In this document: one piece after another, positions 1 to 64,000 of the stretch
Numbering within the stretch: the first letter of the stretch is position 1
How the letters are laid out: the number at the start of each line of letters is the position of its first letter
Origin: an uncultured delta proteobacterium
Lineage (GTDB): Bacteria > Desulfobacterota > Desulfobacteria > Desulfobacterales > SpSt-501
DNA length: 64,000 bases
NCBI GenBank assembly: GCA_963828345.1
Contig: CAWHEZ010000029.1
Location: forward strand, 69,582 to 133,581
Reading direction: 5' to 3'
The notes under the pieces: model-generated
What the model saw: only the letters and a program-made list of their open reading frames with translations
The model's database searches: none
Told to the model about the DNA's origin: nothing
Made by a program: the position numbers and the translations under genes

Positions 1-962
1 TCAAAAACCGGGCCATGGTGGCGCTGGCGGCGCTGGCGTTCGTCGGGATCTTCCTGTTCGACGTCCCCTTCCCCGCCATCGTGCTGGCGGCGGCCATCGT
101 CGGCTACGCGGGCGGACGGATCCGCCCCGACGTCTTCTCCGGCAGCGCGGGGCACGGCGGGAAAAAGGCCGACCCCTGCGACGAACCGGCGGTCGATCGC
201 ATGCTGGCAGCCGGCGGGATGGAGCACACCCGGCCATCGGTTGGTCGCGCCGTGCGCGTGGCCGTGGTCTGGCTGCTGGTCTGGTCGGCGCCCTTCGCCC
301 TCATCCTCTGGCTCCAGGGCACGGACGGCGTCTATTTCCAGATCGCCGCCTTCTTCAGCAAGGCCGCGGTCGTCACCTTCGGCGGGGCGTACGCGGTGCT
401 GGCCTATGCGGCCCAGCAGGCGGTGGACACGTTCGGGTGGATGCAGCCCCACGAGATGCTGGACGGCCTGGGCATGGCCGAGACCACCCCCGGCCCGCTC
501 ATCATGGTGCTGCAGTTCGTGGGCTTTCTCGCCGCCTTCCGCAACCCGGGCGGCCTCGACCCGCTGTGGGCCGGCACCCTCGGCGCCGCCGTCACGACCT
601 GGGTGACCTTCGCGCCCTGCTTCCTGTGGATCTTCCTGGGGGCGCCCTACATCGAGGCGCTGCGGGGCAACCGCAACCTCACGGCCGCGCTCTCCGCCGT
701 CACGGCGGCCGTGGTGGGGGTCGTGCTGAACCTGGCGGTGTGGTTCACCGTCAACACGGTTTTCGGCCAAGTCGACGACGTCTATGCGCTCGGCATGCAC
801 CTGCTCGTGCCGGTGTGGGGCACGCTGAACCTGCCGTCCCTGGCCATCGCCGTATTCGCCGCGCTCGCCATCTTCCGCTGGAAGATCTCCATGCTCAAGA
901 CCATCGCGGCGAGCGCCGCCCTCGGGGTCGCGTACCACGTGGTGCGCCAGGCGGTCGCGTGA
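1..962 (+). CDS. chrA: Chromate transporter (ChrA/CHR family), 5' end outside window
   Basis: Frame is open from the window edge (track ORF 15..962). Multi-TM hydrophobic protein with CHR-domain signatures FGGAYAVLAY and ETTPGPLIMVLQFVGF. Confidence 0.8.
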   Translation, partial: KNRAMVALAALAFVGIFLFDVPFPAIVLAAAIVGYAGGRIRPDVFSGSAGHGGKKADPCDEPAVDRMLAAGGMEHTRPSVGRAVRVAVVWLLVWSAPFALILWLQGTDGVYFQIAAFFSKAAVVTFGGAYAVLAYAAQQAVDTFGWMQPHEMLDGLGMAETTPGPLIMVLQFVGFLAAFRNPGGLDPLWAGTLGAAVTTWVTFAPCFLWIFLGAPYIEALRGNRNLTAALSAVTAAVVGVVLNLAVWFTVNTVFGQVDDVYALGMHLLVPVWGTLNLPSLAIAVFAALAIFRWKISMLKTIAASAALGVAYHVVRQAVA

Positions 963-992
963 GGCCGGCCGGGATCGGCACGGGGGTGGGGA

Positions 993-1472
993 TCAGCTGA
1001 AGCGGTCGTCGGCGACCTGGCGGGTAATGGCGGGCCCGGCCTTCTCCATCCAGCCCGCGCGGGCCCCGGCGGCGCAGTCGAAATCCGGCACGTGCGGCTT
1101 GATGTCCAGGAGCGGGGTGCCGTCGAGGACATCGATGTTCGCCACGTGCAGGCAGCACCCGTCGATGCGCTCGATCCGGACGAGGGATATGCCGATCGGG
1201 TTGGGCCGGTTGGGCGCACGGGTGGCGAAGAGGCCGCGCGGCTCGGTGTCGAGAAACGGCACGACCGACAGCGCGTACGGCCGCGACCGGTGAAAATGGT
1301 AGAGCAGCAGCACGTGCGAAAACCCATCCAGGTCCTTCAACCCCGGCGCGAATTCCGGGAATACTTCCACCCGCCCCGGGGCGCTGTTGGCGCTGACCGG
1401 CTGGATGGGCATGGCCGTCGCTTCCGTGAAGGGGCTGTGGATCACTCCGATCGGAGTCATCACGATGCGCAT
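993..1472 (-). CDS. TsaA/TrmO (YaeB, UPF0066) family tRNA methyltransferase
   Basis: Starts at the internal Met of track ORF 993..1952. MRIVMTPIGVIHSPF...NRPNPIGISLVRIE...LDGTPLLDIKP matches the family. The upstream part of the ORF is Arg/Gly-rich and looks out of frame. Confidence 0.8.
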   Translation of the reverse strand: MRIVMTPIGVIHSPFTEATAMPIQPVSANSAPGRVEVFPEFAPGLKDLDGFSHVLLLYHFHRSRPYALSVVPFLDTEPRGLFATRAPNRPNPIGISLVRIERIDGCCLHVANIDVLDGTPLLDIKPHVPDFDCAAGARAGWMEKAGPAITRQVADDRFS

Positions 1473-1507
1473 CGGGTTTTCTCCCTCGGGCCTCGGCGGC
1501 CGGAAGC

Positions 1508-1888
1508 TCAATGGCCGCAGCCGCCCCCGCCCGCGTGCCCGGCGCAGGCGTGCATGGCCATGAGCTCGCGCAGCTGGCCCGACTTGAGCAGGTCGAGGTT
1601 TTCGGCAACCGTGGCGGCCGCCGAGCCGAAGACGCGAATGCCCATGGCGTTCAGCTTGGACATGGCGCCCGCGCCGATCCCGCCGACGACCACCGCATCC
1701 ACCTTTCGGCCGTCGATGGCCTTGATCGGGTTGCAGGCCCCGTGCACGTGGTGCATGTCCTGATTGTTGACGCTCGTGACCTCGCCCGTAACGGCATCCG
1801 CAATCACGAATACCGGCGCCGAGCCGAAATGGTTGAACACCTTGCTCTTGATCCCTTCGTCCGCCTGCACTGCAAATGCCACTTTCAT
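1508..1888 (-). CDS. NifB/NifX-family (dinitrogenase FeMo-cofactor biosynthesis domain) small protein
   Basis: 126 aa. MKVAFA...HFGSAPVFVIAD...VDAVVVGGIGAGA is typical of the Nitro_FeMo-Co domain, with a Cys/His/Gly-rich tail. Confidence 0.75.
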   Translation of the reverse strand: MKVAFAVQADEGIKSKVFNHFGSAPVFVIADAVTGEVTSVNNQDMHHVHGACNPIKAIDGRKVDAVVVGGIGAGAMSKLNAMGIRVFGSAAATVAENLDLLKSGQLRELMAMHACAGHAGGGGCGH

Positions 1889-1902
1889 GATGTGATCTCC
1901 GT

Positions 1903-2358
1903 TTAGAGTGAATGGTTACCGCCGCCCCTGCCCCTGCCGCGCCCCCGTGCATTTCCCTCTGCCCGGATGTCGCCGCTGCTGCAGGAAGGGCATTTCATAC
2001 TCCCGTCGCGGTCGTCCGCCGGCTCCCACGCATGCCGGCAGCGGCCGCAGCTGAACGTTTTCGCCTCGGCAAGCTCGACGGAGCCCCCCTCGATCTTCAG
2101 CGCCTTGCCCCTCACCAGCGCCTCGGCCACTTTGTGGTGCGCCGCTGCGATGATGCGCCCGAACGTCTGACGGGAAACGCTCATCTTCTCCGCCGCCAGC
2201 TCCTGGTAGAGCCCTTCGAGGTCGGCCAGCCGGATGGCCTCGAACTCGTCCACGCCGAGAACGACCTCATCCAACTCCGACAGGGGAATCCCCCGGGGCT
2301 TGAAATAGGTACTCCCGGGAGCGGCGCCGATGCGCCGGCAGCGCTTGGGCCTTGGCAT
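1903..2358 (-). CDS. DUF134 (UPF0251) putative DNA-binding protein with C-terminal CxxC..CxxC ribbon
   Basis: MPRPKRCRRI...YFKPRGIPL...LDEFEAIRLADLEGL..Q..AAEKM.VSRQTF signature. SD GGAGG lies upstream of the ATG at 2358. Confidence 0.8.
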   Translation of the reverse strand: MPRPKRCRRIGAAPGSTYFKPRGIPLSELDEVVLGVDEFEAIRLADLEGLYQELAAEKMSVSRQTFGRIIAAAHHKVAEALVRGKALKIEGGSVELAEAKTFSCGRCRHAWEPADDRDGSMKCPSCSSGDIRAEGNARGRGRGRGGGNHSL

Positions 2359-2382
2359 CGCCGATCGCCTCCAATCGAAGCC

Positions 2383-2411
2383 ATTATGAGCATATGCTCA
2401 ATACATGTCAA
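2383..2411 (-). promoter_or_regulatory. Sigma70-type promoter TTGACA-N17-CATAAT with an overlapping perfect palindrome TGAGCATATGCTCA (2387-2400)
   Basis: The minus strand reads GGGCTTGACATGTATTGAGCATATGCTCATAAT, about 25 nt upstream of the DUF134 start. Same architecture as the arsR promoter at 5533-5561. Confidence 0.55.
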
Positions 2412-2510
2412 GCCCGAAATTCAGGCCGTGAAACCGGCAGGGATTCGATCGCGCGACGTGCGCGAGACAGGATTTACGGCAGACGGACCTGCGGGGAAGG
2501 CGCCCATCCC

Positions 2511-2832
2511 TTACTTGCGGAACAGGCGTTCGAAAAGGCTCTTTTTCGCGGAACTCTTGGGTGGAAACCGCATGGGGTTCAGTTTCCGATGAGTCGGCTG
2601 AAGAAGCCTTTCCGTGCGGGCCAACAACGGGAAGCCCGAGATGTCTCCGGATAACGGCCTCCACCTTCTCCTCGGAGATGCCTGAACCTTCGACCACGAT
2701 CTCATCCGCCACCATCAGGGCTGGAGCAACCGGCAGCTCCAACTCGAAATAGGCATCCGTCTGGTATTCGGCTTGGGGTTTGGACGTAACCTCGATCTCG
2801 ATGTCGTATTTAGAGCCCAGCCTGGGCATCAT
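2511..2832 (-). CDS. Hypothetical small protein, last gene of the ArsR operon; 3' frame ambiguous
   Basis: Track ORF 2398..2832 starts MMPRLGSKYDIEIEV. Its 3' third runs through the DUF134 promoter. Alternative frames encode KGFFSRLIGN* and ...KKSLFERLFRK* (stop 2511), suggesting indels near 2585-2625. Confidence 0.3.
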
Positions 2833-2881
2833 GGCGTTGAACCCCTTTCAGGGCTTGCCGTTGGGCTCGTTGAGAAAGAAT

Positions 2882-4651
2882 CTAACCTTGAGCATGGCCA
2901 TCTCCCGTTTCGCGTGCCTCTTTTATGAGTTTGTTCATGCGTTCTACGAACTGGTCCGAGGGCAGGTAGTCCACCAGCCGCAGGTCCTGTCGCTCTCTGC
3001 CTGTCTCATCCAAAAATACAACCGTGGGGACGCCCTTGACCGCGTACTCTCTCAACAGTCTCTCTTTGAGAGCATCGCCGGCCTGCGTCACGTCGACCTT
3101 GACCATGACGAAGCGTTCTCGCGCCAACCCGACGATGGCTGGATCATGAAATGTAATCTCGTCCAACTCCCTGCACGGCGCGCACCATGCCGCATAGAAG
3201 TCGATGATGACCGGCTTCCCGCTGCTTCGCGCAGCCTCCAGTGATTCGTCTGAATATGAAACCCAGGTCACTGCCGGTCCACGCATGATCCAGGAGGCAA
3301 GCAGCAGGACCGCGACCGCAAAGGGGAGAGCGCCGGAGGCGGCCTTGAGCCATGGGAACATTCTGAAGCTCGCCTCCGTGCGATCGAGCCACGCGAGGTG
3401 GATGCCCGCTGCAAGCAACGACGCGGCAAGGGCGATGGTCGCGGCAGGCTCCCGGAGAACCGGCTTCAGGAAGTAGACTGCCATCACGACCAGCACCCAG
3501 CCCATGAGCTTTCGGACCCAGATCATCCATCCCCCCGCTCGGGGCAGGCGTTTGAGTTGGCCGGAGAACAGCGCCAATACAAACAGGGGCAGTCCGAGGC
3601 CGATGCTGAGCGTAAAGAACACGATGAAACCGATAAGCGGGCTGCCCATGCTGGCGACCCACGTGAGAAGGCCCAGCACAAAGGGACCGATGCAGGGTGC
3701 GGCTACCACACCCAGGGTCAATCCCATGAAGAGGCTGCCGCCATAGCCGCGGTACGACTTCGCCGACGCCTGCGTGAGACCGCTCGGAAGGCGTAGCTCC
3801 CACAGGCCGAAGAGACTGGTGGCGAACAGAACCAGCACCGTCGCGACCCCCATCAGTACCGCCGGATGCTGAAGCACCCCTCCCATGAGGCTGCCGGTCA
3901 GGGCTGCGGCGGTACCCAGAATGGAGTTTGTGAGTGCAAGCCCGAGCAGGTAACAAAGCCCATGCGCGACCAGGCGGCCTCTGCGCCTGTCCGATGCCGC
4001 CCGACCGCCGAAGTATGAGACCGTGATGGGGATCATCGGGTAAACGCACGGCGTGAGGTTGAGGGCCATTCCTCCCGCGAAGATCCCCAGGAGCGTCCAG
4101 ATCATGGCCCAGCCGTATAAAGGGCCGGGGGGGCGCTGCTCCCGACTTGAAGTTGCCAAGCCGGCGGGCTGGCTTCCGATCGGCAATCCCACCTTCTGCC
4201 ACTCCGGAAAGCCAAGGGGATCACGGTACACATTCTTGTATCCAAGCTGAACGGCCACCCGGGCCGCCGAGTCGCTGCGGACTCATGTCAGGCCTGCTCA
4301 GTAAAAAACGACGAGTCGCTCCTTGTCCGGTCCGAGCAGGTGTTGCAGATCATCGGCCTTACGCCAGCGCGACCACCAGGTCGGCTCGATCGGGAAGTTG
4401 ATGGCACCATGGATGTGGCCGGTCCGGTACTCCCAGTCCTGCCGCGTGTCGATCAGCATGGGGGTGTGTTGTGAAACCATCGACGCAAGCTCTTGAGTCG
4501 TGACGAGCCGGTAACCACCCCGTTGAGCTTCCGCCTTAACATCCTCCCATGTTGCTTCCCTGGGGGTGACGGCCTGATGGGTCCACCACAAGGAAGCGAT
4601 CGCAACCGACACGGCAACTGCCGTCATGATAAACGTTCGGCTGAGGTTCAT
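2882..4651 (-). CDS. Membrane-anchored rhodanese - CcdA/DsbD transmembrane core - thioredoxin fusion. Two in-frame TGA (4298-4300, 4283-4285) read as candidate selenocysteines.
   Basis: Track ORFs 4298..4651 (rhodanese N-part ending VVFY) and 2882..4258 (starts inside the rhodanese C-part GYKNVYRDPLGFPEWQKVGLPI, then LNLTPCVYPMIP and WCAPC) are in the same frame. They are separated only by TGA-AGLT-TGA-VRSDSAAR. Confidence 0.6.
4250..4285 (-). promoter_or_regulatory. Tandem SECIS-like hairpins downstream of the two UGA codons
   Basis: Hairpin 1 is UGAGUC/CGCAGC/GACUCG (4285-4268). Hairpin 2 is GGCGGCC/CGGGU/GGCCGUU (4268-4250). The apical loops lie about 18-23 nt after the respective UGA. 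Confidence 0.4.
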
Positions 4652-5100
4652 GGCAGCCGGCCCTCTCGTTTCAGCTTGGAGACCAGGAAGGTCGCCCCCC
4701 TGGCGGAAAGCCCCAGCTCGGCTACCAGGTCCTCGGCCATCAGGTTGGAGCGTGACGCCGCAAGGGCCGCAACTTCATGCTCAAGCTCTTCAAGCCAGTC
4801 TTCGAACAGGACCAGGATCTCGGGGTTGGTGATCGCGGTCAGTTGCTTGGACTGCGCCACCTTGTCCACCAGGCTCTGGCACATCTGCGTTGGGTCGACA
4901 CCTTCGCCCATGCATTCGGCCAGTCAGAGGTGAACCATGCTCGAGACTTTGTCGGCTTCAGACTCTCCGACGATCTGCAGGAGGAACGCACTCCTGGCCT
5001 CCTCGGGAACGACAGGGAAGATCGACTTCAACGCCTCGCCGATCGCCCCGAGAGCGCTCTCGGGGTCCATTCGGGCGAGGATCTTTGAAACCTGGCTCAT
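4648..5100 (-). CDS. Hypothetical protein with C-terminal winged-helix-like segment. In-frame TGA (4924-4926) read as candidate selenocysteine in an HL-U-LAEC motif.
   Basis: Track ORFs 4924..5163 and 4648..4911 share one frame across a single TGA. Best start is ATG 5100, with GGAGG 8 nt upstream. The stop overlaps the next start (ATGA at 4648-4651). Confidence 0.45.
4891..4910 (-). promoter_or_regulatory. SECIS-like hairpin
   Basis: UGGGCGA-AGGUG-UCG(A)CCCA: a 7-bp stem with a one-nucleotide bulge and a GGU-containing apical loop. It begins 13 nt after UGA 4926-4924. Confidence 0.4.
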
Positions 5101-5119
5101 AACCGCAGCCTCCATTGGA

Positions 5120-5491
5120 TCAGAGAGACGTTCTTCCTGCGACCAGACTTGCCGCAACGGCACTCAACGTGCCGACAACTTCTATGACTCGCGGATCGGC
5201 CAGGCCATAGTAAACGAACGGGCCCTCGCGCTGAATGTCCACCAACAGGCACCTCCGGAGTTCCCTCAAGTGGTGGGACACCAACGGCTGTGAGAGGCCT
5301 ACCTCCTCTACGATTCTGGTAACTGACTTTCTGGTGCCCACCATGGACATGAGAATGCGGAGTCTGTTTTCGTCTGCAATTCCCTTCGCAAGGATTGCGA
5401 CTGACCGACACCCATCGCGATCGAGCCGGCTGCCTTGGGTCTGGGTCGAGTCGGTCGCAGGACTCTTTCTCTGAGCGGTTACCCTTTTCAT
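5120..5491 (-). CDS. ArsR/SmtB family transcriptional regulator
   Basis: LAKGIADENRLRILMSMV...KSVTRIVEEVGLSQPLVSHHLRELRR is a wHTH of ArsR type. ATG 5491 is preceded by GGTGG. The track ORF starts at TTG 5512. Confidence 0.85.
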   Translation of the reverse strand: MKRVTAQRKSPATDSTQTQGSRLDRDGCRSVAILAKGIADENRLRILMSMVGTRKSVTRIVEEVGLSQPLVSHHLRELRRCLLVDIQREGPFVYYGLADPRVIEVVGTLSAVAASLVAGRTSL

Positions 5492-5532
5492 TCGCCACCG
5501 TTTTGCCGGCAAGGTTTACCCGATGCGTTAGC

Positions 5533-5561
5533 ATATAAGCATGCGCTTATATCCATGTCAA
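5533..5561 (-). promoter_or_regulatory. Sigma70-type promoter TTGACA-N17-TTATAT with an overlapping palindrome ATATAAGC-ATGC-GCTTATAT (5533-5552), the likely ArsR operator
   Basis: The minus strand reads GGGCTTGACATGGATATAAGCGCATGCTTATAT, immediately upstream of arsR. Confidence 0.6.
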
Positions 5562-5720
5562 GCCCTCTCCTTGCGCAGGCGTCGTTATGCGTGGAACCAA
5601 CTGCTCCGGGATACCAGGGCGTCGACGCGAGGTAGGTTACGGGAGAATCGGAAACCCTTCGAAATGGACAACACCAGAAACCAGACCGCATTGAATCGGC
5701 GCGGCGCCCGTTCGGGGACT

Positions 5721-6611
5721 TCAGTCCCCCCAGGGAGTCAGGCTCTCGCAGCCGGTTTCGGTGACGAGCACGGTCTGCTCGAACTGGGCCGAGAGGGAGC
5801 CGTCGCGGGTGACCGCGGTCCAGTCGTCGCCCAGGATGCGCAGCTCCTTGCGTCCGAGGTTGATCATGGGCTCGATGGTGAAGACCATGCCCGGGATCAG
5901 GGCGATGCCGGTGCCCTGCTGGCCGAAATGCGGGATCTGCGGCGACTCGTGGAAGTCCAGGCCCACCCCGTGCCCGACGAACTCGCGCACCACCGAGCAG
6001 CCCTGCGCCTCGGCGTAGGACTGGATGGCCCAGCCGATGTCGCCGACGGTGTTGCCCGGCGTCACCACGGCCATCCCCCGGCGCAGGCACTCGCGCGCCA
6101 CCGCCACGATCTTGCGCGCGTCGGGCCCGGGGCTGCCCACGAAATAGGTCTTGTTCGCGTCGGCGTAATACCCGTCGAGGATGGAGGTGACGTCCACGTT
6201 GACGATGTCCCCGTCCTGCAGCACCCGGCTGCCGGGGATCCCGTGGCAGATGACCTCGTTGACCGAGACGCAGACGCTCTTGGGGTAGCCGCGGTAGTTG
6301 AGCGGGGCGGGGACCGCGCCGTTCTGCAGCGTGAACTCGTGCACCCAGGTGTTGATCTCGTCGGTCGTGAGGCCGGGCCGCAGGCGCGGCGCCACCAGAT
6401 CCAGGGTGGCCACCACCAGGCGGCCGGCGCGACGGATGGCTTCGATGTCGGCCGGGGTTTTGACCCGGATGCGGTGTTTGCGGGCGTAGACCTCCGCCAG
6501 GTCGGACGGCGGGGCCGCTTCGGCCTTGTCCGCGCAGCACTTCTTGTATTTCAGGCCGCTGCCGCAGGGGCACGGGTCGTTGCGTCCGACTTTTGAGTGC
6601 TTCAAGTTCAT
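5721..6611 (-). CDS. map: Type I methionine aminopeptidase with N-terminal SEC-C zinc motif
   Basis: N-terminal [18 protein letters not shown], followed by the MetAP core (VCHGIP, DIVNVDV, HGVG, EPM). Confidence 0.95.
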
Positions 6612-6766
6612 CCGTATCGGTTTGATGGAGGCCTCCGTGGATTACGAACTCTCCGAGCTGGTGCATCCCATCTAATACATTCGATAGCTCAATTCAACAC
6701 CGGCAGTCCCTTGAGATTTATTCTGATTAGCCCATCCCCTATTGAATTACGCATTGAACGGTGGGG

Positions 6767-7846
6767 CTAATCGGAATGCAGGACCACGGTGAATGCGTTG
6801 AACGCCACCCGGACCGGGTCGCCCGGCCGCAGGCCGAGCGTCTTGCGGCTCTGCTCGGTGACGACCGCGCAGATCTCGGTTCCGTCGGCGATGCGGGCCA
6901 CGATCTCCGCGGTGACCTTCCCGCGCACGACGCGCTCGACCGTTGCGGCGAGCACGTTGTCCGCCGAAGACCCCGGATCGTCGGCGCCGCGGTAGACGGT
7001 CACCCAGGGCGCCTTCACCTCGGCCGCGACGAGGCCGCCCTGCTTCAGCCCCAGTCGGTCCAGGCTGCCGTTGGTGATGACGGCGCTGATGCGGCAGCCG
7101 CCCGGCGTCGCGATCTCCACCCGGGCCTGCACGTCGCCCTTGACGAGGGTTTCGATCTTCCCGAAGAAGGCGTTGCGCGCGCTGGTCTTGCGTCGGTTCT
7201 CCCGATCGACGAAGAAGGCCTCGACCCGCCGCATGTCCTCCTCGGAAAAGCTCACGTAGGCGGCGGCCAGGCTGGGGGTCGAATGCCCGAGGATCCGCTG
7301 GACGACCGGCAGCGGGACGTTGCCCTGCAGCAGCTCGACGGCCCGGGAGCGGCGGATGACCTCGGGCGCGCCCATTTCACGCGGCAGGCCGCAGGCCGCG
7401 GCGCACGCGTAGAATTTGCGGCGCACGTGGGCCGGGTCCAGCCTGAGAGCCCGCGCTCCCGTGCGGCTCAGGGACAGGAGTCCCAGAACCTCTTGAACCT
7501 CGGTCGCCACCCCATCCGGCAGCTGGACGTTGCGGCCGGTACGATCGCTCGCGCCGGCCCCTTTGCGAAACCGGACCGTGTGGCTGTCCCGGTCGAAGTC
7601 GGTCTGGAAATCGAGATCGAGCACCTCGTTGAGGCGTGCGCCCGTGTAGCGGATCAGGAGGAAAATCAGCAGAACCCTGCGCCGGGAGGACACGAGATCC
7701 GCCCGGCGGGGGGACCCCGCCCATGCGCGCAGCGCCTGCTCGAGCCGGTCGAGCTGGATGGGGTCCAGGCAGCGGCCCGGACCCTGCCCGGACAGGATGC
7801 GGGCATGATCCGGTGCCGGGGGGCGTCGGCTTCGGGTCGTCATCAT
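6767..7846 (-). CDS. Tyrosine-recombinase-fold (XerD-like) domain fused to two TOBE/Mop oxyanion-binding domains; putative tungstate/molybdate-responsive regulator (TunR-like)
   Basis: The N-terminal two-thirds resembles an integrase catalytic domain (LIRYTGARLNEV, LGHS...AAYV). The C-terminal third has two NAFxGKI...G...V TOBE repeats. It is divergent from a molybdate-type transporter. Confidence 0.65.
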   Translation of the reverse strand: MMTTRSRRPPAPDHARILSGQGPGRCLDPIQLDRLEQALRAWAGSPRRADLVSSRRRVLLIFLLIRYTGARLNEVLDLDFQTDFDRDSHTVRFRKGAGASDRTGRNVQLPDGVATEVQEVLGLLSLSRTGARALRLDPAHVRRKFYACAAACGLPREMGAPEVIRRSRAVELLQGNVPLPVVQRILGHSTPSLAAAYVSFSEEDMRRVEAFFVDRENRRKTSARNAFFGKIETLVKGDVQARVEIATPGGCRISAVITNGSLDRLGLKQGGLVAAEVKAPWVTVYRGADDPGSSADNVLAATVERVVRGKVTAEIVARIADGTEICAVVTEQSRKTLGLRPGDPVRVAFNAFTVVLHSD

Positions 7847-7914
7847 GGGCGGCCGTGGGTCCTTTCCGGTCGGGTGTGCGGCGCGGCGATGCGAGGATCT
7901 TTGCAGGAAAAGTC

Positions 7915-7943
7915 TTGACGCGTCGCGGGCAGCGCGCTATAAC
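7915..7943 (+). promoter_or_regulatory. Sigma70-type promoter TTGACG-N17-TATAAC for the MOT1-type transporter
   Basis: Hexamers at 7915-7920 and 7938-7943. Confidence 0.45.
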
Positions 7944-7946
7944 TGG

Positions 7947-14886: not shown

Positions 14887-15714
14887 TTACTTCGCATTCG
14901 GGGTGAACAATGGCTTCCCCATCACCTTGAAATCCCGGATGACCTTCTGCCCTTCGGCTCCGGCGATCCACGCGCTGAAGGCCTGCGCCAGGTCGAGCTT
15001 CGCCTTGGGGCACTTGGCCGGGTTCACGGCGATCACCGCGTACTGGTTCAACAGGGTCTGGTCGCCCTCGACCAGGATCTTGAGCGGCGGGTTCCCGCCC
15101 AGGGTGTTCTCGTACTTGATGTAGGTGCCGCGGTCGGCGAGCGTGTATCCGTTCTTCTCGGCCGCGATCGTGATGGTGGCCATCATGCCCTGGCCGGCCT
15201 GGGCGTACCAGGACTCCTTTTCCGGCACCGCGAGCCCGGCCGCCTTCCAGAGGTCCAGCTCCATCATGTGAGTGCCGGACTTGTCCCCGCGGCTGACGAA
15301 ACCGGCCTTTTTCGCGGCAACGGCCTCCAGAGCCTGCTTCACGCTCCGGCCCTTGACGCCGGCCGGGTCGGCCGCCGGGCCGACGATGACGAAGTCGTTG
15401 TACATGATCTCCCGGCGGTCGAGGCCGAAGCCGTCGGCCACGAACTTCTTCTCGGCGTCGGGGGCGTGAACCATGAGCACGTCCACGTCGCAGTTCTCGC
15501 CCAGCTTCAGCGCCTTGCCGGTGCCGGTGGCCGTCCAGCGCAGCTCGATGCCGCTCGCCTTCTTGAACTCCGGCGCCAGCACGTTGAGCAGCCCCGTGTC
15601 CTCCGTGCTGGTCGTGGTCGCCATCAGCAGCACTTTGTCCTGGGCGACAGCAACGCCCGCCAACAGCAGCAGGGTTGCCAACAGGCTCATCAACTGGATG
15701 AATCTGACGTTCAT
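14887..15714 (-). CDS. tupA: Tungstate ABC transporter substrate-binding protein TupA
   Basis: Signal peptide, then the TTTSTEDTGLL motif and SRGDKSGTH. Confidence 0.85.
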   Translation of the reverse strand: MNVRFIQLMSLLATLLLLAGVAVAQDKVLLMATTTSTEDTGLLNVLAPEFKKASGIELRWTATGTGKALKLGENCDVDVLMVHAPDAEKKFVADGFGLDRREIMYNDFVIVGPAADPAGVKGRSVKQALEAVAAKKAGFVSRGDKSGTHMMELDLWKAAGLAVPEKESWYAQAGQGMMATITIAAEKNGYTLADRGTYIKYENTLGGNPPLKILVEGDQTLLNQYAVIAVNPAKCPKAKLDLAQAFSAWIAGAEGQKVIRDFKVMGKPLFTPNAK

Positions 15715-16658
15715 ACGGCCTCCTTCACGATCGGTTTGTCAGCGACTGGTTTGGGGGGGAACACCATCTTGCCGGTCATGCTCAGATCGTAGCCCTCGAG
15801 CCCGTCGGTCACCATGCGGTGAAACCGCGCGTCGTGCAGCAATCCGAGGAAGCGCTGCACCGCCTCGTCGAAGAAGCGGTCCTTGGCGACCATCAGGTCG
15901 AAGCGCTCCCAGCGCAGCGGGAGGAACCCCAGGTTGAGCATGGCCGCAACCGGCCGGATCCCCGGGCCGACGTCGGCCCGGCCGGCCAGGACCTCCAGCC
16001 CGACGTCGAGATGCCGCTGCACTTCGTTGACGTAGCCGTCGAGCCGCTCGCCCTTGATCCCGGCCTTGGTCAGCTCGCGGTCCAGCAGCAGCCGGGTCCC
16101 GGTCCCCAGCTGGCGGTTGACGATGCGCAGGCCGGGCCGTCCGAGGTCCGCGACCTTCGTGATCTTCTTGGGGTTCCCCTTGGGGACGATCAATCCCTGC
16201 TCGCGCCGGCAGAAGTTGACCATGGCCGGCATGTCCTCGAGCTCGGAGGAGGCGTACGCGAAGTTGTACTCGCTCTCGTCCTCCTGCAGCAGGTGGCTGC
16301 CGGCGATCTGGCAGAGGCCGCGGCGCAGCGCGCGCAACCCGCCCATGCTCCCCAGGTTGCCGAAGACCGCGAGGTGCTGCGAGTCCAGGGTGTTGAAGAT
16401 GGATATCAAACGGTCGAGGAGCAGGTCGTTGCTGCCGGCCACGACGAGCAGCCCCTTGTAAGCGGCCGCATCGGAGGTCTGCTTCGGAAAGTTGAGCGTG
16501 TGGGTTTCGACCCACTGCTCCACGAGGTGCTGCGGGAAGAGCCACTTGCCGGTGATCTTGCTGGCGGGCAGGCCTTTCTCCGACACCAGCGTGTAGACCA
16601 TTTTCTCGTTCACGTTCAGGAACTTGGAGACTTCGCGCGTGGACATCAGCTTCGACAT
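15711..16658 (-). CDS. HTH (excisionase/MerR-type) DNA-binding domain fused to a periplasmic-binding-protein-like domain; putative oxyanion-responsive regulator of the tup operon
   Basis: N-terminal MSTREVSKFLNVNEKMVYTLVSEKGLPASKITGKWLF, with a C-terminal PBP-like domain. 4-nt overlap with the tupA start. Confidence 0.7.
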   Translation of the reverse strand: MSKLMSTREVSKFLNVNEKMVYTLVSEKGLPASKITGKWLFPQHLVEQWVETHTLNFPKQTSDAAAYKGLLVVAGSNDLLLDRLISIFNTLDSQHLAVFGNLGSMGGLRALRRGLCQIAGSHLLQEDESEYNFAYASSELEDMPAMVNFCRREQGLIVPKGNPKKITKVADLGRPGLRIVNRQLGTGTRLLLDRELTKAGIKGERLDGYVNEVQRHLDVGLEVLAGRADVGPGIRPVAAMLNLGFLPLRWERFDLMVAKDRFFDEAVQRFLGLLHDARFHRMVTDGLEGYDLSMTGKMVFPPKPVADKPIVKEAV

Positions 16659-16687
16659 GGCACCCTCGCCTGTTCAGAAAGGCCACT

Positions 16688-16716
16688 TTCTAAGACCAGA
16701 AGTGTTTATTAGTCAA
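16688..16716 (-). promoter_or_regulatory. Sigma70-type promoter TTGACT-N17-TTAGAA for the regulator-tupABC operon
   Basis: Hexamers on the minus strand at 16716-16711 and 16693-16688, in an AT-rich spacer. Confidence 0.4.
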
Positions 16717-16733
16717 ACGGAATCTACAATGCG

Positions 16734-16760
16734 GACTTAAAATAACTTATAACGACTTAA
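16734..16760. promoter_or_regulatory. Three ACTTA(A/T) direct repeats at 10-bp phasing; candidate regulator binding array
   Basis: GACTTAA at 16734-16740, AACTTAT at 16744-16750 and GACTTAA at 16754-16760, just upstream of the -35 on the minus strand. Confidence 0.35.
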
Positions 16761-16801
16761 ACAAACAGAATGGGTGGGATTATTCGGTGCAAGGATGGTG
16801 C

Positions 16802-17461
16802 TCAGGTAGTCTTGTCGGGGTACGGACAGAGGTCGTTGACGGGGCAGGACGGGCACTTCGGCTTGCGCGCGGCGCAGATCTCGCGGCCGAAGAAGATGAG
16901 ACGCAGCGAAAAGGCGCTCCACTCCTTGCGGGGGATGACGGCCATCAGGTCGGTTTCGATTTTTTCCGGGTCCGAGTGGGCCGTCAGCCCGAGCCGCGCC
17001 GAGATGCGCGCCACGTGGGTGTCGACCACGATCCCCGGGATGCCGAAGGCCGCCCCCAGGACGACGTTGGCCGTCTTGCGGCCGACACCCGGCAGCCGGA
17101 CGAGCGCCTCCATGTCAGCAGGGACCTGCGCGGCGTGCCGCTCGACCAAGGCCTGGCTGCAGGCCTTGATGTTGCGCGCCTTGTTCTTGTAGAAGCCGGT
17201 CGAATGTATCAGGCCCTCGATCTCCTCCAGATCGGCCGCCGCAAAGGCGATCGGCGACCCGAATCGGGCAAACAGGCCCGGCGTGACACGGTTGACCTGC
17301 TGGTCGGTGCACTGCGCCGACAGGATGGTCGCGACCAGGAGCTCGAACGGGCTGCGGTAGAACAGCGCCGGCGCAACCTCCGGATAGCGCGCGTTCAGAA
17401 TTTTGCGGATCCGATCGGCGCGCCGTTTGAGCTCGGAAGACGTCGAGGGTTTGGGGGCCAT
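16802..17461 (-). CDS. nth: Endonuclease III
   Basis: HhH-GPD motif LVRLPGVGRKTANVVL and FeS cluster loop C..KPKCPSCPVNDLC. Starts at internal ATG 17461. Confidence 0.9.
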   Translation of the reverse strand: MAPKPSTSSELKRRADRIRKILNARYPEVAPALFYRSPFELLVATILSAQCTDQQVNRVTPGLFARFGSPIAFAAADLEEIEGLIHSTGFYKNKARNIKACSQALVERHAAQVPADMEALVRLPGVGRKTANVVLGAAFGIPGIVVDTHVARISARLGLTAHSDPEKIETDLMAVIPRKEWSAFSLRLIFFGREICAARKPKCPSCPVNDLCPYPDKTT

Positions 17462-17490
17462 TGCAATCACCCGTTGCGGACATAGATTAG

Positions 17491-17631
17491 ACCCCATCTG
17501 AAAAATGCATCTGACGGCCTCATGCGGCGTTGCCGGCCACCTCAACCTGCTCACATACTGGACCGTATGCTGCGCGGTCTCGGCGGCCGGCGCCTTGCCT
17601 GTGGCCGTGATCTGCTATTTTTGAGATGGGT
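17491..17631 (+). repeat. MITE-like element, subfamily E, copy 1
   Basis: Imperfect ~29-bp terminal inverted repeats (ACCCCATCTGAAAAATGCATCTGACGGCC / GGCCGTGATCTGCTATTTTTGAGATGGGT). Core is CTCACATACTGGACCGTATGCTGCGC. Collinear with 42872-43021. Confidence 0.65.
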
Positions 17632-17717
17632 TCTTTCGTCCCGCAGGACGATTACAGGCGATAACTGAATCCGGGCGGCCGGTCAAGCGCCGCGACCGCG
17701 ACAGAAAGGGACGTGGA

Positions 17718-18725
17718 ATGACCGAGGCCGGTCGAAAAGGTCGGGGGCTGGGACTCTGCTCGGGCGGGCTCGACAGCACGCTGGCGGGGCTGGTCCTGCG
17801 CGCGCAGGGGGTCGAGGTCGAGTGGGTCGCCTTCGAAACCCCGTTCTTCTCCGCGTCCAAGGCGCGCAAGGCCGCGCGCCTGACCGGGATCCCGCTGACC
17901 GTGCTGCCGATCTTCCCCGAGTACATGGTGATGCTGCGCAACCCGCGGGCCGGCTACGGCAAGACCATGAACCCCTGCATGGACTGCCACGCGCTGATGT
18001 TCCGCCTGGCCGGCGGATTCATGCGGGAAAAGGGGCTCGATTTCCTCTTCAGCGGCGAGGTGCTGGGCCAGCGCCCCATGTCCCAGACCCGGCCGTCCCT
18101 GCACTACGTCGAAAAGCACTCCGAGATGGCCGGCTACGTCCTGAGGCCTCTCAGCGCAAAGCTCCTGCCGGAGACGATCCCCGAGCAGCAGGGGCTCGTC
18201 GACCGCGAACGCCTGCTGGCCATCAGCGGCCGCGGCCGCAAGGATCAGATCGCGCTCGCCGAAAAATTCGGCCTGACCGACTACCCGGCCCCGGCCGGCG
18301 GCTGCCTGTTGACCGACAAGGGGTTCAGCGCCCGCCTGCGGGACCTCTTCGACCACCAGCCCGGGTTCGGTGAAAACGACGTGCACCTGCTGAAGTGCGG
18401 CCGGCACCTGCGGCTCAACCCGCGCGCCAAGCTGATCGTCGGCCGCACCGAACGGGACAACGAGAACCTCCTGCAGCACCGCTCGGCCGGACATGACACC
18501 GTGCTGGATGTCCGGGACTACCCCAGCCCGATCGGGGTGCTGCAGGGGACGGTGGAGGAAGAGGACGTCGTGCGCGCAGCGGCGGTCTGCGTCGGCTACA
18601 GCAAGGCCCCGAGAGGGGCTCCGGTGGACGTCGTGGTGACGGCCCCGAACGGGGAGCGGGTCGTGCGGGTCGTCGCCATCCCGCCCGAAGAAGTCCGGTC
18701 GCTGATGGTCCCGCTCTCGGAGTGA
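17718..18725 (+). CDS. PP-loop ATP pyrophosphatase, ThiI/MnmA-like tRNA sulfurtransferase family (no THUMP domain)
   Basis: SGGLDS PP-loop at the N-terminus; NPCMDCH and GGCLLTD motifs. Confidence 0.6.
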   Translation: MTEAGRKGRGLGLCSGGLDSTLAGLVLRAQGVEVEWVAFETPFFSASKARKAARLTGIPLTVLPIFPEYMVMLRNPRAGYGKTMNPCMDCHALMFRLAGGFMREKGLDFLFSGEVLGQRPMSQTRPSLHYVEKHSEMAGYVLRPLSAKLLPETIPEQQGLVDRERLLAISGRGRKDQIALAEKFGLTDYPAPAGGCLLTDKGFSARLRDLFDHQPGFGENDVHLLKCGRHLRLNPRAKLIVGRTERDNENLLQHRSAGHDTVLDVRDYPSPIGVLQGTVEEEDVVRAAAVCVGYSKAPRGAPVDVVVTAPNGERVVRVVAIPPEEVRSLMVPLSE

Positions 18726-18809
18726 CGGCGTGCCCCTCGTGGTACAGCGGTTCGGTCCCTGAGCGGCAAGGCACCTCCCGCGGTCGCAATGCATCTTTTC
18801 GGCAGGGCT

Positions 18810-18934
18810 GATGACTGCGTAAGAGGCCCAAGATCAAGGCGCGCAAGTCCTGCGGCGCGAGGCGTACTCAAGTACGCCGCAGCGCCCGCGCGACGAAGCG
18901 CAACGCAGATATTGGCCCTCTTACGCAGTCATCT
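18810..18934 (-). repeat. MITE-like element, subfamily R, copy 2 (inverted relative to copy 1)
   Basis: 22-bp terminal inverted repeats GATGACTGCGTAAGAGGCCCAA / TTGGCCCTCTTACGCAGTCATC. Central hairpin GGCGTAC-TCAA-GTACGCC. Overlaps the last 4 codons and the stop of rlmN. Confidence 0.7.
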
Positions 18935-19967
18935 CGGAGCGCAGCTGGCCGCAGGCGGCGAGGATATCCTGCCCCTTGCTGTGGCGCACGATGACCGTGA
19001 AGTGTTTGGCCACCAGAGCGTCCCGGAAGACGGCCACCGCGCCCTCGTCCGGGCGCTCGAAGCCGCAGTCCGGATGCGGGTTGAAGGGGATCAGGTTGAC
19101 CTTGCAGCGGATGGGCCGCAGCAGCCGCGCCAGGCGGCGGGCATCCTCGAGCGAGTCGTTCACGCCCCGGATCAGGATGTATTCGAACGTGATGCGGCGG
19201 CCCGGCGGCAGGGGGTAGCGCCGACAGGCATCCAGCAGCATGTCCAGGGGGTAGCGCCGGTTGATCGGCATCAGGCGGGTGCGGGTCTCGTCGTCGGCGG
19301 CATTCAGCGACACCGCGAGGCTCACCCGCGTGTCACGGCCGAAATCGAGCATCTTCGGCACCAGCCCGGCCGTGGACACGGTCACCCGCTTGGCCGCGAA
19401 GCCCAGCCCCACGTCGCTGTCGCAGATGAGCGACAACGCGCCGAGCAGGTTCCCGTAGTTGGCGAGCGGCTCGCCCATGCCCATGAAGACCAGGTTGGTC
19501 AGCCGCTCGGGCTCGGCGAGGTCGTGTTTGATGTCGCGCACCTGCGCCAGGATCTCGCCCTGCGTGAGGTTGCGGTGCAGCCCGCCCCTGGCCGTCAGGC
19601 AGAAGGCGCAGTTCTGGGCGCATCCCACCTGGCTGGACACGCACAGGGTGAAGTGGTCGCGCTCCGGGATGAGGACGGTTTCGATGCGCTCGCCGTCGCC
19701 GAGCTCGAAAAGGTACTTGCGGGTCCCATCGGCCGAGGTCCGGACGTCCCTGACCGCCAGGCGCGGGATGCGGAAGCTCCGGGCCAACAGCTCCCGGATC
19801 GGCTTGGCGATGTTGGTCATGTCCTCGAAGCGGTCCTTCTGGTGGCGGTAAACCCACTTCAGGATCTGCCCGGCCCGGTACGCGGCGACGTCGCGCGCCT
19901 CGAGCCAGGCCGAAATATCGGCCGGGCGAATGCTCAGAAGGTCTTGAAAAGTGTCGTCCGGTTCCAT
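18921..19967 (-). CDS. rlmN: 23S rRNA/tRNA A2503/A37 C2-methyltransferase RlmN (radical SAM)
   Basis: CxxxCxxC as GCAQNCAFC, MGMGEPLANY, conserved C-terminal CGQL. Confidence 0.95.
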   Translation of the reverse strand: MEPDDTFQDLLSIRPADISAWLEARDVAAYRAGQILKWVYRHQKDRFEDMTNIAKPIRELLARSFRIPRLAVRDVRTSADGTRKYLFELGDGERIETVLIPERDHFTLCVSSQVGCAQNCAFCLTARGGLHRNLTQGEILAQVRDIKHDLAEPERLTNLVFMGMGEPLANYGNLLGALSLICDSDVGLGFAAKRVTVSTAGLVPKMLDFGRDTRVSLAVSLNAADDETRTRLMPINRRYPLDMLLDACRRYPLPPGRRITFEYILIRGVNDSLEDARRLARLLRPIRCKVNLIPFNPHPDCGFERPDEGAVAVFRDALVAKHFTVIVRHSKGQDILAACGQLRSEMTA

Positions 19968-19999
19968 TATATTAGCGCCGTAAATGTTCCTTTATTTTC

Positions 20000-20028
20000 T
20001 TGACTTATCATTATTGCCACTGTAATTT
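20000..20028 (+). promoter_or_regulatory. Sigma70-type promoter TTGACT-N17-TAATTT upstream of ffh
   Basis: Hexamers at 20000-20005 and 20023-20028, in an AT-rich spacer. Confidence 0.5.
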
Positions 20029-20058
20029 CAAGAATTTGTAAATTCCGGATAGAAGCGC

Positions 20059-21381
20059 ATGTTCGAATCCCTGAGCGAAAAACTCGATTCCGCCTTCAAG
20101 AAGCTGCGTGGGCACGGCCGGCTGACCGAGGGCAACATCGATGAGGGCCTGAAGGAAGTCCGCATGGCCCTGCTCGAGGCCGATGTCCACTATCGGGTGG
20201 TCAAGGGCTTCATCGAGGAGGTGCGCTCGCGCTCGCTCGGCCAGGAGGTGATGGGCAGTCTCACTCCCGGCCAGCAGGTTGTCAAGATCGTTTACGAGAA
20301 GCTGACCGAGTTGATGGGGTCGCGCCACGAAGGGTTGAACCTCGGCGGCGCGCCGCCGGCGGCCATCATGCTCGTGGGGCTGCAGGGCTCGGGCAAGACG
20401 ACCACCGCGGGCAAGCTTGCGATCCAGCTGCGCAAATCGGGGCGCCGGCCCTTCCTGGTCCCGGCCGACGTCTATCGTCCGGCCGCCATCGACCAGCTGA
20501 AAACGATCGCCGAGCAGGTGGACGTCCCGGTCTTCGCGTCCACCACGGACCAGGACCCGGTGCAGATCTGCCTGGAGGCCAAGACCGGCGCGTTCCAGAA
20601 GGGGTGCGACACCCTGATCATCGATACGGCCGGGCGGCTCCACATCGACGAGGAGCTCATGGCCGAGCTCTCCCGGATCAAGGAGACCATCCGACCGGCC
20701 GACATCCTGCTGGTGGCCGACAGCATGACCGGCCAGGACGCCGTCAACATCGCCAAGTCCTTCAACGACCGGCTGGACATCAGCGGCGTGGTTCTGACCA
20801 AGATGGACGGCGATGCCCGCGGCGGCGCCGCGCTCTCCATCCGGTCGATCACGGGCAAGCCGATCAAGTTCGTGGGCGTGGGGGAAAAGCTCAGCGCGCT
20901 CGAGCCGTTCCACCCCGATCGCATGGCCTCGACCATCCTCGGCATGGGGGATGTCCTCAGCCTGATCGAAAAGGCGCAGGAGACGGTCGACCAGAAAAAG
21001 GCGCTCGAGCTCCAGAAGAAGCTGCGCAAGAGCCAGTTCACGCTCGAGGACTTCCGGGACCAGTTGGTCCAGGTGCGCAAGATGGGCTCGCTGTCCGACA
21101 TTCTCAAGATGATCCCGGGCATGGGCAAGGTCAAGGAGATCAAGAACCTCGAGATCGACGACGGCGAGTTCGTCCGGATCGAGGCGATCATCAACTCCAT
21201 GACGCCCCAGGAACGGCGGCAGCACGGCATTATCAACGGCAGCCGGCGGCGCCGTATCGCGACCGGCAGCGGCACGCGCGTGCAGGACGTCAACGGACTG
21301 CTGAAAAATTACACTCAGATGCTGAAGATGCTCAAAAAATTCAACCAAGGCGGCATCCGTCGCGGGATGCTGCCGTTCTGA
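20059..21381 (+). CDS. ffh: Signal recognition particle protein Ffh
   Basis: N/G domain with GLQGSGKTTT, DTAGR and TKMDGDARGG, followed by a Met-rich M domain. Confidence 0.97.
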   Translation: MFESLSEKLDSAFKKLRGHGRLTEGNIDEGLKEVRMALLEADVHYRVVKGFIEEVRSRSLGQEVMGSLTPGQQVVKIVYEKLTELMGSRHEGLNLGGAPPAAIMLVGLQGSGKTTTAGKLAIQLRKSGRRPFLVPADVYRPAAIDQLKTIAEQVDVPVFASTTDQDPVQICLEAKTGAFQKGCDTLIIDTAGRLHIDEELMAELSRIKETIRPADILLVADSMTGQDAVNIAKSFNDRLDISGVVLTKMDGDARGGAALSIRSITGKPIKFVGVGEKLSALEPFHPDRMASTILGMGDVLSLIEKAQETVDQKKALELQKKLRKSQFTLEDFRDQLVQVRKMGSLSDILKMIPGMGKVKEIKNLEIDDGEFVRIEAIINSMTPQERRQHGIINGSRRRRIATGSGTRVQDVNGLLKNYTQMLKMLKKFNQGGIRRGMLPF

Positions 21382-21402
21382 CGCTGGAGGAGAAATAGAA
21401 AG

Positions 21403-21657
21403 ATGGCAGTGAAGATCAGATTGGCGCGGCACGGCGCCACCAAGAAGCCGTTCTACCGGATCGTGGTCGCCGACGGCGAGAACAAGCGCGACGGCCGCTA
21501 CCTGGAAAATGTGGGCACCTACGACCCCAAGGGCAACCCGGCCAAGGTGACCCTCAAAGCCGAGCGGGTCCAGTACTGGATCAGCAAGGGCGCCACCCCC
21601 ACGGATACGGTCCGCAACCTTCTGAAAAAAGAAGGGCTCATCGGCAAGAAGGCCTGA
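21403..21657 (+). CDS. rpsP: 30S ribosomal protein S16
   Basis: [24 protein letters not shown]. Confidence 0.97.
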
Positions 21658-21772
21658 CCGCCGCCCCGCGCCTCATCCGACCTGCCACGCCTGCATCCCG
21701 ACGCGATCGTGCCGCATCCGCGCGCATGAATCTCGTTGTCGTGTTCGCAACGGCTCACCGGAGGGGACGCCC

Positions 21773-22003
21773 ATGAAAGATCTGGTCACTCGCATCGCAC
21801 AGGCGCTGGTGGATCACCCCGAGCAGGTCAGCGTCACCGAACTGGAAGGGAACCAGACCACCGTGTTGGAGCTCAAGGTCGCCAAGGAAGACCTGGGGAA
21901 AGTGATCGGGAAAGAGGGTCGCAACGCCCGGGCCATGCGCACGATCCTGGGGGCGGCGGCCGCGAAGATCAAGAAACGCACGGTCTTGGAAATCATCGAG
22001 TAG
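21773..22003 (+). CDS. KH-domain RNA-binding protein (YlqC/UPF0109)
   Basis: [17 protein letters not shown]; conserved position between rpsP and rimM. Confidence 0.9.
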
Positions 22004-22006
22004 CTC

Positions 22007-22525
22007 GTGATGGACGAGGGGCACATCCTGATCGGCCGCGTCGTCGGCGTGCACGGCATCCGCGGGGGGCTCAAGCTGGTTTCCTACGCCGAGTCGCTCG
22101 CGGTCTTCGCTCCTGGATGCCGCCTTCTGGCGGTTTCCCCCGGGGGGGTGGAGAGCACCGTGGAGGTCCTCGAGGCCCGGCCCCAGGGTCGGGCAGCCGT
22201 CCTGTTCGTTCAGGGGGTGACCGACCGGGGCCGCGCCGAGACGCTGGTCGGCTACGACCTGTTCATCGAGCGGCGGGAGCTGCCCGCTCTGCCCGACGGG
22301 ACCTACTACTGGGCGGACCTGACAGGCCTGGAGGTTTACGGCGCCGACGGGGAGCACCTCGGGGCCATCCGGTCGATTTTCGCGACCGGCAGCAACGACG
22401 TGTACGTGGTCGCGCTCGGCGACCGGGAAATCCTCCTGCCGGCCACCCGTGCGGTGGTTCGCAAGGTGGACCTTGGAGCGCGACGCATGGACGTGACGGT
22501 GCCCGAAGGCCTCGAGCCGGAGTGA
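22007..22525 (+). CDS. rimM: 16S rRNA processing protein RimM
   Basis: IGRVVGVHGIRGGLKL...GTYYWADLTGLEV...NDVYVV. Confidence 0.93.
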   Translation: MMDEGHILIGRVVGVHGIRGGLKLVSYAESLAVFAPGCRLLAVSPGGVESTVEVLEARPQGRAAVLFVQGVTDRGRAETLVGYDLFIERRELPALPDGTYYWADLTGLEVYGADGEHLGAIRSIFATGSNDVYVVALGDREILLPATRAVVRKVDLGARRMDVTVPEGLEPE

Positions 22526-22528
22526 GAC

Positions 22529-23335
22529 GTGCGGGTTCTCGTGCTCACGATTTTCCCGGAACTGGTGGCTGCACTGTGGTCGCACGGCATGGTGCGCCGT
22601 GCGGTCGAGCAGCGGGCGGTATCCGCGCAGGCTCTCAACATCCGGGACTTCGCTCCGGACCGGCACCACGTGACCGACGACCGGCCCTATGGGGGCGGCT
22701 GCGGGATGGTGATGAAGCCGGAGCCGCTGGCCGCCGCCCTGCGCCACGCGCAGGAGACCGCGCCCGGGGCCCGCACGATCCTGATGTCCCCCCAGGGCCG
22801 GCGGTTCGACCAGGCGATCGCGCGCGAGCTGTCCGGGCTGCCGGGGTTGATCCTCGTCTGCGGGCGTTACGAGGGGGTGGACGACCGGCTGATCGGGGGC
22901 CTGATCGATGAGGAGCTCTCGATCGGGGACTACGTCCTGACCGGCGGCGAGCTCGCCGCCATGGCGGTCGTCGACGCGGTGACACGGCTGATCCCGGGCG
23001 TCCTCGGCGGCGAGGAATCGGCCGAACGCGACTCGTTCTCGGACGGGCTGCTCGAGCACGGGCACTACACGCGGCCGCCGGTGTTCGAGGGCGACGCGGT
23101 GCCCGAGGTCCTGCTGAGCGGTCACCATGCGCGCATCGAACGCTGGCGACTGGAATCCTCGCTCATGCGCACCTTCGTCAACCGCCCCGACCTGTTGCAG
23201 GCGCGGCCCATGAGCCCGGAGGAAAAGGAAATCCTCGCGGGCTGGCAAGCGGGGTTGCGCCGCCTGATCGGGGGCGCCGGCGCGGACGAGGCTGCGCCGC
23301 CGGAGGCGCGGAAATCCCGGCGCAAACGCGGCTGA
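22529..23335 (+). CDS. trmD: tRNA (guanine37-N1)-methyltransferase TrmD
   Basis: VDDRPYGGGCGMVMKPEP, CGRYEGVDDR, SIGDYVLTGGE. Confidence 0.96.
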   Translation: MRVLVLTIFPELVAALWSHGMVRRAVEQRAVSAQALNIRDFAPDRHHVTDDRPYGGGCGMVMKPEPLAAALRHAQETAPGARTILMSPQGRRFDQAIARELSGLPGLILVCGRYEGVDDRLIGGLIDEELSIGDYVLTGGELAAMAVVDAVTRLIPGVLGGEESAERDSFSDGLLEHGHYTRPPVFEGDAVPEVLLSGHHARIERWRLESSLMRTFVNRPDLLQARPMSPEEKEILAGWQAGLRRLIGGAGADEAAPPEARKSRRKRG

Positions 23336-23339
23336 GCGC

Positions 23340-23912
23340 ATGCACCCGGTCTACGCGGCGCTCGTGCACTATCCCGTGGTCGACCGCACCGGCCAAGTGA
23401 TTGCCGCGGCGCTGACGAACCTGGACCTGCACGACCTCGCCCGGCTCGCGCGCACCTATGGGATGGGCGGCGTTTACGTGGTCACGCCGCTGGAGGACCA
23501 GCAGGAGTTCGCGCGGCGGATCGTGAGCCATTGGACCACCGGCCCCGGGGCCGAGCACATCCCGGACCGGCGGGCGGCCATGCAGCTCGTGCGGGTCGTC
23601 GCTACGATCGCGGATGCCGCCGCGGACGTCGAAGCCCGCGAGGGGCGACGCCCGCGGGTGACGGCCAGCGGCGCGCGCGCGCTCCCGGGCGCAGTCCGCC
23701 ACGCCGACTGGCGCGACCTCCGATCGGCGGCGCCGCAGCTGCTGCTCTTCGGCACGGCCTGGGGCCTCGCACCGGAGGTCTTCGCCGCGGCCGACTGCGT
23801 GCTGCAACCGATCGCGGGAACGGGCGCGTACAACCACCTGTCGGTGCGCTCCGCGGCGGCGATCCTGATCGACCGCCTGCTCGGAGGCCCGGCATCGGGT
23901 CGTGCCTATTGA
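23340..23912 (+). CDS. Putative SPOUT-class RNA methyltransferase (DUF-type, between trmD and rplS)
   Basis: ALVHYPVVDRTGQVIAAALTNLDLHDLAR...LLFGTAWGL...YNHLSVRSAAAI. Confidence 0.6.
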   Translation: MHPVYAALVHYPVVDRTGQVIAAALTNLDLHDLARLARTYGMGGVYVVTPLEDQQEFARRIVSHWTTGPGAEHIPDRRAAMQLVRVVATIADAAADVEAREGRRPRVTASGARALPGAVRHADWRDLRSAAPQLLLFGTAWGLAPEVFAAADCVLQPIAGTGAYNHLSVRSAAAILIDRLLGGPASGRAY

Positions 23913-23937
23913 ACATTTCGGTTTAAAACGCTATACA
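23909..23937 (+). promoter_or_regulatory. Sigma70-type promoter TTGAAC-N17-TATACA upstream of rplS
   Basis: Hexamers at 23909-23914 and 23932-23937. Confidence 0.45.
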
Positions 23938-23974
23938 GAGTTTTTTTATAATAGATCGAAGAGGAGAGAGACCG

Positions 23975-24322
23975 ATGAACACCGTTGAGCTGATCGAACG
24001 CGAACAGATGCGGATGGACCTGCCCGACTTCGTCGCGGGCGACACCGTAAAGGTCCACGTCAAAATAAAAGAGGGTGAAAAAGAGCGCATCCAGGCCTTC
24101 CAGGGAGTGGTGATCAGCCGCCGCAAGGGCAACACCGGCGCTACGTTCACCGTCCGCAAGGTGTCCTACGGCGTCGGCGTGGAGCGCATCTTCCCGCTCC
24201 ACTCCCCGATCATCGACCGCGTCGAGATCATCACGCGCGGCCGGGTGCGCCGCGGCAAGCTCTACTACCTGCGCAACCTCAGGGGCAAGGCGGCACGCAT
24301 CCGCGAAAAACGCGTGTCCTGA
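23975..24322 (+). CDS. rplS: 50S ribosomal protein L19
   Basis: [29 protein letters not shown]. Confidence 0.97.
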
Positions 24323-24404
24323 TCCCGTCCAACGCTGTCCAGCGCAGGCCGGGCGGCCGCCCCCAGGGGCCGGCCGCCCGGCCTGCGAATCTTCGGTTTG
24401 ACCG

Positions 24405-25058
24405 ATGCACCTGTGCGCCCACGAAGACGAGGCCGAGCGTTGCGGGTACCGGCTCGTCGCGGGCATCGATGAGGCCGGCCGCGCACCGCTGGCCGGCCCG
24501 GTCGTCGCGGCCGCGGTGGTGCTGCCGCGCGGCTTCACGCACGAGCGGATCAACGACTCGAAGCTGATCCGGCCGGCCCTGCGCGAACGGCTCTACGCGG
24601 AAATCTACGCCGCCGCGCTCACGGTGGGCATCGGGATCGTGGATGCCGTCGAAATCGACCGGATCAACATCCTGAGGGCCTCGCTGCGCGCCATGGCCAT
24701 TGCGGTCGAGAACCTCAGCCCGCGCCCGGACTACCTCCTCATCGACGGGCCCTACCCCACCCCGCTGGACCTGCCCCAGAAACCCATCATCGACGGCGAT
24801 GCCCTGAGCGTCTCCATCGCGGCCGCATCGATTGTGGCCAAGGTCACCCGCGACCGCCTCATGGACGGGTACGACGCGTACTATCCCGTTTTCGGGTTCG
24901 CCCGCCACAAGGGATACCCGACCCAATTCCACCGTGAGGCCATCCGGGCCTTCGGCTGCTGCCCGATCCATCGGCGCACGTTCCGGGGGGTGCGCGAACA
25001 CCTGCCCGCACCGCTGGGAGCGCTGTTCGATGCTCAATCGACGTCAGCAATACGGTGA
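24405..25058 (+). CDS. rnhB: Ribonuclease HII
   Basis: VAGIDEAGRAPLAGPVV, DSKLI, ASIVAKVTRD. Confidence 0.93.
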   Translation: MHLCAHEDEAERCGYRLVAGIDEAGRAPLAGPVVAAAVVLPRGFTHERINDSKLIRPALRERLYAEIYAAALTVGIGIVDAVEIDRINILRASLRAMAIAVENLSPRPDYLLIDGPYPTPLDLPQKPIIDGDALSVSIAAASIVAKVTRDRLMDGYDAYYPVFGFARHKGYPTQFHREAIRAFGCCPIHRRTFRGVREHLPAPLGALFDAQSTSAIR

Positions 25059-25401
25059 GGCCGGGGAGGCCCTTGCGGCCCGCCTGCTGCGCCGGCAGGG
25101 GTACCGCATCCTCGAGACCAACTACCGGACGCCGATCGGCGAAATCGACATCATCGCCCGGGAACGCGACACGATCGTGTTCGTGGAGGTCAAAGCGCGG
25201 CGCTCGCTGCATTTCGGCCACCCCAAGACGGCGGTGACGGCCCACAAGCAGCGCAAGCTCTCGATGCTGGCGCTCTACTACCTGAAAACCACCGGCCAGA
25301 GCGGGGCCAAGGCCCGCTTCGACGTCGTGGCGATCTCGGCCGCGCCCGAACGGCCGGAGGTGGAAATCGTCCGGAATGCCTTCGATCTCGTCTATGGATA
25401 A
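25030..25401 (+). CDS. YraN family (UPF0102) endonuclease
   Basis: GEAGEALAARLLRRQGYRILETNYRTPIGEIDIIA...VFVEVKAR. ATG 25030 lies inside the rnhB 3' end. Confidence 0.85.
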   Translation: MLNRRQQYGEAGEALAARLLRRQGYRILETNYRTPIGEIDIIARERDTIVFVEVKARRSLHFGHPKTAVTAHKQRKLSMLALYYLKTTGQSGAKARFDVVAISAAPERPEVEIVRNAFDLVYG

Positions 25402-26296
25402 GCGCGACAGCGCGGCCGTCCCCGGCACGCTCTACGTGGTCGCCACCCCGATCGGCAACCTCGAGGACATCACGTTGAGGGCCCTGTCGGTGCTGCGCTC
25501 GGTGGATCTCGTGGCGGCCGAGGACACGCGCAAGACGGCGCAGCTGCTGCGCCACTTCGACATCTCCGTCCCGCTGCTCTCCTACTACGACCACAACGAG
25601 ACGGTGCGCGCCCCGGAACTGGTAGACCGCTTGCGGAATGGTGCGGCCATCGCCCTGGTGACGACGGCCGGGACGCCCTGCATTTCGGACCCCGGCTACC
25701 GCGTGGTGGCGGCGGCGGCCGCGGCCGGGCTCCCCGTCGTCCCCGTACCGGGCCCGTCGGCCGCGGCCGCGGCGCTGTCGGCCTCCGGCCTCCCGACCGA
25801 CGCGTTCGTCTTCGAAGGGTTTCTGCCCAAGAAGCCGGGCAAGCGGGCCTCCCGGCTCAAGGCGCTTGCCACCGACCCCCGAACTCTCATACTATACGAA
25901 TCGCCGCAGCGCATCCTCGCGCTGGTCGAGAGCATGCTGCCGGTGTTCGGCAACCGCCCCGCGGTGCTGGCCCGGGAGCTGACCAAGCGCTACGAGGAGT
26001 TCGTCCGGGGCGGACTGGGCGACATCCTCGAAACCCTGAGGCGGCGCGGCGACATCAAAGGCGAATGCACCCTTCTCGTCGCAGGCAGAGCGGAAGAGGA
26101 GGCGGTTTCCTGGGCGGACGCCCGGGAGGCGATCCGCAGGGGGTTGGCAACACGATCCAAGGGGCTATCGGAGTTGGCCAGGGAGGTGGCGCACGCGCAC
26201 GGACTGCCGCGCCAGGCGGTCTACGAGGAAGCACTCGCAATCAAGTCGGAACGGACCGGATTCGACCCCGAATCGGAAGATTGCCCTAATGATTGA
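25394..26296 (+). CDS. rsmI: 16S rRNA (cytidine1402-2'-O)-methyltransferase RsmI
   Basis: GTLYVVATPIGNLEDITLRAL..L..VDLVAAEDTR. Confidence 0.92.
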   Translation: MDKRDSAAVPGTLYVVATPIGNLEDITLRALSVLRSVDLVAAEDTRKTAQLLRHFDISVPLLSYYDHNETVRAPELVDRLRNGAAIALVTTAGTPCISDPGYRVVAAAAAAGLPVVPVPGPSAAAAALSASGLPTDAFVFEGFLPKKPGKRASRLKALATDPRTLILYESPQRILALVESMLPVFGNRPAVLARELTKRYEEFVRGGLGDILETLRRRGDIKGECTLLVAGRAEEEAVSWADAREAIRRGLATRSKGLSELAREVAHAHGLPRQAVYEEALAIKSERTGFDPESEDCPND

Positions 26297-26312
26297 ACCC
26301 CAAAGGAGGAGT

Positions 26313-28509
26313 ATGGAAAAAGATTCAGTTCTGGAGCCGTTGGATGCGATCATGTGCCCGCAGTCGGTGGCGGTGATCGGTGCGTCGACCACCCCCGGCA
26401 AGGTGGGCCACGACATCTTCGTGAACATTCTGAAGGGGGGCTTCACCGGGACGCTTGTACCCGGTCAACCCCAGCGCGCGCTCGATCGCCAGCGTGCGGG
26501 CCTACCCCTCGATCAAGGACATCCCCGACCCGCTGGATCTCGGCATCGTGATCCTGCCGCCCAAGGCCGCGCTGCAGTCGGTGCAGGACGCGGTCGCCCG
26601 CGGGGTGAAGGGCATCGTCATCGTCTCGGCGGGCTTCCGCGAGGTCGGCCCCGAGGGCCGCGCCATCGAGGACCGCATGGTGGCCGTCTGCCGCGAGGCG
26701 GGGGTGCGCATGATCGGCCCCAACTGCCTGGGGGTGATCAACCCCTTGCCCAACGTGCGCCTGAACGCCAGCTTCTCCGCGCGCATGCCGCGGCCCGGCA
26801 ACATCTCCTTCATCTCGCAAAGCGGCGCGCTGTGCACGGCGGTCCTGGACTTCGCGGCCGACCGCAACTTCGGCTTCTCCAAGTTCATCTCCATCGGCAA
26901 CAAGGCCGACGTGGACGAGCTGGACCTCTTGCGCTACCTGCACAAGGACCACGACACCGAGGTGATCCTGCTCTACATCGAGGAGCTGCGCCGCGGGCCG
27001 GAGTTCATCGAGGCGGTCAAGGAGATCACCTGCGGGGACTACCGGCCCAAGCCGGTGCTGGTGATCAAGAGCGGGCGCACCAGCGCCGGCGCCCAGGCCG
27101 CGGCCTCCCACACCGGCTCGCTGTCGGGCACCGAGGGGGTCTACAACGCCATCTTCCAGCAGGCGGGCATCATCCGGGTGGACTCCATCGACGAGCTGTT
27201 CGACTTCGCCACCGCCTTCGCCTACAAAAACGAGAGCGAGCTGGGCAAGATGCGCCGCAAGGTGCCCTCGGGCAACCGCGTGGCGATCGTGACCAACGCG
27301 GGCGGCCCGGGCATCGTCGCCACCGACATGACCATGTTCTCCGGGCTGGAGCTGGCCAAGTTCAAGGACGAGACGGTGGAGACGCTGGCCAGCCACCTGC
27401 CCAGCACGGCCAACCTGCACAACCCGGTGGACGTGATCGGCGACGCCACCACGGAGCGCTACGAGAACGCGCTCGGGGCGGTGATCCGCGACGAGGGGGT
27501 GGACGGGGCGCTGGTGATCCTCACCCCGCAGTCGATGACCGATGTCCTCGGCACCGCCGAGGCGATCGCGCGCATCGCGCGCAAGTCCTTCAAGCCGATT
27601 CTGTGCTGCTTCATGGGGGTGATCGACGTCTCGGCCGGGGTGCGCTACCTGCAGGACCACGGCATCCCGGTCTACAAGTTCCCGGAAAACGCCGCCAAGG
27701 CCTTCGGGGCGCTGTACCGCTACTCCAACTGGCTCAACCGCCAGCACCTGGCGCAGTACCCGCTCAAGCTTCGACCGCGAGCGGGCGGCCAAGATCATCC
27801 AGGGGTGCCTGGCCCGCGGCAAGACGCGGCTGGGGGAGCTCGACGGCATCGGGATCCTGGAGTCCTACGGGTTCAAGGTGCTGCCCACCGAGCTGGCCAC
27901 CTCCGGCGAGCAGGCCGCCGCCGTCGCCGCCGACGATGGGCTTCCCGGTGGTGATGAAGATCGTCTCCGAGCAGATCCTGCACAAGTCCGACGCGGGCGG
28001 GGTCATCGTGGGGGTCGCCACGGCCGAGGAGGCCCAGAAGGCCTACGAGACCATCGTCACCCGGGCGGCCGCCTACAAGCCCGATGCGGTCATCGAGGGG
28101 GTGCTGGTGCAGAAGATGGCCGCCTCCGGCACCGAGGTGATCCTGGGGCTCAACCGCTACCCGGTGTTCGGGCCGCTGCTGATGTACGGCATGGGGGGCA
28201 TCTTCGTCGAGGTCTTCCAGGACGTGACCTTCCGGCTGGCGCCGATCGGCCGCAACGAGGCCCGGCGCATGGTGCGCCAGATCAAGGGCTACAAGCTCTT
28301 GCAGGGGTTCCGCGGCCGGCCCAAGGGCGACATCGAGCAGATCGAAAAGTGCCTGGTGGGGCTGTCCAACCTCGCCATCAACCACCCGGAAATCGTCGAG
28401 CTCGACATCAACCCGCTCCTGGTCCACGCCGAGGGCCAGGGCGCCACCGCCGCCGACTGCCGCATGATCCTCAAAGGCGCCCGAGGCGGACGCGAAACCG
28501 GCGGGCTGA
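26313..28509 (+). pseudogene. Acetate--CoA ligase (ADP-forming), fused alpha/beta type; four +1 frameshifts (~26456, ~27769, ~27935, ~28474)
   Basis: The protein is reconstructed from track ORFs 26289.., 26455.., 27878.. and 26289.. again: VAVIGASTTPGKVGH | YPVNPSARSI...SHTGSLSG... | FDRERAAKII... | MGFPVVMKIVSEQILHKSDAGGV...DCRMIL | KAPEADAKPAG*. Confidence 0.8.
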
Positions 28510-28606
28510 AGCGTATAGAACCCAAAGCCGGGGATCGACGGCCCGCCGGGCGGCACGCCCACCGGCATGGGCCGTCGGTCCCCGTTTTGCTGGATCCGGA
28601 GGAAAC

Positions 28607-29188
28607 ACGAACCTCCCAACCGTCATCTACCCGGTCATCCTGCCGGTCCCGCCCGAGGTCCGTGAGCTGCCGCCGCGCGAGCGGGTCCGGGCGCTCAGCC
28701 GACGGGCGCGCGAGGCCCTGGCGCTTTCGGCCGAACGGCTGGGGGTCGCGCTCGGGCCGCTGGAGAAAGACGCCCGCGGCGCCCCGCTGCCCTGTGCCGG
28801 CTGGTTCTGGTCGCTGACCCACAAGCCCCTCTACGTCGGGGGGGTCCTCGCCCCTCACCCGGTCGGCGTGGACCTGGAGCAGGTCCGCCCCGTCTCACCC
28901 GGGCTCTACCGCAAAACGGCCGCCCCGGACGAGTGGGCCATGGGCGCCGCCGAAGACCGGCGCATCGCGTTTTTTCGTTTCTGGACCGCCAAGGAAGCCG
29001 TTCTCAAGACCGGCGGAGAGGGCATCAAGGACCTCTCCCGCTGCCGGGTCACGCGGATAGACACCGCCGCCCGGCTGCAGGTGGATTATGCCGGCCGGGG
29101 GTGGAGCGTTGACCAGGTCGTGTTCGACGGCCACCTCGCCGCGGTCGCCGGCGGCGGACTCCCGGTACGCTGGGTGCTTCCGGATTGA
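28607..29188 (+). CDS. 4'-phosphopantetheinyl transferase (Sfp/EntD type); start codon unresolved
   Basis: WSLTHKPLYVGGV, VGVDLE and FWTAKEAVLK motifs. There is no ATG/GTG/TTG in frame. GGAGGA at 28598-28603 is followed by an in-frame ACG at 28607. Confidence 0.6.
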   Translation, partial: TNLPTVIYPVILPVPPEVRELPPRERVRALSRRAREALALSAERLGVALGPLEKDARGAPLPCAGWFWSLTHKPLYVGGVLAPHPVGVDLEQVRPVSPGLYRKTAAPDEWAMGAAEDRRIAFFRFWTAKEAVLKTGGEGIKDLSRCRVTRIDTAARLQVDYAGRGWSVDQVVFDGHLAAVAGGGLPVRWVLPD

Positions 29189-29276
29189 GGGTTCAGAATG
29201 AAGTGCACGGGGTTCAGGAAAAAATCCAACCCGAGACGCATGCGTTGCTTTCCTGACCCCCGAACCCTGAACCCTT
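29187..29276. repeat. Inverted heptamer-array element (GGGTTCAGG type)
   Basis: GAGGGTTCAG...CACGGGGTTCAGGAAA is opposed to TTTCCTGACCCCCGAACCCTGAACCC, whose right arm has 7-nt periodicity. Confidence 0.55.
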
Positions 29277-29386
29277 TTCCCTTGGTCTCTCCTTGACTTG
29301 CGGGCCCGGATGGCCGATTAGCGGAGCGAACGCACTCCCCCGCCATTGAGCGGGGAAGTCTTACAACGAGGTGTCTTGAGGGGCAC

Positions 29387-30748
29387 ATGAAACGACCGGT
29401 CAAACGCATCCTGATAGGAGTCGCGATTCTATCCGCGGCGGCCGCCGCGGCGCTCACCTGGGTGGTGCTGCGCGGCAACGGGCAGGCGGTCGCCTATCGC
29501 ACCGCGGCCGTTCAGCGCGGGGACCTGCTGGTCGCGATCAGCGCCACCGGCACGGTCGAACCCGAGGAGGTCATCGACGTCGGCGCGCAGATCGCCGGAC
29601 AGATCCTGTCGTTCGGAAAGGACACCAACGGCCGCACCATCGATTACGGCTCGACGGTCGATCCCGGGATGGTCCTCGCCCGCATCGACGATTTGGTCTA
29701 CGCGGCCGACGCCGCCCAGGCCGAGGCCCAGGTCCGGTCGGGGCGCGCGGCGCTGCAGCGCGCCCGGGCCGACCTGGGGGCGCTGCAGGCCCGGCTGCAG
29801 CAGGCCGAGCGCGACTGGCAGCGGGCGCGCAAGCTGGGGCCGTCCGAAGCCCTGGCCGAGGCCTCGTTCGACGCCTACCGGTCGGCCTACGAGACCGCGG
29901 TCGCCAACCTGGAGGTCGGCCGGGCGACCATCCAGCAGTCCGAGGCCGGGGTCGCCCAGGCCGAGGCCGCCCTCAGCAAGGCCAGGCGCAACCTGAGCTA
30001 CTGCACGATCACCTCCCCCGTAAAGGGGGTCATCATCGACCGGCGCGTGAACATCGGCCAGACGGTCGTCGCCAGCCTCAACGCCCCGAGCCTCTTCCTG
30101 ATCGCGAAGGATCTTACGCGCATGCAGGTGTGGGTCGCCGTCAACGAAGCGGACATCGGCCGGATCCGGCCCGGGCAGATCGTCACGTTCACCGTGGACG
30201 CGTTCCCGGACGACGTGTTTCAAGGCGAGGTCGGCAAGGTGCGCCTCAACGCCTCCATGACCCAGAACGTCGTGACCTACACGGTCGAGGTGATCACCGA
30301 CAACTCCACCGGACGGCTGTTGCCCTACCTCACCGCCAATGTCCAGTTCGAGATGAACCGCCGCAACGGCGTCCTGATGGCGCCGAACAGCGCGCTGCGC
30401 TGGACGCCGACCCTCGAGCAGGTCGCCCCGGACGCACGCGAGGCCTTCGCGGCCGCCTCCGCCGGGCGGCGGGATAAGGGCAAATCCGGCGCAGCGGCCG
30501 TCGGAAACGGACGCGAGGCCGGCATCCGAAGCAACGTGTGGGTGCTCGATGGCGACCGGGTGCGGCCGATCCCGGTCAAAACCGGGCTCACCGACGGGTC
30601 GATGACCGAGGTCGAAGGGCCCCATCTCACCGAGGGGATGGAGATTGTGGTCGGGGTGCAGCCCGCGGGCACCGCGGCCGCACAGGAAACCCGCAACCCC
30701 TTCGCGCCGTCGTTCCGGCCCCGGGGCCCGGGCGGCTTGGGGCGCTGA
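29387..30748 (+). CDS. Efflux transporter periplasmic adaptor subunit (HlyD/MacA family)
   Basis: N-terminal anchor, long Ala/Gln-rich coiled-coil hairpin, beta-barrel C-terminus; upstream of a MacB-type ABC pair. Confidence 0.85.
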   Translation: MKRPVKRILIGVAILSAAAAAALTWVVLRGNGQAVAYRTAAVQRGDLLVAISATGTVEPEEVIDVGAQIAGQILSFGKDTNGRTIDYGSTVDPGMVLARIDDLVYAADAAQAEAQVRSGRAALQRARADLGALQARLQQAERDWQRARKLGPSEALAEASFDAYRSAYETAVANLEVGRATIQQSEAGVAQAEAALSKARRNLSYCTITSPVKGVIIDRRVNIGQTVVASLNAPSLFLIAKDLTRMQVWVAVNEADIGRIRPGQIVTFTVDAFPDDVFQGEVGKVRLNASMTQNVVTYTVEVITDNSTGRLLPYLTANVQFEMNRRNGVLMAPNSALRWTPTLEQVAPDAREAFAAASAGRRDKGKSGAAAVGNGREAGIRSNVWVLDGDRVRPIPVKTGLTDGSMTEVEGPHLTEGMEIVVGVQPAGTAAAQETRNPFAPSFRPRGPGGLGR

Positions 30749-30789
30749 ACCCGGGGACCGACCCGAGATCTGCCAAAGGGCCATCGCAC

Positions 30790-31542
30790 ATGGAACTGAT
30801 CGAGCTGCGCGACATCGTCAAGACGTACCACCTGGGGGACGTGGCCGTGCCCGTCCTCAGGGGGGTGTCCGCCACGATCGGGCGGGGGGAGATGGTCGCG
30901 CTCATGGGCGCCTCCGGCTCGGGCAAGAGCACGCTCATGAACATCCTGGGGTGCCTGGACCGACCGACCTCGGGCGAGTATCGGCTGGAGGGGCAGGACG
31001 TCGCGGGCCTCGACCCGGACGCGCGCGCCCTCATCCGCAACCGGCAGATCGGGTTCGTCTTCCAGAACTTCAACCTGCTGCCGCGCACGAGCGCGGTCGA
31101 GAACGTGGCGATGCCCCTCGCCTACGCCGCCGCGCACCTGAGCGACCGCGACGCCCGCCGACGGGCGCGCGAGATGCTCGCCAAGGTCGGTCTGCAGGAC
31201 CGCATGGACCACGAGCCGTCGCAGCTGTCCGGCGGGCAGCAGCAGCGGGTGGCGATCGCGCGGGCGCTCGTCAACCGGCCCTCGATCGTCTTCGCCGACG
31301 AGCCGACCGGCAACCTCGACTCGAAGACGAGCGTCGAGGTCCTGGCCATGTTCCAGGAGCTCAACCGCGAAAGCGGCATCACGGTCGTCCTCGTCACCCA
31401 CGACGCCGAGGTCGCCCGGCATGCGCGGCGGATCATCCGCATTCACGACGGGACGATCGTCGACGACGCTCCCGTGGCGGAGCCCTTGACCGAATCCGTC
31501 CCCGCGTCCCCGCACCTCGAACCGAAGGGGGCCCCCGCATGA
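30790..31542 (+). CDS. ABC transporter ATP-binding protein (MacB/LolD-type)
   Basis: GASGSGKSTLMN, LSGGQQQRVAIARAL, FADEPTGNLD. Starts at internal ATG 30790. Confidence 0.92.
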   Translation: MELIELRDIVKTYHLGDVAVPVLRGVSATIGRGEMVALMGASGSGKSTLMNILGCLDRPTSGEYRLEGQDVAGLDPDARALIRNRQIGFVFQNFNLLPRTSAVENVAMPLAYAAAHLSDRDARRRAREMLAKVGLQDRMDHEPSQLSGGQQQRVAIARALVNRPSIVFADEPTGNLDSKTSVEVLAMFQELNRESGITVVLVTHDAEVARHARRIIRIHDGTIVDDAPVAEPLTESVPASPHLEPKGAPA

Positions 31543-32906
31543 AGCTCTACCGCGTGCTGCGCACGGCCCTGATCGCGCTCAAGCGCAACCCCATGCGTGC
31601 GCTCCTGACGACCCTCGGGATCGTGATCGGGGTCGGTTCGGTGATCGCCATGATGGCCATCGGGGCGGGATCCGCGGCCGCCATCCGCAACAGCATCGCC
31701 ACCATGGGCGCCAACGTGCTGCTGGTGCTCCCCGGCACGGCCGCAAGCGGCGGCATCAGCTTCGGCTCCGGGACGGTCATGACCATGACCCCCGACGACT
31801 GCGAGGCCCTGATGCGCGACGCCCCGGCCCTGCGCAACGCCGCGCCGGTCGTGCGCGCCCGCACCCAGGTCATCTACGGCAACCGCAACTGGGTGCCCAA
31901 CTCCATGTTCGGGACGACCATGGCGTTTCTGGAAATCCGCGACTGGGCGCTCGCCGAGGGCGAGCCCTTCACCGAGCGCGACATCCTCAACTCCAACCGC
32001 GTCTGCCTCCTGGGGCAAACCCTCGTGCGCGAGCTCTTCCAGGGCGAGTCGCCCGTCGGCAAGGAGGTGCGCGTCAAGGACGTGTCGTTCCGGGTGGTGG
32101 GGACCCTCGCCCCCAAGGGCGCCAACATGATGGGCTCCGACCAGGACGACATCCTGCTGGCCCCCTGGACCACCATCAAGTACCGGGTGACCCGCTCCTC
32201 CCTCGCCACCACGAACCAGAGCGCGGCCGGGTCGTCCGGCAGCAGCGTCAACACGCTCAGCCGTCTGTACCCCTCCGACGCGCCCGCCCTCTACCCCAAG
32301 CCCTCGGAAAGCCAGGTGGCCAACAACCGCATGCCCGTGCGTTTCACCAACATCGACCAGATCCTGACCGCCGCCTGGAGCCCCGATGAGATCCCGGCCG
32401 CGATCGACCAGATCACCGAGATCCTGCGCGAGCGCCACCGCCTGCGGCCGGGGGAGCCGGACGATTTCACGATCCGCGACATGACCGAGATGACCAACAC
32501 CCTGACCTCGACCACCCGGCTGATGACCAACCTGCTCCTGTGCGTGGCCATGATCTCGCTCGTCGTGGGCGGCGTCGGGATCATGAACATCATGCTGGTC
32601 TCGGTCACCGAGCGCACGCGCGAGATCGGGCTGCGGATGGCGGTCGGCGCCCGGGCGCGCGACATCCTGCGCCAGTTCCTGGTGGAGGCCGTGGTGCTGT
32701 GCGTCGCCGGCGGGGCCATGGGCATTCTGCTCGGACACGGCGGCTCGCAGATGGTGCGGGTCGTCATGCGCTGGCCGGTGGAAACCTCGCCGGCCGCGAT
32801 CGTGGCGGCCGTTCTCGTCTCGGCCAGCGTGGGAATCGCCTTCGGGTTCTACCCGGCCTGGAAGGCGTCGCGCCTGGACCCCATCGACGCCCTGAGGTAC
32901 GAGTGA
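31539..32906 (+). CDS. ABC transporter permease (MacB/FtsX-type with periplasmic domain)
   Basis: MacB_PCD-like segment plus a C-terminal FtsX 3-TM module (REIGLRMAVGAR). ATGA overlap with the ATPase stop. Confidence 0.9.
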   Translation: MKLYRVLRTALIALKRNPMRALLTTLGIVIGVGSVIAMMAIGAGSAAAIRNSIATMGANVLLVLPGTAASGGISFGSGTVMTMTPDDCEALMRDAPALRNAAPVVRARTQVIYGNRNWVPNSMFGTTMAFLEIRDWALAEGEPFTERDILNSNRVCLLGQTLVRELFQGESPVGKEVRVKDVSFRVVGTLAPKGANMMGSDQDDILLAPWTTIKYRVTRSSLATTNQSAAGSSGSSVNTLSRLYPSDAPALYPKPSESQVANNRMPVRFTNIDQILTAAWSPDEIPAAIDQITEILRERHRLRPGEPDDFTIRDMTEMTNTLTSTTRLMTNLLLCVAMISLVVGGVGIMNIMLVSVTERTREIGLRMAVGARARDILRQFLVEAVVLCVAGGAMGILLGHGGSQMVRVVMRWPVETSPAAIVAAVLVSASVGIAFGFYPAWKASRLDPIDALRYE

Positions 32907-34423
32907 GACCGTCTCGAGCCACTTCCCACAACGAGGGCCCCGCCCGAGTCATAGGGGCCATCGTGCTTTCCGCGTTCTGCCTGGCCGGCTGCATGGTCGG
33001 GCCCGATTTCCAGCGGCCCCGCGTGGAGATGCCGGCCGCCTATGTCGGCAGCGTGCCGCAGCCGGCCCCGCCTCCCGCCGACCCGGTCGCGGCGTCGCTC
33101 GTGCGCTGGTGGGGGCTCTTCGACGACCCGGTCCTCGCCGGGCTCGTCGAGCGCGCGCTGCAGTCGAACCTGGACGTGCAGGTGGCGGAAGCGCGCGTGC
33201 GGCAGGCCCGCGCGGCCGTTCAGGGGGCGCAGTCCTTCCTCTGGCCGACCGTCGACTCCAGCGCGTCCGTCCGGCGCAGCCGGACGCCCGGCCCGCTCGG
33301 CAACCGCGGCAACGTCGGCACCCTGTACCAGGCCGGTTTCGACGCCGGCTGGGAGCTGGACCTCTTCGGCGGGGTGCGTCGCACGGTCGAAGCCGCCGAA
33401 GCGGACCTCGCGGGCACCGAAGCAGCGCGGCGCGACGTGCTCGTGAGCCTCGCGGGCGAGGTCGCCCAGACGTACATCGACCTGCGCTCGTTCCAGCAGC
33501 GGATCGCCATCGCCCGCCGGAACCTGGAGACCCAGACCCGCAGCGCCGGCATCACACGGCAGCGCTTCCTGGCGGGGTTCGTGAGCGGGTTGGACGTGGC
33601 CAGCGCCGAGGCCCAGGCGGCCACGACCGCGGCCGCGATCCCGTTGCTCGAGTCCGCGGCGCAGCAATCCGTCTACCGCCTGAGCATCCTCCTGGGCCTG
33701 AACCCGGCCGACCTGCTGCCCGAGCTGTCGATCCCCGGGCCGATCCCGCTGCAGCCCCCGGCGGTGCCGCTGGGACTGCCGTCCGAGCTGCTCCAGCGCC
33801 GGCCGGACATCCGGCTGGCCGAAGCCCGCGCACACGCGGCCAGCGCCCGCATCGGGGCGGCCACGGCCGAGCTCTTCCCGCGCTTCACGATCGGCGGATC
33901 CGCCGGGGTGACGTCTGCGGACCTCGGATCGATCGGCCCGGGCAACCGCTTCTGGTCGCTCGGCCCGACGGTCAGCTGGAACGTCTTCGACGCCGGCCGG
34001 ACCCGCGCGGCCATCGAACAGCAGGAGGCGATCGGAGACGAGACGCTGCTCGTGTACCGGCAGGCGGTCCTGAACGCGCTGCAGGAGGTCGAAAACGCGC
34101 TCGTCGCCTCCACGAAGGAGCAGGAGCGCCGCGACGAGCTCGTGAAGGCCGTTGCCAGCAACCGCAAGGCGCTCGATCTCTCCATGCGGCTCTACACCCA
34201 GGGGCAGACCGACTTCCTGAGCGTGCTCGAGTCGCAGCGCGCGCTCACGCTGACCGAAGATGCCCTGGCCAACAGCACCGGCACCGTGCTGACCGAGCTC
34301 GTCGCTCTCTACAAGGCGCTCGGCGGCGGGTGGGAAGAACGCCGGCAGCCCGCGACAGCGCCCGTTAGCGGAGCGTCCCGGCCAGGACCCGCGCGGCCGC
34401 AGCCAGCCGCCGCAGCACGATGA
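32903..34423 (+). CDS. Outer-membrane efflux lipoprotein (NodT/TolC family)
   Basis: Lipobox LAGC followed by MVGPDFQRP; two TolC repeats. GTG 32903 overlaps the upstream stop. Confidence 0.88.
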   Translation: MRPSRATSHNEGPARVIGAIVLSAFCLAGCMVGPDFQRPRVEMPAAYVGSVPQPAPPPADPVAASLVRWWGLFDDPVLAGLVERALQSNLDVQVAEARVRQARAAVQGAQSFLWPTVDSSASVRRSRTPGPLGNRGNVGTLYQAGFDAGWELDLFGGVRRTVEAAEADLAGTEAARRDVLVSLAGEVAQTYIDLRSFQQRIAIARRNLETQTRSAGITRQRFLAGFVSGLDVASAEAQAATTAAAIPLLESAAQQSVYRLSILLGLNPADLLPELSIPGPIPLQPPAVPLGLPSELLQRRPDIRLAEARAHAASARIGAATAELFPRFTIGGSAGVTSADLGSIGPGNRFWSLGPTVSWNVFDAGRTRAAIEQQEAIGDETLLVYRQAVLNALQEVENALVASTKEQERRDELVKAVASNRKALDLSMRLYTQGQTDFLSVLESQRALTLTEDALANSTGTVLTELVALYKALGGGWEERRQPATAPVSGASRPGPARPQPAAAAR

Positions 34424-34424
34424 C

Positions 34425-34448
34425 CCCGGCGGCAACCTTCCCGCCGGG
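34425..34448. terminator. Hairpin CCCGGCGG-N8-CCGCCGGG between convergent genes
   Basis: Perfect 8-bp GC stem immediately after stop 34423. Confidence 0.4.
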
Positions 34449-34468
34449 TCGCTCAGAGACCTCCCGGG

Positions 34469-34936
34469 CTACAGGTTCTGGTACTGCTTGCCGTCCTCGC
34501 CTTCGGAATCGGCCTCGTCCGAGAAGACGCCGGCCTCGGTGAGCTCAAGGATGATCTGCCGCCCGAAGAGCCGGGCCAGGGCGACCGACCCGCCGTCCCC
34601 GATATCGATGTGGATGGACGGTCAGGGCGGCGGTGCGCTGTTCGACCACCAGGCGAAACTGCTCCGCCTTGCTGTCGCGGTAGCGGAAGGCGGCGCTGTC
34701 GGGGCCGACCTCCCGCTCCGTCACGATCAACGCCAGGGCTTCGGCCGCGCTCTCGGTGGCCTTGACCACCTGGTCGAAGCGCGCCAGCCAGAAGCTTTCG
34801 ATCTTCCGGTGGTCAGGAAATTGAAGGCCACCGGCGAGGAGGTCTCGAACGACCCCACGTTCGGGCTCACGGTGCATCCGGCCAGCAGCACGACGGCTGC
34901 CACCGTCATCGCCGCATGCCTCAAGCGATTGTCCAT
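34469..34936 (-). pseudogene. Putative lipoprotein, two frameshifts (~34818 -1, ~34616 +1)
   Basis: Lipobox LLAGC in ORF 34727..34972. The middle piece, DHRKIESFWLARFDQVVKATESAAEALALIV..., is in ORF 34545..35780. The tail IHIDIGDGGSVALARLFGRQIILELTEAGVF...QNL* is back in the first frame. Confidence 0.55.
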
Positions 34937-35032
34937 GGTGATCACGTTCCCCTCTTCCGATTTCTCCGACACGTGAACCGGGCGGTCCCCGCCGGAAAAC
35001 GTCAGGCGGAACCGGGCTGCCCGGCGGCTGGG

Positions 35033-36013
35033 TCACGGCACTTCGAGGATGACCTTGCCGATGTTGCGGTTCTCTTTCACATAGGCATGGGCGGCCTCGG
35101 CCGCGGTGATCGGGAACACGCGGTCGACGACCGGGCGGAGCCGGCCGGCCGCGAGCAGCGGCAGGCAGCGCTCCGTGAAGCGACGGACGAGGTCCACCTT
35201 CTCCGTCAGCGGCCGCGGCCTCAGCCGCGAGCCGATCAGGCGCAGGCTCTTGCCCAGGAGCACCCCCAGGTCGAGCTCCGCCCGGGTGCCGCCCATCAGC
35301 CCGATGGTGACCAGCCGCCCCCCGGCCGCCAGGACGTCGAGGTTGCGCGCGACGTAGGGTGCGCCGACCGGGTCCAGCACCAGGTCGACCCCCCGGCCGC
35401 CCGTGGCGGCCTTGATCTCCGCGACGAAATCCTGGCTCGTGCGGTCGATCGCCGCAACGGCCCCCAGCCCCCGGCAGGCCTCCAGCTTGGCCGCGGACCC
35501 GGCGGTCGCGAACACGCTCGCCCCCGCCTCCCGCGCGAGCTGGATGGCGGCCGTGCCGACCCCGCTGGCGCCGGCGTGCACCAGGACGCGTTGCCCCCGC
35601 TGCAGCCGTCCCTCCAGGAACAGGTTCAGGAAGGCGGTGAGCCACGCCTCGGGCACGGCCGCGCCCTGCCGGAAGGACCAGCCGTCCGGGAGCCGCATCA
35701 GCAGGCCGCCGTGGACCGCGACCGACTCGGCATAGCCTCCGCCCGCCAGCAGCCCCATCACGCGGTCGCCCGGGGCCCACGCGCGCGCGTCGGGCCCGAG
35801 CGCCCGCACGATGCCGCTCATCTCCAGGCCCATGACGTCCGTCACCCCCGGCGGCGGCGGATAAAGGCCGCGGGCCTGCAGCAGGTCCGCGCGGTTCACG
35901 GCCGTGGCCTTCACCTCCACCAGAACCTCGCCGGGGCCGAGCGCGGGGTCCGCCACCGTCTCCCAGGACAGACGCGGCGCCGGGTCGCCGGGTTTCACGA
36001 CGATCGCCTTCAT
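35033..36013 (-). CDS. NADPH:quinone oxidoreductase (zinc-type alcohol dehydrogenase superfamily, Qor-like)
   Basis: MKAIVV...GEVLVEVKATAVNRAD...VHAGASGVGTAAIQLA. Confidence 0.88.
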   Translation of the reverse strand: MKAIVVKPGDPAPRLSWETVADPALGPGEVLVEVKATAVNRADLLQARGLYPPPPGVTDVMGLEMSGIVRALGPDARAWAPGDRVMGLLAGGGYAESVAVHGGLLMRLPDGWSFRQGAAVPEAWLTAFLNLFLEGRLQRGQRVLVHAGASGVGTAAIQLAREAGASVFATAGSAAKLEACRGLGAVAAIDRTSQDFVAEIKAATGGRGVDLVLDPVGAPYVARNLDVLAAGGRLVTIGLMGGTRAELDLGVLLGKSLRLIGSRLRPRPLTEKVDLVRRFTERCLPLLAAGRLRPVVDRVFPITAAEAAHAYVKENRNIGKVILEVP

Positions 36014-36023
36014 GGGCCCTCCG

Positions 36024-36695
36024 TCAGGCCGACGGATCACGGGGGGCGGCCGCAGGGGCGGCCGCCGCCGGCTCGGCCGCGCCGCCCTCGCGCCGCATCA
36101 GGCGCACCACCAGGGGCATCGGCCTCCCCAGCAGGAAATCCAGCATGTCCGCCTCCAGGCCGCCGCGGGCGACCATCAGGCGGCGCAGCTCGTCGTCGTA
36201 GCGGACGATCTCGGCCAGCTCACGCTCGGCATCGACCTGCCCCGGCGCGAGCAGACCTCGCACGCGATCGCAGTCGCACCGCCGGTCGTGGTCGCGGACC
36301 AGCTCCCAGAGACCCTCCACCCCCGCCAGCAGGTCTGCGCGGCTCAAGCGCTCTCCGCCGTAGACGGCTGCCAGGCGGGAGGGGTCCCGGCAGTCCAGCA
36401 GGCGGCACTCCAACGGCCGTTCGGCGTAGATCCGGCAGCCGTTGCCCTCCGGGTCGAAGAAGCGGCAGGTCCACGTGCCCTCGCAGCCCTTGATCTTGAT
36501 GATGTCCCCCGCGGCGCGGACGAGGCCGTCTCGAACCGGGTCGCGGGCCGTTTCCCCGCGGCGGATCGTGAAGAGATGCCGGGTGTGGATGACCCCGTCC
36601 GTCACGAGCCGGCGGTCCTCCAGGTGCAGGCCCGGCCCGCCTTCGCGACAGCAGGCGCCGCAGCGCTCACAGGATGGGGAAACGATCGATGGCAT
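36024..36695 (-). CDS. YkgJ family cysteine-cluster protein (CxxCxxCC)
   Basis: SCERCGACCREGGPGL...CRFFD..GNGCRIYAERPLECR. Confidence 0.75.
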   Translation of the reverse strand: MPSIVSPSCERCGACCREGGPGLHLEDRRLVTDGVIHTRHLFTIRRGETARDPVRDGLVRAAGDIIKIKGCEGTWTCRFFDPEGNGCRIYAERPLECRLLDCRDPSRLAAVYGGERLSRADLLAGVEGLWELVRDHDRRCDCDRVRGLLAPGQVDAERELAEIVRYDDELRRLMVARGGLEADMLDFLLGRPMPLVVRLMRREGGAAEPAAAAPAAAPRDPSA

Positions 36696-36871
36696 GGCAA
36701 TCCTTGTGCACGGGAAGGCGCCTGCGCCCGGACGGCCGCTCCCGCAGCCCGCCGGCAGCGGTGGTCGCCTCGGCATTACGCAGGATCACTATACCGCATA
36801 CCCTCCATGCGGCAAACAATACTTTGTTTTCCAGCCTGCTTTTGCTATGCTGCCGAATTAAGAGCCTTTTT

Positions 36872-37424
36872 ATGCGCATCCACATCGACCAGCTCAAGGA
36901 ATCCCGCCTCGCGCTCGAGTTCTCGAAACCGGCCGATCGTTTTCCCGCGCTCCGCAGGGTCACCGCCGCCGGCGACGGCAGCTTCACCGGACCGGTGCGC
37001 ACATCGGTCACGGCCGAGCGAGTCGGCGAGCTGGTCGAGAGTCCGGGGGGTGACGCGGGCGGTCGTTCGCCAGAGCTGCGGCCGCTGCCTGGCCGAGTTC
37101 GACTCCCCCGTGGAGACGGAATTCGAGCTGACCTATGCCCGACGGGGCGAAGGGCCGAACGGCGCGGCCGACCTCCCGCGTTCGGACCCTGCGCCGGACG
37201 ACGGGCTGATCTATTTCCACGGTGACGAGATCGACCTGACCGCAGGGGTCCAGGAGCACCTCATCCTATCCCTGCCGCTCAAGCCGCTCTGCCGCGAGGA
37301 CTGCAAAGGGCTTTGCGTGCGATGCGGCGCCGATCTCAACCTGGGACCATGCGCCGTGTGCGGGGGCCTCGGACGACGGCCCCTTCGAAACCCTGAGGCG
37401 GCTGAAGCTGCCCAGACATCCTGA
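36872..37424 (+). pseudogene. YceD/DUF177 family protein, +1 frameshift in G6 run 37045-37050 (possibly a second near 37365)
   Basis: MRIHIDQLKESRLALEF... (ORF 36674..37225) continues as RGVTRAVVRQSCGRCLAEFD...EDCKGLCVRCGADLN (ORF 35904..37424). Confidence 0.75.
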
Positions 37425-37565
37425 GAGGTTCAGGATCGTGAACAGAACGGGCGCAGCCCGCTCCGGCGGGAAGATGGCTCCCGCCGTTTGAGACGTCTGC
37501 CGGGCGGCTCTCGACGTCGTGTGCCGCCGAAGCAATACACATTCTATCCGGACTGTGCCGAACCC

Positions 37566-38456
37566 ATGACCCAGGACCCTTCGCCCGAGCCTGCGCCGAT
37601 CAACATCGCCTCCCGGGCGTGGCGGTTCACCCTGCACGTGCTCCGGGATTTCCACCGCCGCCGGGGGCTGCTGCTGGCCGGCGCGGTCGCGTACTACACG
37701 CTGCTGTCCATCGTGCCGCTCCTGGCGCTCGTCCTCGTCGGCCTCTCGCACTTCGTGAACCAGGAGCAGCTCATCCACACCATCACGCTCAACCTCGAGC
37801 TCCTGATCCCGGGGTACGCCGAGAGCCTGGCCGGCCAGGTGAGGATCTTCCTCGTCAACCGACACCTGGTCGGGGCGGTCGGGTTTCTCATCATGCTCTT
37901 TTTCAGCTCGATGGCCTTCTCGGTTCTCGAGAGCACCATGGCGGTGATCTTCTCGCACCACAAGCAGTCCATGCGCCGGCCGTTTCTCATCTCGGCCATC
38001 ATCCCATATGTCTACATCCTGCTCATCGGCCTCGGGGTCTTTCTCGTCACGATCATCACCGGTGCACTCGACGCGTTGGAAAAACAGCAGGTGCTGCTGC
38101 TCGGTTACACGCTGAGTCTGAGGGGCACCTCCCGGTTCCTGCTCTACCTGCTGAGCATGGGGGGGATGATCCTGATGCTGACCTCGTTCTACCTCGTCAT
38201 GCCGGTCGGACGCATTTCGTTCCGCCACGCCTTGAGCGGGGCGGTCACCGCGGCCGTCCTCTGGGAGATCATCCGCCGCGTCCTCGTGTGGTATTATTCA
38301 AAGCTCTCGCTGGTCAACATCATCTACGGGTCGCTCGCCACGACGGTGGTCGCCCTGCTCAGCATCGAGGTGGCCGTCCTCATCCTCCTGCTGGGCGCCC
38401 AGGTCATTTCGGAGTTCGACCGCCGCCGCGCCGAGGCGGAGAAGAACGGGGCTTGA
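37566..38456 (+). CDS. YihY/BrkB (virulence factor BrkB) family membrane protein
   Basis: LAGAVAYYTLLSIVPLLAL, six TM segments, IYGSLATTVVALL. Confidence 0.85.
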   Translation: MTQDPSPEPAPINIASRAWRFTLHVLRDFHRRRGLLLAGAVAYYTLLSIVPLLALVLVGLSHFVNQEQLIHTITLNLELLIPGYAESLAGQVRIFLVNRHLVGAVGFLIMLFFSSMAFSVLESTMAVIFSHHKQSMRRPFLISAIIPYVYILLIGLGVFLVTIITGALDALEKQQVLLLGYTLSLRGTSRFLLYLLSMGGMILMLTSFYLVMPVGRISFRHALSGAVTAAVLWEIIRRVLVWYYSKLSLVNIIYGSLATTVVALLSIEVAVLILLLGAQVISEFDRRRAEAEKNGA

Positions 38457-38579
38457 GGCCTCCGCTCGCCCGCAACCCGGCGGAGAAACCACTTGCCACG
38501 GCCTACCGGCTGGACTATGAGAGCAGTAAACGAGCTGCCCGCTGTCCGGGCAGACGACCATCGGAAACGGAGACGATCC

Positions 38580-38966
38580 ATGGCGCTCAGCGTAACCGCT
38601 GCACTGAAGAAACCGGGCGTGTTCGTGGTGGCGCCCGCCGGCTCCATCGACACGACCACCCACCGGATTCTGGAGGAGAAGGTCGACGCGGTGCTCGCGC
38701 AGCAGCCCGATCTCGTCATCTTCGACCTGGAGCGCACGGACTACATCAACAGCATGGGGATCCGGGTGCTGGTGAAAACGAAAAAAGCCCTGCAGGCGCG
38801 CAACGCCAAGCTGGTGTTCATCAACCTTCAGCCCCCGATCCGCAAGGTGTTCGACATCCTGAACGCGCTGCCTTCCCTGCAGGTGTTCGCCAGCATCGCG
38901 GAGTTGGACGCCTACCTCGACGCGATGCAGGCGGCCGCGGGCGGAACCTCGAAAGCGGACGCGTGA
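38580..38966 (+). CDS. STAS-domain anti-sigma-factor antagonist-like protein
   Basis: VIFDLERTDYINSMGIRVLV...KLVFINLQPPIRKVFDI. Confidence 0.8.
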   Translation: MALSVTAALKKPGVFVVAPAGSIDTTTHRILEEKVDAVLAQQPDLVIFDLERTDYINSMGIRVLVKTKKALQARNAKLVFINLQPPIRKVFDILNALPSLQVFASIAELDAYLDAMQAAAGGTSKADA

Positions 38967-39370
38967 TGCCGACCCTGCGCCGAATCGTCCTCGTCCTGAC
39001 TGCCGCCGCGATGATCGGCGCCTGCGCGCACGGGCGCACGCCGGGCCTGCCGACCGCCCCGGAGGCCGCCGCCGGCCAGGTGACCATCGTCCGCAACAAC
39101 AACCTCTTCGGCTGGGGGTTTTCAGTGGCGGCCGTGTTCGACGACGTCCCGGTCGCCCACCTGCGCGCGGGCGAACACGTCACCTTTCGGACGACGCCCG
39201 GACTGCACACCGTCGGGGTCTTCGGCCGCGGCATCAGCTTCGCGGTCGAGGCCAACCGCAAGTACTTCTTCCTCATCAGCGCGGACGACTCGCAGGCCGG
39301 CTTCGACATCGAACGGCTGGACCCGACCCGCGGCGAGGAGTGGGTCGCCAAGACGAAGTCCTCCCTCTGA
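38966..39370 (+). CDS. Putative lipoprotein (DUF2846-like)
   Basis: Lipobox IGAC, then VTIVRNNNLFGWG...VAHLRAGEHVTFRTTPGLHTV. ATG overlaps the upstream TGA. Confidence 0.55.
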   Translation: MPTLRRIVLVLTAAAMIGACAHGRTPGLPTAPEAAAGQVTIVRNNNLFGWGFSVAAVFDDVPVAHLRAGEHVTFRTTPGLHTVGVFGRGISFAVEANRKYFFLISADDSQAGFDIERLDPTRGEEWVAKTKSSL

Positions 39371-39433
39371 GGGCAGCGTCGGGCAGAAGGCGGCCCCCCG
39401 CCACCGGATGACCACCGGTCCAATCGAGTGTTC

Positions 39434-39475
39434 AAAACGATGAGGCCGCCCCGAACGGGGCGGCCTCATCGTTTT
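39434..39475. terminator. Bidirectional rho-independent terminator
   Basis: Perfect 19-bp stem AAAACGATGAGGCCGCCCC-GAAC-GGGGCGGCCTCATCGTTTT with A/T tracts on both sides, between convergent genes. Confidence 0.85.
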
Positions 39476-39490
39476 CAGCGGCGGGGGGGA

Positions 39491-40090
39491 TTACTTGGTG
39501 GCGCGTTCCCGCAGCATCTTCAGCACCTCCTCCGGGGAGTCCTTCGCCAGAATGTCCCGGAACTGGTCGCGGTAGTTCTTCACGAGGCTGATGCCCTCGA
39601 TGATCACGTCGTACACCCTCCAGGTGCCGTCCTTGCGGATCAGCCGGTAGTCGAGCGGAATCTTCTTGCCGTCGCCGGTCACGATGTTGCTGCTGACCTC
39701 GGCCTGGTCTTCCCGCAGGGCCGATTCCTTGTCGAAGACGACCTTCTCGTTCGAGTAGGAGAGCAGCCGGTCGGCATAGGTCTTCTCGAGCAGGTCGCCG
39801 AAGAGCTTCACGAACTCGGCCTGCTGCTGGGGGTTGAACTTGGCCCACTCCCGGCCGAGGGTCCGCTTCGACAGCTCGGTGTAGTCGAAGATCTCGTTCA
39901 CGATGGAGCGGATCTTCTGGATCTTGGCGTCCCGGGGCTGGTCCTTGAAGCTGGGCTCGGCCAGCGACTGGAGCACCTTGTTGACCTGGACTTCGACCGT
40001 TTCCTTGGCACCCGCCGCCATCGCCTGCAGCGGCGCCAGCGCCAGCACGAGCGCCAGAATGGCCGCAACGATCATCAACCGTCTGATCAT
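39491..40090 (-). CDS. mlaC: MlaC/Ttg2D-family periplasmic phospholipid-binding protein
   Basis: Signal peptide, ...IFDYTELSKRTLGREW..F...Q..EF..LF..LL..TY... Confidence 0.85.
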   Translation of the reverse strand: MIRRLMIVAAILALVLALAPLQAMAAGAKETVEVQVNKVLQSLAEPSFKDQPRDAKIQKIRSIVNEIFDYTELSKRTLGREWAKFNPQQQAEFVKLFGDLLEKTYADRLLSYSNEKVVFDKESALREDQAEVSSNIVTGDGKKIPLDYRLIRKDGTWRVYDVIIEGISLVKNYRDQFRDILAKDSPEEVLKMLRERATK

Positions 40091-40111
40091 GCAATCCTCC
40101 CTGAAATGAAA

Positions 40112-40208
40112 GTTCAACGGTTCACGGTTCAACGGTTCACGGTTAAGCGGTCGAGACCGGGTCACCGAGAGCGCCAAACACCCGAACACCAAACACGAAA
40201 CACCACCC
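40112..40208. repeat. Chimeric short-unit array element (GGTTCAC units followed by CAAACAC units)
   Basis: 40112-40151 is a GGTTCA(A)C tandem array. 40174-40208 is a CNAAACA heptamer array. The two arms are not mutually complementary. Confidence 0.6.
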
Positions 40209-40209
40209 A

Positions 40210-40662
40210 TCACTTTTTGACGTCGCCGAACGCGTATTTGCTTACCAGGTCCATCAGGTCGGCCGGCGCCTCCGTCTCTACGATGGCGTCGCCGCCCTTC
40301 AGCAGCGTCCCCCCGCCGCCGGGGTCGACGCTCACATAGCGGTCGCCGATGATGCCCTCGGTCTTGATCGAGGCGATGGCGTCGTCGTAGATCTTGATCC
40401 CCTTCTGGATGCGCAGCTCCGCAACGGCCTGCTGCTTCTCCTGGTCGATGGTCAGCTTGCCGACACGCCCGATCTCGAGCCCCAGCATGTTGACGATGCT
40501 GCCGTTGCGCAGCCCCGTCACCTTGCTGAAGCGTGCGGTCAGGGGGTAGGTGTCGTCCTGGAAGAGACTCACGTCCCCGAGCTTTACCGTCATGTAGCCG
40601 ATGCAGGCCAGCCCCACCAGGACGAAAATGCCGACGAGGGTTTCCTTGGAATATTTCTGCAT
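40210..40662 (-). CDS. mlaD: MlaD (MCE-domain) outer-membrane lipid asymmetry protein
   Basis: N-terminal TM, then GL..GS.V...G..IG.V MCE core. Confidence 0.88.
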   Translation of the reverse strand: MQKYSKETLVGIFVLVGLACIGYMTVKLGDVSLFQDDTYPLTARFSKVTGLRNGSIVNMLGLEIGRVGKLTIDQEKQQAVAELRIQKGIKIYDDAIASIKTEGIIGDRYVSVDPGGGGTLLKGGDAIVETEAPADLMDLVSKYAFGDVKK

Positions 40663-40668
40663 GCCGAA

Positions 40669-41916
40669 TCACCTCCGCGTGTCGCACGTGAACTGGGCAA
40701 TGGGTTTCTTGTCGAAGCGCGCGAACTCCATGACCGACTCGATTTCGACCTGGGGCTTGCCCTGGGCCATGCCGACCGAAATCACGAAGTCGAAGCACTG
40801 GTCCGAAGGGACCTCCTTGCGGAAGGTCTCCTCCAGCTCGCGCATGCCGTGCTCCCGGAAGTCGGCCGTGAACTTGTCCAGGATGCGCTGGGCCTCGTCC
40901 AGGTCCGAAAACGGCAGGATCGTGGCGAACTCGTTGATGGACTGGCGCGTGGAGAAGCCGCCGACGGCCCCGAAGTGCTTGCGGATGTAGTTGCCGAGCG
41001 AGCGCAGCGTCTGCTGCGCGGCGTCGTGGCCGAGGCCGGAGCTGACCTCCTCCATGTTGTCGAAACTGAACATCAGCACGGCGTAGGACTCGTCCGCCCC
41101 GCGGCGGGCCAGTTCCGTCTGGTAGCGGATCTTGAAGTGCCGACTCGAGACCAGCCCGGTGATGTCTTCCTGCAGATTCTCGAGGCTCTGCACGATCTCG
41201 GTGCGGAAGGGGTGGTCGAGGTTGTCCAGCTCCTCGGGCGGGCCCTCGTAGACGATCTTCTTCTGGTAGAGGGCCAGGATGCGGTTGGAGATGAAGAAGA
41301 CGTCCGGGATCTCGTGGCTGATGAGGACCGCGGTGAACCCGAAGCGCTTCTTGTACTCGGCGATCATGCCCAGGATCGCGTTCTTGCGGATCGGGTCCTG
41401 GCCGGTCGTCGGCTCGTCGAAGAGCACGATCTGCGGGTCGGTCACGAGCGCCCGCGCCAGTGCGGCGCGCTTCTGCATGCCCCCCGAAATCTGGGACGGG
41501 TATTTGTGCGCGACCTCGGTCAGCTCGGTCTGCTGGATGCGCGTCATGACCTTCTGGTCGATCTCCCGGCGGCTCAGGCGCGTGGTGTGCTTCAACGGCA
41601 GGGCGACGTTCTCGTAGACCGTCATCGCGTCGAACAGGGCGTTGTTCTGGAACATGTAGCTGATGCGGCCGATGTAGGCGTCCCAGTCCTGGCGGTTCAT
41701 GCGCTGAATGGGGACCCCCTGGTAGAGGATCTCGCCCGCGTCGGGCGTGAGCAGCCCGATGATGTGCTTGAGGGTGACGCTCTTGCCCGTGCCGCTCAGG
41801 CCGATGATGGTCGTGACCTCACCCTCGTAGATCTTGAAGTTGACCCCTTCCAGGATGGTCCTCTCCCCGAACCGTTTCGTGACGTTGCGAAACTCGATCA
41901 GCGGTTGCCGTTCCAT
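40669..41916 (-). CDS. MlaF-type ABC ATPase fused to a C-terminal degenerate GGDEF-like domain
   Basis: Residues 1-250 have Walker A GLSGTGKS, ISGGMQKRAALARAL and FDEPTTGQD. Residues 260-415 read ITGLVSSRHF...SFDNMEEVSSGLGHDAA...TRQSINEFATILP...A..I, a GGDEF fold with SINEF in place of GGDEF. Confidence 0.75.
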   Translation of the reverse strand: MERQPLIEFRNVTKRFGERTILEGVNFKIYEGEVTTIIGLSGTGKSVTLKHIIGLLTPDAGEILYQGVPIQRMNRQDWDAYIGRISYMFQNNALFDAMTVYENVALPLKHTTRLSRREIDQKVMTRIQQTELTEVAHKYPSQISGGMQKRAALARALVTDPQIVLFDEPTTGQDPIRKNAILGMIAEYKKRFGFTAVLISHEIPDVFFISNRILALYQKKIVYEGPPEELDNLDHPFRTEIVQSLENLQEDITGLVSSRHFKIRYQTELARRGADESYAVLMFSFDNMEEVSSGLGHDAAQQTLRSLGNYIRKHFGAVGGFSTRQSINEFATILPFSDLDEAQRILDKFTADFREHGMRELEETFRKEVPSDQCFDFVISVGMAQGKPQVEIESVMEFARFDKKPIAQFTCDTRR

Positions 41917-41928
41917 GCCGTCCTCTGC

Positions 41929-42774
41929 CTACAGGAGAAAGGAGGTGACCACGTAGTCGGAGACCAGAATCATGACGCAGGAGATCACGACGGCCGAGGT
42001 GGTCGAGAGGCTGACGCTCTTGGACCCGTAGCTGTCCCGGCGCATGTGGGTGAAATAGCCTTGAAAGCAGCAGATCGTGATGACCAGGACCGCGAACACA
42101 ATGGACTTGATGAAGCCGCCCCGGACGTCCAGCCAATCGACGCTCGCGTCGATGCGGTAGACGTAAGACCCGGGGTTGGCGCCCATGAGGACGACCCCGC
42201 TCAGGTACCCCCCGAGGATGCCGACCAGGTCGAACACGGCCGTCAGGATCGGGAAGCTGATCAGCGCCGCCGCGATCCGGGGGCTGATCAGGTAGCCGAG
42301 CGCGTCCACCCGCATGGTGTAGAGGGCGTCGATCTGCTCGGAGATGCGCTGGATCCCGATCTCGGCCGTCATGGCCGACCCGGCCCGGGCGGTGATCATG
42401 ATGGCGGTCAGCACCGGGCCGAGCTCGCGGATGAGCGACAGCGCCACGGCCGTGCCCAGAAACCCCACGGCCCCGAACTTGTTCATGACGTAGTGGAGCT
42501 GCAGCCCGAGCACCATGCCCGTGAAGAACCCCACCAGCGCCACGATGCTCGCCGACTTGGCGCCGATGAAGTACACTTGGTTGATGATTTCGGGGATCTG
42601 TTTGTAGTGGAAGATCTGCACGACGGCGCGGGCCAGGAAGATCGCCATGGCCCCCAGCGTGTTGTTCAGCTGGATGCCGAAACGCCCGAAAGGGTTCAGG
42701 ATGGCCGGCAGGATAGGGCTCCTCCGGCGCTCGGGCGTTGCAGGATCGGTGTCGGGCTGTCGCTCGGCTGCCAT
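41929..42774 (-). CDS. mlaE: MlaE ABC transporter permease
   Basis: VGFLGTAVALSLIRELGPVLTAIMITARAGSAMTAEIG. Confidence 0.9.
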   Translation of the reverse strand: MAAERQPDTDPATPERRRSPILPAILNPFGRFGIQLNNTLGAMAIFLARAVVQIFHYKQIPEIINQVYFIGAKSASIVALVGFFTGMVLGLQLHYVMNKFGAVGFLGTAVALSLIRELGPVLTAIMITARAGSAMTAEIGIQRISEQIDALYTMRVDALGYLISPRIAAALISFPILTAVFDLVGILGGYLSGVVLMGANPGSYVYRIDASVDWLDVRGGFIKSIVFAVLVITICCFQGYFTHMRRDSYGSKSVSLSTTSAVVISCVMILVSDYVVTSFLL

Positions 42775-42871
42775 ACCGGTTCTCCGTTGCGCTGCAGGAT
42801 GGGACGTCGCCCTTCACTTCAGGGCGGGCAGGACTGCGTTGACAATGGCCTCCAGTATTTGGATAATACCT

Positions 42872-43021
42872 AACAGGTTGTTGAAAAACGGCGTCTCGGG
42901 CCGTGATCCGGCGTTGCGCGGCTCGGGTGAATGCTCACATACCGGCCGTATGCTGCGCTTCCCCCATCGCCGCACGCCTTGGCTGACGGCCCGATACTGG
43001 TTTTTCAACAGCCTGCTGATC
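42872..43021 (+). repeat. MITE-like element, subfamily E, copy 2
   Basis: ~35-bp imperfect terminal inverted repeats (CAGGTTGTTGAAAAACGGCGTCTCGGGCCGTGATC / GCTGACGGCCCGATACTGGTTTTTCAACAGCCTG). Core is CTCACATACCGGCCGTATGCTGCGC. Confidence 0.65.
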
Positions 43022-43127
43022 GGGTTATTTTAGGCCAGATCCGAGTTGAAGACAAGGGCTGCCGCCGCCGGGCCGCCGGGCCCGGGCGCAAACGCCGCAC
43101 CACCCCGCTGCGGGAGGAGATGCACAG

Positions 43128-43874
43128 ATGAAAAAGCTGGTGTTGCTTCGCCACGGTGAAAGCCAGTGGAACCGCGAAAACCGTTTCACCGGCTGGACGG
43201 ACGTGGGGCTCACGGACAAAGGCGTGAGCGAGGCCGTCGAAGCCGGACGCGTGCTCAAACAGGAAGGCTACGCGTTCGACGTGGCGTTCACCTCGGTCCT
43301 GAGCCGCGCCATCAAAACCCTGTGGCTCGCGCTGGAGCAGCTGGACCGCATGTGGGTCCCGGTCCATCACAGCTGGCGTTTGAACGAGCGCCACTACGGC
43401 GCGCTGCAGGGTCTCGACAAGGCCGAGACCGCCGAGCGGCACGGGATGGAGCAGGTGCTGCTGTGGCGCCGCAGCTACGACATCCGTCCGCCGGCGCTCA
43501 CCCCGGACGACCCGCGCTTCCCGGGCGGCGATCCCCGCTACGCCGGGCTCACGACCGCCGAGCTGCCGCTGACCGAGTGCCTCAAGGACACGGTCGCCCG
43601 CTTCCTGCCCTACTGGCACGACACCATCGCACCGGCGGTCGCCGCCGGGCAGCGCGTCGTCATCGCCGCCCACGGCAACAGCCTGCGGGCGCTGGTGAAG
43701 TACCTGGACGCTGTTTCGGACCCGGACATCCTCGAGCTCAACATCCCGACCGGCATCCCGCTCGTCTACGAGCTCGACGACGCGCTCAGGCCCCTGCGCC
43801 ACTACTACCTCGGCGACCCCGAGGCCGCGAAAAAGGCCGCGGAGGCCGTGGCCAACCAGCTGAAACGGAAGTAG
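43128..43874 (+). CDS. gpmA: 2,3-bisphosphoglycerate-dependent phosphoglycerate mutase
   Basis: [20 protein letters not shown]...ERHYGAL...[10 protein letters not shown]. Confidence 0.96.
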
Positions 43875-43947
43875 CCCGCCCGGCGGGACTTCATCACGAC
43901 AGGACGTGCGCGCGGGCACTCCCCCGCGACGGCGGAAAGAGGACGAC

Positions 43948-46068
43948 ATGAATGTGATGGAACGGGCGCGGGACGGCATCGCCCGGCTGGATGTCTCGGA
44001 GAAAGTCAAATCGGCCGCTCTCGAGGCCATCGGTACCTGGCTGAACGACCCGGCCTTCGCCGACTACGTCCCGCAGATCGAGTCCCTCGTCGCAACCGGC
44101 AAGTGGGACGTACTGGTCGACTCGTTTTACCAGGTGATCCCCTTCGGGACCGGGGGGCGGCGCGGCCTGGTCGGCATCGGACCGAACCGCATCAATCCCT
44201 GGACGATCCAGGCCTCGGCCCAGGGCCACTCCCAGTACCTGCTGAAGAACTACGGGCCGCAGGCCGCCACGCGCGGGGTCGTCATGGCCTTCGACGTCCG
44301 GCGCTACACCCAGACCGGGGTCTACGACGACGGGCGCCCCAACCCGGTCCGGGGTCTCGACGGCCGCCGGCTCGCCGAGGCCGCGGCCGAGGTTTACGCC
44401 GCCAACGGCATCACGAGCTACCTCTTCGAAACCGCGCGCAGCACGCCCGAGCTGTCCTTCGCCATCCGCCACCTGAAGGCCATCTCGGGCGACATGTTCA
44501 GCGCCAGCCACAACCTTCCCACCGACAACGGCAAGAAGGTCTACGACGAGTTCGGCGGCCAGCTCATCCCGCCCCACGACCAGGCCCTCGTAGACGAGGT
44601 CACCCGCAACGTCCGGGCCATCCGCCGCATGCCCTTCGCGGAGGCCTGCCGCGCGGGGCGGGTGGTCTTCGTGGGCGAGGAGATCGACCGCGCCTACCAC
44701 GCGGCCGTGCGCTCCGTGTCGCTGTCGACCGCGCGCGACCTGTCCATCGTCTTCTCGCCGCTGCACGGGACCGGGCTGACGACCGTCGCCCCCGTCCTCC
44801 AGCAGCTGGGATTCAGGCTCGCCCTCTGCCCGCGGACCTCCAACCCGAGCGGCGCCTTCGAGAACGTGACCTTCAACATCCCCAACCCCGAGGTGGTGCA
44901 GTCGTTCGAGGCGAGCCTGCCCTTCGCGCGTCAGACCGGGGCCGACCTGCTGGTCAGCACCGACCCGGACGCGGACCGCGTCGGCGCGATGGTCGCCCAC
45001 CGCGGCGAATGGGTTTTCCTGACCGGCAACGAGATCGCGATCCTGCTCGCCGAGTACGCGATCGGCAAGCTGCGCGCGGCCGGACGCCTGACCCCGCAGC
45101 GGGTGATCGTCAAGACCGACGTCACCTCGGCCCTGATCGACACGATGGCGCGCGCCAACGGCATCGCGTGCACCGGGGACCTGCTCGTCGGCTTCAAGTA
45201 CGTGGGCGAGGAGATGAACACGCTCGAGCGCGCCGGGAGGATCGGAGACTTCATCTTCGGCGCGGAGGAGAGCCACGGCTACCTCACCGGCGCCTATGCC
45301 CGCGACAAGGACGCGGCCGGCGCGGTCGTGTGGCTGGCCGAGCACGCGGCCGAGCTCAAGCAGCGGGGCCGGACCCTGGTCGACGCGCTCGACGAGAGCT
45401 ACGCCGCCTACGGGTACTGCCACAACTACCTGACCGAAATCCGGCTGCTCGGGGCCAAGGGCATGGAGCAGATCGGCGCCATGATGGACCACTTCCGCGG
45501 CCAGAAGATCGAACGCATCGGGGCGGTTGCCGTGCGCGAGAAGGTCGACCGCTGGCAGGGCCCGCCCCAGCCCCATCTCTCCGAGACCGACACCGCCGCC
45601 CGCAACGTCATCATCCTGCGGCTGGACAACGTGCCGGAAACGACCCACCTGCGCATCACCGTGCGCCCCTCCGGCACCGAGCCGAAGATCAAGATGTACT
45701 TCGAGCTGGTGGGCAAACCCTGCCCCATCGGCGAGCTCCCGGCCGCCAAGCAGCGCCTGTCCGAGGTCTGCCACCAGATCGAGAAGGCCTTCATGACCTA
45801 CTGCTACGGGCTGATCGGCGTGGACTTCCCGGAACGGGGGTTTCTGCTCTTCTGGCAGCTGCCGCTCAAGGACAAGCTACGGTACTTCGAGGTCGAGGAC
45901 GAGATCGCCGCGCTCGCGGACATCCCCGAGCCGGGACGCCGGGCACAGGAGCTCTCCGCCCGGCTCGCCTTCCTGGGGGCCAACCCGGTCCAGAAGGTGG
46001 ACCGCGCCTTCGCCGCGCGGTTCGGCCAGGGCGTCCGGGCGTACCTCGACCTGCCCGAGGCGACCTGA
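43948..46068 (+). CDS. Phosphoglucomutase/phosphomannomutase family protein with C-terminal extension
   Basis: Active-site SASHNLPTDNGKK, DPDADR, EESHG. Starts at internal ATG 43948. Confidence 0.85.
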   Translation: MNVMERARDGIARLDVSEKVKSAALEAIGTWLNDPAFADYVPQIESLVATGKWDVLVDSFYQVIPFGTGGRRGLVGIGPNRINPWTIQASAQGHSQYLLKNYGPQAATRGVVMAFDVRRYTQTGVYDDGRPNPVRGLDGRRLAEAAAEVYAANGITSYLFETARSTPELSFAIRHLKAISGDMFSASHNLPTDNGKKVYDEFGGQLIPPHDQALVDEVTRNVRAIRRMPFAEACRAGRVVFVGEEIDRAYHAAVRSVSLSTARDLSIVFSPLHGTGLTTVAPVLQQLGFRLALCPRTSNPSGAFENVTFNIPNPEVVQSFEASLPFARQTGADLLVSTDPDADRVGAMVAHRGEWVFLTGNEIAILLAEYAIGKLRAAGRLTPQRVIVKTDVTSALIDTMARANGIACTGDLLVGFKYVGEEMNTLERAGRIGDFIFGAEESHGYLTGAYARDKDAAGAVVWLAEHAAELKQRGRTLVDALDESYAAYGYCHNYLTEIRLLGAKGMEQIGAMMDHFRGQKIERIGAVAVREKVDRWQGPPQPHLSETDTAARNVIILRLDNVPETTHLRITVRPSGTEPKIKMYFELVGKPCPIGELPAAKQRLSEVCHQIEKAFMTYCYGLIGVDFPERGFLLFWQLPLKDKLRYFEVEDEIAALADIPEPGRRAQELSARLAFLGANPVQKVDRAFAARFGQGVRAYLDLPEAT

Positions 46069-46118
46069 ACGCGAGCGAGGTGGGACCCCTTTTTTCGGGC
46101 TCACCCCCAATCGGCAAT

Positions 46119-46199
46119 AAGCCCGTGGACCCGTTTGCCCGTTGAGCCCGTAGAAACGGGACGTGGCAACGGGTCAACGGGTTAACGGGCCTACGGGCC
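46119..46199. repeat. Inverted octamer-array element (CCCGTNNN / NNNACGGG type)
   Basis: GCCCGTGGACCCGTTTGCCCGTTGAGCCCGTAG is opposed to AACGGGTCAACGGGTTAACGGGCCTACGGGC. Confidence 0.65.
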
Positions 46200-46217
46200 G
46201 ACGCATCCGGAGGACTC

Positions 46218-47651
46218 ATGCCGTTCCCGCTCAACAAGACCAAGATCGTCGCCACCATCGGGCCGGCCTCCGACTCGCCGGAGGTTCTGCGTCGTTTGAT
46301 GGCCGCCGGCATGAACATCGTCCGGTTGAATTTTTCCCACGGCGACTTCTCGGGGCACGCCGACACCATTGCCCGGGTGCGGGAGGCGGCCGCCGCAACC
46401 GGGCGCCGGGTCGCGATCATGGCCGACCTGCCCGGCCCCAAGATGCGAATCGGGCGGTTCGAAGCCGAGCCGGTCCGCCTCACCCCCGGCGCGTTGTTCA
46501 CGCTGACGACCGACGGGACCGCGGTCGGGACCGCCGAGCGGGTTTCCGTGAGCTTCCCGGAATTGCCCGCCTCGGTCCACCCCGGCGACCGGCTGTTCCT
46601 GAACGACGGCTACATCGAGGTCGACGTCGTGCGCGTGGAGGGGGTCGAGGTCGTCTGCCGGGTGCTCGTCGGCGGCGAGCTGCGCTCGCGCAAGGGGCTG
46701 AACCTGCCCGGGATCGACCTGGGGATCAGCGCCTTCACCCCGCACGACCGCGACTGCCTGGAGTTCGCCCTGCGGCACGGGGTGGACGCCGTCAGCCAGT
46801 CCTTCGTCGACCGCGCCGCGGACATCGCAGCCGTGCGGGCGGCCGCGGCCGAGCTCGGCTACACGCCCTTCGTCATCGCCAAGATCGAACGCGCGGGGGC
46901 CCTGGAGCGCATCCACGAAATCCTCGCGGCCGCGGACGGGATCATGGTGGCGCGCGGCGACCTGGGGGTGGAGATCCCGATCGAGGAAATGGCCGTTGCC
47001 CAGAAGCGGCTCATGCAGCTGGCCAACCGGGCGTGCAAGCCCGTCATCACGGCCACCCAGATGCTCGAGTCCATGATCGCCAACCGGCTGCCGACGCGCG
47101 CCGAGGCGACCGATGTCGCCAACGCGATCCTGGACGGGACGGACTGCGTGATGCTGTCGGGCGAGTCCGCCGTCGGGCAGTTCCCGGTGGAGGCGGTCGC
47201 GATGCTGGCGAAGATCGCGGCCGCAACCGAAATCCATCGCACGCGCTTCGGCCCGGCGCGGGCCGAGGATGCCTGCGCCGGCGAAACCGCCGGGATCACC
47301 GCCGAAGAGCTCGTCGCCGCCAGCGTGGACACGACCATCCGTCGCATCACGCCGGCGACCGTCATCACCCCCACGCACAGCGGCGCCACCGCGCGCGGCA
47401 TCGCCCGCTTCCGCCTGCCGGTCTGGGTCACGGCCGTCAGCTCTCAGGACACGACCTGCCAGAACCTGCAGTTCTCGTACGGGGTCTTCCCGGTCTGCGA
47501 ACGGGACCACCCGGACCACTGGCGGGCGTGGGGGCGCAACTGGCGCGACACGCAGGGTCTGAACGGCCGCTACATCGTGCTGACCGAAGGCCCGTCGCGC
47601 AAGCACCCCGAGCGCAACCACCGCATGGAGATCATGGATCTGGATGCCTGA
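46218..47651 (+). CDS. pyk: Pyruvate kinase
   Basis: TKIVATIGPAS...MNIVRLNFSHG...MVARGDLGVEIP. Confidence 0.96.
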   Translation: MPFPLNKTKIVATIGPASDSPEVLRRLMAAGMNIVRLNFSHGDFSGHADTIARVREAAAATGRRVAIMADLPGPKMRIGRFEAEPVRLTPGALFTLTTDGTAVGTAERVSVSFPELPASVHPGDRLFLNDGYIEVDVVRVEGVEVVCRVLVGGELRSRKGLNLPGIDLGISAFTPHDRDCLEFALRHGVDAVSQSFVDRAADIAAVRAAAAELGYTPFVIAKIERAGALERIHEILAAADGIMVARGDLGVEIPIEEMAVAQKRLMQLANRACKPVITATQMLESMIANRLPTRAEATDVANAILDGTDCVMLSGESAVGQFPVEAVAMLAKIAAATEIHRTRFGPARAEDACAGETAGITAEELVAASVDTTIRRITPATVITPTHSGATARGIARFRLPVWVTAVSSQDTTCQNLQFSYGVFPVCERDHPDHWRAWGRNWRDTQGLNGRYIVLTEGPSRKHPERNHRMEIMDLDA

Positions 47652-47666
47652 ACAGGGGAAGGGAAT

Positions 47667-47781
47667 GTGTTTCGTGTTAAGTGTTCAGTGTTTGGTGTTT
47701 GGGTGGTCGGATGGCTCAAACGCCTTGATCCCGGCGGCCCGAGCCCCAAACTCTTAACACTTAAAACCAAACACCTAAAAC
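47667..47781. repeat. Inverted heptamer-array element (GTGTTTG type), second copy
   Basis: GTGTTTC GTGTTAA GTGTTCA GTGTTTG GTGTTTG is opposed to ...AACACTTAAAACCAAACACCTAAAAC. Confidence 0.65.
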
Positions 47782-47813
47782 TTATCTCCAAACGCCACCT
47801 CCCCGGAGCCCCC

Positions 47814-48254
47814 ATGAAAATCCTGACCACCCCGCACATGGAGCGCTGCATCGGCTGCCACTCGTGTTCGCTCGCCTGTGCGCGCCTGGTGCACAAGAAC
47901 CTCTCCTGGAACACGGCCGGGATCCGCATCGCCTCGGCCGGCGGCCTGTCCACGGGCTTCGAGGCCCGCACCTGCCTGGCCTGCGACCCGGCCCCGTGCG
48001 CGGCCGCCTGCCCCACCGGCGCGTTCACCCAGCGCGCCGGCGGGGGGGTCGTGGTGCGCAAGAAGCAGTGCATCCGCTGCGGCGAGTGCGCGCGGGCCTG
48101 CCCGGTCGACGCCGTGTACCTGACGGCCGACAGCGATCCGCACGTGTGCCTCCACTGCGGGCGCTGCGTCGGCTTCTGCCCCCACGACTGCCTGGAAATG
48201 CGCGAGGTGCCCGGCGCCCCGGCCGAGGCGGCCGCGGCGGGAGGTGAGTCATGA
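47814..48254 (+). CDS. 4Fe-4S dicluster ferredoxin-like protein (AOR partner)
   Basis: CIGCHSCSLAC, CIRCGECARACP, CLHCGRCVGFCP. ATG 47814. The N-terminal extension of the track ORF runs through the repeat. Confidence 0.85.
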   Translation: MKILTTPHMERCIGCHSCSLACARLVHKNLSWNTAGIRIASAGGLSTGFEARTCLACDPAPCAAACPTGAFTQRAGGGVVVRKKQCIRCGECARACPVDAVYLTADSDPHVCLHCGRCVGFCPHDCLEMREVPGAPAEAAAAGGES

Positions 48255-50024
48255 TCCGCGACCATTTTCGCGTGCTGCACGTGGAGCTGGGGACCGGGCG
48301 GGGTGAGATCGTTCAGGTGGACGGACGCGACCGGTGCGCCGGCGGCAGCGGGCTGGCCGCCCTGTTGTTCTCGACCTACGGCCTGCCCGGCGCCCCTTGG
48401 GACGATCCCCGCCAGCCGCTCATCTTCGCGATCGGCCCGCTGACCGGCCTCTTCCCGCTGATGAGCAAGACGGTCTGCGCCTTCAAGTCCCCCTACCCAC
48501 GACCAGTACGCCGAAAGCCACGCCGGCGGCCGCTCGGCCCTCTCGCTGCGGTTCGCGGACCTGGACGCGCTGGTCGTGACCGGCCGGGCGCCGACGCTGA
48601 GCTGCCTGTGCGTCGGATCGCGGCGCATCGAGCTCAAGGACGTGCACTTCATGCGCGGGTTCGACATCCACCGCACGGGCAAGCTCTTCCGCCGCATGTT
48701 CCCGGGGGCCGGCCACCGCAGCATCCTGCGCATCGGACCGGCGGGCGAGAGCCTGTCGGCCATGGCCTGCGTCATCGTGGACACCTACCGGCATTTCGGG
48801 CGGCTGGGGGCCGGCGCGGCGATGGGGGCGAAGAACCTGAAGGGGATCGCGATCCAGGGGGACGCGTCCTTCCCGCTGCCGCAGGGCAAGGACTACCCCA
48901 AGCTCTTCCAGGAGGTCTACCGGCTGCTGACCGACACCGAGATGATGACCAAGTACCACAATCTCGGGACGGCCGAGAACGTGATCGTGCTGAACGAGAT
49001 CAAGGCGCTGCCCTTCCGCAACCTCCAGTGCACGAGCGACCCCGCGGCCGCCGCGATCAGCGGCGAGGCGTTCGCCGCGAAGACCCTCCTGCGCAACGCC
49101 GCCTGTGCCGGGTGCCCGGTGGGCTGCATCCACATCGGGTTCGTGCGCGAAAAGTTCATGGACCCCAACCAGTACCTCTACCGGCAGGTATCCTACGATC
49201 ACGAGCCGGTTTTCGCGGTGGGCTGCATGCTGGCCGTCACCGACCCGTTCGCCGCGCTCAGCCTGATGGAGGAAGCCGACGGGGTCGGGCTGGACGTGAT
49301 GTCGGCCGGGGTGGCGCTCGCCTGGGCGACCGAGGCGACCGAAAAGGGCCTGATCGGTACGGCCGAAACCATCGTGCCATTGCGCTTCGGCGACGCGGCC
49401 GCCTACCGGAACGCCATGGGGCACCTCGCCCGCCGCGAAAACGAGTTCTACGCGCTGCTGGGCGCCGGGACCTTGAAGGCGGCCCGACGCTTCGGCGGGG
49501 AGGACTTCGCCTGCGTGCTCGGCCAGGAGATGGCGGGGTACGCCACGGGCGAGGTGTTCTTCGTCTCGCAGGCGCTCGGGCTGCGCCACTCCCACCTGGA
49601 TGCGGGCGGGTACGCCTTCGACCAGAAGCAGAAGGAGAAAGACGTCGTCAAAGCGGTGGACTTCCTCATCGCGGACGAGAGCAGCCGCTGCCTGCTGACC
49701 TCGATGGTGGCCTGTCTGTTCGCACGCGGCGTCTACACCGAGGCACGCATCGCGGAGGCCCTCGCCTCCGTGGGCTACACGGGGCTCGCCGCGGCGGTCG
49801 GACCGGTGTCCGCGCACATTCAGCGCGAGCGCTGGCGGGTGCGGGTCGCGACCGGATACCGCCCGGAGGAAATCTCCATCCCGAAGCGGTTCCGCGAGGT
49901 CGTCACCTGGAAGGGGCCGGTCGATGCCGAATACCTGGAGCGCCTCCAGGGCGAGTACAGCCGCCGCATCCGCGGAATGGCCGAGGAGACCCCCTCGCCG
50001 CAGAGCCCTGCATCCACGCCCTGA
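48251..50024 (+). pseudogene. aor: Aldehyde:ferredoxin oxidoreductase (tungstopterin AOR family), +1 frameshift ~48497
   Basis: MIRDHFRVLHVELGTG...GPLTGLFPLMSKTVCAFKSPY | HDQYAESHAGGRSALSLRFADLDALVV... continues in ORF 48576..50024. Confidence 0.8.
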
Positions 50025-50088
50025 AGGACCTCGGCCGCCCGCGACCCGCATCGCCGCCCAGGGCCGTCGGTGAAATTTTAACAGGTGC

Positions 50089-50117
50089 TTGACAGAACTG
50101 CGGAGAGCATGTATCTT
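50089..50117 (+). promoter_or_regulatory. Near-consensus sigma70 promoter TTGACA-N17-TATCTT
   Basis: Hexamers at 50089-50094 and 50112-50117. Confidence 0.55.
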
Positions 50118-50157
50118 CCCGCCCGAAAGTGTTCCCGGTACAAACTGAAGCATGGTG

Positions 50158-50187
50158 AGCCCCGGAATGACTCCGGGGCTTTTTTTA
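50158..50187 (+). terminator. Rho-independent terminator (9-bp stem AGCCCCGGA/TCCGGGGCT, loop ATGAC, T7)
   Basis: Lies about 35 nt downstream of the predicted TSS and 24 nt upstream of the helicase GTG. Confidence 0.7.
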
Positions 50188-50210
50188 TGGGTACACGGAA
50201 AAGAGGTTTA

Positions 50211-51422
50211 GTGGATTTCACATCGTTCAAGTTTCACCCCTCGGTCGCCTCCGGGATCGAGGCTGCCGGTTACGCCGAGCCGACGCCCATCCAGGCGCAG
50301 GCGCTCGGGCCGGTCATGCAGGGCCTGGATGTTCTGGGCCTGGCCCAGACCGGCACCGGCAAGACGGCCGCCTTCGTGCTGCCGCTGCTGAATCGTCTGG
50401 TCAAGACCGCACCCGGCCGGGTGCGCGCCCTGGTCATTGCCCCCACCCGTGAGCTCGTCGAGCAGATTCATGCGGATGTGGGCCGGCTGGCGCGCTTCAC
50501 GCGGGTGCGCAGCGCCACGGTCTACGGCGGGGTCGGCATAGAGCCCCAGGCCAAGCAGCTGCGCGGCAGGGCCGACATCATCGTCGCCTGCCCCGGCCGC
50601 CTGCTCGACCACATTCGCCGCGGCAACACGGATTTTCGGTCCATCGAGGCGCTGGTGATCGACGAGGCCGACCAGATGTTCGACATGGGGTTTCTGCCGG
50701 ACATCCGGGACATCCTGCGCCACATCCCCGCCCGGCGACAGACGCTGCTGTTTTCGGCCACCATGCCGCCGCCCATCCGCCGCCTGGCCGACGAGGTCCT
50801 GCGCGACCCGGTGACGGTCCAGGTCGGGCAAACGGCCCCGGCCGAGACCGTGCAGCACACGATCTTCCCGGTGCCGCAGACGCTGAAAACCGCGCTGCTG
50901 CTGGAGCTGCTCGGCCAGACCCCGGTCCAGTCGGTGCTGGTCTTCACGCGCACCAAGCACCGCACGAAGAGCCTGAGCGACAAGCTGTGCAAGGCCGGTT
51001 ACCGCTCGGCCTGCCTGCAGGGAAACCTGTCCCAGAACCGGCGCCAGGCTGCGCTGGACGGCTTCCGGTCCGGGAAGTACCAGATCCTGGTGGCGACCGA
51101 CATCGCCGCGCGCGGCATCGACGTCTCCCTGATCTCGCACGTGGTGAACTTCGACATGCCCGACACCCCGGAAGCCTACATCCACCGCACCGGCCGGACC
51201 GGCCGCATGATGCGCAAGGGGGATGCCTTCACCCTGACGACCGGCGAAGATGCGGCCATGGTGAACGCCATCCGCCGCCTCGTCGCGAAGGGCGTCCAGA
51301 GCCGCACGCTGCAAGGGTTCGACTACACCGCGCGGCCGGATTCACGACTTCCCGAACCGGGCGCGCGCCCGCGCACATTTCGGGATAGACGGCCCGATCA
51401 GCGCCCGCAGCGCCGGGCCTGA
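50211..51422 (+). CDS. DEAD-box ATP-dependent RNA helicase
   Basis: Q-motif F..F...EPTPIQ, AQTGTGKT, DEAD as VIDEADQM, SAT, HRTGRTGR. GTG 50211 follows AAGAGG. Confidence 0.93.
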   Translation: MDFTSFKFHPSVASGIEAAGYAEPTPIQAQALGPVMQGLDVLGLAQTGTGKTAAFVLPLLNRLVKTAPGRVRALVIAPTRELVEQIHADVGRLARFTRVRSATVYGGVGIEPQAKQLRGRADIIVACPGRLLDHIRRGNTDFRSIEALVIDEADQMFDMGFLPDIRDILRHIPARRQTLLFSATMPPPIRRLADEVLRDPVTVQVGQTAPAETVQHTIFPVPQTLKTALLLELLGQTPVQSVLVFTRTKHRTKSLSDKLCKAGYRSACLQGNLSQNRRQAALDGFRSGKYQILVATDIAARGIDVSLISHVVNFDMPDTPEAYIHRTGRTGRMMRKGDAFTLTTGEDAAMVNAIRRLVAKGVQSRTLQGFDYTARPDSRLPEPGARPRTFRDRRPDQRPQRRA

Positions 51423-51613
51423 AGACGTTCGGGAGGGCGGACGCACAACGATCTTGCGTTCGCAGGGGAGTAAGCGCTATGATACGCTCAATCATAAAGG
51501 TCTGCTCGCTGCAGCGGACCGGTTTCGTTCTGAAGGCAGGTTCACGTTCCATTTGTTCCAGCGACAGCCTCCAGGCGGTGACCGTGAGAACTCTTTAGAA
51601 AGGAGAATGCCAC

Positions 51614-51814
51614 ATGGCGAATGGAACTGTGAAGTGGTTCAACAATGACAAAGGCTATGGCTTCATCGCGCAGGAAAATGGGCCCGATGTGTTTGTCCAT
51701 CATTCGGGTATCAACGCCACCGGGTTCAAAAGCCTGAAAGAAGGCGACAAGGTCACCTTCGACATTCAGCAGGGCCCCAAAGGCCCCTCGGCCGTAAACG
51801 TAAAAGTGGACTGA
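51614..51814 (+). CDS. Cold-shock protein (CspA family)
   Basis: [15 protein letters not shown]...DVFVHHS; long 5' UTR. Confidence 0.96.
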
Positions 51815-51824
51815 TGTCCGGGTG

Positions 51825-51859
51825 GAAAGGGCATGCCCCTGTCGGGGGGATGCCCTTTC
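51825..51859 (+). terminator. Hairpin after csp (GAAAGGGCAT-N15-ATGCCCTTTC)
   Basis: Perfect 10-bp stem; the inner loop is itself CCCC..GGGG; weak U-tract. Confidence 0.4.
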
Positions 51860-51896
51860 TCTCTATCCAGCAACTGCGCATCCACCGGGGGAGGGA

Positions 51897-52079
51897 ATGG
51901 CCAGAACGAACTACGGCTTCGCCAAACGACAGAAGGAAATCGAGCGAAAGAAAAAACAGGAAGAGAAGCGGCAGCGCCGGCAGAGCAAAGGCAAGGACGA
52001 TGAAGAGGCCGCCGAGGGCCAGAGCGGCGACCCTCAAGGCCCCGCCCTCACGCCGGCCGAGAAACCCTCCGAGCCCTGA
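51897..52079 (+). CDS. Hypothetical small Lys/Arg/Glu-rich protein (60 aa)
   Basis: ATG 51897 follows GGGGAGGGA. MARTNYGFAKRQKEIERKKKQEEKRQRRQSKGKDDEE. Confidence 0.45.
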   Translation: MARTNYGFAKRQKEIERKKKQEEKRQRRQSKGKDDEEAAEGQSGDPQGPALTPAEKPSEP

Positions 52080-52250
52080 GCCGCGGATCCCCCGCCTTTA
52101 GAGACAGAGACACCGGCCGGTCCCCGTCCCCGGCGCGCACCACCGTGTCGCGCGGCTCCCCATGACATGGGGGGAGAGGCGGCCACCGGCCTGTTCCATC
52201 CTTGGGGGCCAGACCCGAGCCCCGTTCCAGAAAATTGCAGCAGCCCTTGA

Positions 52251-52723
52251 TCAGGGGCGCATCTTCCCGGAAATCTCCTCCACATCCAGCCTCAGGACCG
52301 TGGTCTGTCGCGACCATCTTGTCGCGCGAACCGGTGCGTTCCCGGGGCGTAGTGGTCCATGATGGCCGCCAACCCCGCCACCTTCTCGGCCGGGTCGGTG
52401 ACGAACGCCATGCGGCCGCTGCCGACGACGCTGCGGTACCGCATGCTGTATCCGCAGCTCGTGCCCTTCTCGGACTGGAAGACCTCGCGGCCGACATCAA
52501 CCCCGAAGCACGCCCGGGGGTTGCGCTTGAGCATCTCGATCTTGCGGCCTTCGTGCGCGCAGTGAAGGTACAGCGCCAGCGGTTCGCCCGGCCGGATGCC
52601 GAAGTTCATGGTCACGAGGTAGGGGATGTCGTTGTCCGCCAGCGCCAGGTGGAGGGCGTCCGCCTGTTCCAGGATGGCCCGGATGTCCGCGGGGTCCCGC
52701 AGTTCACGATCGGTTCTGCGCAT
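52251..52723 (-). pseudogene. Pyridoxamine 5'-phosphate oxidase-family (NimA-like) FMN-binding protein, two +1 frameshifts (~52321, ~52308)
   Basis: MRRTDRELRD...ALADNDIPYLVTMNF... The canonical C-terminus TTVLRLDVEEISGKMRP* is in a different frame from the track ORF end. Confidence 0.7.
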
Positions 52724-52763
52724 CGTCTTCTCCTTTTGTTCCCGGAAGAGGTTCATGGAAATT

Positions 52764-52878
52764 GAAGTTCAGGTGCTGCTGCAGCCGAAGCTCGAGGTAT
52801 CAGAGTTCAGGATCCAAGCGATGCAAAATCGATGCCGGGACGGTCGTCATATTCCTGTAACCCTGAACCTGCATCCTG
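52764..52878. repeat. Weak GTTCAGG-type short-unit element
   Basis: GAAGTTCAGG and AGAGTTCAGGAT on the left; CCTGTAACCCTGAACCTGCATCCTG on the right. Confidence 0.35.
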
Positions 52879-52898
52879 TCTCCCGGTGCATCACCTCC

Positions 52899-52925
52899 AA
52901 AAAAGGGCCACCCAGCAGGGCGGCC
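52899..52925 (-). terminator. Rho-independent terminator of por
   Basis: The minus strand reads GGCCGCCC-UGCU-GGGUGGCC followed by U6. Confidence 0.75.
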
Positions 52926-52957
52926 TCTGTTCCGGATCGACGTAGAGGTTCCGAGCC

Positions 52958-56580
<3,623 letters not shown>

Positions 56581-56585
<5 letters not shown>

Positions 56586-58192
56586 TCACAATCGTCTCGA
56601 AAAAATCGTTGCCCTTGTCGTCGACGATGATGAAGGCCGGGAAGTCCTTGACCGTGATCATGTAGATGGCCTCCATGCCCAGCTCCGGGTACTCGAGCAC
56701 CTCCATGCGGGTGATGCATTCCTTGCCGAAGCGCGCCGCCGTGCCGCCGATCGACCCGAGGTAGAAGCCGCCATGCGTTTTGCAGGACTCGGTCACCACC
56801 CGGGTGCGGTTGCCCTTGGCCAGCATCACGAGCGAGGCCCCCTGGGCCTGGAAGGCGGGCACGTAGGCGTCCATGCGGCCGGCGGTCGTGGGGCCGAAGG
56901 ACCCCGCGGCGAAGCTCTCGGGGGTCTTGGCCGGGCCGGCGTAGTAGACGATGTGGTTTTTGAAGTAGTCGGGCAGGCCCTCGCCCCGCTCCAGCCGCTC
57001 GTTGAGCTTGGCGTGGGCGATGTCCCGCGCGACCACGATCCGGCCCGAGAGCAGGAGCGGGGTTGCGACCGGGTAGCGGCTGAGCTGGGCGCGGATCTCG
57101 GCCATGGGCCGGTCGAGGTTCACGGGCACGGCCGCGGCCGTTTCCGGCATGACCGCCGGCAGGTAGCGCGCGGGGTCGGTTTCCAACTGCTCGAGGAAAA
57201 CTCCCTGGCGCGTGATCTTGGCCTTCACGTTGCGGTCCGCGCTGCAGCTGACCCCCAGCCCGATCGGGCAGGAGGCGCCGTGCCGCGGCAGACGGATCAC
57301 GCGCGTCTCCAGACAGAACCACTTGCCGCCGAACTGGGCCCCCAGCCCGATGCCGCGCGCGGCCTTCATCAGCGCGGCCTCGAGCTCGAGGTCCCGGAAG
57401 GCATGCCCGGCGGACGAGCCGCTGGTGGGCAGGCCGTCCAGGTAGCCGGCCGAGGCGAGCTTGACGGTCTTCAGGGTCAGCTCGGCCGAGGTCCCGCCGA
57501 CGACCACCGCGAGGTGATAGGGCGGGCAGGGGGCGGTGCCCAGCGTCTTCATCTTGCCCGTCAGGTAGTCGACCAGGGTCTTGGGGTTGAGGACGGCCTT
57601 GGTTTCCTGGAACAGGAGGGTCTTGTTGGCCGACCCGCCGCCCTTGGCGATGAAGAGGAAGCGGTACTCGTCGCCGGCGACCGCGGCAGAGCTCCACCTG
57701 GGCGGGCAGGTTGCAGCGGGTGTTGACCTCCTCGTACATGGTGAGCGCTGCGTTCTGCGAGTAGCGCAGGTTGCCGCCGGTGTAGGCGTCGAAGACCCCG
57801 CGGGTGAGAGCCTCCTCGTCGCGGTCGCCGCTGAAGACCCGCTGGCCCTTTTTGCCGATCACGATGGCCGTGCCGGTGTCCTGGCACATCGGGAAGACCA
57901 TCTCGGCCGCGATCACCGCGTTCTTCATGAGCTCGAGCGCGACGTAGCGGTCGTTGGCGGAGCTCTCCGGGTCCTCGAAGACCTGCGCCAGCAGCTTCAG
58001 GTGCGAGGGACGGTAGAGGTGCGCCACGTCGGTGAACGCCTGCCGCGCCAGCAGCGTCAGCGCCTCGGGCGCCACCTTCAGGATGTCGGCCCCTTCGAGC
58101 CTGACCGTGGACACGTGGCCTTCGGTCAGCCGACGGTACTCGGTCCGGTCCCCCGCGAGCGGGAACATCTCCTGGAATTTGAACTCGTCCAT
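56581..58192 (-). pseudogene. Class I (Fe-S) fumarate hydratase, +1 frameshift ~57688
   Basis: N-part is ORF 56558..58192 up to NLPAQVEL. It then continues [30 protein letters not shown]...[20 protein letters not shown] in ORF 56581..57552. Confidence 0.85.
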
Positions 58193-58449
58193 GCGCGCAC
58201 CTCACGGCAGCATCGTCAGCCTGTAAAAGGTTTTATTGTTACCAATGCGGGCCGAGGGTGTCAAGGCAATTTTCCAATAAAGAAGAGGGCTTGCATTTTG
58301 CCCGACGCAGGCGTATGCGTGGGGTCACTGCGACCGTTTTCTGCCCTCTTCCCCCGACAGGATGCCTCTGAAAACGAGACCGTTGCGGGCCGGAGCCGCC
58401 CGGATGGCCGCAGACCGTTACCTCCCTTCTCTTATTACAGGAGCCTGCC

Positions 58450-59712
58450 ATGAGCGTTCCGGGCGACAGGGACTGGTCCTCTTCCGTAAAAGACACCCCC
58501 CTGTCCTCTTGGGCCGACCGGTTCGAATCGGTGCATGAATTTCAGGCCGCACCGGACGGCGAGCACGTGGCGGCCATTGTGAAGACCGGCGAGTCCGAGT
58601 TTGCGGCCTGCGTTGACGGCGATCTCTGGCCCGAGCGCTTCGACAAAATGTGGCACCTGCGCTACGCTCCCGACGGCCGGCTGTGCGCCCTGGTGTCCAC
58701 GGGCGGGGAATGGACGGTCGCCGTCGACGGGGTCCCCTGGGGAAACCGTTTCGGCTACGCCTGGAACACCCTCTTCAGCCCGGACGGCGGGCACATCGCA
58801 GTCGCTTTCCAGCAGGACATGGCCTACGGGATGGCCTGCGACGACCTGCCCTGGGAGACCACCTACCCCAATCTCACCCACCCCGCGTTGAGCCCGGACG
58901 GGAGGCACACCGCAGCCGTGGTCCAGGCGGAACCCTTGGGCGAGGCGGACCTCCAGAAATACCAGCAGGGCCTCTACACGGTGGCTGCCGACGGAGCCCC
59001 CTGGGGCAAGAACTTCGTCAACGTCTGGAAGACCGCCTTCAGCCCGGACGGCGCCTCGCTGGCGGCCGAAACCCGCCTCAGCCTCTACGACTACACCATT
59101 GCCGTCAACGGGACCCCCTGGGGGCAGACGTTCGGCGGCGTCTGGGAGCCGGTGTTCAATCCCGGCAGCGGAACCGTGGCCGCACCGGTGCGCATCCAGG
59201 GGAAGTGGGCGCTCGCCCAGGACGGCCGGGAGATCTGGGAACGGCGATTCGTCCAACTCTGGCACCTGACATTTTCTCCGAACGGCCGGCGCCTGGCCGC
59301 GATCGTCGCCCCGAGCTTCGGCCGCTGGACGGTGGCGGTCGACGGGGTCCCCTGGCCGGTAACCGTCGGCGAGATGGTGACCGACCTGGTGTTCAGCCCG
59401 GACGGGGCCCGCGTCGCCGCGGCCGTCAAGGACCGGGGGCGATGGAGCCTGGGAGCCGATGGGCGGCTCTGGCACACCACCTTCGACATGGTGCGGAAAC
59501 CCGTATTCTCACCGGACGGCCGGCACCTGGCGGCCGCGGTCCAGCGGCAGGGAGTGTACACCGTGGCCGTCGACGACCGGGTGTGGGCGCGGGACTGCGA
59601 GGCGGCCTGGGACCCGGTTTTCAGCCCCGACGGCGGCAGCCTGCTGCTGCGCACCATCGAAGGCGGAACCTACTTCCGGCGGGTCATGCCGGTTGCCGAC
59701 ATCACCGGATAG
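58450..59712 (+). CDS. tmcD: Tryptophan-rich repeat protein (about 10 W..FSPDG..A beta-propeller-like repeats), TmcD-like
   Basis: Repeats such as WNTLFSPDGGHIAV, WKTAFSPDGASLAA, VFSPDGRHLAA; first gene of the Tmc-type cluster. Confidence 0.6.
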   Translation: MSVPGDRDWSSSVKDTPLSSWADRFESVHEFQAAPDGEHVAAIVKTGESEFAACVDGDLWPERFDKMWHLRYAPDGRLCALVSTGGEWTVAVDGVPWGNRFGYAWNTLFSPDGGHIAVAFQQDMAYGMACDDLPWETTYPNLTHPALSPDGRHTAAVVQAEPLGEADLQKYQQGLYTVAADGAPWGKNFVNVWKTAFSPDGASLAAETRLSLYDYTIAVNGTPWGQTFGGVWEPVFNPGSGTVAAPVRIQGKWALAQDGREIWERRFVQLWHLTFSPNGRRLAAIVAPSFGRWTVAVDGVPWPVTVGEMVTDLVFSPDGARVAAAVKDRGRWSLGADGRLWHTTFDMVRKPVFSPDGRHLAAAVQRQGVYTVAVDDRVWARDCEAAWDPVFSPDGGSLLLRTIEGGTYFRRVMPVADITG

Positions 59713-59720
59713 GGGGGCGC

Positions 59721-60380
59721 ATGGGCGAACTCTACCGCTGGGCCACCGGCCCGCTCGTGTGGGCGGCGTTCATCATCTTCATCGGCGGCAGCCTGTTCCG
59801 CTTGGCCCAGCTCGTCCGGATGGTCCACCGCAAGGAACGGTTCATTTACTCCTACATGAGCCTCCCCTACGGCCTGCGGTCGATTCTGCACTGGCTGACG
59901 CCCTTCGGCACGGCGACGTGGCGCCTCCACCCCTGGCTCACGGTCGTCACCTTCGCCTTTCACATCTGCCTGGTGCTGACGCCCATTTTCCTGCTGGCGC
60001 ACATCGTCCTGTGGGACGAGGCGTGGAACCTGAGCTGGCGGGCCATTCCGGACGGACTGGCCGTCGGCATGTCGCTGGTCGTCATCGGCGGAGGCCTGTT
60101 CTTCGGCATCCGGCGGCGGGTCGTGCCGGAGGTCGCCTACGTGACCTCGGCCTCCGACTATGTGATCCTCGTGCTCACGGTCGCCCCGTTCGCAACGGGG
60201 CTGATCGCCTACTTTCAATGGTTCGACGTGCGGCTCTTCACGCTGCTGCACGTTCTGACCGGGGAGGCCATGCTCGTCGCCATTCCCTTCACGCGGATCC
60301 GCCACATGCTCTATGCACCGCTGACCCGGGCGTACATGGGCAGCGAGTTCGGGGGAGTGCGCCATGCCCGCGACTGGTGA
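59721..60380 (+). CDS. tmcC: Membrane di-heme cytochrome b (NarI/DsrM/TmcC family)
   Basis: Five to six TM helices, conserved His (LHPWLTVVTFAFHICL, LLHVLTGEAMLVAIPFTRIRHM). Confidence 0.75.
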   Translation: MGELYRWATGPLVWAAFIIFIGGSLFRLAQLVRMVHRKERFIYSYMSLPYGLRSILHWLTPFGTATWRLHPWLTVVTFAFHICLVLTPIFLLAHIVLWDEAWNLSWRAIPDGLAVGMSLVVIGGGLFFGIRRRVVPEVAYVTSASDYVILVLTVAPFATGLIAYFQWFDVRLFTLLHVLTGEAMLVAIPFTRIRHMLYAPLTRAYMGSEFGGVRHARDW

Positions 60381-60472
60381 ACCGGCCCGGGATCGCGGAA
60401 CGCAGCCCGGCACACGCCCCCCTTTGATTCCCTGGGCCCGAGTCCGGGGGAACCGGATGGAGATCGACGCCG

Positions 60473-61808
60473 ATGGCCACTGAAGCAGGCAAGCCGAAGG
60501 ACCCGATGCGGGACGAGGGGCTGGAGCGCGGCGTGGCCGGCCTGACGGAGGAGAAGATCCGCCGGGTGATCCGCCGGGTGATCGACTCCGAAACCGGCGC
60601 TCGCCTCAAGGCCTACGTCGACACCTGCGTGCACTGCGGCCTGTGTTCCGATGCCTGCCACTTCTTCCTCTCGCGCGACCGCGACCCCCGGTATTCCCCG
60701 GTGGGGAAGGTCAAGCAGACCCTCTGGGAAATGCTGCGCCGGGACGGGAAGGTCAGCCCCGACGTTCATCCGCCAGGCGCGCATCGTCGCCTCCACGCAC
60801 TGCAACCTCTGCAAGCGCTGCGCCATGTACTGCCCGTTCGGCATCGACGTGGCCTACCTGATGCTGGTGGTCCGGCGCATCTGCCATCTGCTCGGCGTCA
60901 CCCCGCTCTACATCCAGGACACGGCCCACAGCCACGCCGCCACGTTCAACCAGATGTGGGTCAAGGACGACGAGTGGATCGACACGCTGCAGTGGCAGGA
61001 AGAGGAAGCGCAGGCGGAGCTTCCCTCGCTGCGCATCCCGCTCGACAAGGAGGGGGCCGACATCATGTATTCGGTGATCGGCCCCGAGCCGAAGTTCCAG
61101 GCCCAGCTCATCTATCAGGCCGCCGTCATCATGAACGTGGCCGGAGTCAACTGGACGATGCCGGCCACTCCGGGCTGGGACAACAGCGACATGGCCATGT
61201 TCACCGGCGACAACGAGATCATGGGCCGCATCAAACGCGCCCACTTCGAAACCGCCGCCCGGCTGCGGGTCAAGCGCATCGTCATGGGGGAGTGCGGCCA
61301 CGCCTTCCGCTCGGTCTACGACGTGGGCAACCGCTGGCTGGGATGGAGCATGCCCCCGATCCCGATTGTGCACGCCATCGACTTTTACCATGAGCTGCTG
61401 ACCCAGGGCCGCATCACCATCGCCCGGAAATTCGAGGACACCGTGACGCTGCACGATCCCTGCAACGTCTCGCGCGGCGCCGGCTTGCACGAAAAGGCCC
61501 GCGAGGTCGTCCGCCGGATGTGCGCGAACTTCGTCGAGATGGAACCCAACCGCGAGCACAACTACTGCTGCGGGGCCGGCGGCGGCGTCATCAACTGCGG
61601 CCCGCCTTACAAAAAAGGGCGGATCGAGAGCACCCGGGTCAAGGCCGAGCAGATATCGGCGGCCAAAGTGAAGGGCGCCAAAGTGGTGATCACCCCCTGT
61701 CACAACTGTCACAGCGGCATCGAAGACATCATCCACCACTACGACCTCGGGGTCGAAACCAAGTTCCTGGGGGACATTCTCTACGAGGTGATGGACAAAC
61801 CCGCCTGA
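60473..61808 (+). pseudogene. tmcB: HdrD/DsrK/TmcB-type cytoplasmic Fe-S protein with CCG domains, +1 frameshift ~60764
   Basis: CVHCGLCSDACHF in ORF 60473.., then FIRQARIVASTHCNLCKRCAMYCPFG...DPCNV...CCGAGGG...TPCHNCH in ORF 60651..61808. Confidence 0.75.
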
Positions 61809-61844
61809 ACCCCAGCCCTCGGCGAAACGACGGAAGGAGGAGGC

Positions 61845-62972
61845 ATGAAAACATTCTTCGACCTGATTCAGGATGTCCAGAAACCCGGATTATGCCACCG
61901 CTGCGGGGGGTGCGTCACCTTCTGCAGCTCCGTCAACTACGGCGCCCTGGAGCTGGACGCCGACGGCAAGCCGCGCTACGGGGAAATCGAGAAGTGCATC
62001 GAGTGCGGGTTGTGCCATGCCATCTGCCCCGAGATCGACGAGCTCGAGAAGGAAACCCGCGAGCGCGTGGGCTGGACGGCGCCCATCGGCCGCGTGATCG
62101 AGACCACCGTTGCGCGCGCCGCCGACCCGGCCGTTCGGCGCGCGGCCACGGACGGCGGCGTCGTGACCGCGTTGCTGCTGCACCTGCTCGAGCGCGGGCG
62201 GATCGACGGGGCCATCGTCACCAAGCAGGACGGGCCGTTCCGGCGCCGCCCGTTTCTGGCGACGACCACCGAGGAGATCAAGCAGGCGGCCGGCTTCTTC
62301 TTCGACACCTCGCACGGCATGAAGGACTTCGGGGACCGCTACATGACCCACTCGCAGATCGAGGAGTTCGACCCCATGCTGAAGAAGGGGTTGAAGCGGG
62401 TCGCCTTCGTGGGGACGCCCTGCCAGGTCAAGTCCGTCCGCCGCATGCAGACGCTCGGCCTCGTTCCCGCCGACGCCGTCCATATCTGCCTGGGGCTCTT
62501 CTGTTCGGGCAACTTCACCTTCGGGGAGGAGCAGCGACAGCGCTTGGCGGAACTCGGCGAGTTCGCCTGGGACGACGTCCGCAAGATCAACATCAAGGAC
62601 GATCTCCAGCTTCACCTCCGCAGCGGACCGACCCGCAGCATCGCCTTGGACGATCTCGATTTCATGCGCCGCCACGCATGCCGCTACTGCCCCGACTACA
62701 CGGCCGAGTTCGCGGACATCGCTTTCGGCGGAATCGGCGCCGAGGAGGGCTGGACCACCGTGGTGGCCCGCTCGCCCCTGGGCCGGGCGGCGTTTGCCGA
62801 TGCCGCCGGGGCGGGCAAACTGGAGGAGTTCAGCCGCACGGTGAACCCGAGCTTTGCCACCCAGGCCATGACGAAGATCCGGACCTGGTCGGCCCGCAAA
62901 CGCAAGACCGCGCAGCAGAACCGGAAACAGCTCGCCAAGAAGGGCGTGCGGGTCAAGGCGGGAGCGGCATAA
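61845..62972 (+). CDS. FrhB/FdhB/FpoF-family (coenzyme F420 hydrogenase/dehydrogenase beta-like) flavo-Fe-S protein
   Basis: N-terminal 2x[4Fe-4S] motifs (CHRCGGCVTFC, CIECGLCHAICPE). FrhB_FdhB core: GGVVTALLLHLLE, VGTPCQV, CRYCPDYTAEFADIAFGG. Confidence 0.8.
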   Translation: MKTFFDLIQDVQKPGLCHRCGGCVTFCSSVNYGALELDADGKPRYGEIEKCIECGLCHAICPEIDELEKETRERVGWTAPIGRVIETTVARAADPAVRRAATDGGVVTALLLHLLERGRIDGAIVTKQDGPFRRRPFLATTTEEIKQAAGFFFDTSHGMKDFGDRYMTHSQIEEFDPMLKKGLKRVAFVGTPCQVKSVRRMQTLGLVPADAVHICLGLFCSGNFTFGEEQRQRLAELGEFAWDDVRKINIKDDLQLHLRSGPTRSIALDDLDFMRRHACRYCPDYTAEFADIAFGGIGAEEGWTTVVARSPLGRAAFADAAGAGKLEEFSRTVNPSFATQAMTKIRTWSARKRKTAQQNRKQLAKKGVRVKAGAA

Positions 62973-62993
62973 CCGCGGGTGAGGAGACGCACC

Positions 62994-63380
62994 ATGAAAC
63001 GCACGAGTATCGTCGGGGTCATCGCGGTGGTCGCCGCGCTTCTATCGGCGGCCGGCGTGAGTTCGCAGGAGAATCTGAAAATTCTTCGTCCGGATGCGTT
63101 CCCGAACGCGCAGCGCCCGCCGGTGGCCTTCGTACACGACGCACACAACGAAATGGCCAAGCTCGACGCCTGCAACGAGTGCCACCACGTCTACGGCGAC
63201 GACGGTCAACGGATTCCGGACGAGTCCTCTGAGGACAGGTCGTGCTCCGAGTGCCACGGGCTCCAGGATGAGGGGCGTAAACCCGGGTTGATGAAGGCGT
63301 TTCACCTGAACTGCAAGGGGTGTCACCAGACGCACACCAAGGGCCCGGTGATGTGCGGGGAGTGCCACGCGCGGCGGTAG
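62994..63380 (+). CDS. tmcA: Periplasmic tetraheme cytochrome c3 (TmcA-like)
   Basis: Signal peptide and four CxxCH motifs (CNECH, CSECH, CKGCH, CGECH). Confidence 0.85.
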   Translation: MKRTSIVGVIAVVAALLSAAGVSSQENLKILRPDAFPNAQRPPVAFVHDAHNEMAKLDACNECHHVYGDDGQRIPDESSEDRSCSECHGLQDEGRKPGLMKAFHLNCKGCHQTHTKGPVMCGECHARR

Positions 63381-63501
63381 CCCGCGGCAGCCCGGTCGGC
63401 GCTCACGCAACCGGAGGGGGCGAACACCCCCTGCGGGCCGTCATCCGGCGCGCGTGGGAGCGCCGTGTTTCGAAAACCCTTAAACCCATGAGGGGCCGCA
63501 C

Positions 63502-63852
63502 ATGCCCAAAAAGATCCTGATCGTCGACGACGACCCCATCATCGTCAAGTACCTGCAGGCGGTGTTCAGCGACAACGGCTATGCCACCTGCAACGCCTCG
63601 AGCAGCATGGAGGGGCTCGAGCTCGTGCGCCGCGAAATGCCCGACCTGATCACGCTGGACATCCAGATGCCCGGAGAGTGGGGCCCGCGGTTCTACCGCA
63701 GGCTGCGCCAGGACAAGGAATTGCGCGAGATCCCGGTGATCGTCATCAGCGGCATCGACGGGGATCACGCCGTCAAGGATGCGGTGGCGTTCGTCAAGAA
63801 GCCGTTCGACCCGGAGAAGCTGATCGGCATCGTCAAGAACACGATCGGCTGA
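63502..63852 (+). CDS. Single-domain response regulator (CheY-like receiver)
   Basis: KILIVDDD...DLITLDIQMPG...VIVISG...KKPF. Confidence 0.9.
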   Translation: MPKKILIVDDDPIIVKYLQAVFSDNGYATCNASSSMEGLELVRREMPDLITLDIQMPGEWGPRFYRRLRQDKELREIPVIVISGIDGDHAVKDAVAFVKKPFDPEKLIGIVKNTIG

Positions 63853-63859
63853 CCCCGCC

Positions 63860-64000
63860 CTATAAGCCGCCGCCCTCCGGGCAGCCGCACCACCACGGTC
63901 GTTCCCATGCCGGGGCGGCTGTGCACCTCGATAGTGCCCGCGTGCTGGTCGACGATCCGTTTGGCCATCATCAATCCGATGCCGGTGCCCTCGGTCCCCT
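63860..64000 (-). CDS. Sensor histidine kinase, C-terminal HATPase_c end (5' part outside window); probable frameshift ~63880
   Basis: GTEGTGIGLMMAKRIVDQHAGTIEVHSRPGMGTTVVVRLP. As called (stop 63765) it would overlap the response regulator by 88 nt. Skipping one C gives RLPEGGGL* with stop 63860-63862. Confidence 0.6.

What the first reader, a model, noticed from the sequence alone, without database searches (positions are those of the whole stretch)
2882..4651. Rhodanese active-site loop written with two in-frame TGA codons and fused to a DsbD/CcdA core plus thioredoxin: candidate U-x4-U selenoprotein
- **Upstream ORF.** Minus-strand ORF 4651->4298 encodes a membrane anchor plus the first part of a rhodanese fold ending ...DKERLVVFY. 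It stops at TGA (4300-4298).
- **Same-frame continuation.** Reading on in the same frame gives A-G-L-T, a second TGA (4285-4283), then VRSDSAARVAVQLGYKNVYRDPLGFPEWQKVGLPI, which is the missing C-terminal part of the rhodanese fold. The frame then runs without a stop into track ORF 4258->2882, which contains the CcdA/DsbD core LNLTPCVYPMIP and a C-terminal FYAAWCAPC thioredoxin.
- **Position of the TGAs.** The first TGA sits where rhodaneses carry the catalytic Cys, directly after the hydrophobic strand. The second is 5 residues later in the same loop, giving U-A-G-L-T-U.
- **Not an indel.** No frameshift is needed, unlike the indel-type disruptions elsewhere in this window.
- **Hairpins.** Two hairpins follow: UGAGUC/CGCAGC/GACUCG (4285-4268) and GGCGGCC/CGGGU/GGCCGUU (4268-4250). 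They put G-containing apical loops about 18-23 nt after each UGA, which is bacterial-SECIS-like geometry.
- **Inference.** This would be a 589-aa selenoprotein in which a diselenol (or selenol/thiol) rhodanese loop is wired to a transmembrane reductant conduit.
Basis: partly seen in the sequence, partly recalled or inferred. Interest (0 to 1): 0.85.

Follow-up and report, generated by a model that had tools for sequence, protein, structure and literature searches.

The report
Known double-selenocysteine TsoB membrane reductase gene
The two in-frame TGA codons are real and almost certainly encode selenocysteine, but the gene belongs to the TsoB family, which was described in 2025 along with its three-selenoprotein operon, so it is a correct reading of a known thing.

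Summary
The minus-strand frame 4651→2882 is open except for two TGAs (4300-4298 and 4285-4283), giving VVFY-U-AGLT-U-VRS.

The flanking genes are TsoR, TsoA (L-U-LAEC) and TsoC (NEPNGKP-U). Together they form the published "three selenoprotein operon" (Haft & Tolstoy 2025, as listed in review PMC13188914).

- **TGA conservation.** All 57 rhodanese-containing orthologous loci, each from a different species genome, carry TGA at both columns.
- **Cys homologs.** Two full-length homologs have Cys at both columns.
- **Catalytic position.** The first TGA aligns with the catalytic Cys of solved rhodaneses. The second lies in a 2-residue loop insertion.
- **RNA structure.** The second hairpin has compensatory changes at third-codon positions.

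Topology and fold point to a DsbD whose periplasmic α domain has been replaced by the Sec-x4-Sec rhodanese domain.

The Sec-decoding machinery could not be checked from this window, and the function has not been tested experimentally. Verdict: real and correctly read, but already known.

The parts
5120..5512 (-). tsoR, an ArsR/SmtB-type metalloregulator and the first gene of the cluster
   Evidence: NCBIfam NF045707 TsoR, 136 bits against a cutoff of 115. Pfam HTH_5.
4648..5115 (-). tsoA, the LULAxC-motif selenoprotein. The in-frame TGA is at 4926-4924 (…SSMVHL-U-LAEC…). The start codon is uncertain (5115 or an upstream GTG at 5163). Its stop overlaps the tsoB start as ATGA.
   Evidence: Translation. 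NF045695, 214 bits against a cutoff of 170. The same L-TGA-[LM]AxC motif lies upstream of tsoB in 30/57 copies scanned (56 loci plus the window), always as TGA.
4891..4910 (-). SECIS-like hairpin of tsoA: a 7-bp stem with one bulge and an AGGUG loop, starting 14 nt after the UGA
   Evidence: RNAalifold consensus over 32 distinct orthologous sequences. By my reading of that alignment, the G-C pair changes to A-U (GGGCG/CGACCC versus GGACG/CGAUCC). The same hairpin appears in the single-sequence fold.
2882..4651 (-). tsoB, a 589-codon gene for the rhodanese/DsbD-fusion double selenoprotein
   Evidence: NF045694, 967 bits against a cutoff of 805, covering model positions 2-571 of 572. Translation.
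4580..4639 (-). N-terminal membrane anchor, residues 5-24
   Evidence: Hydropathy peak of 1.96. The model of the Cys homolog has a helix at residues 3-24.
4193..4501 (-). Rhodanese-like domain, residues 51-153. It is inferred to be periplasmic and contains both Sec codons.
   Evidence: Pfam PF00581, 58 bits. Alignments to PDB rhodaneses 6mxv and 3d1p.
4298..4300 (-). UGA1 = Sec118, on the catalytic-Cys column of rhodaneses
   Evidence: Aligns to the Cys of FYCGGG--FRS (6mxv) and FYCAS--GKRG (3d1p). TGA in 57/57 loci. Cys in P0009 and P0012.
4283..4285 (-). UGA2 = Sec123, in a 2-residue insertion of the active-site loop
   Evidence: Same calls as UGA1. The PDB alignments open a 2-residue gap opposite …LT-U or T-U….
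4268..4285 (-). Hairpin 1, the candidate SECIS for UGA1. The stem is (U)GAGUC/GACUC(G) and the loop is CGCAGC. The stem includes the G and A of UGA2.
   Evidence: 94.3% of cells are paired across 58 sequences, but there is no covariation. Stem codons have frozen synonymous sites: GAC 58/58 and GUC 95%. The loop codon CGN varies freely.
4251..4267 (-). Hairpin 2, the SECIS for UGA2. The stem is GCGGCC/GGCCGU and the loop is CGGGU, starting 15 nt after UGA2.
   Evidence: 99.4% of cells are paired. Two pairs show compensatory changes (GC/AU/CG and CG/UA) in 14 cells, and 0 of 500 shuffles reach this. The covarying positions are third-codon positions of Ala and Val codons. This is the only helix in the RNAalifold consensus that coincides with either proposed hairpin.
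3455..4102 (-). DsbD/CcdA-type transmembrane core of 8 predicted helices, with Cys202 (4048-4046) and Cys320 (3694-3692)
   Evidence: Pfam DsbD_TM, E = 2e-42. NF001419 DsbD model positions 167-572 are matched. Hydropathy and K/R distribution. Both Cys are invariant in the 9-sequence alignment.
3008..3268 (-). C-terminal thioredoxin-like (DsbDγ-like) domain with W-C490-A-P-C493 (3184-3173)
   Evidence: Pfam Thioredoxin_7, 67 bits. The best PDB fold matches of the homolog model are DsbDγ structures (1uc7, 2fwf, 1vrs), target TM 0.78-0.81.
2511..2895 (-). tsoC, the NEPxGxxU-motif selenoprotein, with its TGA at 2850-2848. The start overlaps the end of tsoB by 14 nt. The 3' end is frameshifted in this window.
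   Evidence: Translation. NF045708, 145 bits against a cutoff of 45. NEPxGxx-TGA lies downstream of tsoB in 45/57 copies scanned (56 loci plus the window). Most orthologs are 103-106 aa and those printed end in …LFGK/LFGG-type tails. The window's matching C-terminus, KKSLFERLFRK*, is in another frame.
2815..2827 (-). SECIS-like hairpin of tsoC: GCCCA/GGC/UGGGC, starting 20 nt after the UGA
   Evidence: RNAalifold consensus over 54 sequences, with variants such as ACCC…GGGU and CCCC…GGGG.

Best explanation
The locus is tsoB, a bacterial selenoprotein gene in which both UGA codons are decoded as selenocysteine. It lies inside a tightly packed tsoR-tsoA-tsoB-tsoC cluster, the published 'three selenoprotein operon'.

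**Shown here**
- One continuous, conserved reading frame runs across both TGAs.
- Both TGAs are conserved in every ortholog examined, and Cys occupies both columns in the rare non-Sec homologs.
- UGA1 sits on the catalytic-Cys column of rhodaneses.
- RNA-level constraint and covariation are present directly downstream of the UGAs.
- The architecture is an N-terminal anchor, a rhodanese domain, 8 transmembrane helices with two invariant Cys, and a DsbDγ-like thioredoxin domain with CxxC.

**Inferred mechanism of decoding**
- Two tandem SECIS hairpins recruit SelB one after the other.
- Hairpin 1 starts about 13 nt after UGA1 and contains UGA2 in its stem. It serves UGA1 and is then melted by the ribosome.
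- Hairpin 2 starts 15 nt after UGA2 and serves UGA2.

**Inferred mechanism of the protein**
- TsoB works like DsbD with the periplasmic α domain swapped for a rhodanese domain.
- Reducing equivalents from a cytoplasmic thiol or selenol donor cross the membrane through Cys202/Cys320.
- They pass to the periplasmic Cys490-x-x-Cys493 and then to the Sec118/Sec123 pair.
- The Sec pair then reduces or carries a periplasmic sulfur, selenium or metalloid species.
- The ArsR/SmtB-type regulator TsoR presumably switches the cluster on in response to that species.
For: **Identity**
- TsoB matches NF045694 at 967 bits against a cutoff of 805, over the full length.
- TsoR, TsoA and TsoC all score above their cutoffs.
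- The review table lists TsoB as UxxxxU with 2 Sec, as part of the Tso operon.

**Sec coding**
- TGA/TGA is present in 56 loci plus a second copy in L055, and in L057.
- The Cys/Cys homologs use TGC and TGT.
- Public gene calls are split at the same points. The 120 listed of 964 N-terminal-fragment hits are almost all 117-119 aa (range 111-134), and one cluster of 36 sequences is 97% identical to the window. Most of the 120 best C-terminal hits are about 450 aa.
- TGA is otherwise the normal stop here: 43 of 56 crude ORFs end in TGA.

**SECIS**
- Pair counts and covariation support hairpin 2.
- Synonymous diversity is 0.35 in the post-UGA2 segment, against 0.55-0.67 in seven control motifs of the same gene. 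The highest values inside the segment fall at the loop codons.
- Analogous conserved hairpins follow the TsoA and TsoC UGAs.

**Mechanism**
- The topology has K/R-rich loops at 204-231 and 367-375, which places the rhodanese and Trx domains on the same, outer side.
- The DsbD model is matched over its β and γ regions only.
- The γ-like fold matches 1uc7, 2fwf and 1vrs.
- UGA1 aligns to the catalytic Cys of rhodaneses.
Against: - No Sec-decoding gene or tRNA-Sec lies in the 64-kb window or in 38 related loci, so the machinery is assumed rather than shown.
- Hairpin 1 shows no covariation, and a few orthologs have mismatches in it.
- Single-sequence folding energies are not unusual: z = -1.2 and -1.5 for the two hairpins and +0.3 for the whole 55 nt.
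- TsoA and TsoC have no recognisable signal peptide by inspection of their N-termini, so they are probably not periplasmic substrates of the Sec pair. Their link to TsoB is unexplained.
- A diselenide is hard to reduce with dithiols (my own knowledge), which argues against a simple DsbD-like redox relay ending in a Se-Se bond.
- The transmembrane part of the structural model has low confidence (pLDDT 40-60).
- No experimental data exist for any Tso protein, as far as the held literature shows.
Confidence: 0.9

Rival explanations
1. These are two separate genes or a decayed pseudogene. A truncated rhodanese fragment ends at a true TGA stop, and an independent DsbD-like gene follows, which is how most automatic annotations call it.
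For: Public gene calls are split exactly this way, into a ~119-aa 'predicted sulfurtransferase' and a ~450-aa 'thiol:disulfide interchange protein DsbD'. TGA is the usual stop codon in this window.
Against: - Both TGAs and the peptide between and after them (xGLx, VRSDSAARVAV) are conserved in frame in 57/57 species at 54-73% identity.
- The rhodanese Pfam domain spans both TGAs.
- Cys replaces both in full-length homologs.
- The curated full-length model scores above its cutoff.
- A conserved, covarying hairpin follows.
Confidence: 0.02
2. This is a sequencing or assembly artefact, or a reassigned genetic code: the TGAs are really TGC/TGT, or TGA encodes Trp or Gly in this organism.
For: The window matches long-read metagenome contigs. 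It contains at least one probable indel in tsoC.
Against: - The disruption consists of substitution-type stop codons, not indels.
- Independent assemblies at 93-97% identity end the N-terminal ORF at the same residue, including a cluster of 36 sequences, and so do 57 other species.
- 43 of 56 crude ORFs in the window terminate at TGA, so TGA is not a general sense codon.
- Homologs have Cys, not Trp or Gly, at both columns.
Confidence: 0.01
3. Both UGAs are Sec, but a single SECIS (hairpin 2) serves both codons. Hairpin 1 is conserved for another reason, for example UGA2 codon context or interactions with SelB or the ribosome.
For: - Only hairpin 2 shows covariation, and hairpin 1 has none.
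- RNAalifold predicts hairpin 2 but not hairpin 1.
- The apical loop of hairpin 2 lies 21 nt after UGA2 and 36 nt after UGA1. Both distances fall within the 16-37 nt range used by bacterial SECIS search models (the range is from my own knowledge).
Against: - The stem codons of hairpin 1 are nearly invariant at synonymous sites (GAC 58/58, GUC 95%, Ser always AGY). The codon in its loop (CGN) varies freely, which is the pattern expected of a real stem-loop.
- Its spacing from UGA1 (about 13 nt) matches that of hairpin 2 from UGA2 (15 nt) and of the TsoA hairpin (14 nt).
Confidence: 0.3
4. The Sec pair is not the end of a redox relay. It is a binding or carrier site for a soft metal, a metalloid or a chalcogen atom (for example an Se-X-Se bridge), with the DsbD part only keeping it reduced or releasing the ligand.
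For: - The regulator is an ArsR/SmtB-type metalloregulator.
- Neighbours in several loci are oxyanion or metalloid transporters: ChrA in the window and directly upstream of tsoR in L087, ArsP in L086, TauE in L087 and a DedA-type protein in L088.
- Rhodaneses are persulfide and perselenide carriers, and diselenides resist thiol reduction (both from my own knowledge).
Against: There is no direct evidence. The flanking genes differ from locus to locus. The conserved wiring to a DsbDγ-like CxxC domain is what a redox relay would need.
Confidence: 0.4

Closest known systems
TsoB, the rhodanese/DsbD fusion-like selenoprotein (NCBIfam NF045694; Haft & Tolstoy 2025 mSystems, as listed in PMC13188914)
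   Same: Full-length match above the curated cutoff. The U-x4-U motif with 2 Sec is present, as are the adjacent TsoA (LULAxC), TsoC (NEPxGxxU) and TsoR genes.
   Different: Nothing of substance. Its tsoC carries a 3' frameshift.
E. coli-type DsbD (NF001419; α-β-γ thiol:disulfide electron transporter)
   Same: The 8-helix transmembrane core has two invariant Cys, and the periplasmic γ thioredoxin-like domain has CxxC. The model's best PDB matches are DsbDγ. The overall order is N-terminal periplasmic domain, membrane core, then C-terminal periplasmic domain.
   Different: The Ig-like α domain with its Cys pair is absent and is replaced by a rhodanese domain with a Sec pair. The DsbD model scores 242 bits, below its 330-bit cutoff, and is matched only from position 167 onward.
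Single-domain rhodaneses / sulfurtransferases (PF00581; e.g. PDB 6mxv, 3d1p, GlpE)
   Same: The domain is a rhodanese fold. UGA1 sits directly after the hydrophobic β-strand, on the catalytic-Cys column, followed by …RS and a helix.
   Different: The nucleophile is Sec. The active-site loop is 2 residues longer and holds a second Sec (U-AGLT-U-V-R against C-xxG-x-R). The domain is membrane-anchored and fused to a reductase.
Other rhodanese-type selenoproteins (forms 1-4 in PMC13188914: UxxS, UxxG, CxU; NF041203 rhodanese_LYCAU)
   Same: They carry Sec in the rhodanese catalytic loop, and all were found by Sec/Cys homology.
   Different: They have a single Sec, are soluble, and have no DsbD fusion. 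NF041203 scores only 33 bits against a 115-bit cutoff here.
Cys-form rhodanese-DsbD fusions (P0009 and P0012, 578 aa, 60% identical)
   Same: Same three-domain architecture and loop length, with Cys at both Sec columns.
   Different: They use TGC/TGT. The one locus examined (P0012, locus L081) is not in a tso operon: no TsoA, TsoC or TsoR is nearby. They are rare, at 2 of the 120 best hits.

Membership tests
TsoB (NF045694) | Full-length HMM score at or above the curated cutoff | tested here: met
   967.3 bits against a cutoff of 805. Protein residues 6-575 match model positions 2-571 of 572.
TsoB (NF045694) | UxxxxU motif: two in-frame TGA codons in the rhodanese loop | tested here: met
   The TGAs are at 4300-4298 and 4285-4283. 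The review table gives the TsoB motif as UxxxxU with 2 Sec.
TsoB (NF045694) | Rhodanese + DsbD transmembrane + thioredoxin fusion | tested here: met
   Pfam PF00581, PF02683 and PF13899 in that order.
TsoB (NF045694) | Membership of the three-selenoprotein operon with TsoA and TsoC | tested here: met
   TsoA (NF045695, 214 bits against 170) lies directly upstream and TsoC (NF045708, 145 against 45) directly downstream. TsoR (NF045707, 136 against 115) lies upstream of TsoA. Start and stop codons overlap.
Bacterial selenoprotein gene (general criteria) | In-frame TGA conserved among orthologs | tested here: met
   57/57 loci, from 57 species-representative genomes.
Bacterial selenoprotein gene (general criteria) | Cys-containing homologs align Cys to the TGA column | tested here: met
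   P0009 and P0012 have Cys at both columns. The codons in L081 are TGC and TGT.
Bacterial selenoprotein gene (general criteria) | SECIS-like stem-loop with a G-containing apical loop shortly downstream of the UGA | tested here: met
   Hairpin 2 is 99.4% paired with compensatory changes. Hairpin 1 is 94% paired and conserved but does not covary. Synonymous-site constraint supports both. No Rfam model exists to test against.
Bacterial selenoprotein gene (general criteria) | Genome encodes selA, selB, selC (tRNA-Sec) and selD | not testable with these tools
   No tRNA of any kind is in the window and none of the Sec type is in 38 related loci. Only 64 kb of the genome is available.
Bacterial selenoprotein gene (general criteria) | Selenium actually incorporated in the protein | not testable with these tools
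   This needs 75Se labelling or mass spectrometry.
DsbD (NF001419) | Transmembrane β domain with two essential Cys | tested here: met
   DsbD_TM E = 2e-42. C202 and C320 are invariant in alignment A1.
DsbD (NF001419) | Periplasmic γ thioredoxin-like domain with CxxC | tested here: met
   WCAPC at residues 489-493. The best fold matches of the Cys-homolog model are DsbDγ structures, target TM 0.78-0.81.
DsbD (NF001419) | N-terminal Ig-like α domain with a Cys pair, and a whole-protein score above cutoff | tested here: not met
   Only model positions 167-572 are matched. The score is 242 bits, below the 330-bit cutoff. The N-terminal domain is a rhodanese.
Rhodanese sulfurtransferase (PF00581) | Rhodanese α/β domain | tested here: met
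   58.3 bits against a cutoff of 22.2, covering model positions 1-101 of 102.
Rhodanese sulfurtransferase (PF00581) | Canonical six-residue catalytic loop C-x-x-G-x-[RT] with a Cys nucleophile | tested here: not met
   The nucleophile column is TGA (Sec). The loop is two residues longer, and alignments to 6mxv and 3d1p open a 2-residue gap.

The most novel reading that the evidence does not exclude
The two UGAs, 15 nt apart, are each served by their own minimal SECIS hairpin in tandem. The stem of the first hairpin contains the second UGA, so SelB has to be recruited twice in quick succession, and the ribosome melts the first SECIS before reading the second Sec codon. I could not read the primary Tso paper, so I cannot tell whether this arrangement has been described. 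If it has not, it would be a compact natural model for closely spaced Sec insertion. A further reading not excluded by the evidence is that the Sec-x4-Sec rhodanese is a new periplasmic acceptor branch of the DsbD electron-transfer family, acting on a chalcogen or metalloid.
Probability: 0.5. Interest if true: 0.45.

Novelty: already known. Interest (0 to 1): 0.25.

Why it matters
The scan's tool-free reader correctly recognised a double selenoprotein that standard gene callers still split into a "sulfurtransferase" and a "DsbD" in most of the ~240 best public entries listed. That validates the approach.

Biologically, TsoB is an uncharacterised case in which a DsbD-type membrane electron conduit ends in a selenocysteine pair inside a rhodanese fold. 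Its substrate and its link to TsoA and TsoC are unknown.

However, the family, its UxxxxU motif and its operon were published in 2025 and are already in NCBI's annotation models. This window therefore adds another member rather than a discovery.

The comparative SECIS data gathered here (tandem hairpins, covariation, synonymous-site freeze) may be useful for designing read-through experiments.

Tried and rejected
- **Primary paper.** Haft & Tolstoy 2025 could not be opened by PMC id, DOI or PubMed id. What is said about Tso rests on the review PMC13188914 and on the NCBIfam model names.
- **Rfam.** The gathering scan of the whole window gave no hits.
- **tRNA search.** There are no tRNA genes in the window and no tRNA-Sec in 38 related loci.
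- **Thermodynamic test.** Z-scores for the hairpins were -1.2 and -1.5, and +0.3 for the whole 55-nt region, whose minimum-energy fold differs from the two-hairpin model. The case for the hairpins is therefore comparative, not energetic.
- **Other selenoproteins.** A window-wide screen for further in-frame TGAs found none outside the tso genes.
- **ORF clustering.** Clustering flanking ORFs with TGA read-through allowed collapsed into spurious giant clusters. I replaced it with annotated neighbourhoods.
- **TsoR operator or promoter.** I found only weak overlapping palindromes and no σ70-like site upstream of tsoR. The one strong σ70-like site (2411-2383) belongs to the downstream DUF134 gene.
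- **Pfam on TsoA and TsoC.** No families matched.
- **Close-relative DNA.** DNA for the 86%-identical relative was not retrievable.
Full report
**1. The observation**

Translating the minus strand from 4651 to 2882 gives one reading frame of 590 codons. It is interrupted only by TGA at 4300-4298 and TGA at 4285-4283, and it ends at TAG. The local peptide is …LLGPDKERLVVFY-*-AGLT-*-VRSDSAARVAVQLGYKNVYRDPLGFPEWQKVGLPI….

With the two stops read as Cys, Pfam finds three domains in order:
- a rhodanese domain at residues 51-153, which spans both TGAs;
- a DsbD transmembrane core at 184-399;
- a thioredoxin-like domain at 462-548.

**2. What it is**

[quoted passage not shown] It scores 967 bits against a curated cutoff of 805, end to end.

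The flanking genes complete a known system:
- Upstream, frame 5163→4648 reads …SSMVHL-TGA-LAECMGEGVDPT… and matches TsoA, the "LULAXC motif selenoprotein".
- Downstream, 2895→ reads MLKVRFFLNEPNGKP-TGA-KGF… and matches TsoC, the "NEPxGxxU motif selenoprotein".
- The gene before tsoA matches the ArsR/SmtB-type regulator TsoR.

All three score above their curated cutoffs. The genes are tightly packed: the tsoA stop and tsoB start overlap as ATGA, and tsoC starts 14 nt before the tsoB stop.

A 2026 review lists TsoA, TsoB (motif UxxxxU, 2 Sec), TsoC, TsoX and TsoY. It describes the "Tso (three selenoprotein operon)" and cites Haft & Tolstoy 2025. I could not open that primary paper.

**3. Independent evidence that the TGAs encode Sec**

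- **Split gene calls.** A protein search returned thousands of relatives, and most of the 120 best listed were called at about 450 aa, starting just after the second TGA. A search with the N-terminal part returned 964 hits. The 120 best listed were almost all 117-119 aa (range 111-134), matching the window's 117-aa ORF that ends at UGA1. They include a 36-member cluster 97% identical to the window. The same break therefore recurs in many independent assemblies, which argues against a local sequencing error.
- **Cys homologs.** Two full-length homologs carry Cys at both columns: P0009 has YCTGQTCVRS and P0012 has YCAGPDCVRS, with codons TGC and TGT.
- **Derived loss.** A third homolog, P0030, has GGA and CGA at the two columns, each one substitution from TGA. 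Its neighbouring TsoA keeps its TGA, so it looks like a derived loss.
- **Species-level conservation.** In a scan of one genome per species, all 56 loci that matched my motif have TGA at both columns, with the pattern F-Y-U-x-G-L-[TAS]-U-[VA]-R-S-D. One locus holds two copies. The one remaining rhodanese-containing locus has a variant loop, FY-U-DGMD-U-VVSD, also TGA/TGA.
- **Catalytic column.** Alignment to solved rhodaneses puts the first TGA on the catalytic Cys (6mxv FYCGGG--FRS; 3d1p FYCAS--GKRG). The second TGA falls in a two-residue loop insertion.
- **TGA is a normal stop here.** 43 of 56 crude ORFs in the window end in TGA. A screen for other in-frame TGAs with coding-like flanks found only the tso ones.

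**4. The hairpins**

I aligned 58 codon-registered sequences running from 12 nt before UGA1 to 96 nt after it (A2).

Hairpin 2 (window 4267-4251; GCGGCC/CGGGU/GGCCGU):
- It is paired in 99.4% of cells.
- Two of its six pairs show compensatory changes, GC↔AU↔CG and CG↔UA, in 14 cells. None of 500 shuffles reaches this, and slid controls fall to 22-55% pairing.
- The covarying bases are third positions of Ala and Val codons, so protein constraint does not explain them.

Hairpin 1 (4285-4268; GAGUC/CGCAGC/GACUC, which includes the G and A of UGA2):
- It is paired in 94% of cells, but there is no covariation and a few sequences are broken.

Synonymous-site analysis supports both hairpins:
- Codon diversity at ≥4-fold sites is 0.35 in the VRSDSAARVAV segment, against 0.55-0.67 in seven equally conserved control motifs of the same gene.
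- Asp is GAC in 58/58 sequences.
- The most variable codons inside the segment are the two Arg codons that lie in the predicted loops and the Val codon at the 3′ edge of hairpin 2, whose third base lies just outside the stem.

Single-sequence folding energies are unremarkable, so the evidence is comparative. Conserved hairpins with G-rich loops also follow the TsoA and TsoC UGAs, 14 and 20 nt downstream, and their stems also appear to covary.

The spacing of hairpin 1 from UGA1 (about 13 nt) and of hairpin 2 from UGA2 (15 nt) suggests two tandem SECIS elements. A single SECIS serving both codons cannot be excluded.

**5. How the protein probably works (inference)**

- **Topology.** Hydropathy gives an N-terminal anchor (residues 5-24) and eight helices between 181 and 458. 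K/R-rich loops at 204-231 and 367-375 place the rhodanese and thioredoxin domains on the same, outer side.
- **DsbD relationship.** The DsbD model NF001419 is matched only over its β and γ regions and scores below its cutoff.
- **Structure.** A model of the Cys homolog has mean pLDDT 74.6. It is good for the rhodanese and Trx domains and poor for much of the membrane core. Its best PDB matches are DsbDγ structures, including the α-γ complex 1VRS.
- **Proposed relay.** TsoB therefore looks like DsbD with the α domain replaced by a rhodanese carrying Sec118 and Sec123. The route would be a cytoplasmic donor → Cys202/Cys320 → Cys490/Cys493 → the Sec pair → a periplasmic substrate.
- **Possible substrate.** The ArsR/SmtB-type regulator and the recurrent, though variable, oxyanion and metalloid transporters nearby hint at a chalcogen or metalloid substrate. 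These include ChrA in the window and next to tsoR in L087, ArsP, TauE and a DedA-type protein. This is speculative.
- **Open point.** TsoA and TsoC lack obvious signal peptides, so their relation to the periplasmic Sec pair is unexplained.

**6. What could not be tested**

No Sec-decoding gene or tRNA-Sec lies in the window or in 38 related loci. Only 64 kb of the genome is available. Selenium incorporation and function need experiments.

**7. Verdict**

The feature is a genuine double-selenocysteine gene, but it belongs to a family and operon that are already published and are covered by NCBI annotation models. It counts as already known, and interest is modest. The tandem-SECIS geometry is the only aspect that might go beyond what is described.

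Noticed in passing
window 2511-2705 (tsoC 3' end, minus strand): tsoC has a frameshift near its 3' end. Most orthologs are 103-106 aa and those printed end in …LFGK/LFGG-type tails. In the window the matching tail, KKSLFERLFRK*, with its stop at 2513-2511, is in a different frame from the N-terminal part, so the ORF runs on to 2398. This is probably a long-read indel, or else a real mutation. The Sec site is unaffected.
   Followed up: partly
window 2882-5163 versus the rest of the window: The tsoB ORFs have a GC3 of about 0.72-0.74, against roughly 0.85-0.95 for most neighbouring genes (tsoA and tsoC did not enter that table). This suggests the cluster was acquired horizontally.
   Followed up: no
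window 15-2358 and 6767-9233: The tso cluster is embedded among molybdate and oxyanion-themed genes:
- a MOT1-type molybdate transporter (7845-9233, +);
- a tyrosine-recombinase-like protein fused to Mop/ModE domains (7846-6767, -);
- DUF134 (2358-1903, -);
- a Nitro_FeMo-Co/NifX-like protein (1888-1508, -);
- a TrmO-like protein (about 1470-993, -);
- a chromate transporter (15-962, +).

A ChrA gene also sits directly upstream of tsoR in L087.
   Followed up: partly
L082:5001-6764 (protein P0030): This TsoB ortholog has GGA (Gly) and CGA (Arg) in place of the two TGAs. The TsoA upstream keeps its TGA, and a TsoX gene (Pfam PF26315) is adjacent. It may be a Sec-less, inactive derivative.
   Followed up: partly
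L055 (tsoB TGA1 at 0-based offsets 4033 and 8415, i.e. 1-based 4034 and 8416); L003, L005, L025, L031, L045: One locus carries two nearly identical tsoB copies. Several loci carry two TsoC paralogs downstream of tsoB, each with its own NEPxGxx-TGA.
   Followed up: no
L058:~7241: In this locus the TsoB match starts only at residue 202, with no rhodanese part detected, yet a NEPNGKP-TGA TsoC gene lies downstream. It may be a truncated or divergent TsoB.
   Followed up: no
window 4648-4911 (TsoA C-terminal half): The post-TGA half of TsoA gets weak HTH_24 (winged-helix) hits in precomputed Pfam annotations of orthologs. TsoA may therefore be a DNA-binding selenoprotein.
   Followed up: no
window 2383-2411 (minus strand): A strong σ70-like promoter match (TTGACA-17-CATAAT, 11 of 12) lies just upstream of the DUF134 gene, inside the spurious tsoC extension.
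   Followed up: no
whole window: The window's rpsP protein sequence occurs on long ENA metagenome contigs (ERZ25039596, ERZ25039487 and ERZ25039503; 268-849 kb). The source is therefore an uncultured high-GC bacterium (66.7% GC) from a long-read assembly.
   Followed up: partly

What the first reader, a model, noticed from the sequence alone, without database searches (positions are those of the whole stretch)
4648..5100. Second in-frame TGA joins two small ORFs into one 150-aa protein with an HL-U-LAEC motif and a bulged GGU-loop hairpin
- **One frame.** Track ORFs 4924..5163 and 4648..4911 (minus strand) are one continuous frame broken only by TGA 4926-4924: ...EADKVSSMVHL-TGA-LAECMGEGVDPTQMCQSLVDKV...
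- **Motif.** The TGA lies 4 residues before a Cys (U-x3-C) and 13 before another, which resembles a redox or metal-binding arrangement.
- **Hairpin.** Thirteen nt after the UGA, a 7-bp hairpin with a one-nt bulge and apical loop AGGUG (4910-4891) mimics the shape of enterobacterial fdhF-type SECIS elements.
- **Coupling.** The gene is translationally coupled (ATGA at 4648-4651) to the UGA-containing rhodanese-DsbD gene. It follows arsR directly, with a strong SD (GGAGG) 8 nt before ATG 5100.
- **Family.** The C-terminal 60 aa (MAEDLVAELGLSARGATFLVSKLKREGRL) looks like a small winged helix. I do not recognise the family.
Basis: partly seen in the sequence, partly recalled or inferred. Interest (0 to 1): 0.75.

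Follow-up and report, generated by a model that had tools for sequence, protein, structure and literature searches.

The report
Known selenoprotein gene tsoA, rediscovered

Summary
On the minus strand, 5100..4648 is one frame broken only by TGA 4926-4924. A bulged hairpin with loop AGGUG lies at 4910-4891.

With Cys in place of the TGA, the joined protein matches NCBIfam NF045695, "LULAXC motif selenoprotein TsoA" (214.9 bits, cut-off 170). Its neighbours are TsoR (an ArsR-type regulator), TsoB (rhodanese/DsbD fusion, two TGAs) and TsoC (one TGA). This is the complete Tso operon of Haft & Tolstoy 2025.

In 166 related loci the codon is TGA 164 times and never Cys. The four codons between the TGA and the next ATG change only synonymously, so they are translated.

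The hairpin meets all four bacterial SECIS consensus criteria. Its codons show almost no synonymous variation. Base pair 20:33 switches G:C to A:U in 44 loci with no mixed cases.

Two details need correcting. The second Cys is 15 residues after Sec, not 13. The C-terminus is a three-helix HTH core with no wing.

Function is unknown. New here: distant homologues without Sec are methionine-rich, also directly follow ArsR genes, and one is followed by an arsenite methyltransferase.

Verdict: real, correctly read, already known.

The parts
4648..5100 (-). tsoA coding sequence: 150 codons plus stop, including one Sec codon.
   Evidence: - Single frame.
- NF045695 seleno_TsoA, 214.9 bits against a cut-off of 170; residues 5-147 align to model positions 2-144 of 144.
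- Colinear homologues in 80 genome loci and 80 metagenome loci.
4924..4926 (-). UGA read as selenocysteine (residue 59, the U of LULAEC).
   Evidence: - TGA in 164 of 166 related loci, AGA in 1, TAA in 1, Cys in 0.
- The flanking residues HL and LAEC are conserved, with only synonymous codon changes.
4891..4910 (-). Core bacterial SECIS hairpin: UGGGCGA / loop AGGUG / UCG(A)CCCA, with A4895 bulged.
   Evidence: - MFE fold.
- Codons +6 to +10 show almost no synonymous variation in 78 sequences.
- Pair 20:33 is G:C in 122 loci and A:U in 44, never mixed.
- 40 double-change cells against 9.6 in shuffles (0 of 500 reach it); 97.5% of cells paired.
- Meets the bSECIS consensus.
4876..4923 (-). Possible extended lower stem of the SECIS (CUGGCCG...UG.UGCCAG).
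   Evidence: Part of the 51-nt MFE fold. Mostly paired in 69 sequences, but with only 4 double-change cells, so support is weak.
4912..4914 (-). Cys63 codon, the C of the U-x3-C motif. Cys in every Sec-bearing locus examined.
   Evidence: TGC 69 and TGT 9 in 78 sequences. Retained in the divergent clade U-I-x-x-C.
4879..4881 (-). Cys74 codon, 15 residues after Sec, in the (D/N)P..MC motif.
   Evidence: - Invariant in canonical TsoA.
- Cys in at least 90% of the wider superfamily.
- Replaced by Ser or Gly in the P0136-like clade.
4663..4785 (-). C-terminal helix-turn-helix core (residues about 106-146) without a wing.
   Evidence: - AF2 model of homologue P0001: helices 93-117, 122-129 and 133-145, pLDDT about 90.
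- Local Foldseek matches of 40-45 residues to Lrp/AsnC, MntR and Z-alpha wHTH domains, rmsd 1.1-1.7 A, none with a significant E-value.
- HTH_24 hits 7 and FeoC hits 5 of 29 superfamily members.
5109..5113 (-). Shine-Dalgarno GGAGG, 8 nt upstream of ATG 5100.
   Evidence: Read directly from the sequence.
5120..5491 (-). tsoR, ArsR/SmtB-type regulator. ATG at 5491; an alternative TTG start lies at 5512.
   Evidence: NF045707 TsoR, 136 bits against a cut-off of 115. Directly upstream of tsoA in 79 of 80 genome loci.
2882..4651 (-). tsoB, rhodanese/DsbD/thioredoxin fusion with two Sec codons (TGA 4300-4298 and 4285-4283). Its start overlaps the tsoA stop (ATGA).
   Evidence: NF045694 seleno_TsoB, 967.3 bits against a cut-off of 805. 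Sequence read.
2398..2901 (-). tsoC, NEPxGxxU-motif selenoprotein (TGA 2850-2848). In this window its 3' end is frameshifted.
   Evidence: NF045708 seleno_TsoC, 145.1 bits against a cut-off of 45. Motif found. A 1-nt deletion relative to L082.

Best explanation
**What it is.** Window 5100..4648 (minus strand) is tsoA, the first structural gene of a tsoR-tsoA-tsoB-tsoC "three selenoprotein operon" in an uncultured sulfate-reducing member of the Thermodesulfobacteriota.

**How the TGA is read.** UGA 4926-4924 is decoded as selenocysteine, not as a stop. The hairpin 13 nt downstream (4910-4891, loop AGGUG) acts as a bacterial SECIS. In the established mechanism, SelB carrying Sec-tRNA(Sec) binds the loop and delivers Sec to the ribosome paused at the UGA.

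**The product.** It is a 150-residue, all-helical cytoplasmic protein.
- Sec59 and Cys63 lie one helical turn apart (L-U-L-A-E-C).
- A further conserved Cys74 follows.
- The C-terminus is a short helix-turn-helix core.

**Shown here.**
- Single frame and family membership.
- Conservation of the TGA.
- Translation of the codons after the TGA.
- Structure, conservation and covariation of the hairpin.
- Fixed pairing of tsoA with tsoR.

**Inferred function (about 0.35 on its own).** TsoA would be the ligand-handling partner of the ArsR-type regulator TsoR. Its Se/S site would bind, or be oxidised by, a soft metalloid or chalcogen species such as As(III), a selenium species or a persulfide. TsoA would then signal to TsoR or hand the ligand on to the variable downstream enzymes: TsoB/TsoC, a DsrE-like protein, or ArsM-like methyltransferases.
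For: **Family membership.** NF045695 TsoA scores 214.9 bits against a cut-off of 170, over the full model length. The neighbours TsoB (967 against 805), TsoC (145 against 45) and TsoR (136 against 115) also pass. The family and operon are listed in review PMC13188914, citing Haft & Tolstoy 2025.

**TGA conserved.** 164 of 166 loci carry TGA. The loci were retrieved with peptide patterns that do not cover the site.

**Read-through.** Codons +1 to +4 (LAEC) lie between the TGA and the next ATG. In 78 sequences they vary only synonymously.

**SECIS.**
- The hairpin is the MFE fold.
- All four consensus constraints are met.
- Codons +6 to +10 are identical in 387 of 390 cases, while flanking codons have 0.5-2 bits of synonymous entropy.
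- Pair 20:33 is G:C in 122 loci and A:U in 44, never mixed; the 3' change is synonymous.
- A 25%-identical clade has the stem GGAUUC/GAAUCC with GGU at the same nt 25-27.
- Covariation score is 0.260 against 0.137 in shuffles (0 of 500 reach it).

**Evidence for the functional inference.**
- tsoR-tsoA is adjacent in 79 of 80 loci, while tsoB and tsoC are each present in about 60.
- Loci without tsoB carry a DsrE-like Sec protein plus an ArsM-like Sec methyltransferase, or TsoC plus an SQR-like protein plus TsoX.
- Six distant Met-rich homologues without Sec were looked up. All six directly follow an ArsR gene, and one is followed by a bona fide arsenite methyltransferase.
- Five of those six ArsR partners carry a Cys-containing C-terminal tail (MFCCP in three) that TsoR lacks.
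Against: - No experimental evidence of Sec insertion exists for this protein, here or in the papers that could be read.
- The classical criterion of a Cys-containing homologue aligned to the UGA is not met: no Cys in 166 loci or in 29 junction-spanning superfamily members.
- No selA, selB, selD or tRNA-Sec gene was seen in this 64-kb window, so Sec machinery in this genome is assumed from taxonomy, not shown.
- No Rfam family matches the hairpin.
- The structural model is poor exactly around the Sec site (pLDDT about 50), so the geometry of Sec59, Cys63 and Cys74 is not established.
- The functional inference rests on gene neighbourhood only, and only six Met-rich homologue contexts were examined.
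- The primary paper could not be read. Its authors may have proposed a different function.
Confidence: 0.88

Rival explanations
1. The TGA is a true stop. There are two independent small genes: a 58-residue N-terminal peptide, and an 87-residue protein starting at ATG 4911 (MGEG...).
For: Automatic gene callers annotate it this way everywhere. Dozens of 58-60-residue proteins end at HL, and hundreds of 86-91-residue proteins start at MGEG. The window's own 87-residue fragment P0009 is in public databases as a hypothetical protein.
Against: - The LAEC codons between the TGA and the ATG are invariant in protein but vary synonymously, which is not expected for an untranslated spacer.
- The two halves are always in the same frame, with exactly four codons between them.
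- No Shine-Dalgarno sequence precedes ATG 4911.
- The curated model spans the junction.
- The covarying hairpin sits at SECIS distance from the TGA.
Confidence: 0.03
2. The UGA is recoded, but not to Sec. It might be read as Trp, or by near-cognate read-through, with the hairpin acting only as a read-through stimulator.
For: JGI gene calls translate the codon as W. No Cys homologue ties the position to Cys/Sec chemistry. Sec machinery is not visible in the window.
Against: - The W calls are code-4 artefacts on short contigs. Where the DNA was fetched (P0136, locus L092), it reads TGA.
- Most genes in the window end in TGA, so TGA is a normal stop in this organism.
- The loop carries the G-G/U signature at the spacing of the bacterial SECIS consensus.
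- The neighbouring genes tsoB, tsoC and tsoX are in families that NCBIfam curates as selenoproteins or (seleno)proteins.
- The host phylum is among those richest in selenoproteins.
Confidence: 0.03
3. Functional rival: TsoA is a dedicated cytoplasmic redox carrier. A Sec59-Cys63 selenenylsulfide couple would feed electrons to the membrane DsbD domain of TsoB, much as thioredoxin feeds DsbD. It would not be a sensor or chaperone working with TsoR.
For: - tsoA is translationally coupled to tsoB in this window (ATGA).
- TsoB has a DsbD_TM core that needs a cytoplasmic reductant (general knowledge of DsbD).
- One Met-rich homologue context also has DsbD_TM, a redoxin and TusA nearby.
Against: - tsoA occurs without tsoB in about 20 of 80 loci but almost never without tsoR.
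- The Met-rich homologues have no redox-active pair at the site.
- The predicted fold is all-helical with an HTH core, not a thioredoxin fold.
- U-x3-C is not a known redox-relay motif (own knowledge).
Confidence: 0.2
4. The TGA is a sequencing error or an inactivating mutation in this genome, making the gene a pseudogene.
For: The same window does carry a 1-nt indel at the 3' end of tsoC, so local errors or decay are possible.
Against: The identical TGA is present in 164 of 166 independent genomes and metagenome contigs.
Confidence: 0.01

Closest known systems
TsoA, the LULAXC-motif selenoprotein (NCBIfam NF045695; Haft & Tolstoy 2025, mSystems 10:e0141724)
   Same: - Full-length match above the curated cut-off.
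- Identical L-U-L-A-x-C motif.
- Same operon partners: TsoR, TsoB and TsoC.
- Same phylum.

This is a member of the family.
   Different: Nothing of substance. In this lineage the tsoA stop overlaps the tsoB start (ATGA), whereas most relatives have a 30-50 nt spacer.
E. coli fdhF SECIS element
   Same: - A stem-loop directly downstream of the UGA within the coding sequence.
- A short apical loop carrying GGU.
- A single bulged base in the upper stem.
- Presumably the same SelB-dependent mechanism (established knowledge).
   Different: - GGU lies at nt 25-27 from the U of UGA, against nt 22-24 in fdhF.
- The loop is AGGUG, not GGUC.
- The bulge is an A on the 3' strand, not a U on the 5' strand.
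- There is no sequence similarity in the stems.
The arsR-arsD gene pair (ArsD As(III) metallochaperone / secondary regulator)
   Same: A small cytoplasmic protein with three soft ligands, encoded directly after an ArsR-family repressor gene and linked to arsenic-handling genes. This positional and possibly functional analogy is an inference and own knowledge of ars operons.
   Different: - ArsD has a thioredoxin-like fold and three Cys (own knowledge); TsoA is predicted to be all-helical with an HTH core and uses Sec.
- No sequence similarity was found.
- TsoA is not a member of the ArsD family.
FeoC / HTH_24 small winged-helix proteins (Pfam PF09012, PF13412)
   Same: The C-terminal three-helix core. 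Superfamily members hit FeoC (5 of 29, best E 1.8e-6) and HTH_24 (7 of 29, best E 6.2e-6). Local structural matches were found to Lrp/AsnC-type HTH domains.
   Different: - TsoA itself is below Pfam thresholds (HTH_24 20.6 bits against 21.9 for P0001).
- The chain ends about 5 residues after the third helix, so there is no wing.
- The N-terminal two-thirds has no counterpart in these families.
Multi-selenoprotein operons (SAO system, grdA-grdB, frhA-frhD-hdrA)
   Same: Several Sec-encoding genes act together in one operon.
   Different: The proteins are unrelated. The Tso components are a small helical protein, a rhodanese/DsbD fusion and a small thioredoxin-like protein.

Membership tests
TsoA (NF045695) | Whole-protein score above the curated cut-off of the equivalog model. 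| tested here: met
   214.9 bits against 170; residues 5-147 align to model positions 2-144 of 144.
TsoA (NF045695) | L-U-L-A-x-C motif with the U encoded by an in-frame UGA. | tested here: met
   HL-TGA-LAEC at 4929-4912. The motif is as listed in the review table.
TsoA (NF045695) | Location in a Tso operon with the other Tso selenoproteins. | tested here: met
   TsoR, TsoB (two UGA) and TsoC (one UGA) flank it on the same strand, and all pass their cut-offs.
Selenoprotein (general) | Sec is actually inserted at the UGA (protein-level evidence). | not testable with these tools
   Needs mass spectrometry, 75Se labelling or ribosome profiling.
Selenoprotein (general) | Cys-containing homologues align Cys to the UGA (a Cys/Sec pair). 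| tested here: not met
   No Cys in 166 loci. None of 29 junction-spanning superfamily proteins has Cys in that column. This criterion is supporting rather than defining.
Selenoprotein (general) | The genome encodes selA, selB, selC and selD. | not testable with these tools
   None of these and no tRNA-Sec were found in the window ORFs scanned.
Bacterial SECIS consensus (bSECISearch model, as given in PMC13188914) | Apical loop of 3-9 nt and an upper stem of 4-16 bp. | tested here: met
   5-nt loop AGGUG; 7 bp with one bulge.
Bacterial SECIS consensus (bSECISearch model, as given in PMC13188914) | G in one of the first two loop positions, usually followed by G or U. | tested here: met
   Loop A-G-G-U-G. 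G25 and G26 are invariant in 87 sequences.
Bacterial SECIS consensus (bSECISearch model, as given in PMC13188914) | 16-37 nt between the UGA and the apical loop. | tested here: met
   20 nt lie between the A of UGA and the first loop base.
Bacterial SECIS consensus (bSECISearch model, as given in PMC13188914) | MFE of -7.5 kcal/mol or lower. | tested here: met
   -8.0 kcal/mol for the 24-nt core and -20.3 kcal/mol for 51 nt.
fdhF-type SECIS (E. coli) | GGUC loop with G23/U24 and a bulged U17 on the 5' strand, at fixed spacing from the UGA. | tested here: not met
   GGU lies at nt 25-27, the bulge is A32 on the 3' strand, and the loop is AGGUG. It works like an fdhF SECIS but is not the same element.
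Winged helix-turn-helix (Pfam HTH_24 / FeoC) | Domain score above Pfam's gathering threshold. | tested here: not met
   The window TsoA has no Pfam hit at E <= 0.1. Homologue P0001 scores 20.6 bits for HTH_24 against 21.9.
Winged helix-turn-helix (Pfam HTH_24 / FeoC) | Three-helix core followed by a beta-hairpin wing. | tested here: inconclusive
   The core is present (helices 93-117, 122-129 and 133-145; local rmsd 1.1-1.7 A to wHTH domains, E > 0.3). The chain ends at residue 150, which leaves no wing. The Met-rich homologues are longer at this end.
ArsD metallochaperone | Thioredoxin-like fold with a Cys12/Cys13/Cys18 As(III) site. | tested here: not met
   The model is all-helical. There is no family hit. 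The analogy is one of gene position only.

The most novel reading that the evidence does not exclude
TsoA and its methionine-rich relatives without Sec may form an undescribed superfamily of small HTH proteins that are obligate partners of ArsR/SmtB repressors. They would act as the trans-acting ligand-sensing or ligand-delivering subunit.

In the Tso branch, the ArsR partner (TsoR) lacks the Cys-containing C-terminal tail seen in five of the six ArsR partners of the Sec-free relatives. Sensing would therefore have moved to a Sec-x3-Cys site on TsoA. That would make TsoA the first selenocysteine-dependent transcriptional co-regulator or metalloid chaperone. The evidence does not exclude this. 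It rests on neighbourhood data and on six Sec-free contexts.
Probability: 0.2. Interest if true: 0.65.

Novelty: already known. Interest (0 to 1): 0.3.

Why it matters
For genome annotation, this is a clean example of a selenoprotein gene that standard gene callers split into two "hypothetical proteins", or mistranslate with Trp. The first-stage reader recovered it from raw sequence alone.

Biologically, TsoA is unusual among selenoproteins. No Cys version was found in 166 loci, and it uses a U-x3-C spacing on a helix rather than the common UxxC or CxxU spacing. Its function is untested.

The comparative data add three things:
- A SECIS element with clear compensatory changes that could be used for reporter assays.
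- The observation that tsoR-tsoA is the invariant core of the system.
- A link between the wider Sec-free superfamily, ArsR regulators and an arsenite methyltransferase.

Together these make a metalloid or chalcogen sensing-or-trafficking role directly testable.

Tried and rejected
- **Rfam.** There were no hits at gathering thresholds over the whole window. A permissive scan of 2700-5200 gave only chance hits, and no SECIS family.
- **Primary paper.** Haft & Tolstoy 2025 is not in the library. The only paper found that mentions Tso was the review.
- **Solved structures.** A profile search against PDB sequences found nothing significant. Foldseek against PDB gave only local 40-45-residue HTH matches with E > 0.3.
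- **Structure prediction.** Homologue P0001, with W at the site, was modelled instead.
- **Other same-frame TGA junctions.** Those at 21381, 22525, 38456, 40669 and 47651 were checked as possible further Sec sites. They are only adjacent genes in the same frame: ffh/rpsP, rimM/trmD, a membrane protein/STAS protein, an ABC ATPase/MlaD-like protein, and pyruvate kinase/ferredoxin.
- **sel genes.** None were found among 20 large ORFs of the window, and there is no tRNA.
- **Covariation.** The first attempt, on the 69 closest sequences, failed because the upper stem is invariant there. More distant loci were needed.
- **Metagenome scan.** The first scan, with P0136 alone, found nothing.
- **Lower stem.** The extended lower stem has only weak support, so I do not claim it.
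Full report
**1. The observation**

On the minus strand, window 5100..4648 translates as one frame: MSQVSKILARMDPES...DKVSSMVHL*LAECMGEGVDPTQMCQSLVDKV...KREGRLP*. The only internal stop is TGA at 4926-4924.

The next Cys lies 15 residues after it, not 13.
- The hairpin at 4910-4891 is real: UGGGCGA, loop AGGUG, UCG, bulged A4895, CCCA.
- It is the minimum-free-energy fold of the 24-nt core (-8.0 kcal/mol).
- It is also the fold of the 51 nt starting at the UGA (-20.3 kcal/mol, z = -2.87).
- The GGAGG 8 nt before ATG 5100 can be read directly.
- So can the ATGA overlap with the next gene at 4651-4648, and the ArsR-type gene ending at 5120.

**2. What it is**

With Cys substituted for the TGA, the joined protein has no Pfam hit. 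It does match NCBIfam NF045695, "LULAXC motif selenoprotein TsoA". This is an equivalog model; the score is 214.9 bits against a curated cut-off of 170, over the whole model.

The rest of the operon is also present.

| Gene | Window coordinates (minus strand) | NCBIfam model | Bits / cut-off | In-frame TGA |
|---|---|---|---|---|
| tsoR (ArsR-type) | 5491..5120 | NF045707 | 136 / 115 | none |
| tsoA | 5100..4648 | NF045695 | 214.9 / 170 | 4926-4924 |
| tsoB (rhodanese/DsbD fusion) | 4651..2882 | NF045694 | 967 / 805 | 4300-4298 and 4285-4283 (VVFY-U-AGLT-U-VRS) |
| tsoC (NEPxGxxU motif) | 2901..2398 | NF045708 | 145 / 45 | 2850-2848 |

A 2026 review lists these families with exactly these motifs. 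It attributes them to Haft & Tolstoy 2025, who named the system Tso, "three selenoprotein operon". I could not read the primary paper.

**3. Is the TGA read through?**

Two collection scans used peptide patterns that do not cover the Sec site. They returned 80 genome loci, all Thermodesulfobacteriota, and 80 metagenome loci.

- Over the 166 loci with the motif, the codon is TGA 164 times, AGA once and TAA once. It is never a Cys codon.
- The four codons between the TGA and the next ATG (Leu-Ala-Glu-Cys) are invariant as amino acids in 78 sequences.
- Those same four codons vary freely at synonymous positions: CTG/CTT/CTC/CTA, GCC/GCG/GCA/GCT, GAA/GAG, TGC/TGT. This is the signature of a translated segment.
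- Public protein sets show the gene split into a fragment of about 58 residues ending in HL and a fragment of 86-91 residues starting at MGEG. That is an artefact of calling TGA a stop.
- The apparently full-length JGI proteins carry W at the site. The one such locus whose DNA I fetched (P0136, L092) reads TGA, so the W comes from a code-4 translation.

**4. Is the hairpin a SECIS?**

It meets all four constraints of the bacterial SECIS consensus quoted in the review.

| Constraint | Required | Found here |
|---|---|---|
| Apical loop | 3-9 nt | 5 nt (AGGUG) |
| Upper stem | 4-16 bp | 7 bp with one bulge |
| G in the first two loop positions, then G or U | yes | A-G-G-U-G |
| Spacing from the UGA to the loop | 16-37 nt | 20 nt |
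| MFE | -7.5 kcal/mol or lower | -8.0 kcal/mol |

Conservation and covariation both support it.

- Codons +6 to +10 (GGC GAA GGU GUC GAC) are identical in 387 of 390 cases. Flanking codons carry 0.5-2 bits of synonymous entropy.
- In the closest 69 sequences the stem never varies, so covariation could not be judged there.
- With more distant loci, position 20 pairs with position 33 as G:C in 122 loci and as A:U in 44 loci, with no mixed case.
- The 5' change turns Gly into Asp. The 3' change (GAC to GAU) is synonymous, so it is explained only by RNA pairing.
- A clade only about 25% identical in protein (P0136, L092, L101-L105) has a different stem, GGAUUC/GAAUCC or GGAUUC/GAGUCC. Five of its six sequences keep GGU at nt 25-27; L101 has GGG there.
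- On 86 distinct sequences, 97.5% of cells pair. Forty cells carry changes on both sides against 9.6 in shuffles (0 of 500 shuffles reach it). The covariation score is 0.260 against 0.137 (0 of 500). Slid registers pair in only 13-44% of cells.
- I checked the E. coli fdhF element in 5,419 genomes and folded it. There the GGU lies at nt 22-24 and the bulge is on the other strand. This hairpin works like an fdhF SECIS but is not a copy of it.
- Rfam has no matching family.

**5. The protein**

- An AlphaFold2 model of the 65%-identical homologue P0001 is entirely helical, with mean pLDDT 72.
- The C-terminal 50 residues have pLDDT about 90. The Sec-bearing region has only about 50.
- Sec and Cys at i and i+4 lie within one predicted helix (residues 50-65 of the model). 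From helix geometry they would sit on the same face; the low confidence here means the model does not establish this.
- The last three helices match the HTH core of Lrp/AsnC, MntR and Z-alpha domains locally: 40-45 residues, rmsd 1.1-1.7 A, none with a significant E-value.
- Superfamily members hit Pfam HTH_24 and FeoC.
- TsoA ends about 5 residues after the third helix, so it has no wing. There is no signal peptide or membrane segment in the sequence.

**6. Context and likely role**

- tsoR-tsoA is adjacent in 79 of 80 genome loci. tsoB and tsoC are each present in about 60.
- Where tsoB is missing, tsoA is followed by one of two arrangements. The first is a DsrE-like Sec protein (YCUGSC) plus an ArsM-like Sec methyltransferase. 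The second is TsoC, an SQR-like oxidoreductase and TsoX.
- A profile search of 1.84 billion representatives found 367 relatives. The junction-spanning ones are methionine-rich proteins that keep the (D/N)P..MC and LFE(E/D)W motifs and the HTH. They have neither Sec nor Cys at the TsoA Sec position.
- I looked up six such proteins. All six directly follow an ArsR/HTH_5 gene.
- One of the six is followed by a bona fide arsenite methyltransferase (NF008823, 361 bits against a cut-off of 263).
- Another sits beside TusA, DsbD_TM and a redoxin.
- Five of those six ArsR partners carry a Cys-containing C-terminal tail, with MFCCP in three. TsoR lacks it.
- From this I infer, without having shown it, that TsoA is the ligand-handling partner of TsoR. 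Its Se/S site would bind or react with a soft metalloid or chalcogen species. TsoA would then signal to the regulator or feed the downstream enzymes.
- The main functional rival is a dedicated reductant for the DsbD domain of TsoB.

**7. Limits**

- There is no protein-level evidence of Sec insertion.
- No Cys/Sec pair was found.
- No sel genes or tRNA-Sec are visible in this window.
- The structural model is poor at the active site.
- The primary literature could not be read.
- The functional inference rests on few contexts.

**8. Verdict**

The family is already known and curated. Interest is modest. The unexplored part is the function of TsoA and of its ArsR-linked superfamily.

Noticed in passing
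window 4283-4300 and 4250-4268 (minus strand): tsoB has two in-frame TGAs only 15 nt apart (VVFY-U-AGLT-U-VRS). They are followed by a single G+C-rich hairpin, GGCGGCC / CGGGU / GGCCGUU, so one SECIS may serve both codons. The fold is not better than shuffled sequence (z about 0), and I did not compare it across loci.
   Followed up: partly
window about 2621, within tsoC (2398-2901, minus strand): Relative to the near-identical metagenome contig L082, the window lacks one A (GTTGTTG-GCCC against GTTGTTGAGCCC). The tsoC frame therefore shifts after ...HLGLPVV, and the ORF runs on for 78 extra residues instead of ending ...EPARKGFFSRLIGN-TGA. This is either an assembly error or a real 3' frameshift.
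   Followed up: yes
window 2398-5163 compared with its flanks: Third-position G+C of tsoA and tsoB is 0.73-0.79, against 0.85-0.95 for most flanking genes. The tsoC segment did not pass the coding filter and gave no figure. The low values hint that the operon was acquired horizontally.
   Followed up: no
L064:2620-2622 and L162:87-89: These are the two exceptions at the Sec codon. L064 has AGA (Arg) in a second tso locus of one MAG, whose other copy (L057) has TGA. L162 has TAA. Both keep the hairpin. They may be decaying copies or sequencing errors.
   Followed up: partly
L092, L101-L105: A divergent Sec-bearing clade has the motif VE[HRY]-U-I-x-x-C. The second conserved Cys is replaced by Ser or Gly. 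U-x3-C is therefore the invariant pair, and the third Cys is dispensable.
   Followed up: partly
P0157, P0160, P0214, P0226, P0184, P0176 (loci L086-L100): These are methionine-rich homologues of TsoA without Sec (MMxxMM repeats, NPMEMC, LFEEW, HTH). Each directly follows an ArsR-family gene. One is followed by a bona fide arsenite methyltransferase, and one sits beside TusA, DsbD_TM and a redoxin. Five of the six ArsR partners carry a Cys-containing C-terminal tail (MFCCP in three) that TsoR lacks.
   Followed up: partly
L013, L021, L025, L027, L033 (downstream of tsoA): In loci without tsoB, tsoA is followed by a DsrE-like protein with YC-U-GSC and an ArsM-like methyltransferase with SWAG-U. 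Both have in-frame TGAs. The methyltransferase best matches NCBIfam's arsenite methyltransferase selenoprotein models, below their full-length cut-offs.
   Followed up: partly
proteins P0001-P0008, P0014, P0019, P0031, P0033, P0034, P0045, P0136: JGI gene calls on short contigs give full-length TsoA with Trp at the Sec site. The likely cause is translation of TGA with genetic code 4 or 25. This was checked against DNA only for P0136. Such calls can mask selenoproteins as ordinary proteins.
   Followed up: yes
window 6767-10277 and 14887-16673: A cluster of tungstate and molybdate genes lies next to the operon:
- two TupA-like binding proteins;
- a tyrosine-recombinase/Mop (TOBE) fusion;
- a protein matching NCBIfam's molybdopterin biosynthesis model.

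DUF134, a Nitro_FeMo-Co-like protein and a TrmO-like gene follow tsoC directly, an arrangement shared with L026.
   Followed up: no
window 21379-21381, 22523-22525, 38454-38456, 40669-40671, 47649-47651: Other places where two ORFs share a frame across a TGA are simply adjacent genes: ffh/rpsP, rimM/trmD, a membrane protein/STAS protein, an ABC ATPase/MlaD-like protein, and pyruvate kinase/ferredoxin. They are not Sec sites.
   Followed up: yes

What the first reader, a model, noticed from the sequence alone, without database searches (positions are those of the whole stretch)
58450..63380. Tmc-type transmembrane redox complex in inverted gene order with an inserted FrhB-family flavo-Fe-S subunit
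- **All four components present.** These are a Trp-rich repeat protein (TmcD-like, 58450-59712), a NarI-like cytochrome b (TmcC, 59721-60380), an HdrD/DsrK-like CCG protein (TmcB, 60473-61808) and a periplasmic tetraheme c3 (TmcA, 62994-63380).
- **Order and extra gene.** The order here is D-C-B-X-A instead of A-B-C-D. X (61845-62972) is an FrhB/FdhB/FpoF-family protein with two N-terminal [4Fe-4S] motifs and a flavin/deazaflavin-binding core.
- **Inference.** A cytoplasmic flavoprotein module could be attached to TmcB, giving the complex a soluble-cofactor (NAD(P)H-, ferredoxin- or F420-like) entry or exit point that the canonical complex lacks.
- **Neighbours.** A receiver-only response regulator and a histidine kinase follow.
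Basis: partly seen in the sequence, partly recalled or inferred. Interest (0 to 1): 0.65.

Follow-up and report, generated by a model that had tools for sequence, protein, structure and literature searches.

The report
Tmc operon with extra flavoprotein gene
This is an ordinary, normally ordered Tmc membrane electron-transfer operon of an uncultured sulfate reducer that has picked up, between two of its genes, a duplicated FrhB-like flavin/iron-sulfur subunit borrowed from a cytoplasmic hydrogenase-heterodisulfide-reductase cluster; the insertion is real and selected but confined to one small lineage, has been lost repeatedly, and its role is unproven.

Summary
TmcD, TmcC and TmcA pass NCBIfam equivalog cut-offs, and so does TmcB once repaired.

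Two corrections:
- tmcB is split in this window by one extra G at 60764. Conspecific assemblies have an intact 444-aa TmcB, so this is an assembly error.
- The "inverted" order D-C-B-A-DivK is the normal order. It appears in all 61 related Desulfobacterales species loci and in a Desulfovibrionaceae MAG.

The inserted FrhB-like gene X is the real novelty.
- **Rarity:** X sits between tmcB and tmcA in only 2 of 61 species-representative loci, plus the window's own species and about 10 metagenome contigs.
- **Origin:** Tmc-linked copies form one clade (375 aa, ending ..GAA). Its sister and deeper relatives lie in HdrA-MvhD-(Sec-HdrD-like)-X-Mvh/Vhu-type [NiFe] hydrogenase clusters.
- **Selection and spacing:** dN/dS is 0.09-0.15, and X starts 25-41 nt after tmcB.
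- **Loss:** Two sister lineages retain only deletion remnants of X; others lack it cleanly.

X most likely acts as a plug-in flavo-Fe-S module co-expressed with Tmc, possibly wired to TmcB. A spare isoform for the soluble Hdr/Mvh complex is nearly as likely. The substrate (NAD(P)H, ferredoxin or F420) cannot be told. I rate it a new variant of a known system, of moderate interest.

The parts
58450..59712 (+). tmcD: cytoplasmic Trp-rich beta-propeller subunit and first gene of the operon
   Evidence: NCBIfam NF045725 TmcD 575 bits (cut-off 440). PD40/WD40 repeats. 21 Trp in 420 aa.
59721..60380 (+). tmcC: NarI/HmcE-like membrane cytochrome b anchor
   Evidence: NF045723 TmcC 317 bits (cut-off 240). 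HmcE 180 bits, below its 275 cut-off. Pfam PF02665.
60473..61808 (+). tmcB: HdrD-like protein with two [4Fe-4S] motifs and a CCG domain. It is split here by a 1-nt insertion at 60764 that is very probably an assembly error.
   Evidence: The two pieces score 118.6 and 689.4 bits on NF045724. An extra G at 60764 is present relative to L004/L005. The intact 444-aa orthologue in L004 scores 836 bits against cut-off 735.
61845..62972 (+). X: FrhB/FdhB-family flavo-iron-sulfur protein. It has an N-terminal 2x[4Fe-4S] ferredoxin domain (about 1-83), an FrhB core (about 84-330) and a basic C-terminal helix (337-365). It is an insertion specific to one Desulfatibacillum-like clade.
   Evidence: Pfam PF04422 and PF04432. 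PDB sequence hits 8rja_E and 8riu_B at E 5e-40 and 8e-37. AlphaFold2 core pLDDT is mostly 72-97, apart from a low-confidence loop at 151-171, and Foldseek gives 8riu_B, 8rja_E and FrhB (target-normalised TM-score 0.85). Clade and context. dN/dS 0.09-0.15. A GGAGGAGG ribosome-binding site precedes the ATG, 36 nt after the tmcB stop.
62994..63380 (+). tmcA: periplasmic acidic tetrahaem cytochrome c3 (alternative GTG start at 62979)
   Evidence: NF045722 153 bits (cut-off 114) and Pfam PF02085. CxxCH motifs at residues 60, 84, 107 and 121, plus an N-terminal hydrophobic leader.
63502..63852 (+). DVU0259/DivK-family receiver-only response regulator. It follows tmcA in nearly all tmc loci.
   Evidence: NF045717 182 bits (cut-off 160). 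Synteny across the related tmc loci.
63861..64000 (-). 3' end of a convergent 379-aa receiver+HATPase_c gene, which runs off the window. It is part of the conserved two-component block next to tmc.
   Evidence: Gene calls in the conspecific loci L003-L006. A 69-aa ORF at 63765-63974 on the minus strand has a HATPase-like C-terminus.

Best explanation
**Shown**
- The region is a canonical tmcD-tmcC-tmcB-tmcA operon in its normal order, followed by its usual DivK-type regulator. The host is an uncultured Desulfatibacillum-like Desulfobacterales bacterium.
- In the ancestor of one small clade, a gene was duplicated and inserted between tmcB and tmcA. The source gene encodes the FrhB/FdhB-like flavo-Fe-S subunit of a cytoplasmic cluster: HdrA-MvhD-(Sec-HdrD-like)-X-Mvh/Vhu-type [NiFe] hydrogenase.
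- The copy is kept under purifying selection in some descendants and deleted in others.

**Inferred**
- X is co-transcribed with tmc and acts as a plug-in module. It would carry three [4Fe-4S] clusters plus a flavin.
- Its N-terminal ferredoxin domain would dock onto the cytoplasmic Fe-S chain of TmcB, the HdrC/HdrB-like subunit.
- This would give the TmcA-TmcC-TmcB wire a flavin site that exchanges two electrons with a soluble cytoplasmic carrier.
- Electrons could then run from periplasmic cytochrome c3 to that carrier. They could also run from the carrier to TmcB's CCG site (DsrC reduction) or out to the periplasm.
- The carrier is undetermined. NAD(P)H or ferredoxin seem more likely than F420 in this phylum.
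For: **Tmc identity**
- Equivalog scores exceed cut-offs for TmcA, TmcC and TmcD and for repaired TmcB.

**Normal gene order**
- 61 Desulfobacterales species loci and a Desulfovibrionaceae MAG all read D-C-B-A.

**X is an FrhB-family module**
- Its three-part architecture matches that of the structurally characterised plug-in modules 8riu_B and 8rja_E (PMC11493965).
- Those modules are anchored to their host enzyme through the N-terminal ferredoxin domain (PMC11493965).

**Single origin**
- All 375-aa "..GAA" proteins form one clade.
- Every member whose context could be read is TmcB-X-TmcA-DivK.
- The sister clade is Hdr/Mvh-linked.
- Both paralogs occur in one genome, GCA_964427375.1, at 74.5% identity.

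**Operon membership**
- The TmcB-X gap is 25-41 nt in 11 of 12 loci. The twelfth, L015, gave a nominal 4-nt overlap from its scanned tmcB frame.
- A ribosome-binding site precedes X, and no plus-strand terminator or promoter hit lies inside the operon.

**Selection**
- dN/dS is 0.09-0.15, and X is intact at 375 codons in 9 loci checked.

**Link to CCG proteins**
- In the nearest paralog clusters X also directly follows an HdrD-like CCG gene.

**Precedents**
- FrhB-family subunits feed Hdr in the Elp-Hdr and Fdh-Hdr complexes (PMC12350162).
- The cytoplasmic partner of Tmc is still open in the literature (PMC4215793).
Against: - No physical or structural evidence exists for an X-TmcB contact.
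- In deeper relatives X follows HdrA-MvhD with no CCG protein. The family's constant neighbour is therefore HdrA/MvhD, not an HdrD-like protein.
- Only four residues (R133, Q171, H277, A321) and the C-terminal GAA distinguish the Tmc-linked clade from its sister. None lies in the N-terminal docking domain, so there is no sign of adaptation to a new partner.
- X has been lost at least four times inside the clade while tmc stayed intact. Two of those losses left deletion remnants. X is therefore dispensable for Tmc.
- 57 of 61 species loci never show X.
Confidence: 0.42

Rival explanations
1. Spare isoform. The Tmc-linked X still works in the soluble HdrA-MvhD-(HdrD-like)-Mvh hydrogenase complex encoded elsewhere, as an alternative subunit. 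Sitting in the tmc operon only places it under the tmc/DivK regulatory regime. It does not bind Tmc.
For: - Across the whole family X's constant neighbours are HdrA and MvhD.
- The Tmc-linked clade differs from its Hdr/Mvh-linked sister at only 4 fixed residues plus a 3-residue tail. The N-terminal ferredoxin domain has no fixed change.
- A genome with the Tmc-linked copy also keeps the Hdr/Mvh-linked copy. That redundancy would explain the repeated, tolerated loss.
Against: - Insertion in the middle of an operon for one membrane complex, with 25-41-nt spacing conserved across species, is an unusual place for a subunit of a different complex.
- The paralogs in one genome are only 74.5% identical, and the Tmc-linked copy has been under purifying selection for a long time. 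This argues for a distinct role.
Confidence: 0.3
2. Bridge. X links TmcB to a soluble HdrA-MvhD unit, tethering a flavin-based electron-bifurcating module to the membrane Tmc complex.
For: - X-family proteins are adjacent to HdrA/MvhD in all other contexts, and to HdrD-like CCG proteins in the closest ones.
- FrhB-family subunits (ElpB, FdhB) pass electrons to HdrA through Fe-S chains in solved complexes (PMC12350162).
Against: No hdrA or mvhD gene lies within 10 kb of tmc in the conspecific loci. There is no direct evidence, and the idea needs two simultaneous interfaces on a 375-aa protein.
Confidence: 0.1
3. Passenger. X is a neutral or decaying hitch-hiker in the operon with no current function.
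For: Independent internal deletions in L010 and L011, and clean absences in L016, L038, L048 and L073, all inside the X-bearing clade.
Against: - dN/dS is 0.09-0.15.
- The reading frame is a full 375 codons in every retained copy checked.
- All Fe-S cysteines are invariant.
Confidence: 0.05
4. A rearranged (inverted) Tmc cluster marks a structurally novel complex, or else the cluster is really a DsrMK/Hme variant.
For: None beyond the lettering A-D not matching the order on the DNA.
Against: - D-C-B-A-DivK is universal in the 61 species loci and in a Desulfovibrionaceae MAG.
- The D. vulgaris locus tags, DVU0263 (TmcA) to DVU0266 (TmcD) with DVU0259 as DivK, show the same adjacency (PMC10920352).
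- DsrK (208 against 400), HmcF (365 against 750) and HmcE (180 against 275) are all below their cut-offs.
Confidence: 0.02

Closest known systems
TmcABCD transmembrane complex of Desulfovibrio vulgaris / D. alaskensis (Pereira et al. 2006; Price et al. 2014, PMC4215793)
   Same: All four subunits are present and pass NCBIfam equivalog cut-offs. Gene adjacency and the downstream DVU0259-type regulator are the same. The expected function is the same: electron transfer between periplasmic cytochrome c3 and the cytoplasm through haems c, haems b, Fe-S clusters and a CCG site.
   Different: An extra 375-aa FrhB-like gene lies between tmcB and tmcA. It is absent from 57 of 61 related species loci and from the Desulfovibrionaceae locus examined.
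HdrA-MvhD-(Sec-HdrD-like)-'FdhB/FrhB-like'-Mvh/Vhu-type [NiFe] hydrogenase clusters of Desulfobacterales; HdrA-MvhD-FdhB loci were described for Desulfobacterium autotrophicum HRM2 (PMC2702500)
   Same: X is 59-81% identical to the FrhB-like subunit of these clusters and is the sister of one of their clades. Domain layout and cysteines are the same. In the closest clusters X also follows an HdrD-like CCG gene.
   Different: There is no hdrA, mvhD or hydrogenase gene next to X here. The neighbours are tmcB and tmcA. The Tmc-linked clade has a 3-residue longer C-terminus (..GAA) and four clade-specific residues.
F420-reductase plug-in modules (the ACDS zeta subunit and FwdI) of Ca. Ethanoperedens thermophilum, PDB 8RIU and 8RJA (PMC11493965)
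   Same: These are the best PDB matches in both sequence and fold. [quoted passage not shown] The concept is the same: an FrhB-type module bolted onto an unrelated redox enzyme to give it a soluble two-electron cofactor.
   Different: Sequence identity is only 25-27%. Those are archaeal and proven to use F420. Here the host is a bacterium of a phylum not mentioned in the 2021 review of F420 distribution, and the partner enzyme is unproven.
[quoted passage not shown]
   Same: They are FrhB-family flavo-Fe-S subunits that inject electrons into a heterodisulfide-reductase system. TmcB is an HdrC/HdrB-type protein.
   Different: In those complexes electrons enter through MvhD/ElpC and HdrA, which are absent from the tmc operon. 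The donor there is F420H2.
FpoF/FqoF input module of F420H2 dehydrogenase (recalled from background knowledge)
   Same: It is an FrhB-family subunit with an N-terminal 2x[4Fe-4S] domain that connects a soluble hydride carrier to a membrane complex. X aligns over residues 8-320 with the FpoF models.
   Different: X scores 90 bits against the FpoF cut-off of 475, so it is not an orthologue. The membrane complex here is Tmc, not an Nuo-type complex.

Membership tests
Tmc complex (TmcABCD) | TmcA: periplasmic tetrahaem type II cytochrome c3 | tested here: met
   NF045722 153 bits against cut-off 114. Four CxxCH motifs and an N-terminal hydrophobic leader.
Tmc complex (TmcABCD) | TmcB: cytoplasmic HdrD-like protein with two [4Fe-4S] motifs and a CCG domain | tested here: met
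   The intact conspecific orthologue scores 836 bits against cut-off 735. The window copy is split by a 1-nt insertion at 60764, which I judge an assembly error.
Tmc complex (TmcABCD) | TmcC: NarI/HmcE-type membrane cytochrome b | tested here: met
   NF045723 317 bits against cut-off 240.
Tmc complex (TmcABCD) | TmcD: Trp-rich cytoplasmic protein | tested here: met
   NF045725 575 bits against cut-off 440. Trp content is 5.0%.
Tmc complex (TmcABCD) | The four proteins form one membrane complex that is reduced by hydrogenase and type I cytochrome c3 | not testable with these tools
   This is biochemical. It is known only for D. vulgaris (cited in PMC4215793).
DsrMK / Hme / Hmc (alternative filing) | The CCG subunit and the membrane subunit are orthologous to DsrK/DsrM or HmcF/HmcE | tested here: not met
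   DsrK 208 against 400, HmcF 365 against 750, HmcE 180 against 275.
FrhB/FdhB protein family (Pfam PF04422 + PF04432) | Both family domains score above the Pfam gathering score | tested here: met
   73.3 bits against 22 and 128.5 bits against 23.3.
FrhB/FdhB protein family (Pfam PF04422 + PF04432) | FrhB fold with conserved core cysteines for a [4Fe-4S] cluster next to the flavin site | tested here: met
   Foldseek matches FrhB 9r51_B and 4ci0_C with target-normalised TM-score 0.85 and E about 1e-20. C193, C215, C220, C279 and C282 are invariant in 53 homologues. Cofactor binding itself is inferred.
F420-dependent enzymes (FrhB proper, FpoF, Fsr-N, ElpB) | Orthology to a characterised F420-using member | tested here: not met
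   FrhB TIGR03289 144 against 331.5, PRK09325 170 against 269, FpoF 90.6 against 475.
F420-dependent enzymes (FrhB proper, FpoF, Fsr-N, ElpB) | Uses F420, and the organism makes F420 | not testable with these tools
   No sequence motif for F420 is defined; the site is described only as a positively charged cleft (PMC10229431). The genome outside the window cannot be queried. The 2021 review of F420 distribution (PMC8498797) does not mention Deltaproteobacteria or Desulfobacterota. The FrhB-family member HCAR (5dqr) is a chlorophyll-pathway reductase rather than an F420 enzyme (ferredoxin dependence recalled from background knowledge).
Subunit of the Tmc complex (the claim for X) | Gene co-conserved and co-oriented inside the tmc operon | tested here: met
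   It is met within one clade only. Every context-resolved member of the 375-aa clade is TmcB-X-TmcA. However, X is present in only 2 of 61 species loci and has been lost repeatedly.
Subunit of the Tmc complex (the claim for X) | Physical interaction with TmcB, TmcC or TmcD | not testable with these tools

The most novel reading that the evidence does not exclude
X docks on TmcB and turns Tmc into a reversible oxidoreductase between cytochrome c3 and a soluble two-electron carrier. That would be a direct transmembrane wire between the periplasmic cytochrome pool and a cytoplasmic hydride carrier or ferredoxin. Candidates for the carrier are NAD(P)H or a deazaflavin-like cofactor. Such a wire could let this Desulfatibacillum-like lineage push cytoplasmic reducing equivalents outward during syntrophic growth. 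It could also feed DsrC reduction from a soluble donor. This would name a cytoplasmic partner for a Tmc-type complex for the first time.
Probability: 0.25. Interest if true: 0.65.

Novelty: new variant of a known kind. Interest (0 to 1): 0.42.

Why it matters
The cytoplasmic redox partner of Tmc (and of Hmc) is still unsettled; DsrC and ferredoxin have both been proposed (PMC4215793). A lineage in which selection keeps a flavin/Fe-S module inside the tmc operon offers a natural experiment. If X binds TmcB, it shows how HdrD-type CCG subunits can be coupled to soluble carriers. It would also extend the "FrhB module as universal plug-in" theme, recently established for archaeal CODH, Fwd and Hdr complexes, to a bacterial respiratory membrane complex.

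The repeated gain-then-loss pattern also gives matched genomes, with and without X, for comparative physiology. If X is only a relocated isoform of the Hdr/Mvh complex, the finding is a minor regulatory curiosity.

Tried and rejected
- **Inverted order as a feature.** Rejected. All 61 species loci and a Desulfovibrionaceae MAG have D-C-B-A.
- **tmcB pseudogene.** Rejected. The 1-nt insertion at 60764 is absent from two 99.4%-identical assemblies. Each of these assemblies carries its own scattered frameshifts in different genes.
- **DsrMK/Hme/Hmc filing.** Rejected on the NCBIfam cut-offs.
- **X as the FrhB of an Frh (group 3a) hydrogenase.** Rejected. The hydrogenase subunits next to the paralogs match VhuG/VhuA (Mvh type) better than FrhG/FrhA. 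X is also below the FrhB equivalog cut-off.
- **First TmcD alignment of 19 sequences.** Too diverse for the locus scan; it worked with 8 sequences.
- **Search for an F420-specific motif.** None is defined in the Fsr and Frh structure papers.
- **Literature searches for a Tmc-FrhB/F420 link.** Nothing relevant turned up.
- **Pereira et al. 2011.** The comparative-genomics paper is not held.
- **Other remnants of X.** None found in tmc loci with 186-470-nt TmcB-TmcA gaps (L023, L034, L043, L045, L062).
- **Rest of the window.** Sampled for F420 or hydrogenase genes; only housekeeping and transport genes were found.

Full report
**1. What is in the sequence**

Window 58450-63852 carries six co-directional plus-strand ORFs.
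- NCBIfam equivalog models identify TmcD (575 bits, cut-off 440), TmcC (317/240) and TmcA (153/114). They also identify a DVU0259/DivK-family receiver protein (182/160).
- The ORF between tmcB and tmcA, at 61845-62972, I call X. It has Pfam FrhB_FdhB_N (73 bits) and FrhB_FdhB_C (128 bits), preceded by two Cys4 ferredoxin motifs.
- It stays below the equivalog cut-offs for FrhB (144/331) and FpoF (91/475).
- TmcA has four CxxCH motifs and a hydrophobic leader. TmcD has 21 Trp in 420 residues.
- Upstream, on the opposite strand, lie a class I fumarate hydratase and a pyruvate:ferredoxin oxidoreductase.

**2. Two corrections to the observation**

First, tmcB is not a single ORF in the window.
- The stated interval 60473-61808 is 1336 nt and is read in two frames.
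- The same organism occurs in other metagenome assemblies at 99.4% identity (L003-L006).
- Comparison shows one extra G at 60764. A second extra G at 57685 splits the fumarase gene.
- L004 and L005 encode an intact 444-aa TmcB scoring 836 bits against cut-off 735.
- Each of these assemblies has its own frameshifts in other genes. I therefore treat the frameshift as consensus error, not biology.

Second, the order D-C-B-A is not an inversion.
- I scanned one genome per GTDB species with a TmcD profile, which returned 80 Desulfobacterales loci.
- I then located all six window proteins in them by tblastn.
- Every locus long enough has TmcD-TmcC-TmcB-TmcA on one strand, nearly always followed by DivK. 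This holds for all 61 loci that contain both TmcB and TmcA.
- A Desulfovibrionaceae MAG shows the same order.
- The D. vulgaris locus tags agree: DVU0263 is TmcA, DVU0266 is TmcD and DVU0259 is DivK (PMC10920352).
- The letters A-D follow the history of the proteins, not the order of transcription.

**3. The extra gene is real, rare and clade-specific**

- Among the 61 species loci, X lies between tmcB and tmcA in only two, L014 and L015. The other 59 have TmcB-TmcA gaps of 9-470 nt.
- X's homologues at 65% identity or more are numerous in Desulfobacterales.
- In an NJ tree, all 375-aa proteins ending ..K(A/S)GAA form one clade. It contains the window protein and the L014 and L015 copies.
- Every member whose context could be read is TmcB-X-TmcA-DivK. 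This covers L090-L092, L096-L101, L103, L108 and L118.

**4. Where X came from**

The sister clade (372 aa; 74-81% identical) and all deeper relatives lie in three other contexts.
- Context (b): HycI-HdrA-MvhD-HdrD-like-X-[NiFe] small subunit-[NiFe] large subunit.
- Context (c): the same cluster without the HdrD-like gene.
- Context (d): HdrA-X with no hydrogenase.

Further details on these clusters:
- The hydrogenase subunits match VhuG/VhuA (Mvh type) better than FrhG/FrhA.
- The "HdrC-like" and "HdrB-like" ORFs of context (b) are one gene with an in-frame TGA. The TGA aligns with a Cys of TmcB's ..GECGHAF.. stretch, so this is a selenocysteine HdrD-like protein.
- HdrA-MvhD-"FdhB" loci were already noted in Desulfobacterium autotrophicum HRM2 (PMC2702500).
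- One genome, GCA_964427375.1, carries both the Tmc-linked copy (L014) and the Hdr/Mvh-linked copy (L008). They are 74.5% identical.

The Tmc-linked X is therefore a paralog. It arose once, by duplication of the Hdr/Mvh-associated subunit, within a Desulfatibacillum-like lineage.

**5. Retention and loss**

- Where X is kept, it is under purifying selection. dN/dS between the window copy and seven others is 0.09-0.15, and nine copies checked are uninterrupted at 375 codons.
- It starts 25-41 nt after the tmcB stop in 11 of 12 loci. The twelfth, L015, gave a nominal 4-nt overlap from its scanned tmcB frame. In the window it has a GGAGGAGG ribosome-binding site.
- No plus-strand terminator-like or promoter-like site lies inside the operon.
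- In a TmcB tree, X-bearing and X-less loci are interleaved within one clade.
- L010 and L011 are the nearest neighbours of the X-bearing L097 and L014. Between tmcB and tmcA they retain the first ~100-130 nt and the last ~200-280 nt of X.
- Their internal deletions of about 900 nt have different end points. These are independent losses.
- L016 and the L038/L048/L073 group lack X cleanly.

X is thus useful but dispensable for the Tmc operon.

**6. What X looks like**

[quoted passage not shown] Both come from Ca. Ethanoperedens. They give E = 8e-37 and 5e-40 over the full length.
- Next come FrhB, Fsr, ElpB/FdhB and HCAR.
- An AlphaFold2 model has mean pLDDT 74. The core is mostly confident, apart from a low-confidence loop at 151-171. 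The cofactor-dependent N-terminal domain is poorly predicted.
- Foldseek on the model gives the same ranking, with a target-normalised TM-score of 0.85 to FrhB.
- X has the same three parts, including a confidently predicted C-terminal helix at 337-365.
- In the Elp-Hdr and Fdh-Hdr complexes, FrhB-family subunits inject electrons into a heterodisulfide reductase (PMC12350162).

**7. How it most likely works**

Shown:
- X is an FrhB-type flavo-Fe-S module.
- It is encoded inside a normal tmc operon.
- It derives from an Hdr/Mvh-associated paralog.
- It is selected where it is present.

Inferred, at roughly 0.4 confidence:
- X is made together with Tmc and docks on TmcB's cytoplasmic Fe-S chain.
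- It would add a flavin site that exchanges two electrons with a soluble carrier.

The argument for this rests on three points.
- X sits in the middle of an operon for a single complex.
- In its closest paralog clusters it also follows an HdrD-like CCG gene.
- There are structural precedents for FrhB modules as plug-ins.

The argument against rests on four points.
- The family's constant neighbours are HdrA and MvhD rather than CCG proteins.
- Only R133, Q171, H277, A321 and the GAA tail are specific to the Tmc-linked clade. No fixed change lies in the N-terminal docking domain.
- X has been lost repeatedly.

The main rival, at about 0.3, is that X remains a subunit isoform of the soluble Hdr/Mvh complex and is merely co-regulated with tmc.

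The substrate cannot be assigned.
- No F420 motif is defined (PMC10229431).
- The 2021 review of F420 distribution does not mention Deltaproteobacteria or Desulfobacterota.
- The FrhB-family member HCAR is a chlorophyll-pathway reductase rather than an F420 enzyme (its ferredoxin dependence is recalled from background knowledge).

**8. Novelty and verdict**

- Three literature searches found no report of an FrhB-like gene in a tmc operon.
- Known Tmc variation concerns loss of TmcA in the syntrophic Seep-SRB1 groups (PMC10553843).
- The finding is a new variant of a known system. It is confined to a small uncultured lineage, and its functional meaning is open.
- It bears on a real open question, the cytoplasmic partner of Tmc (PMC4215793), but does not settle it.
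- Interest is moderate, at 0.42.

Noticed in passing
window 60764 and 57685: Two single-base insertions, each an extra G, relative to 99.4%-identical assemblies of the same organism. They split tmcB and the class I fumarate hydratase gene. The sister assemblies have their own frameshifts in other genes, so these are probably long-read consensus errors.
   Followed up: yes
L007 6681-7979 (TGA at 7410-7412); also L008, L093, L102 and other context (b) loci: The "HdrC-like" and "HdrB-like" ORFs upstream of the Hdr/Mvh-linked X paralog are one HdrD-like gene with an in-frame TGA. The TGA aligns with a Cys of TmcB's ..GECGHAF.. stretch, so this is a probable selenocysteine-containing HdrD-like protein.
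   Followed up: partly
L010 13425-13647; L011 10442-10656: Deletion remnants of the FrhB-like gene (its 5' and 3' ends only) lie between tmcB and tmcA in two species. The end points differ, so these are independent losses.
   Followed up: yes
L120-L126, L129-L138, L140-L165 (about 35 metagenome loci): Members of the same FrhB-like family (59-66% identical to the window X) directly follow a divergent HdrA (about 48-50% identical to the L007 HdrA used as query), with no MvhD or hydrogenase match nearby. In L122 the next genes are a 152-aa protein with no family match and a divergent molybdopterin oxidoreductase with its Fe-S subunit.
   Followed up: partly
L003-L005 about 19348-21128 (roughly 8 kb downstream of tmc, outside the window): A second HdrD/HmcF-like CCG protein (460-468 aa, 37% identical to TmcB) lies next to a 225-aa gene on the minus strand. 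This may be another membrane redox pair.
   Followed up: no
window 6767-16658: A cluster of molybdate/tungstate-type uptake and regulation genes: a TOBE-domain protein, an MFS_MOT1 transporter, two PBP_like_2 binding proteins and a PBP_like+HTH_17 regulator.
   Followed up: no
window 40669-41916 (-): A 415-aa ORF combines an ABC-transporter ATPase domain with a GGDEF diguanylate-cyclase domain, which is an uncommon fusion.
   Followed up: no
window 21755-23341 (-) and 2398-5512: A 528-aa ORF has no Pfam match at 1e-8 and a lower third-position GC (0.75 against about 0.9 for its neighbours). A stretch of genes at 2.4-5.5 kb also has low GC3 (0.63-0.74), including a DsbD-like thiol:disulfide protein. 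These may be acquired DNA.
   Followed up: no
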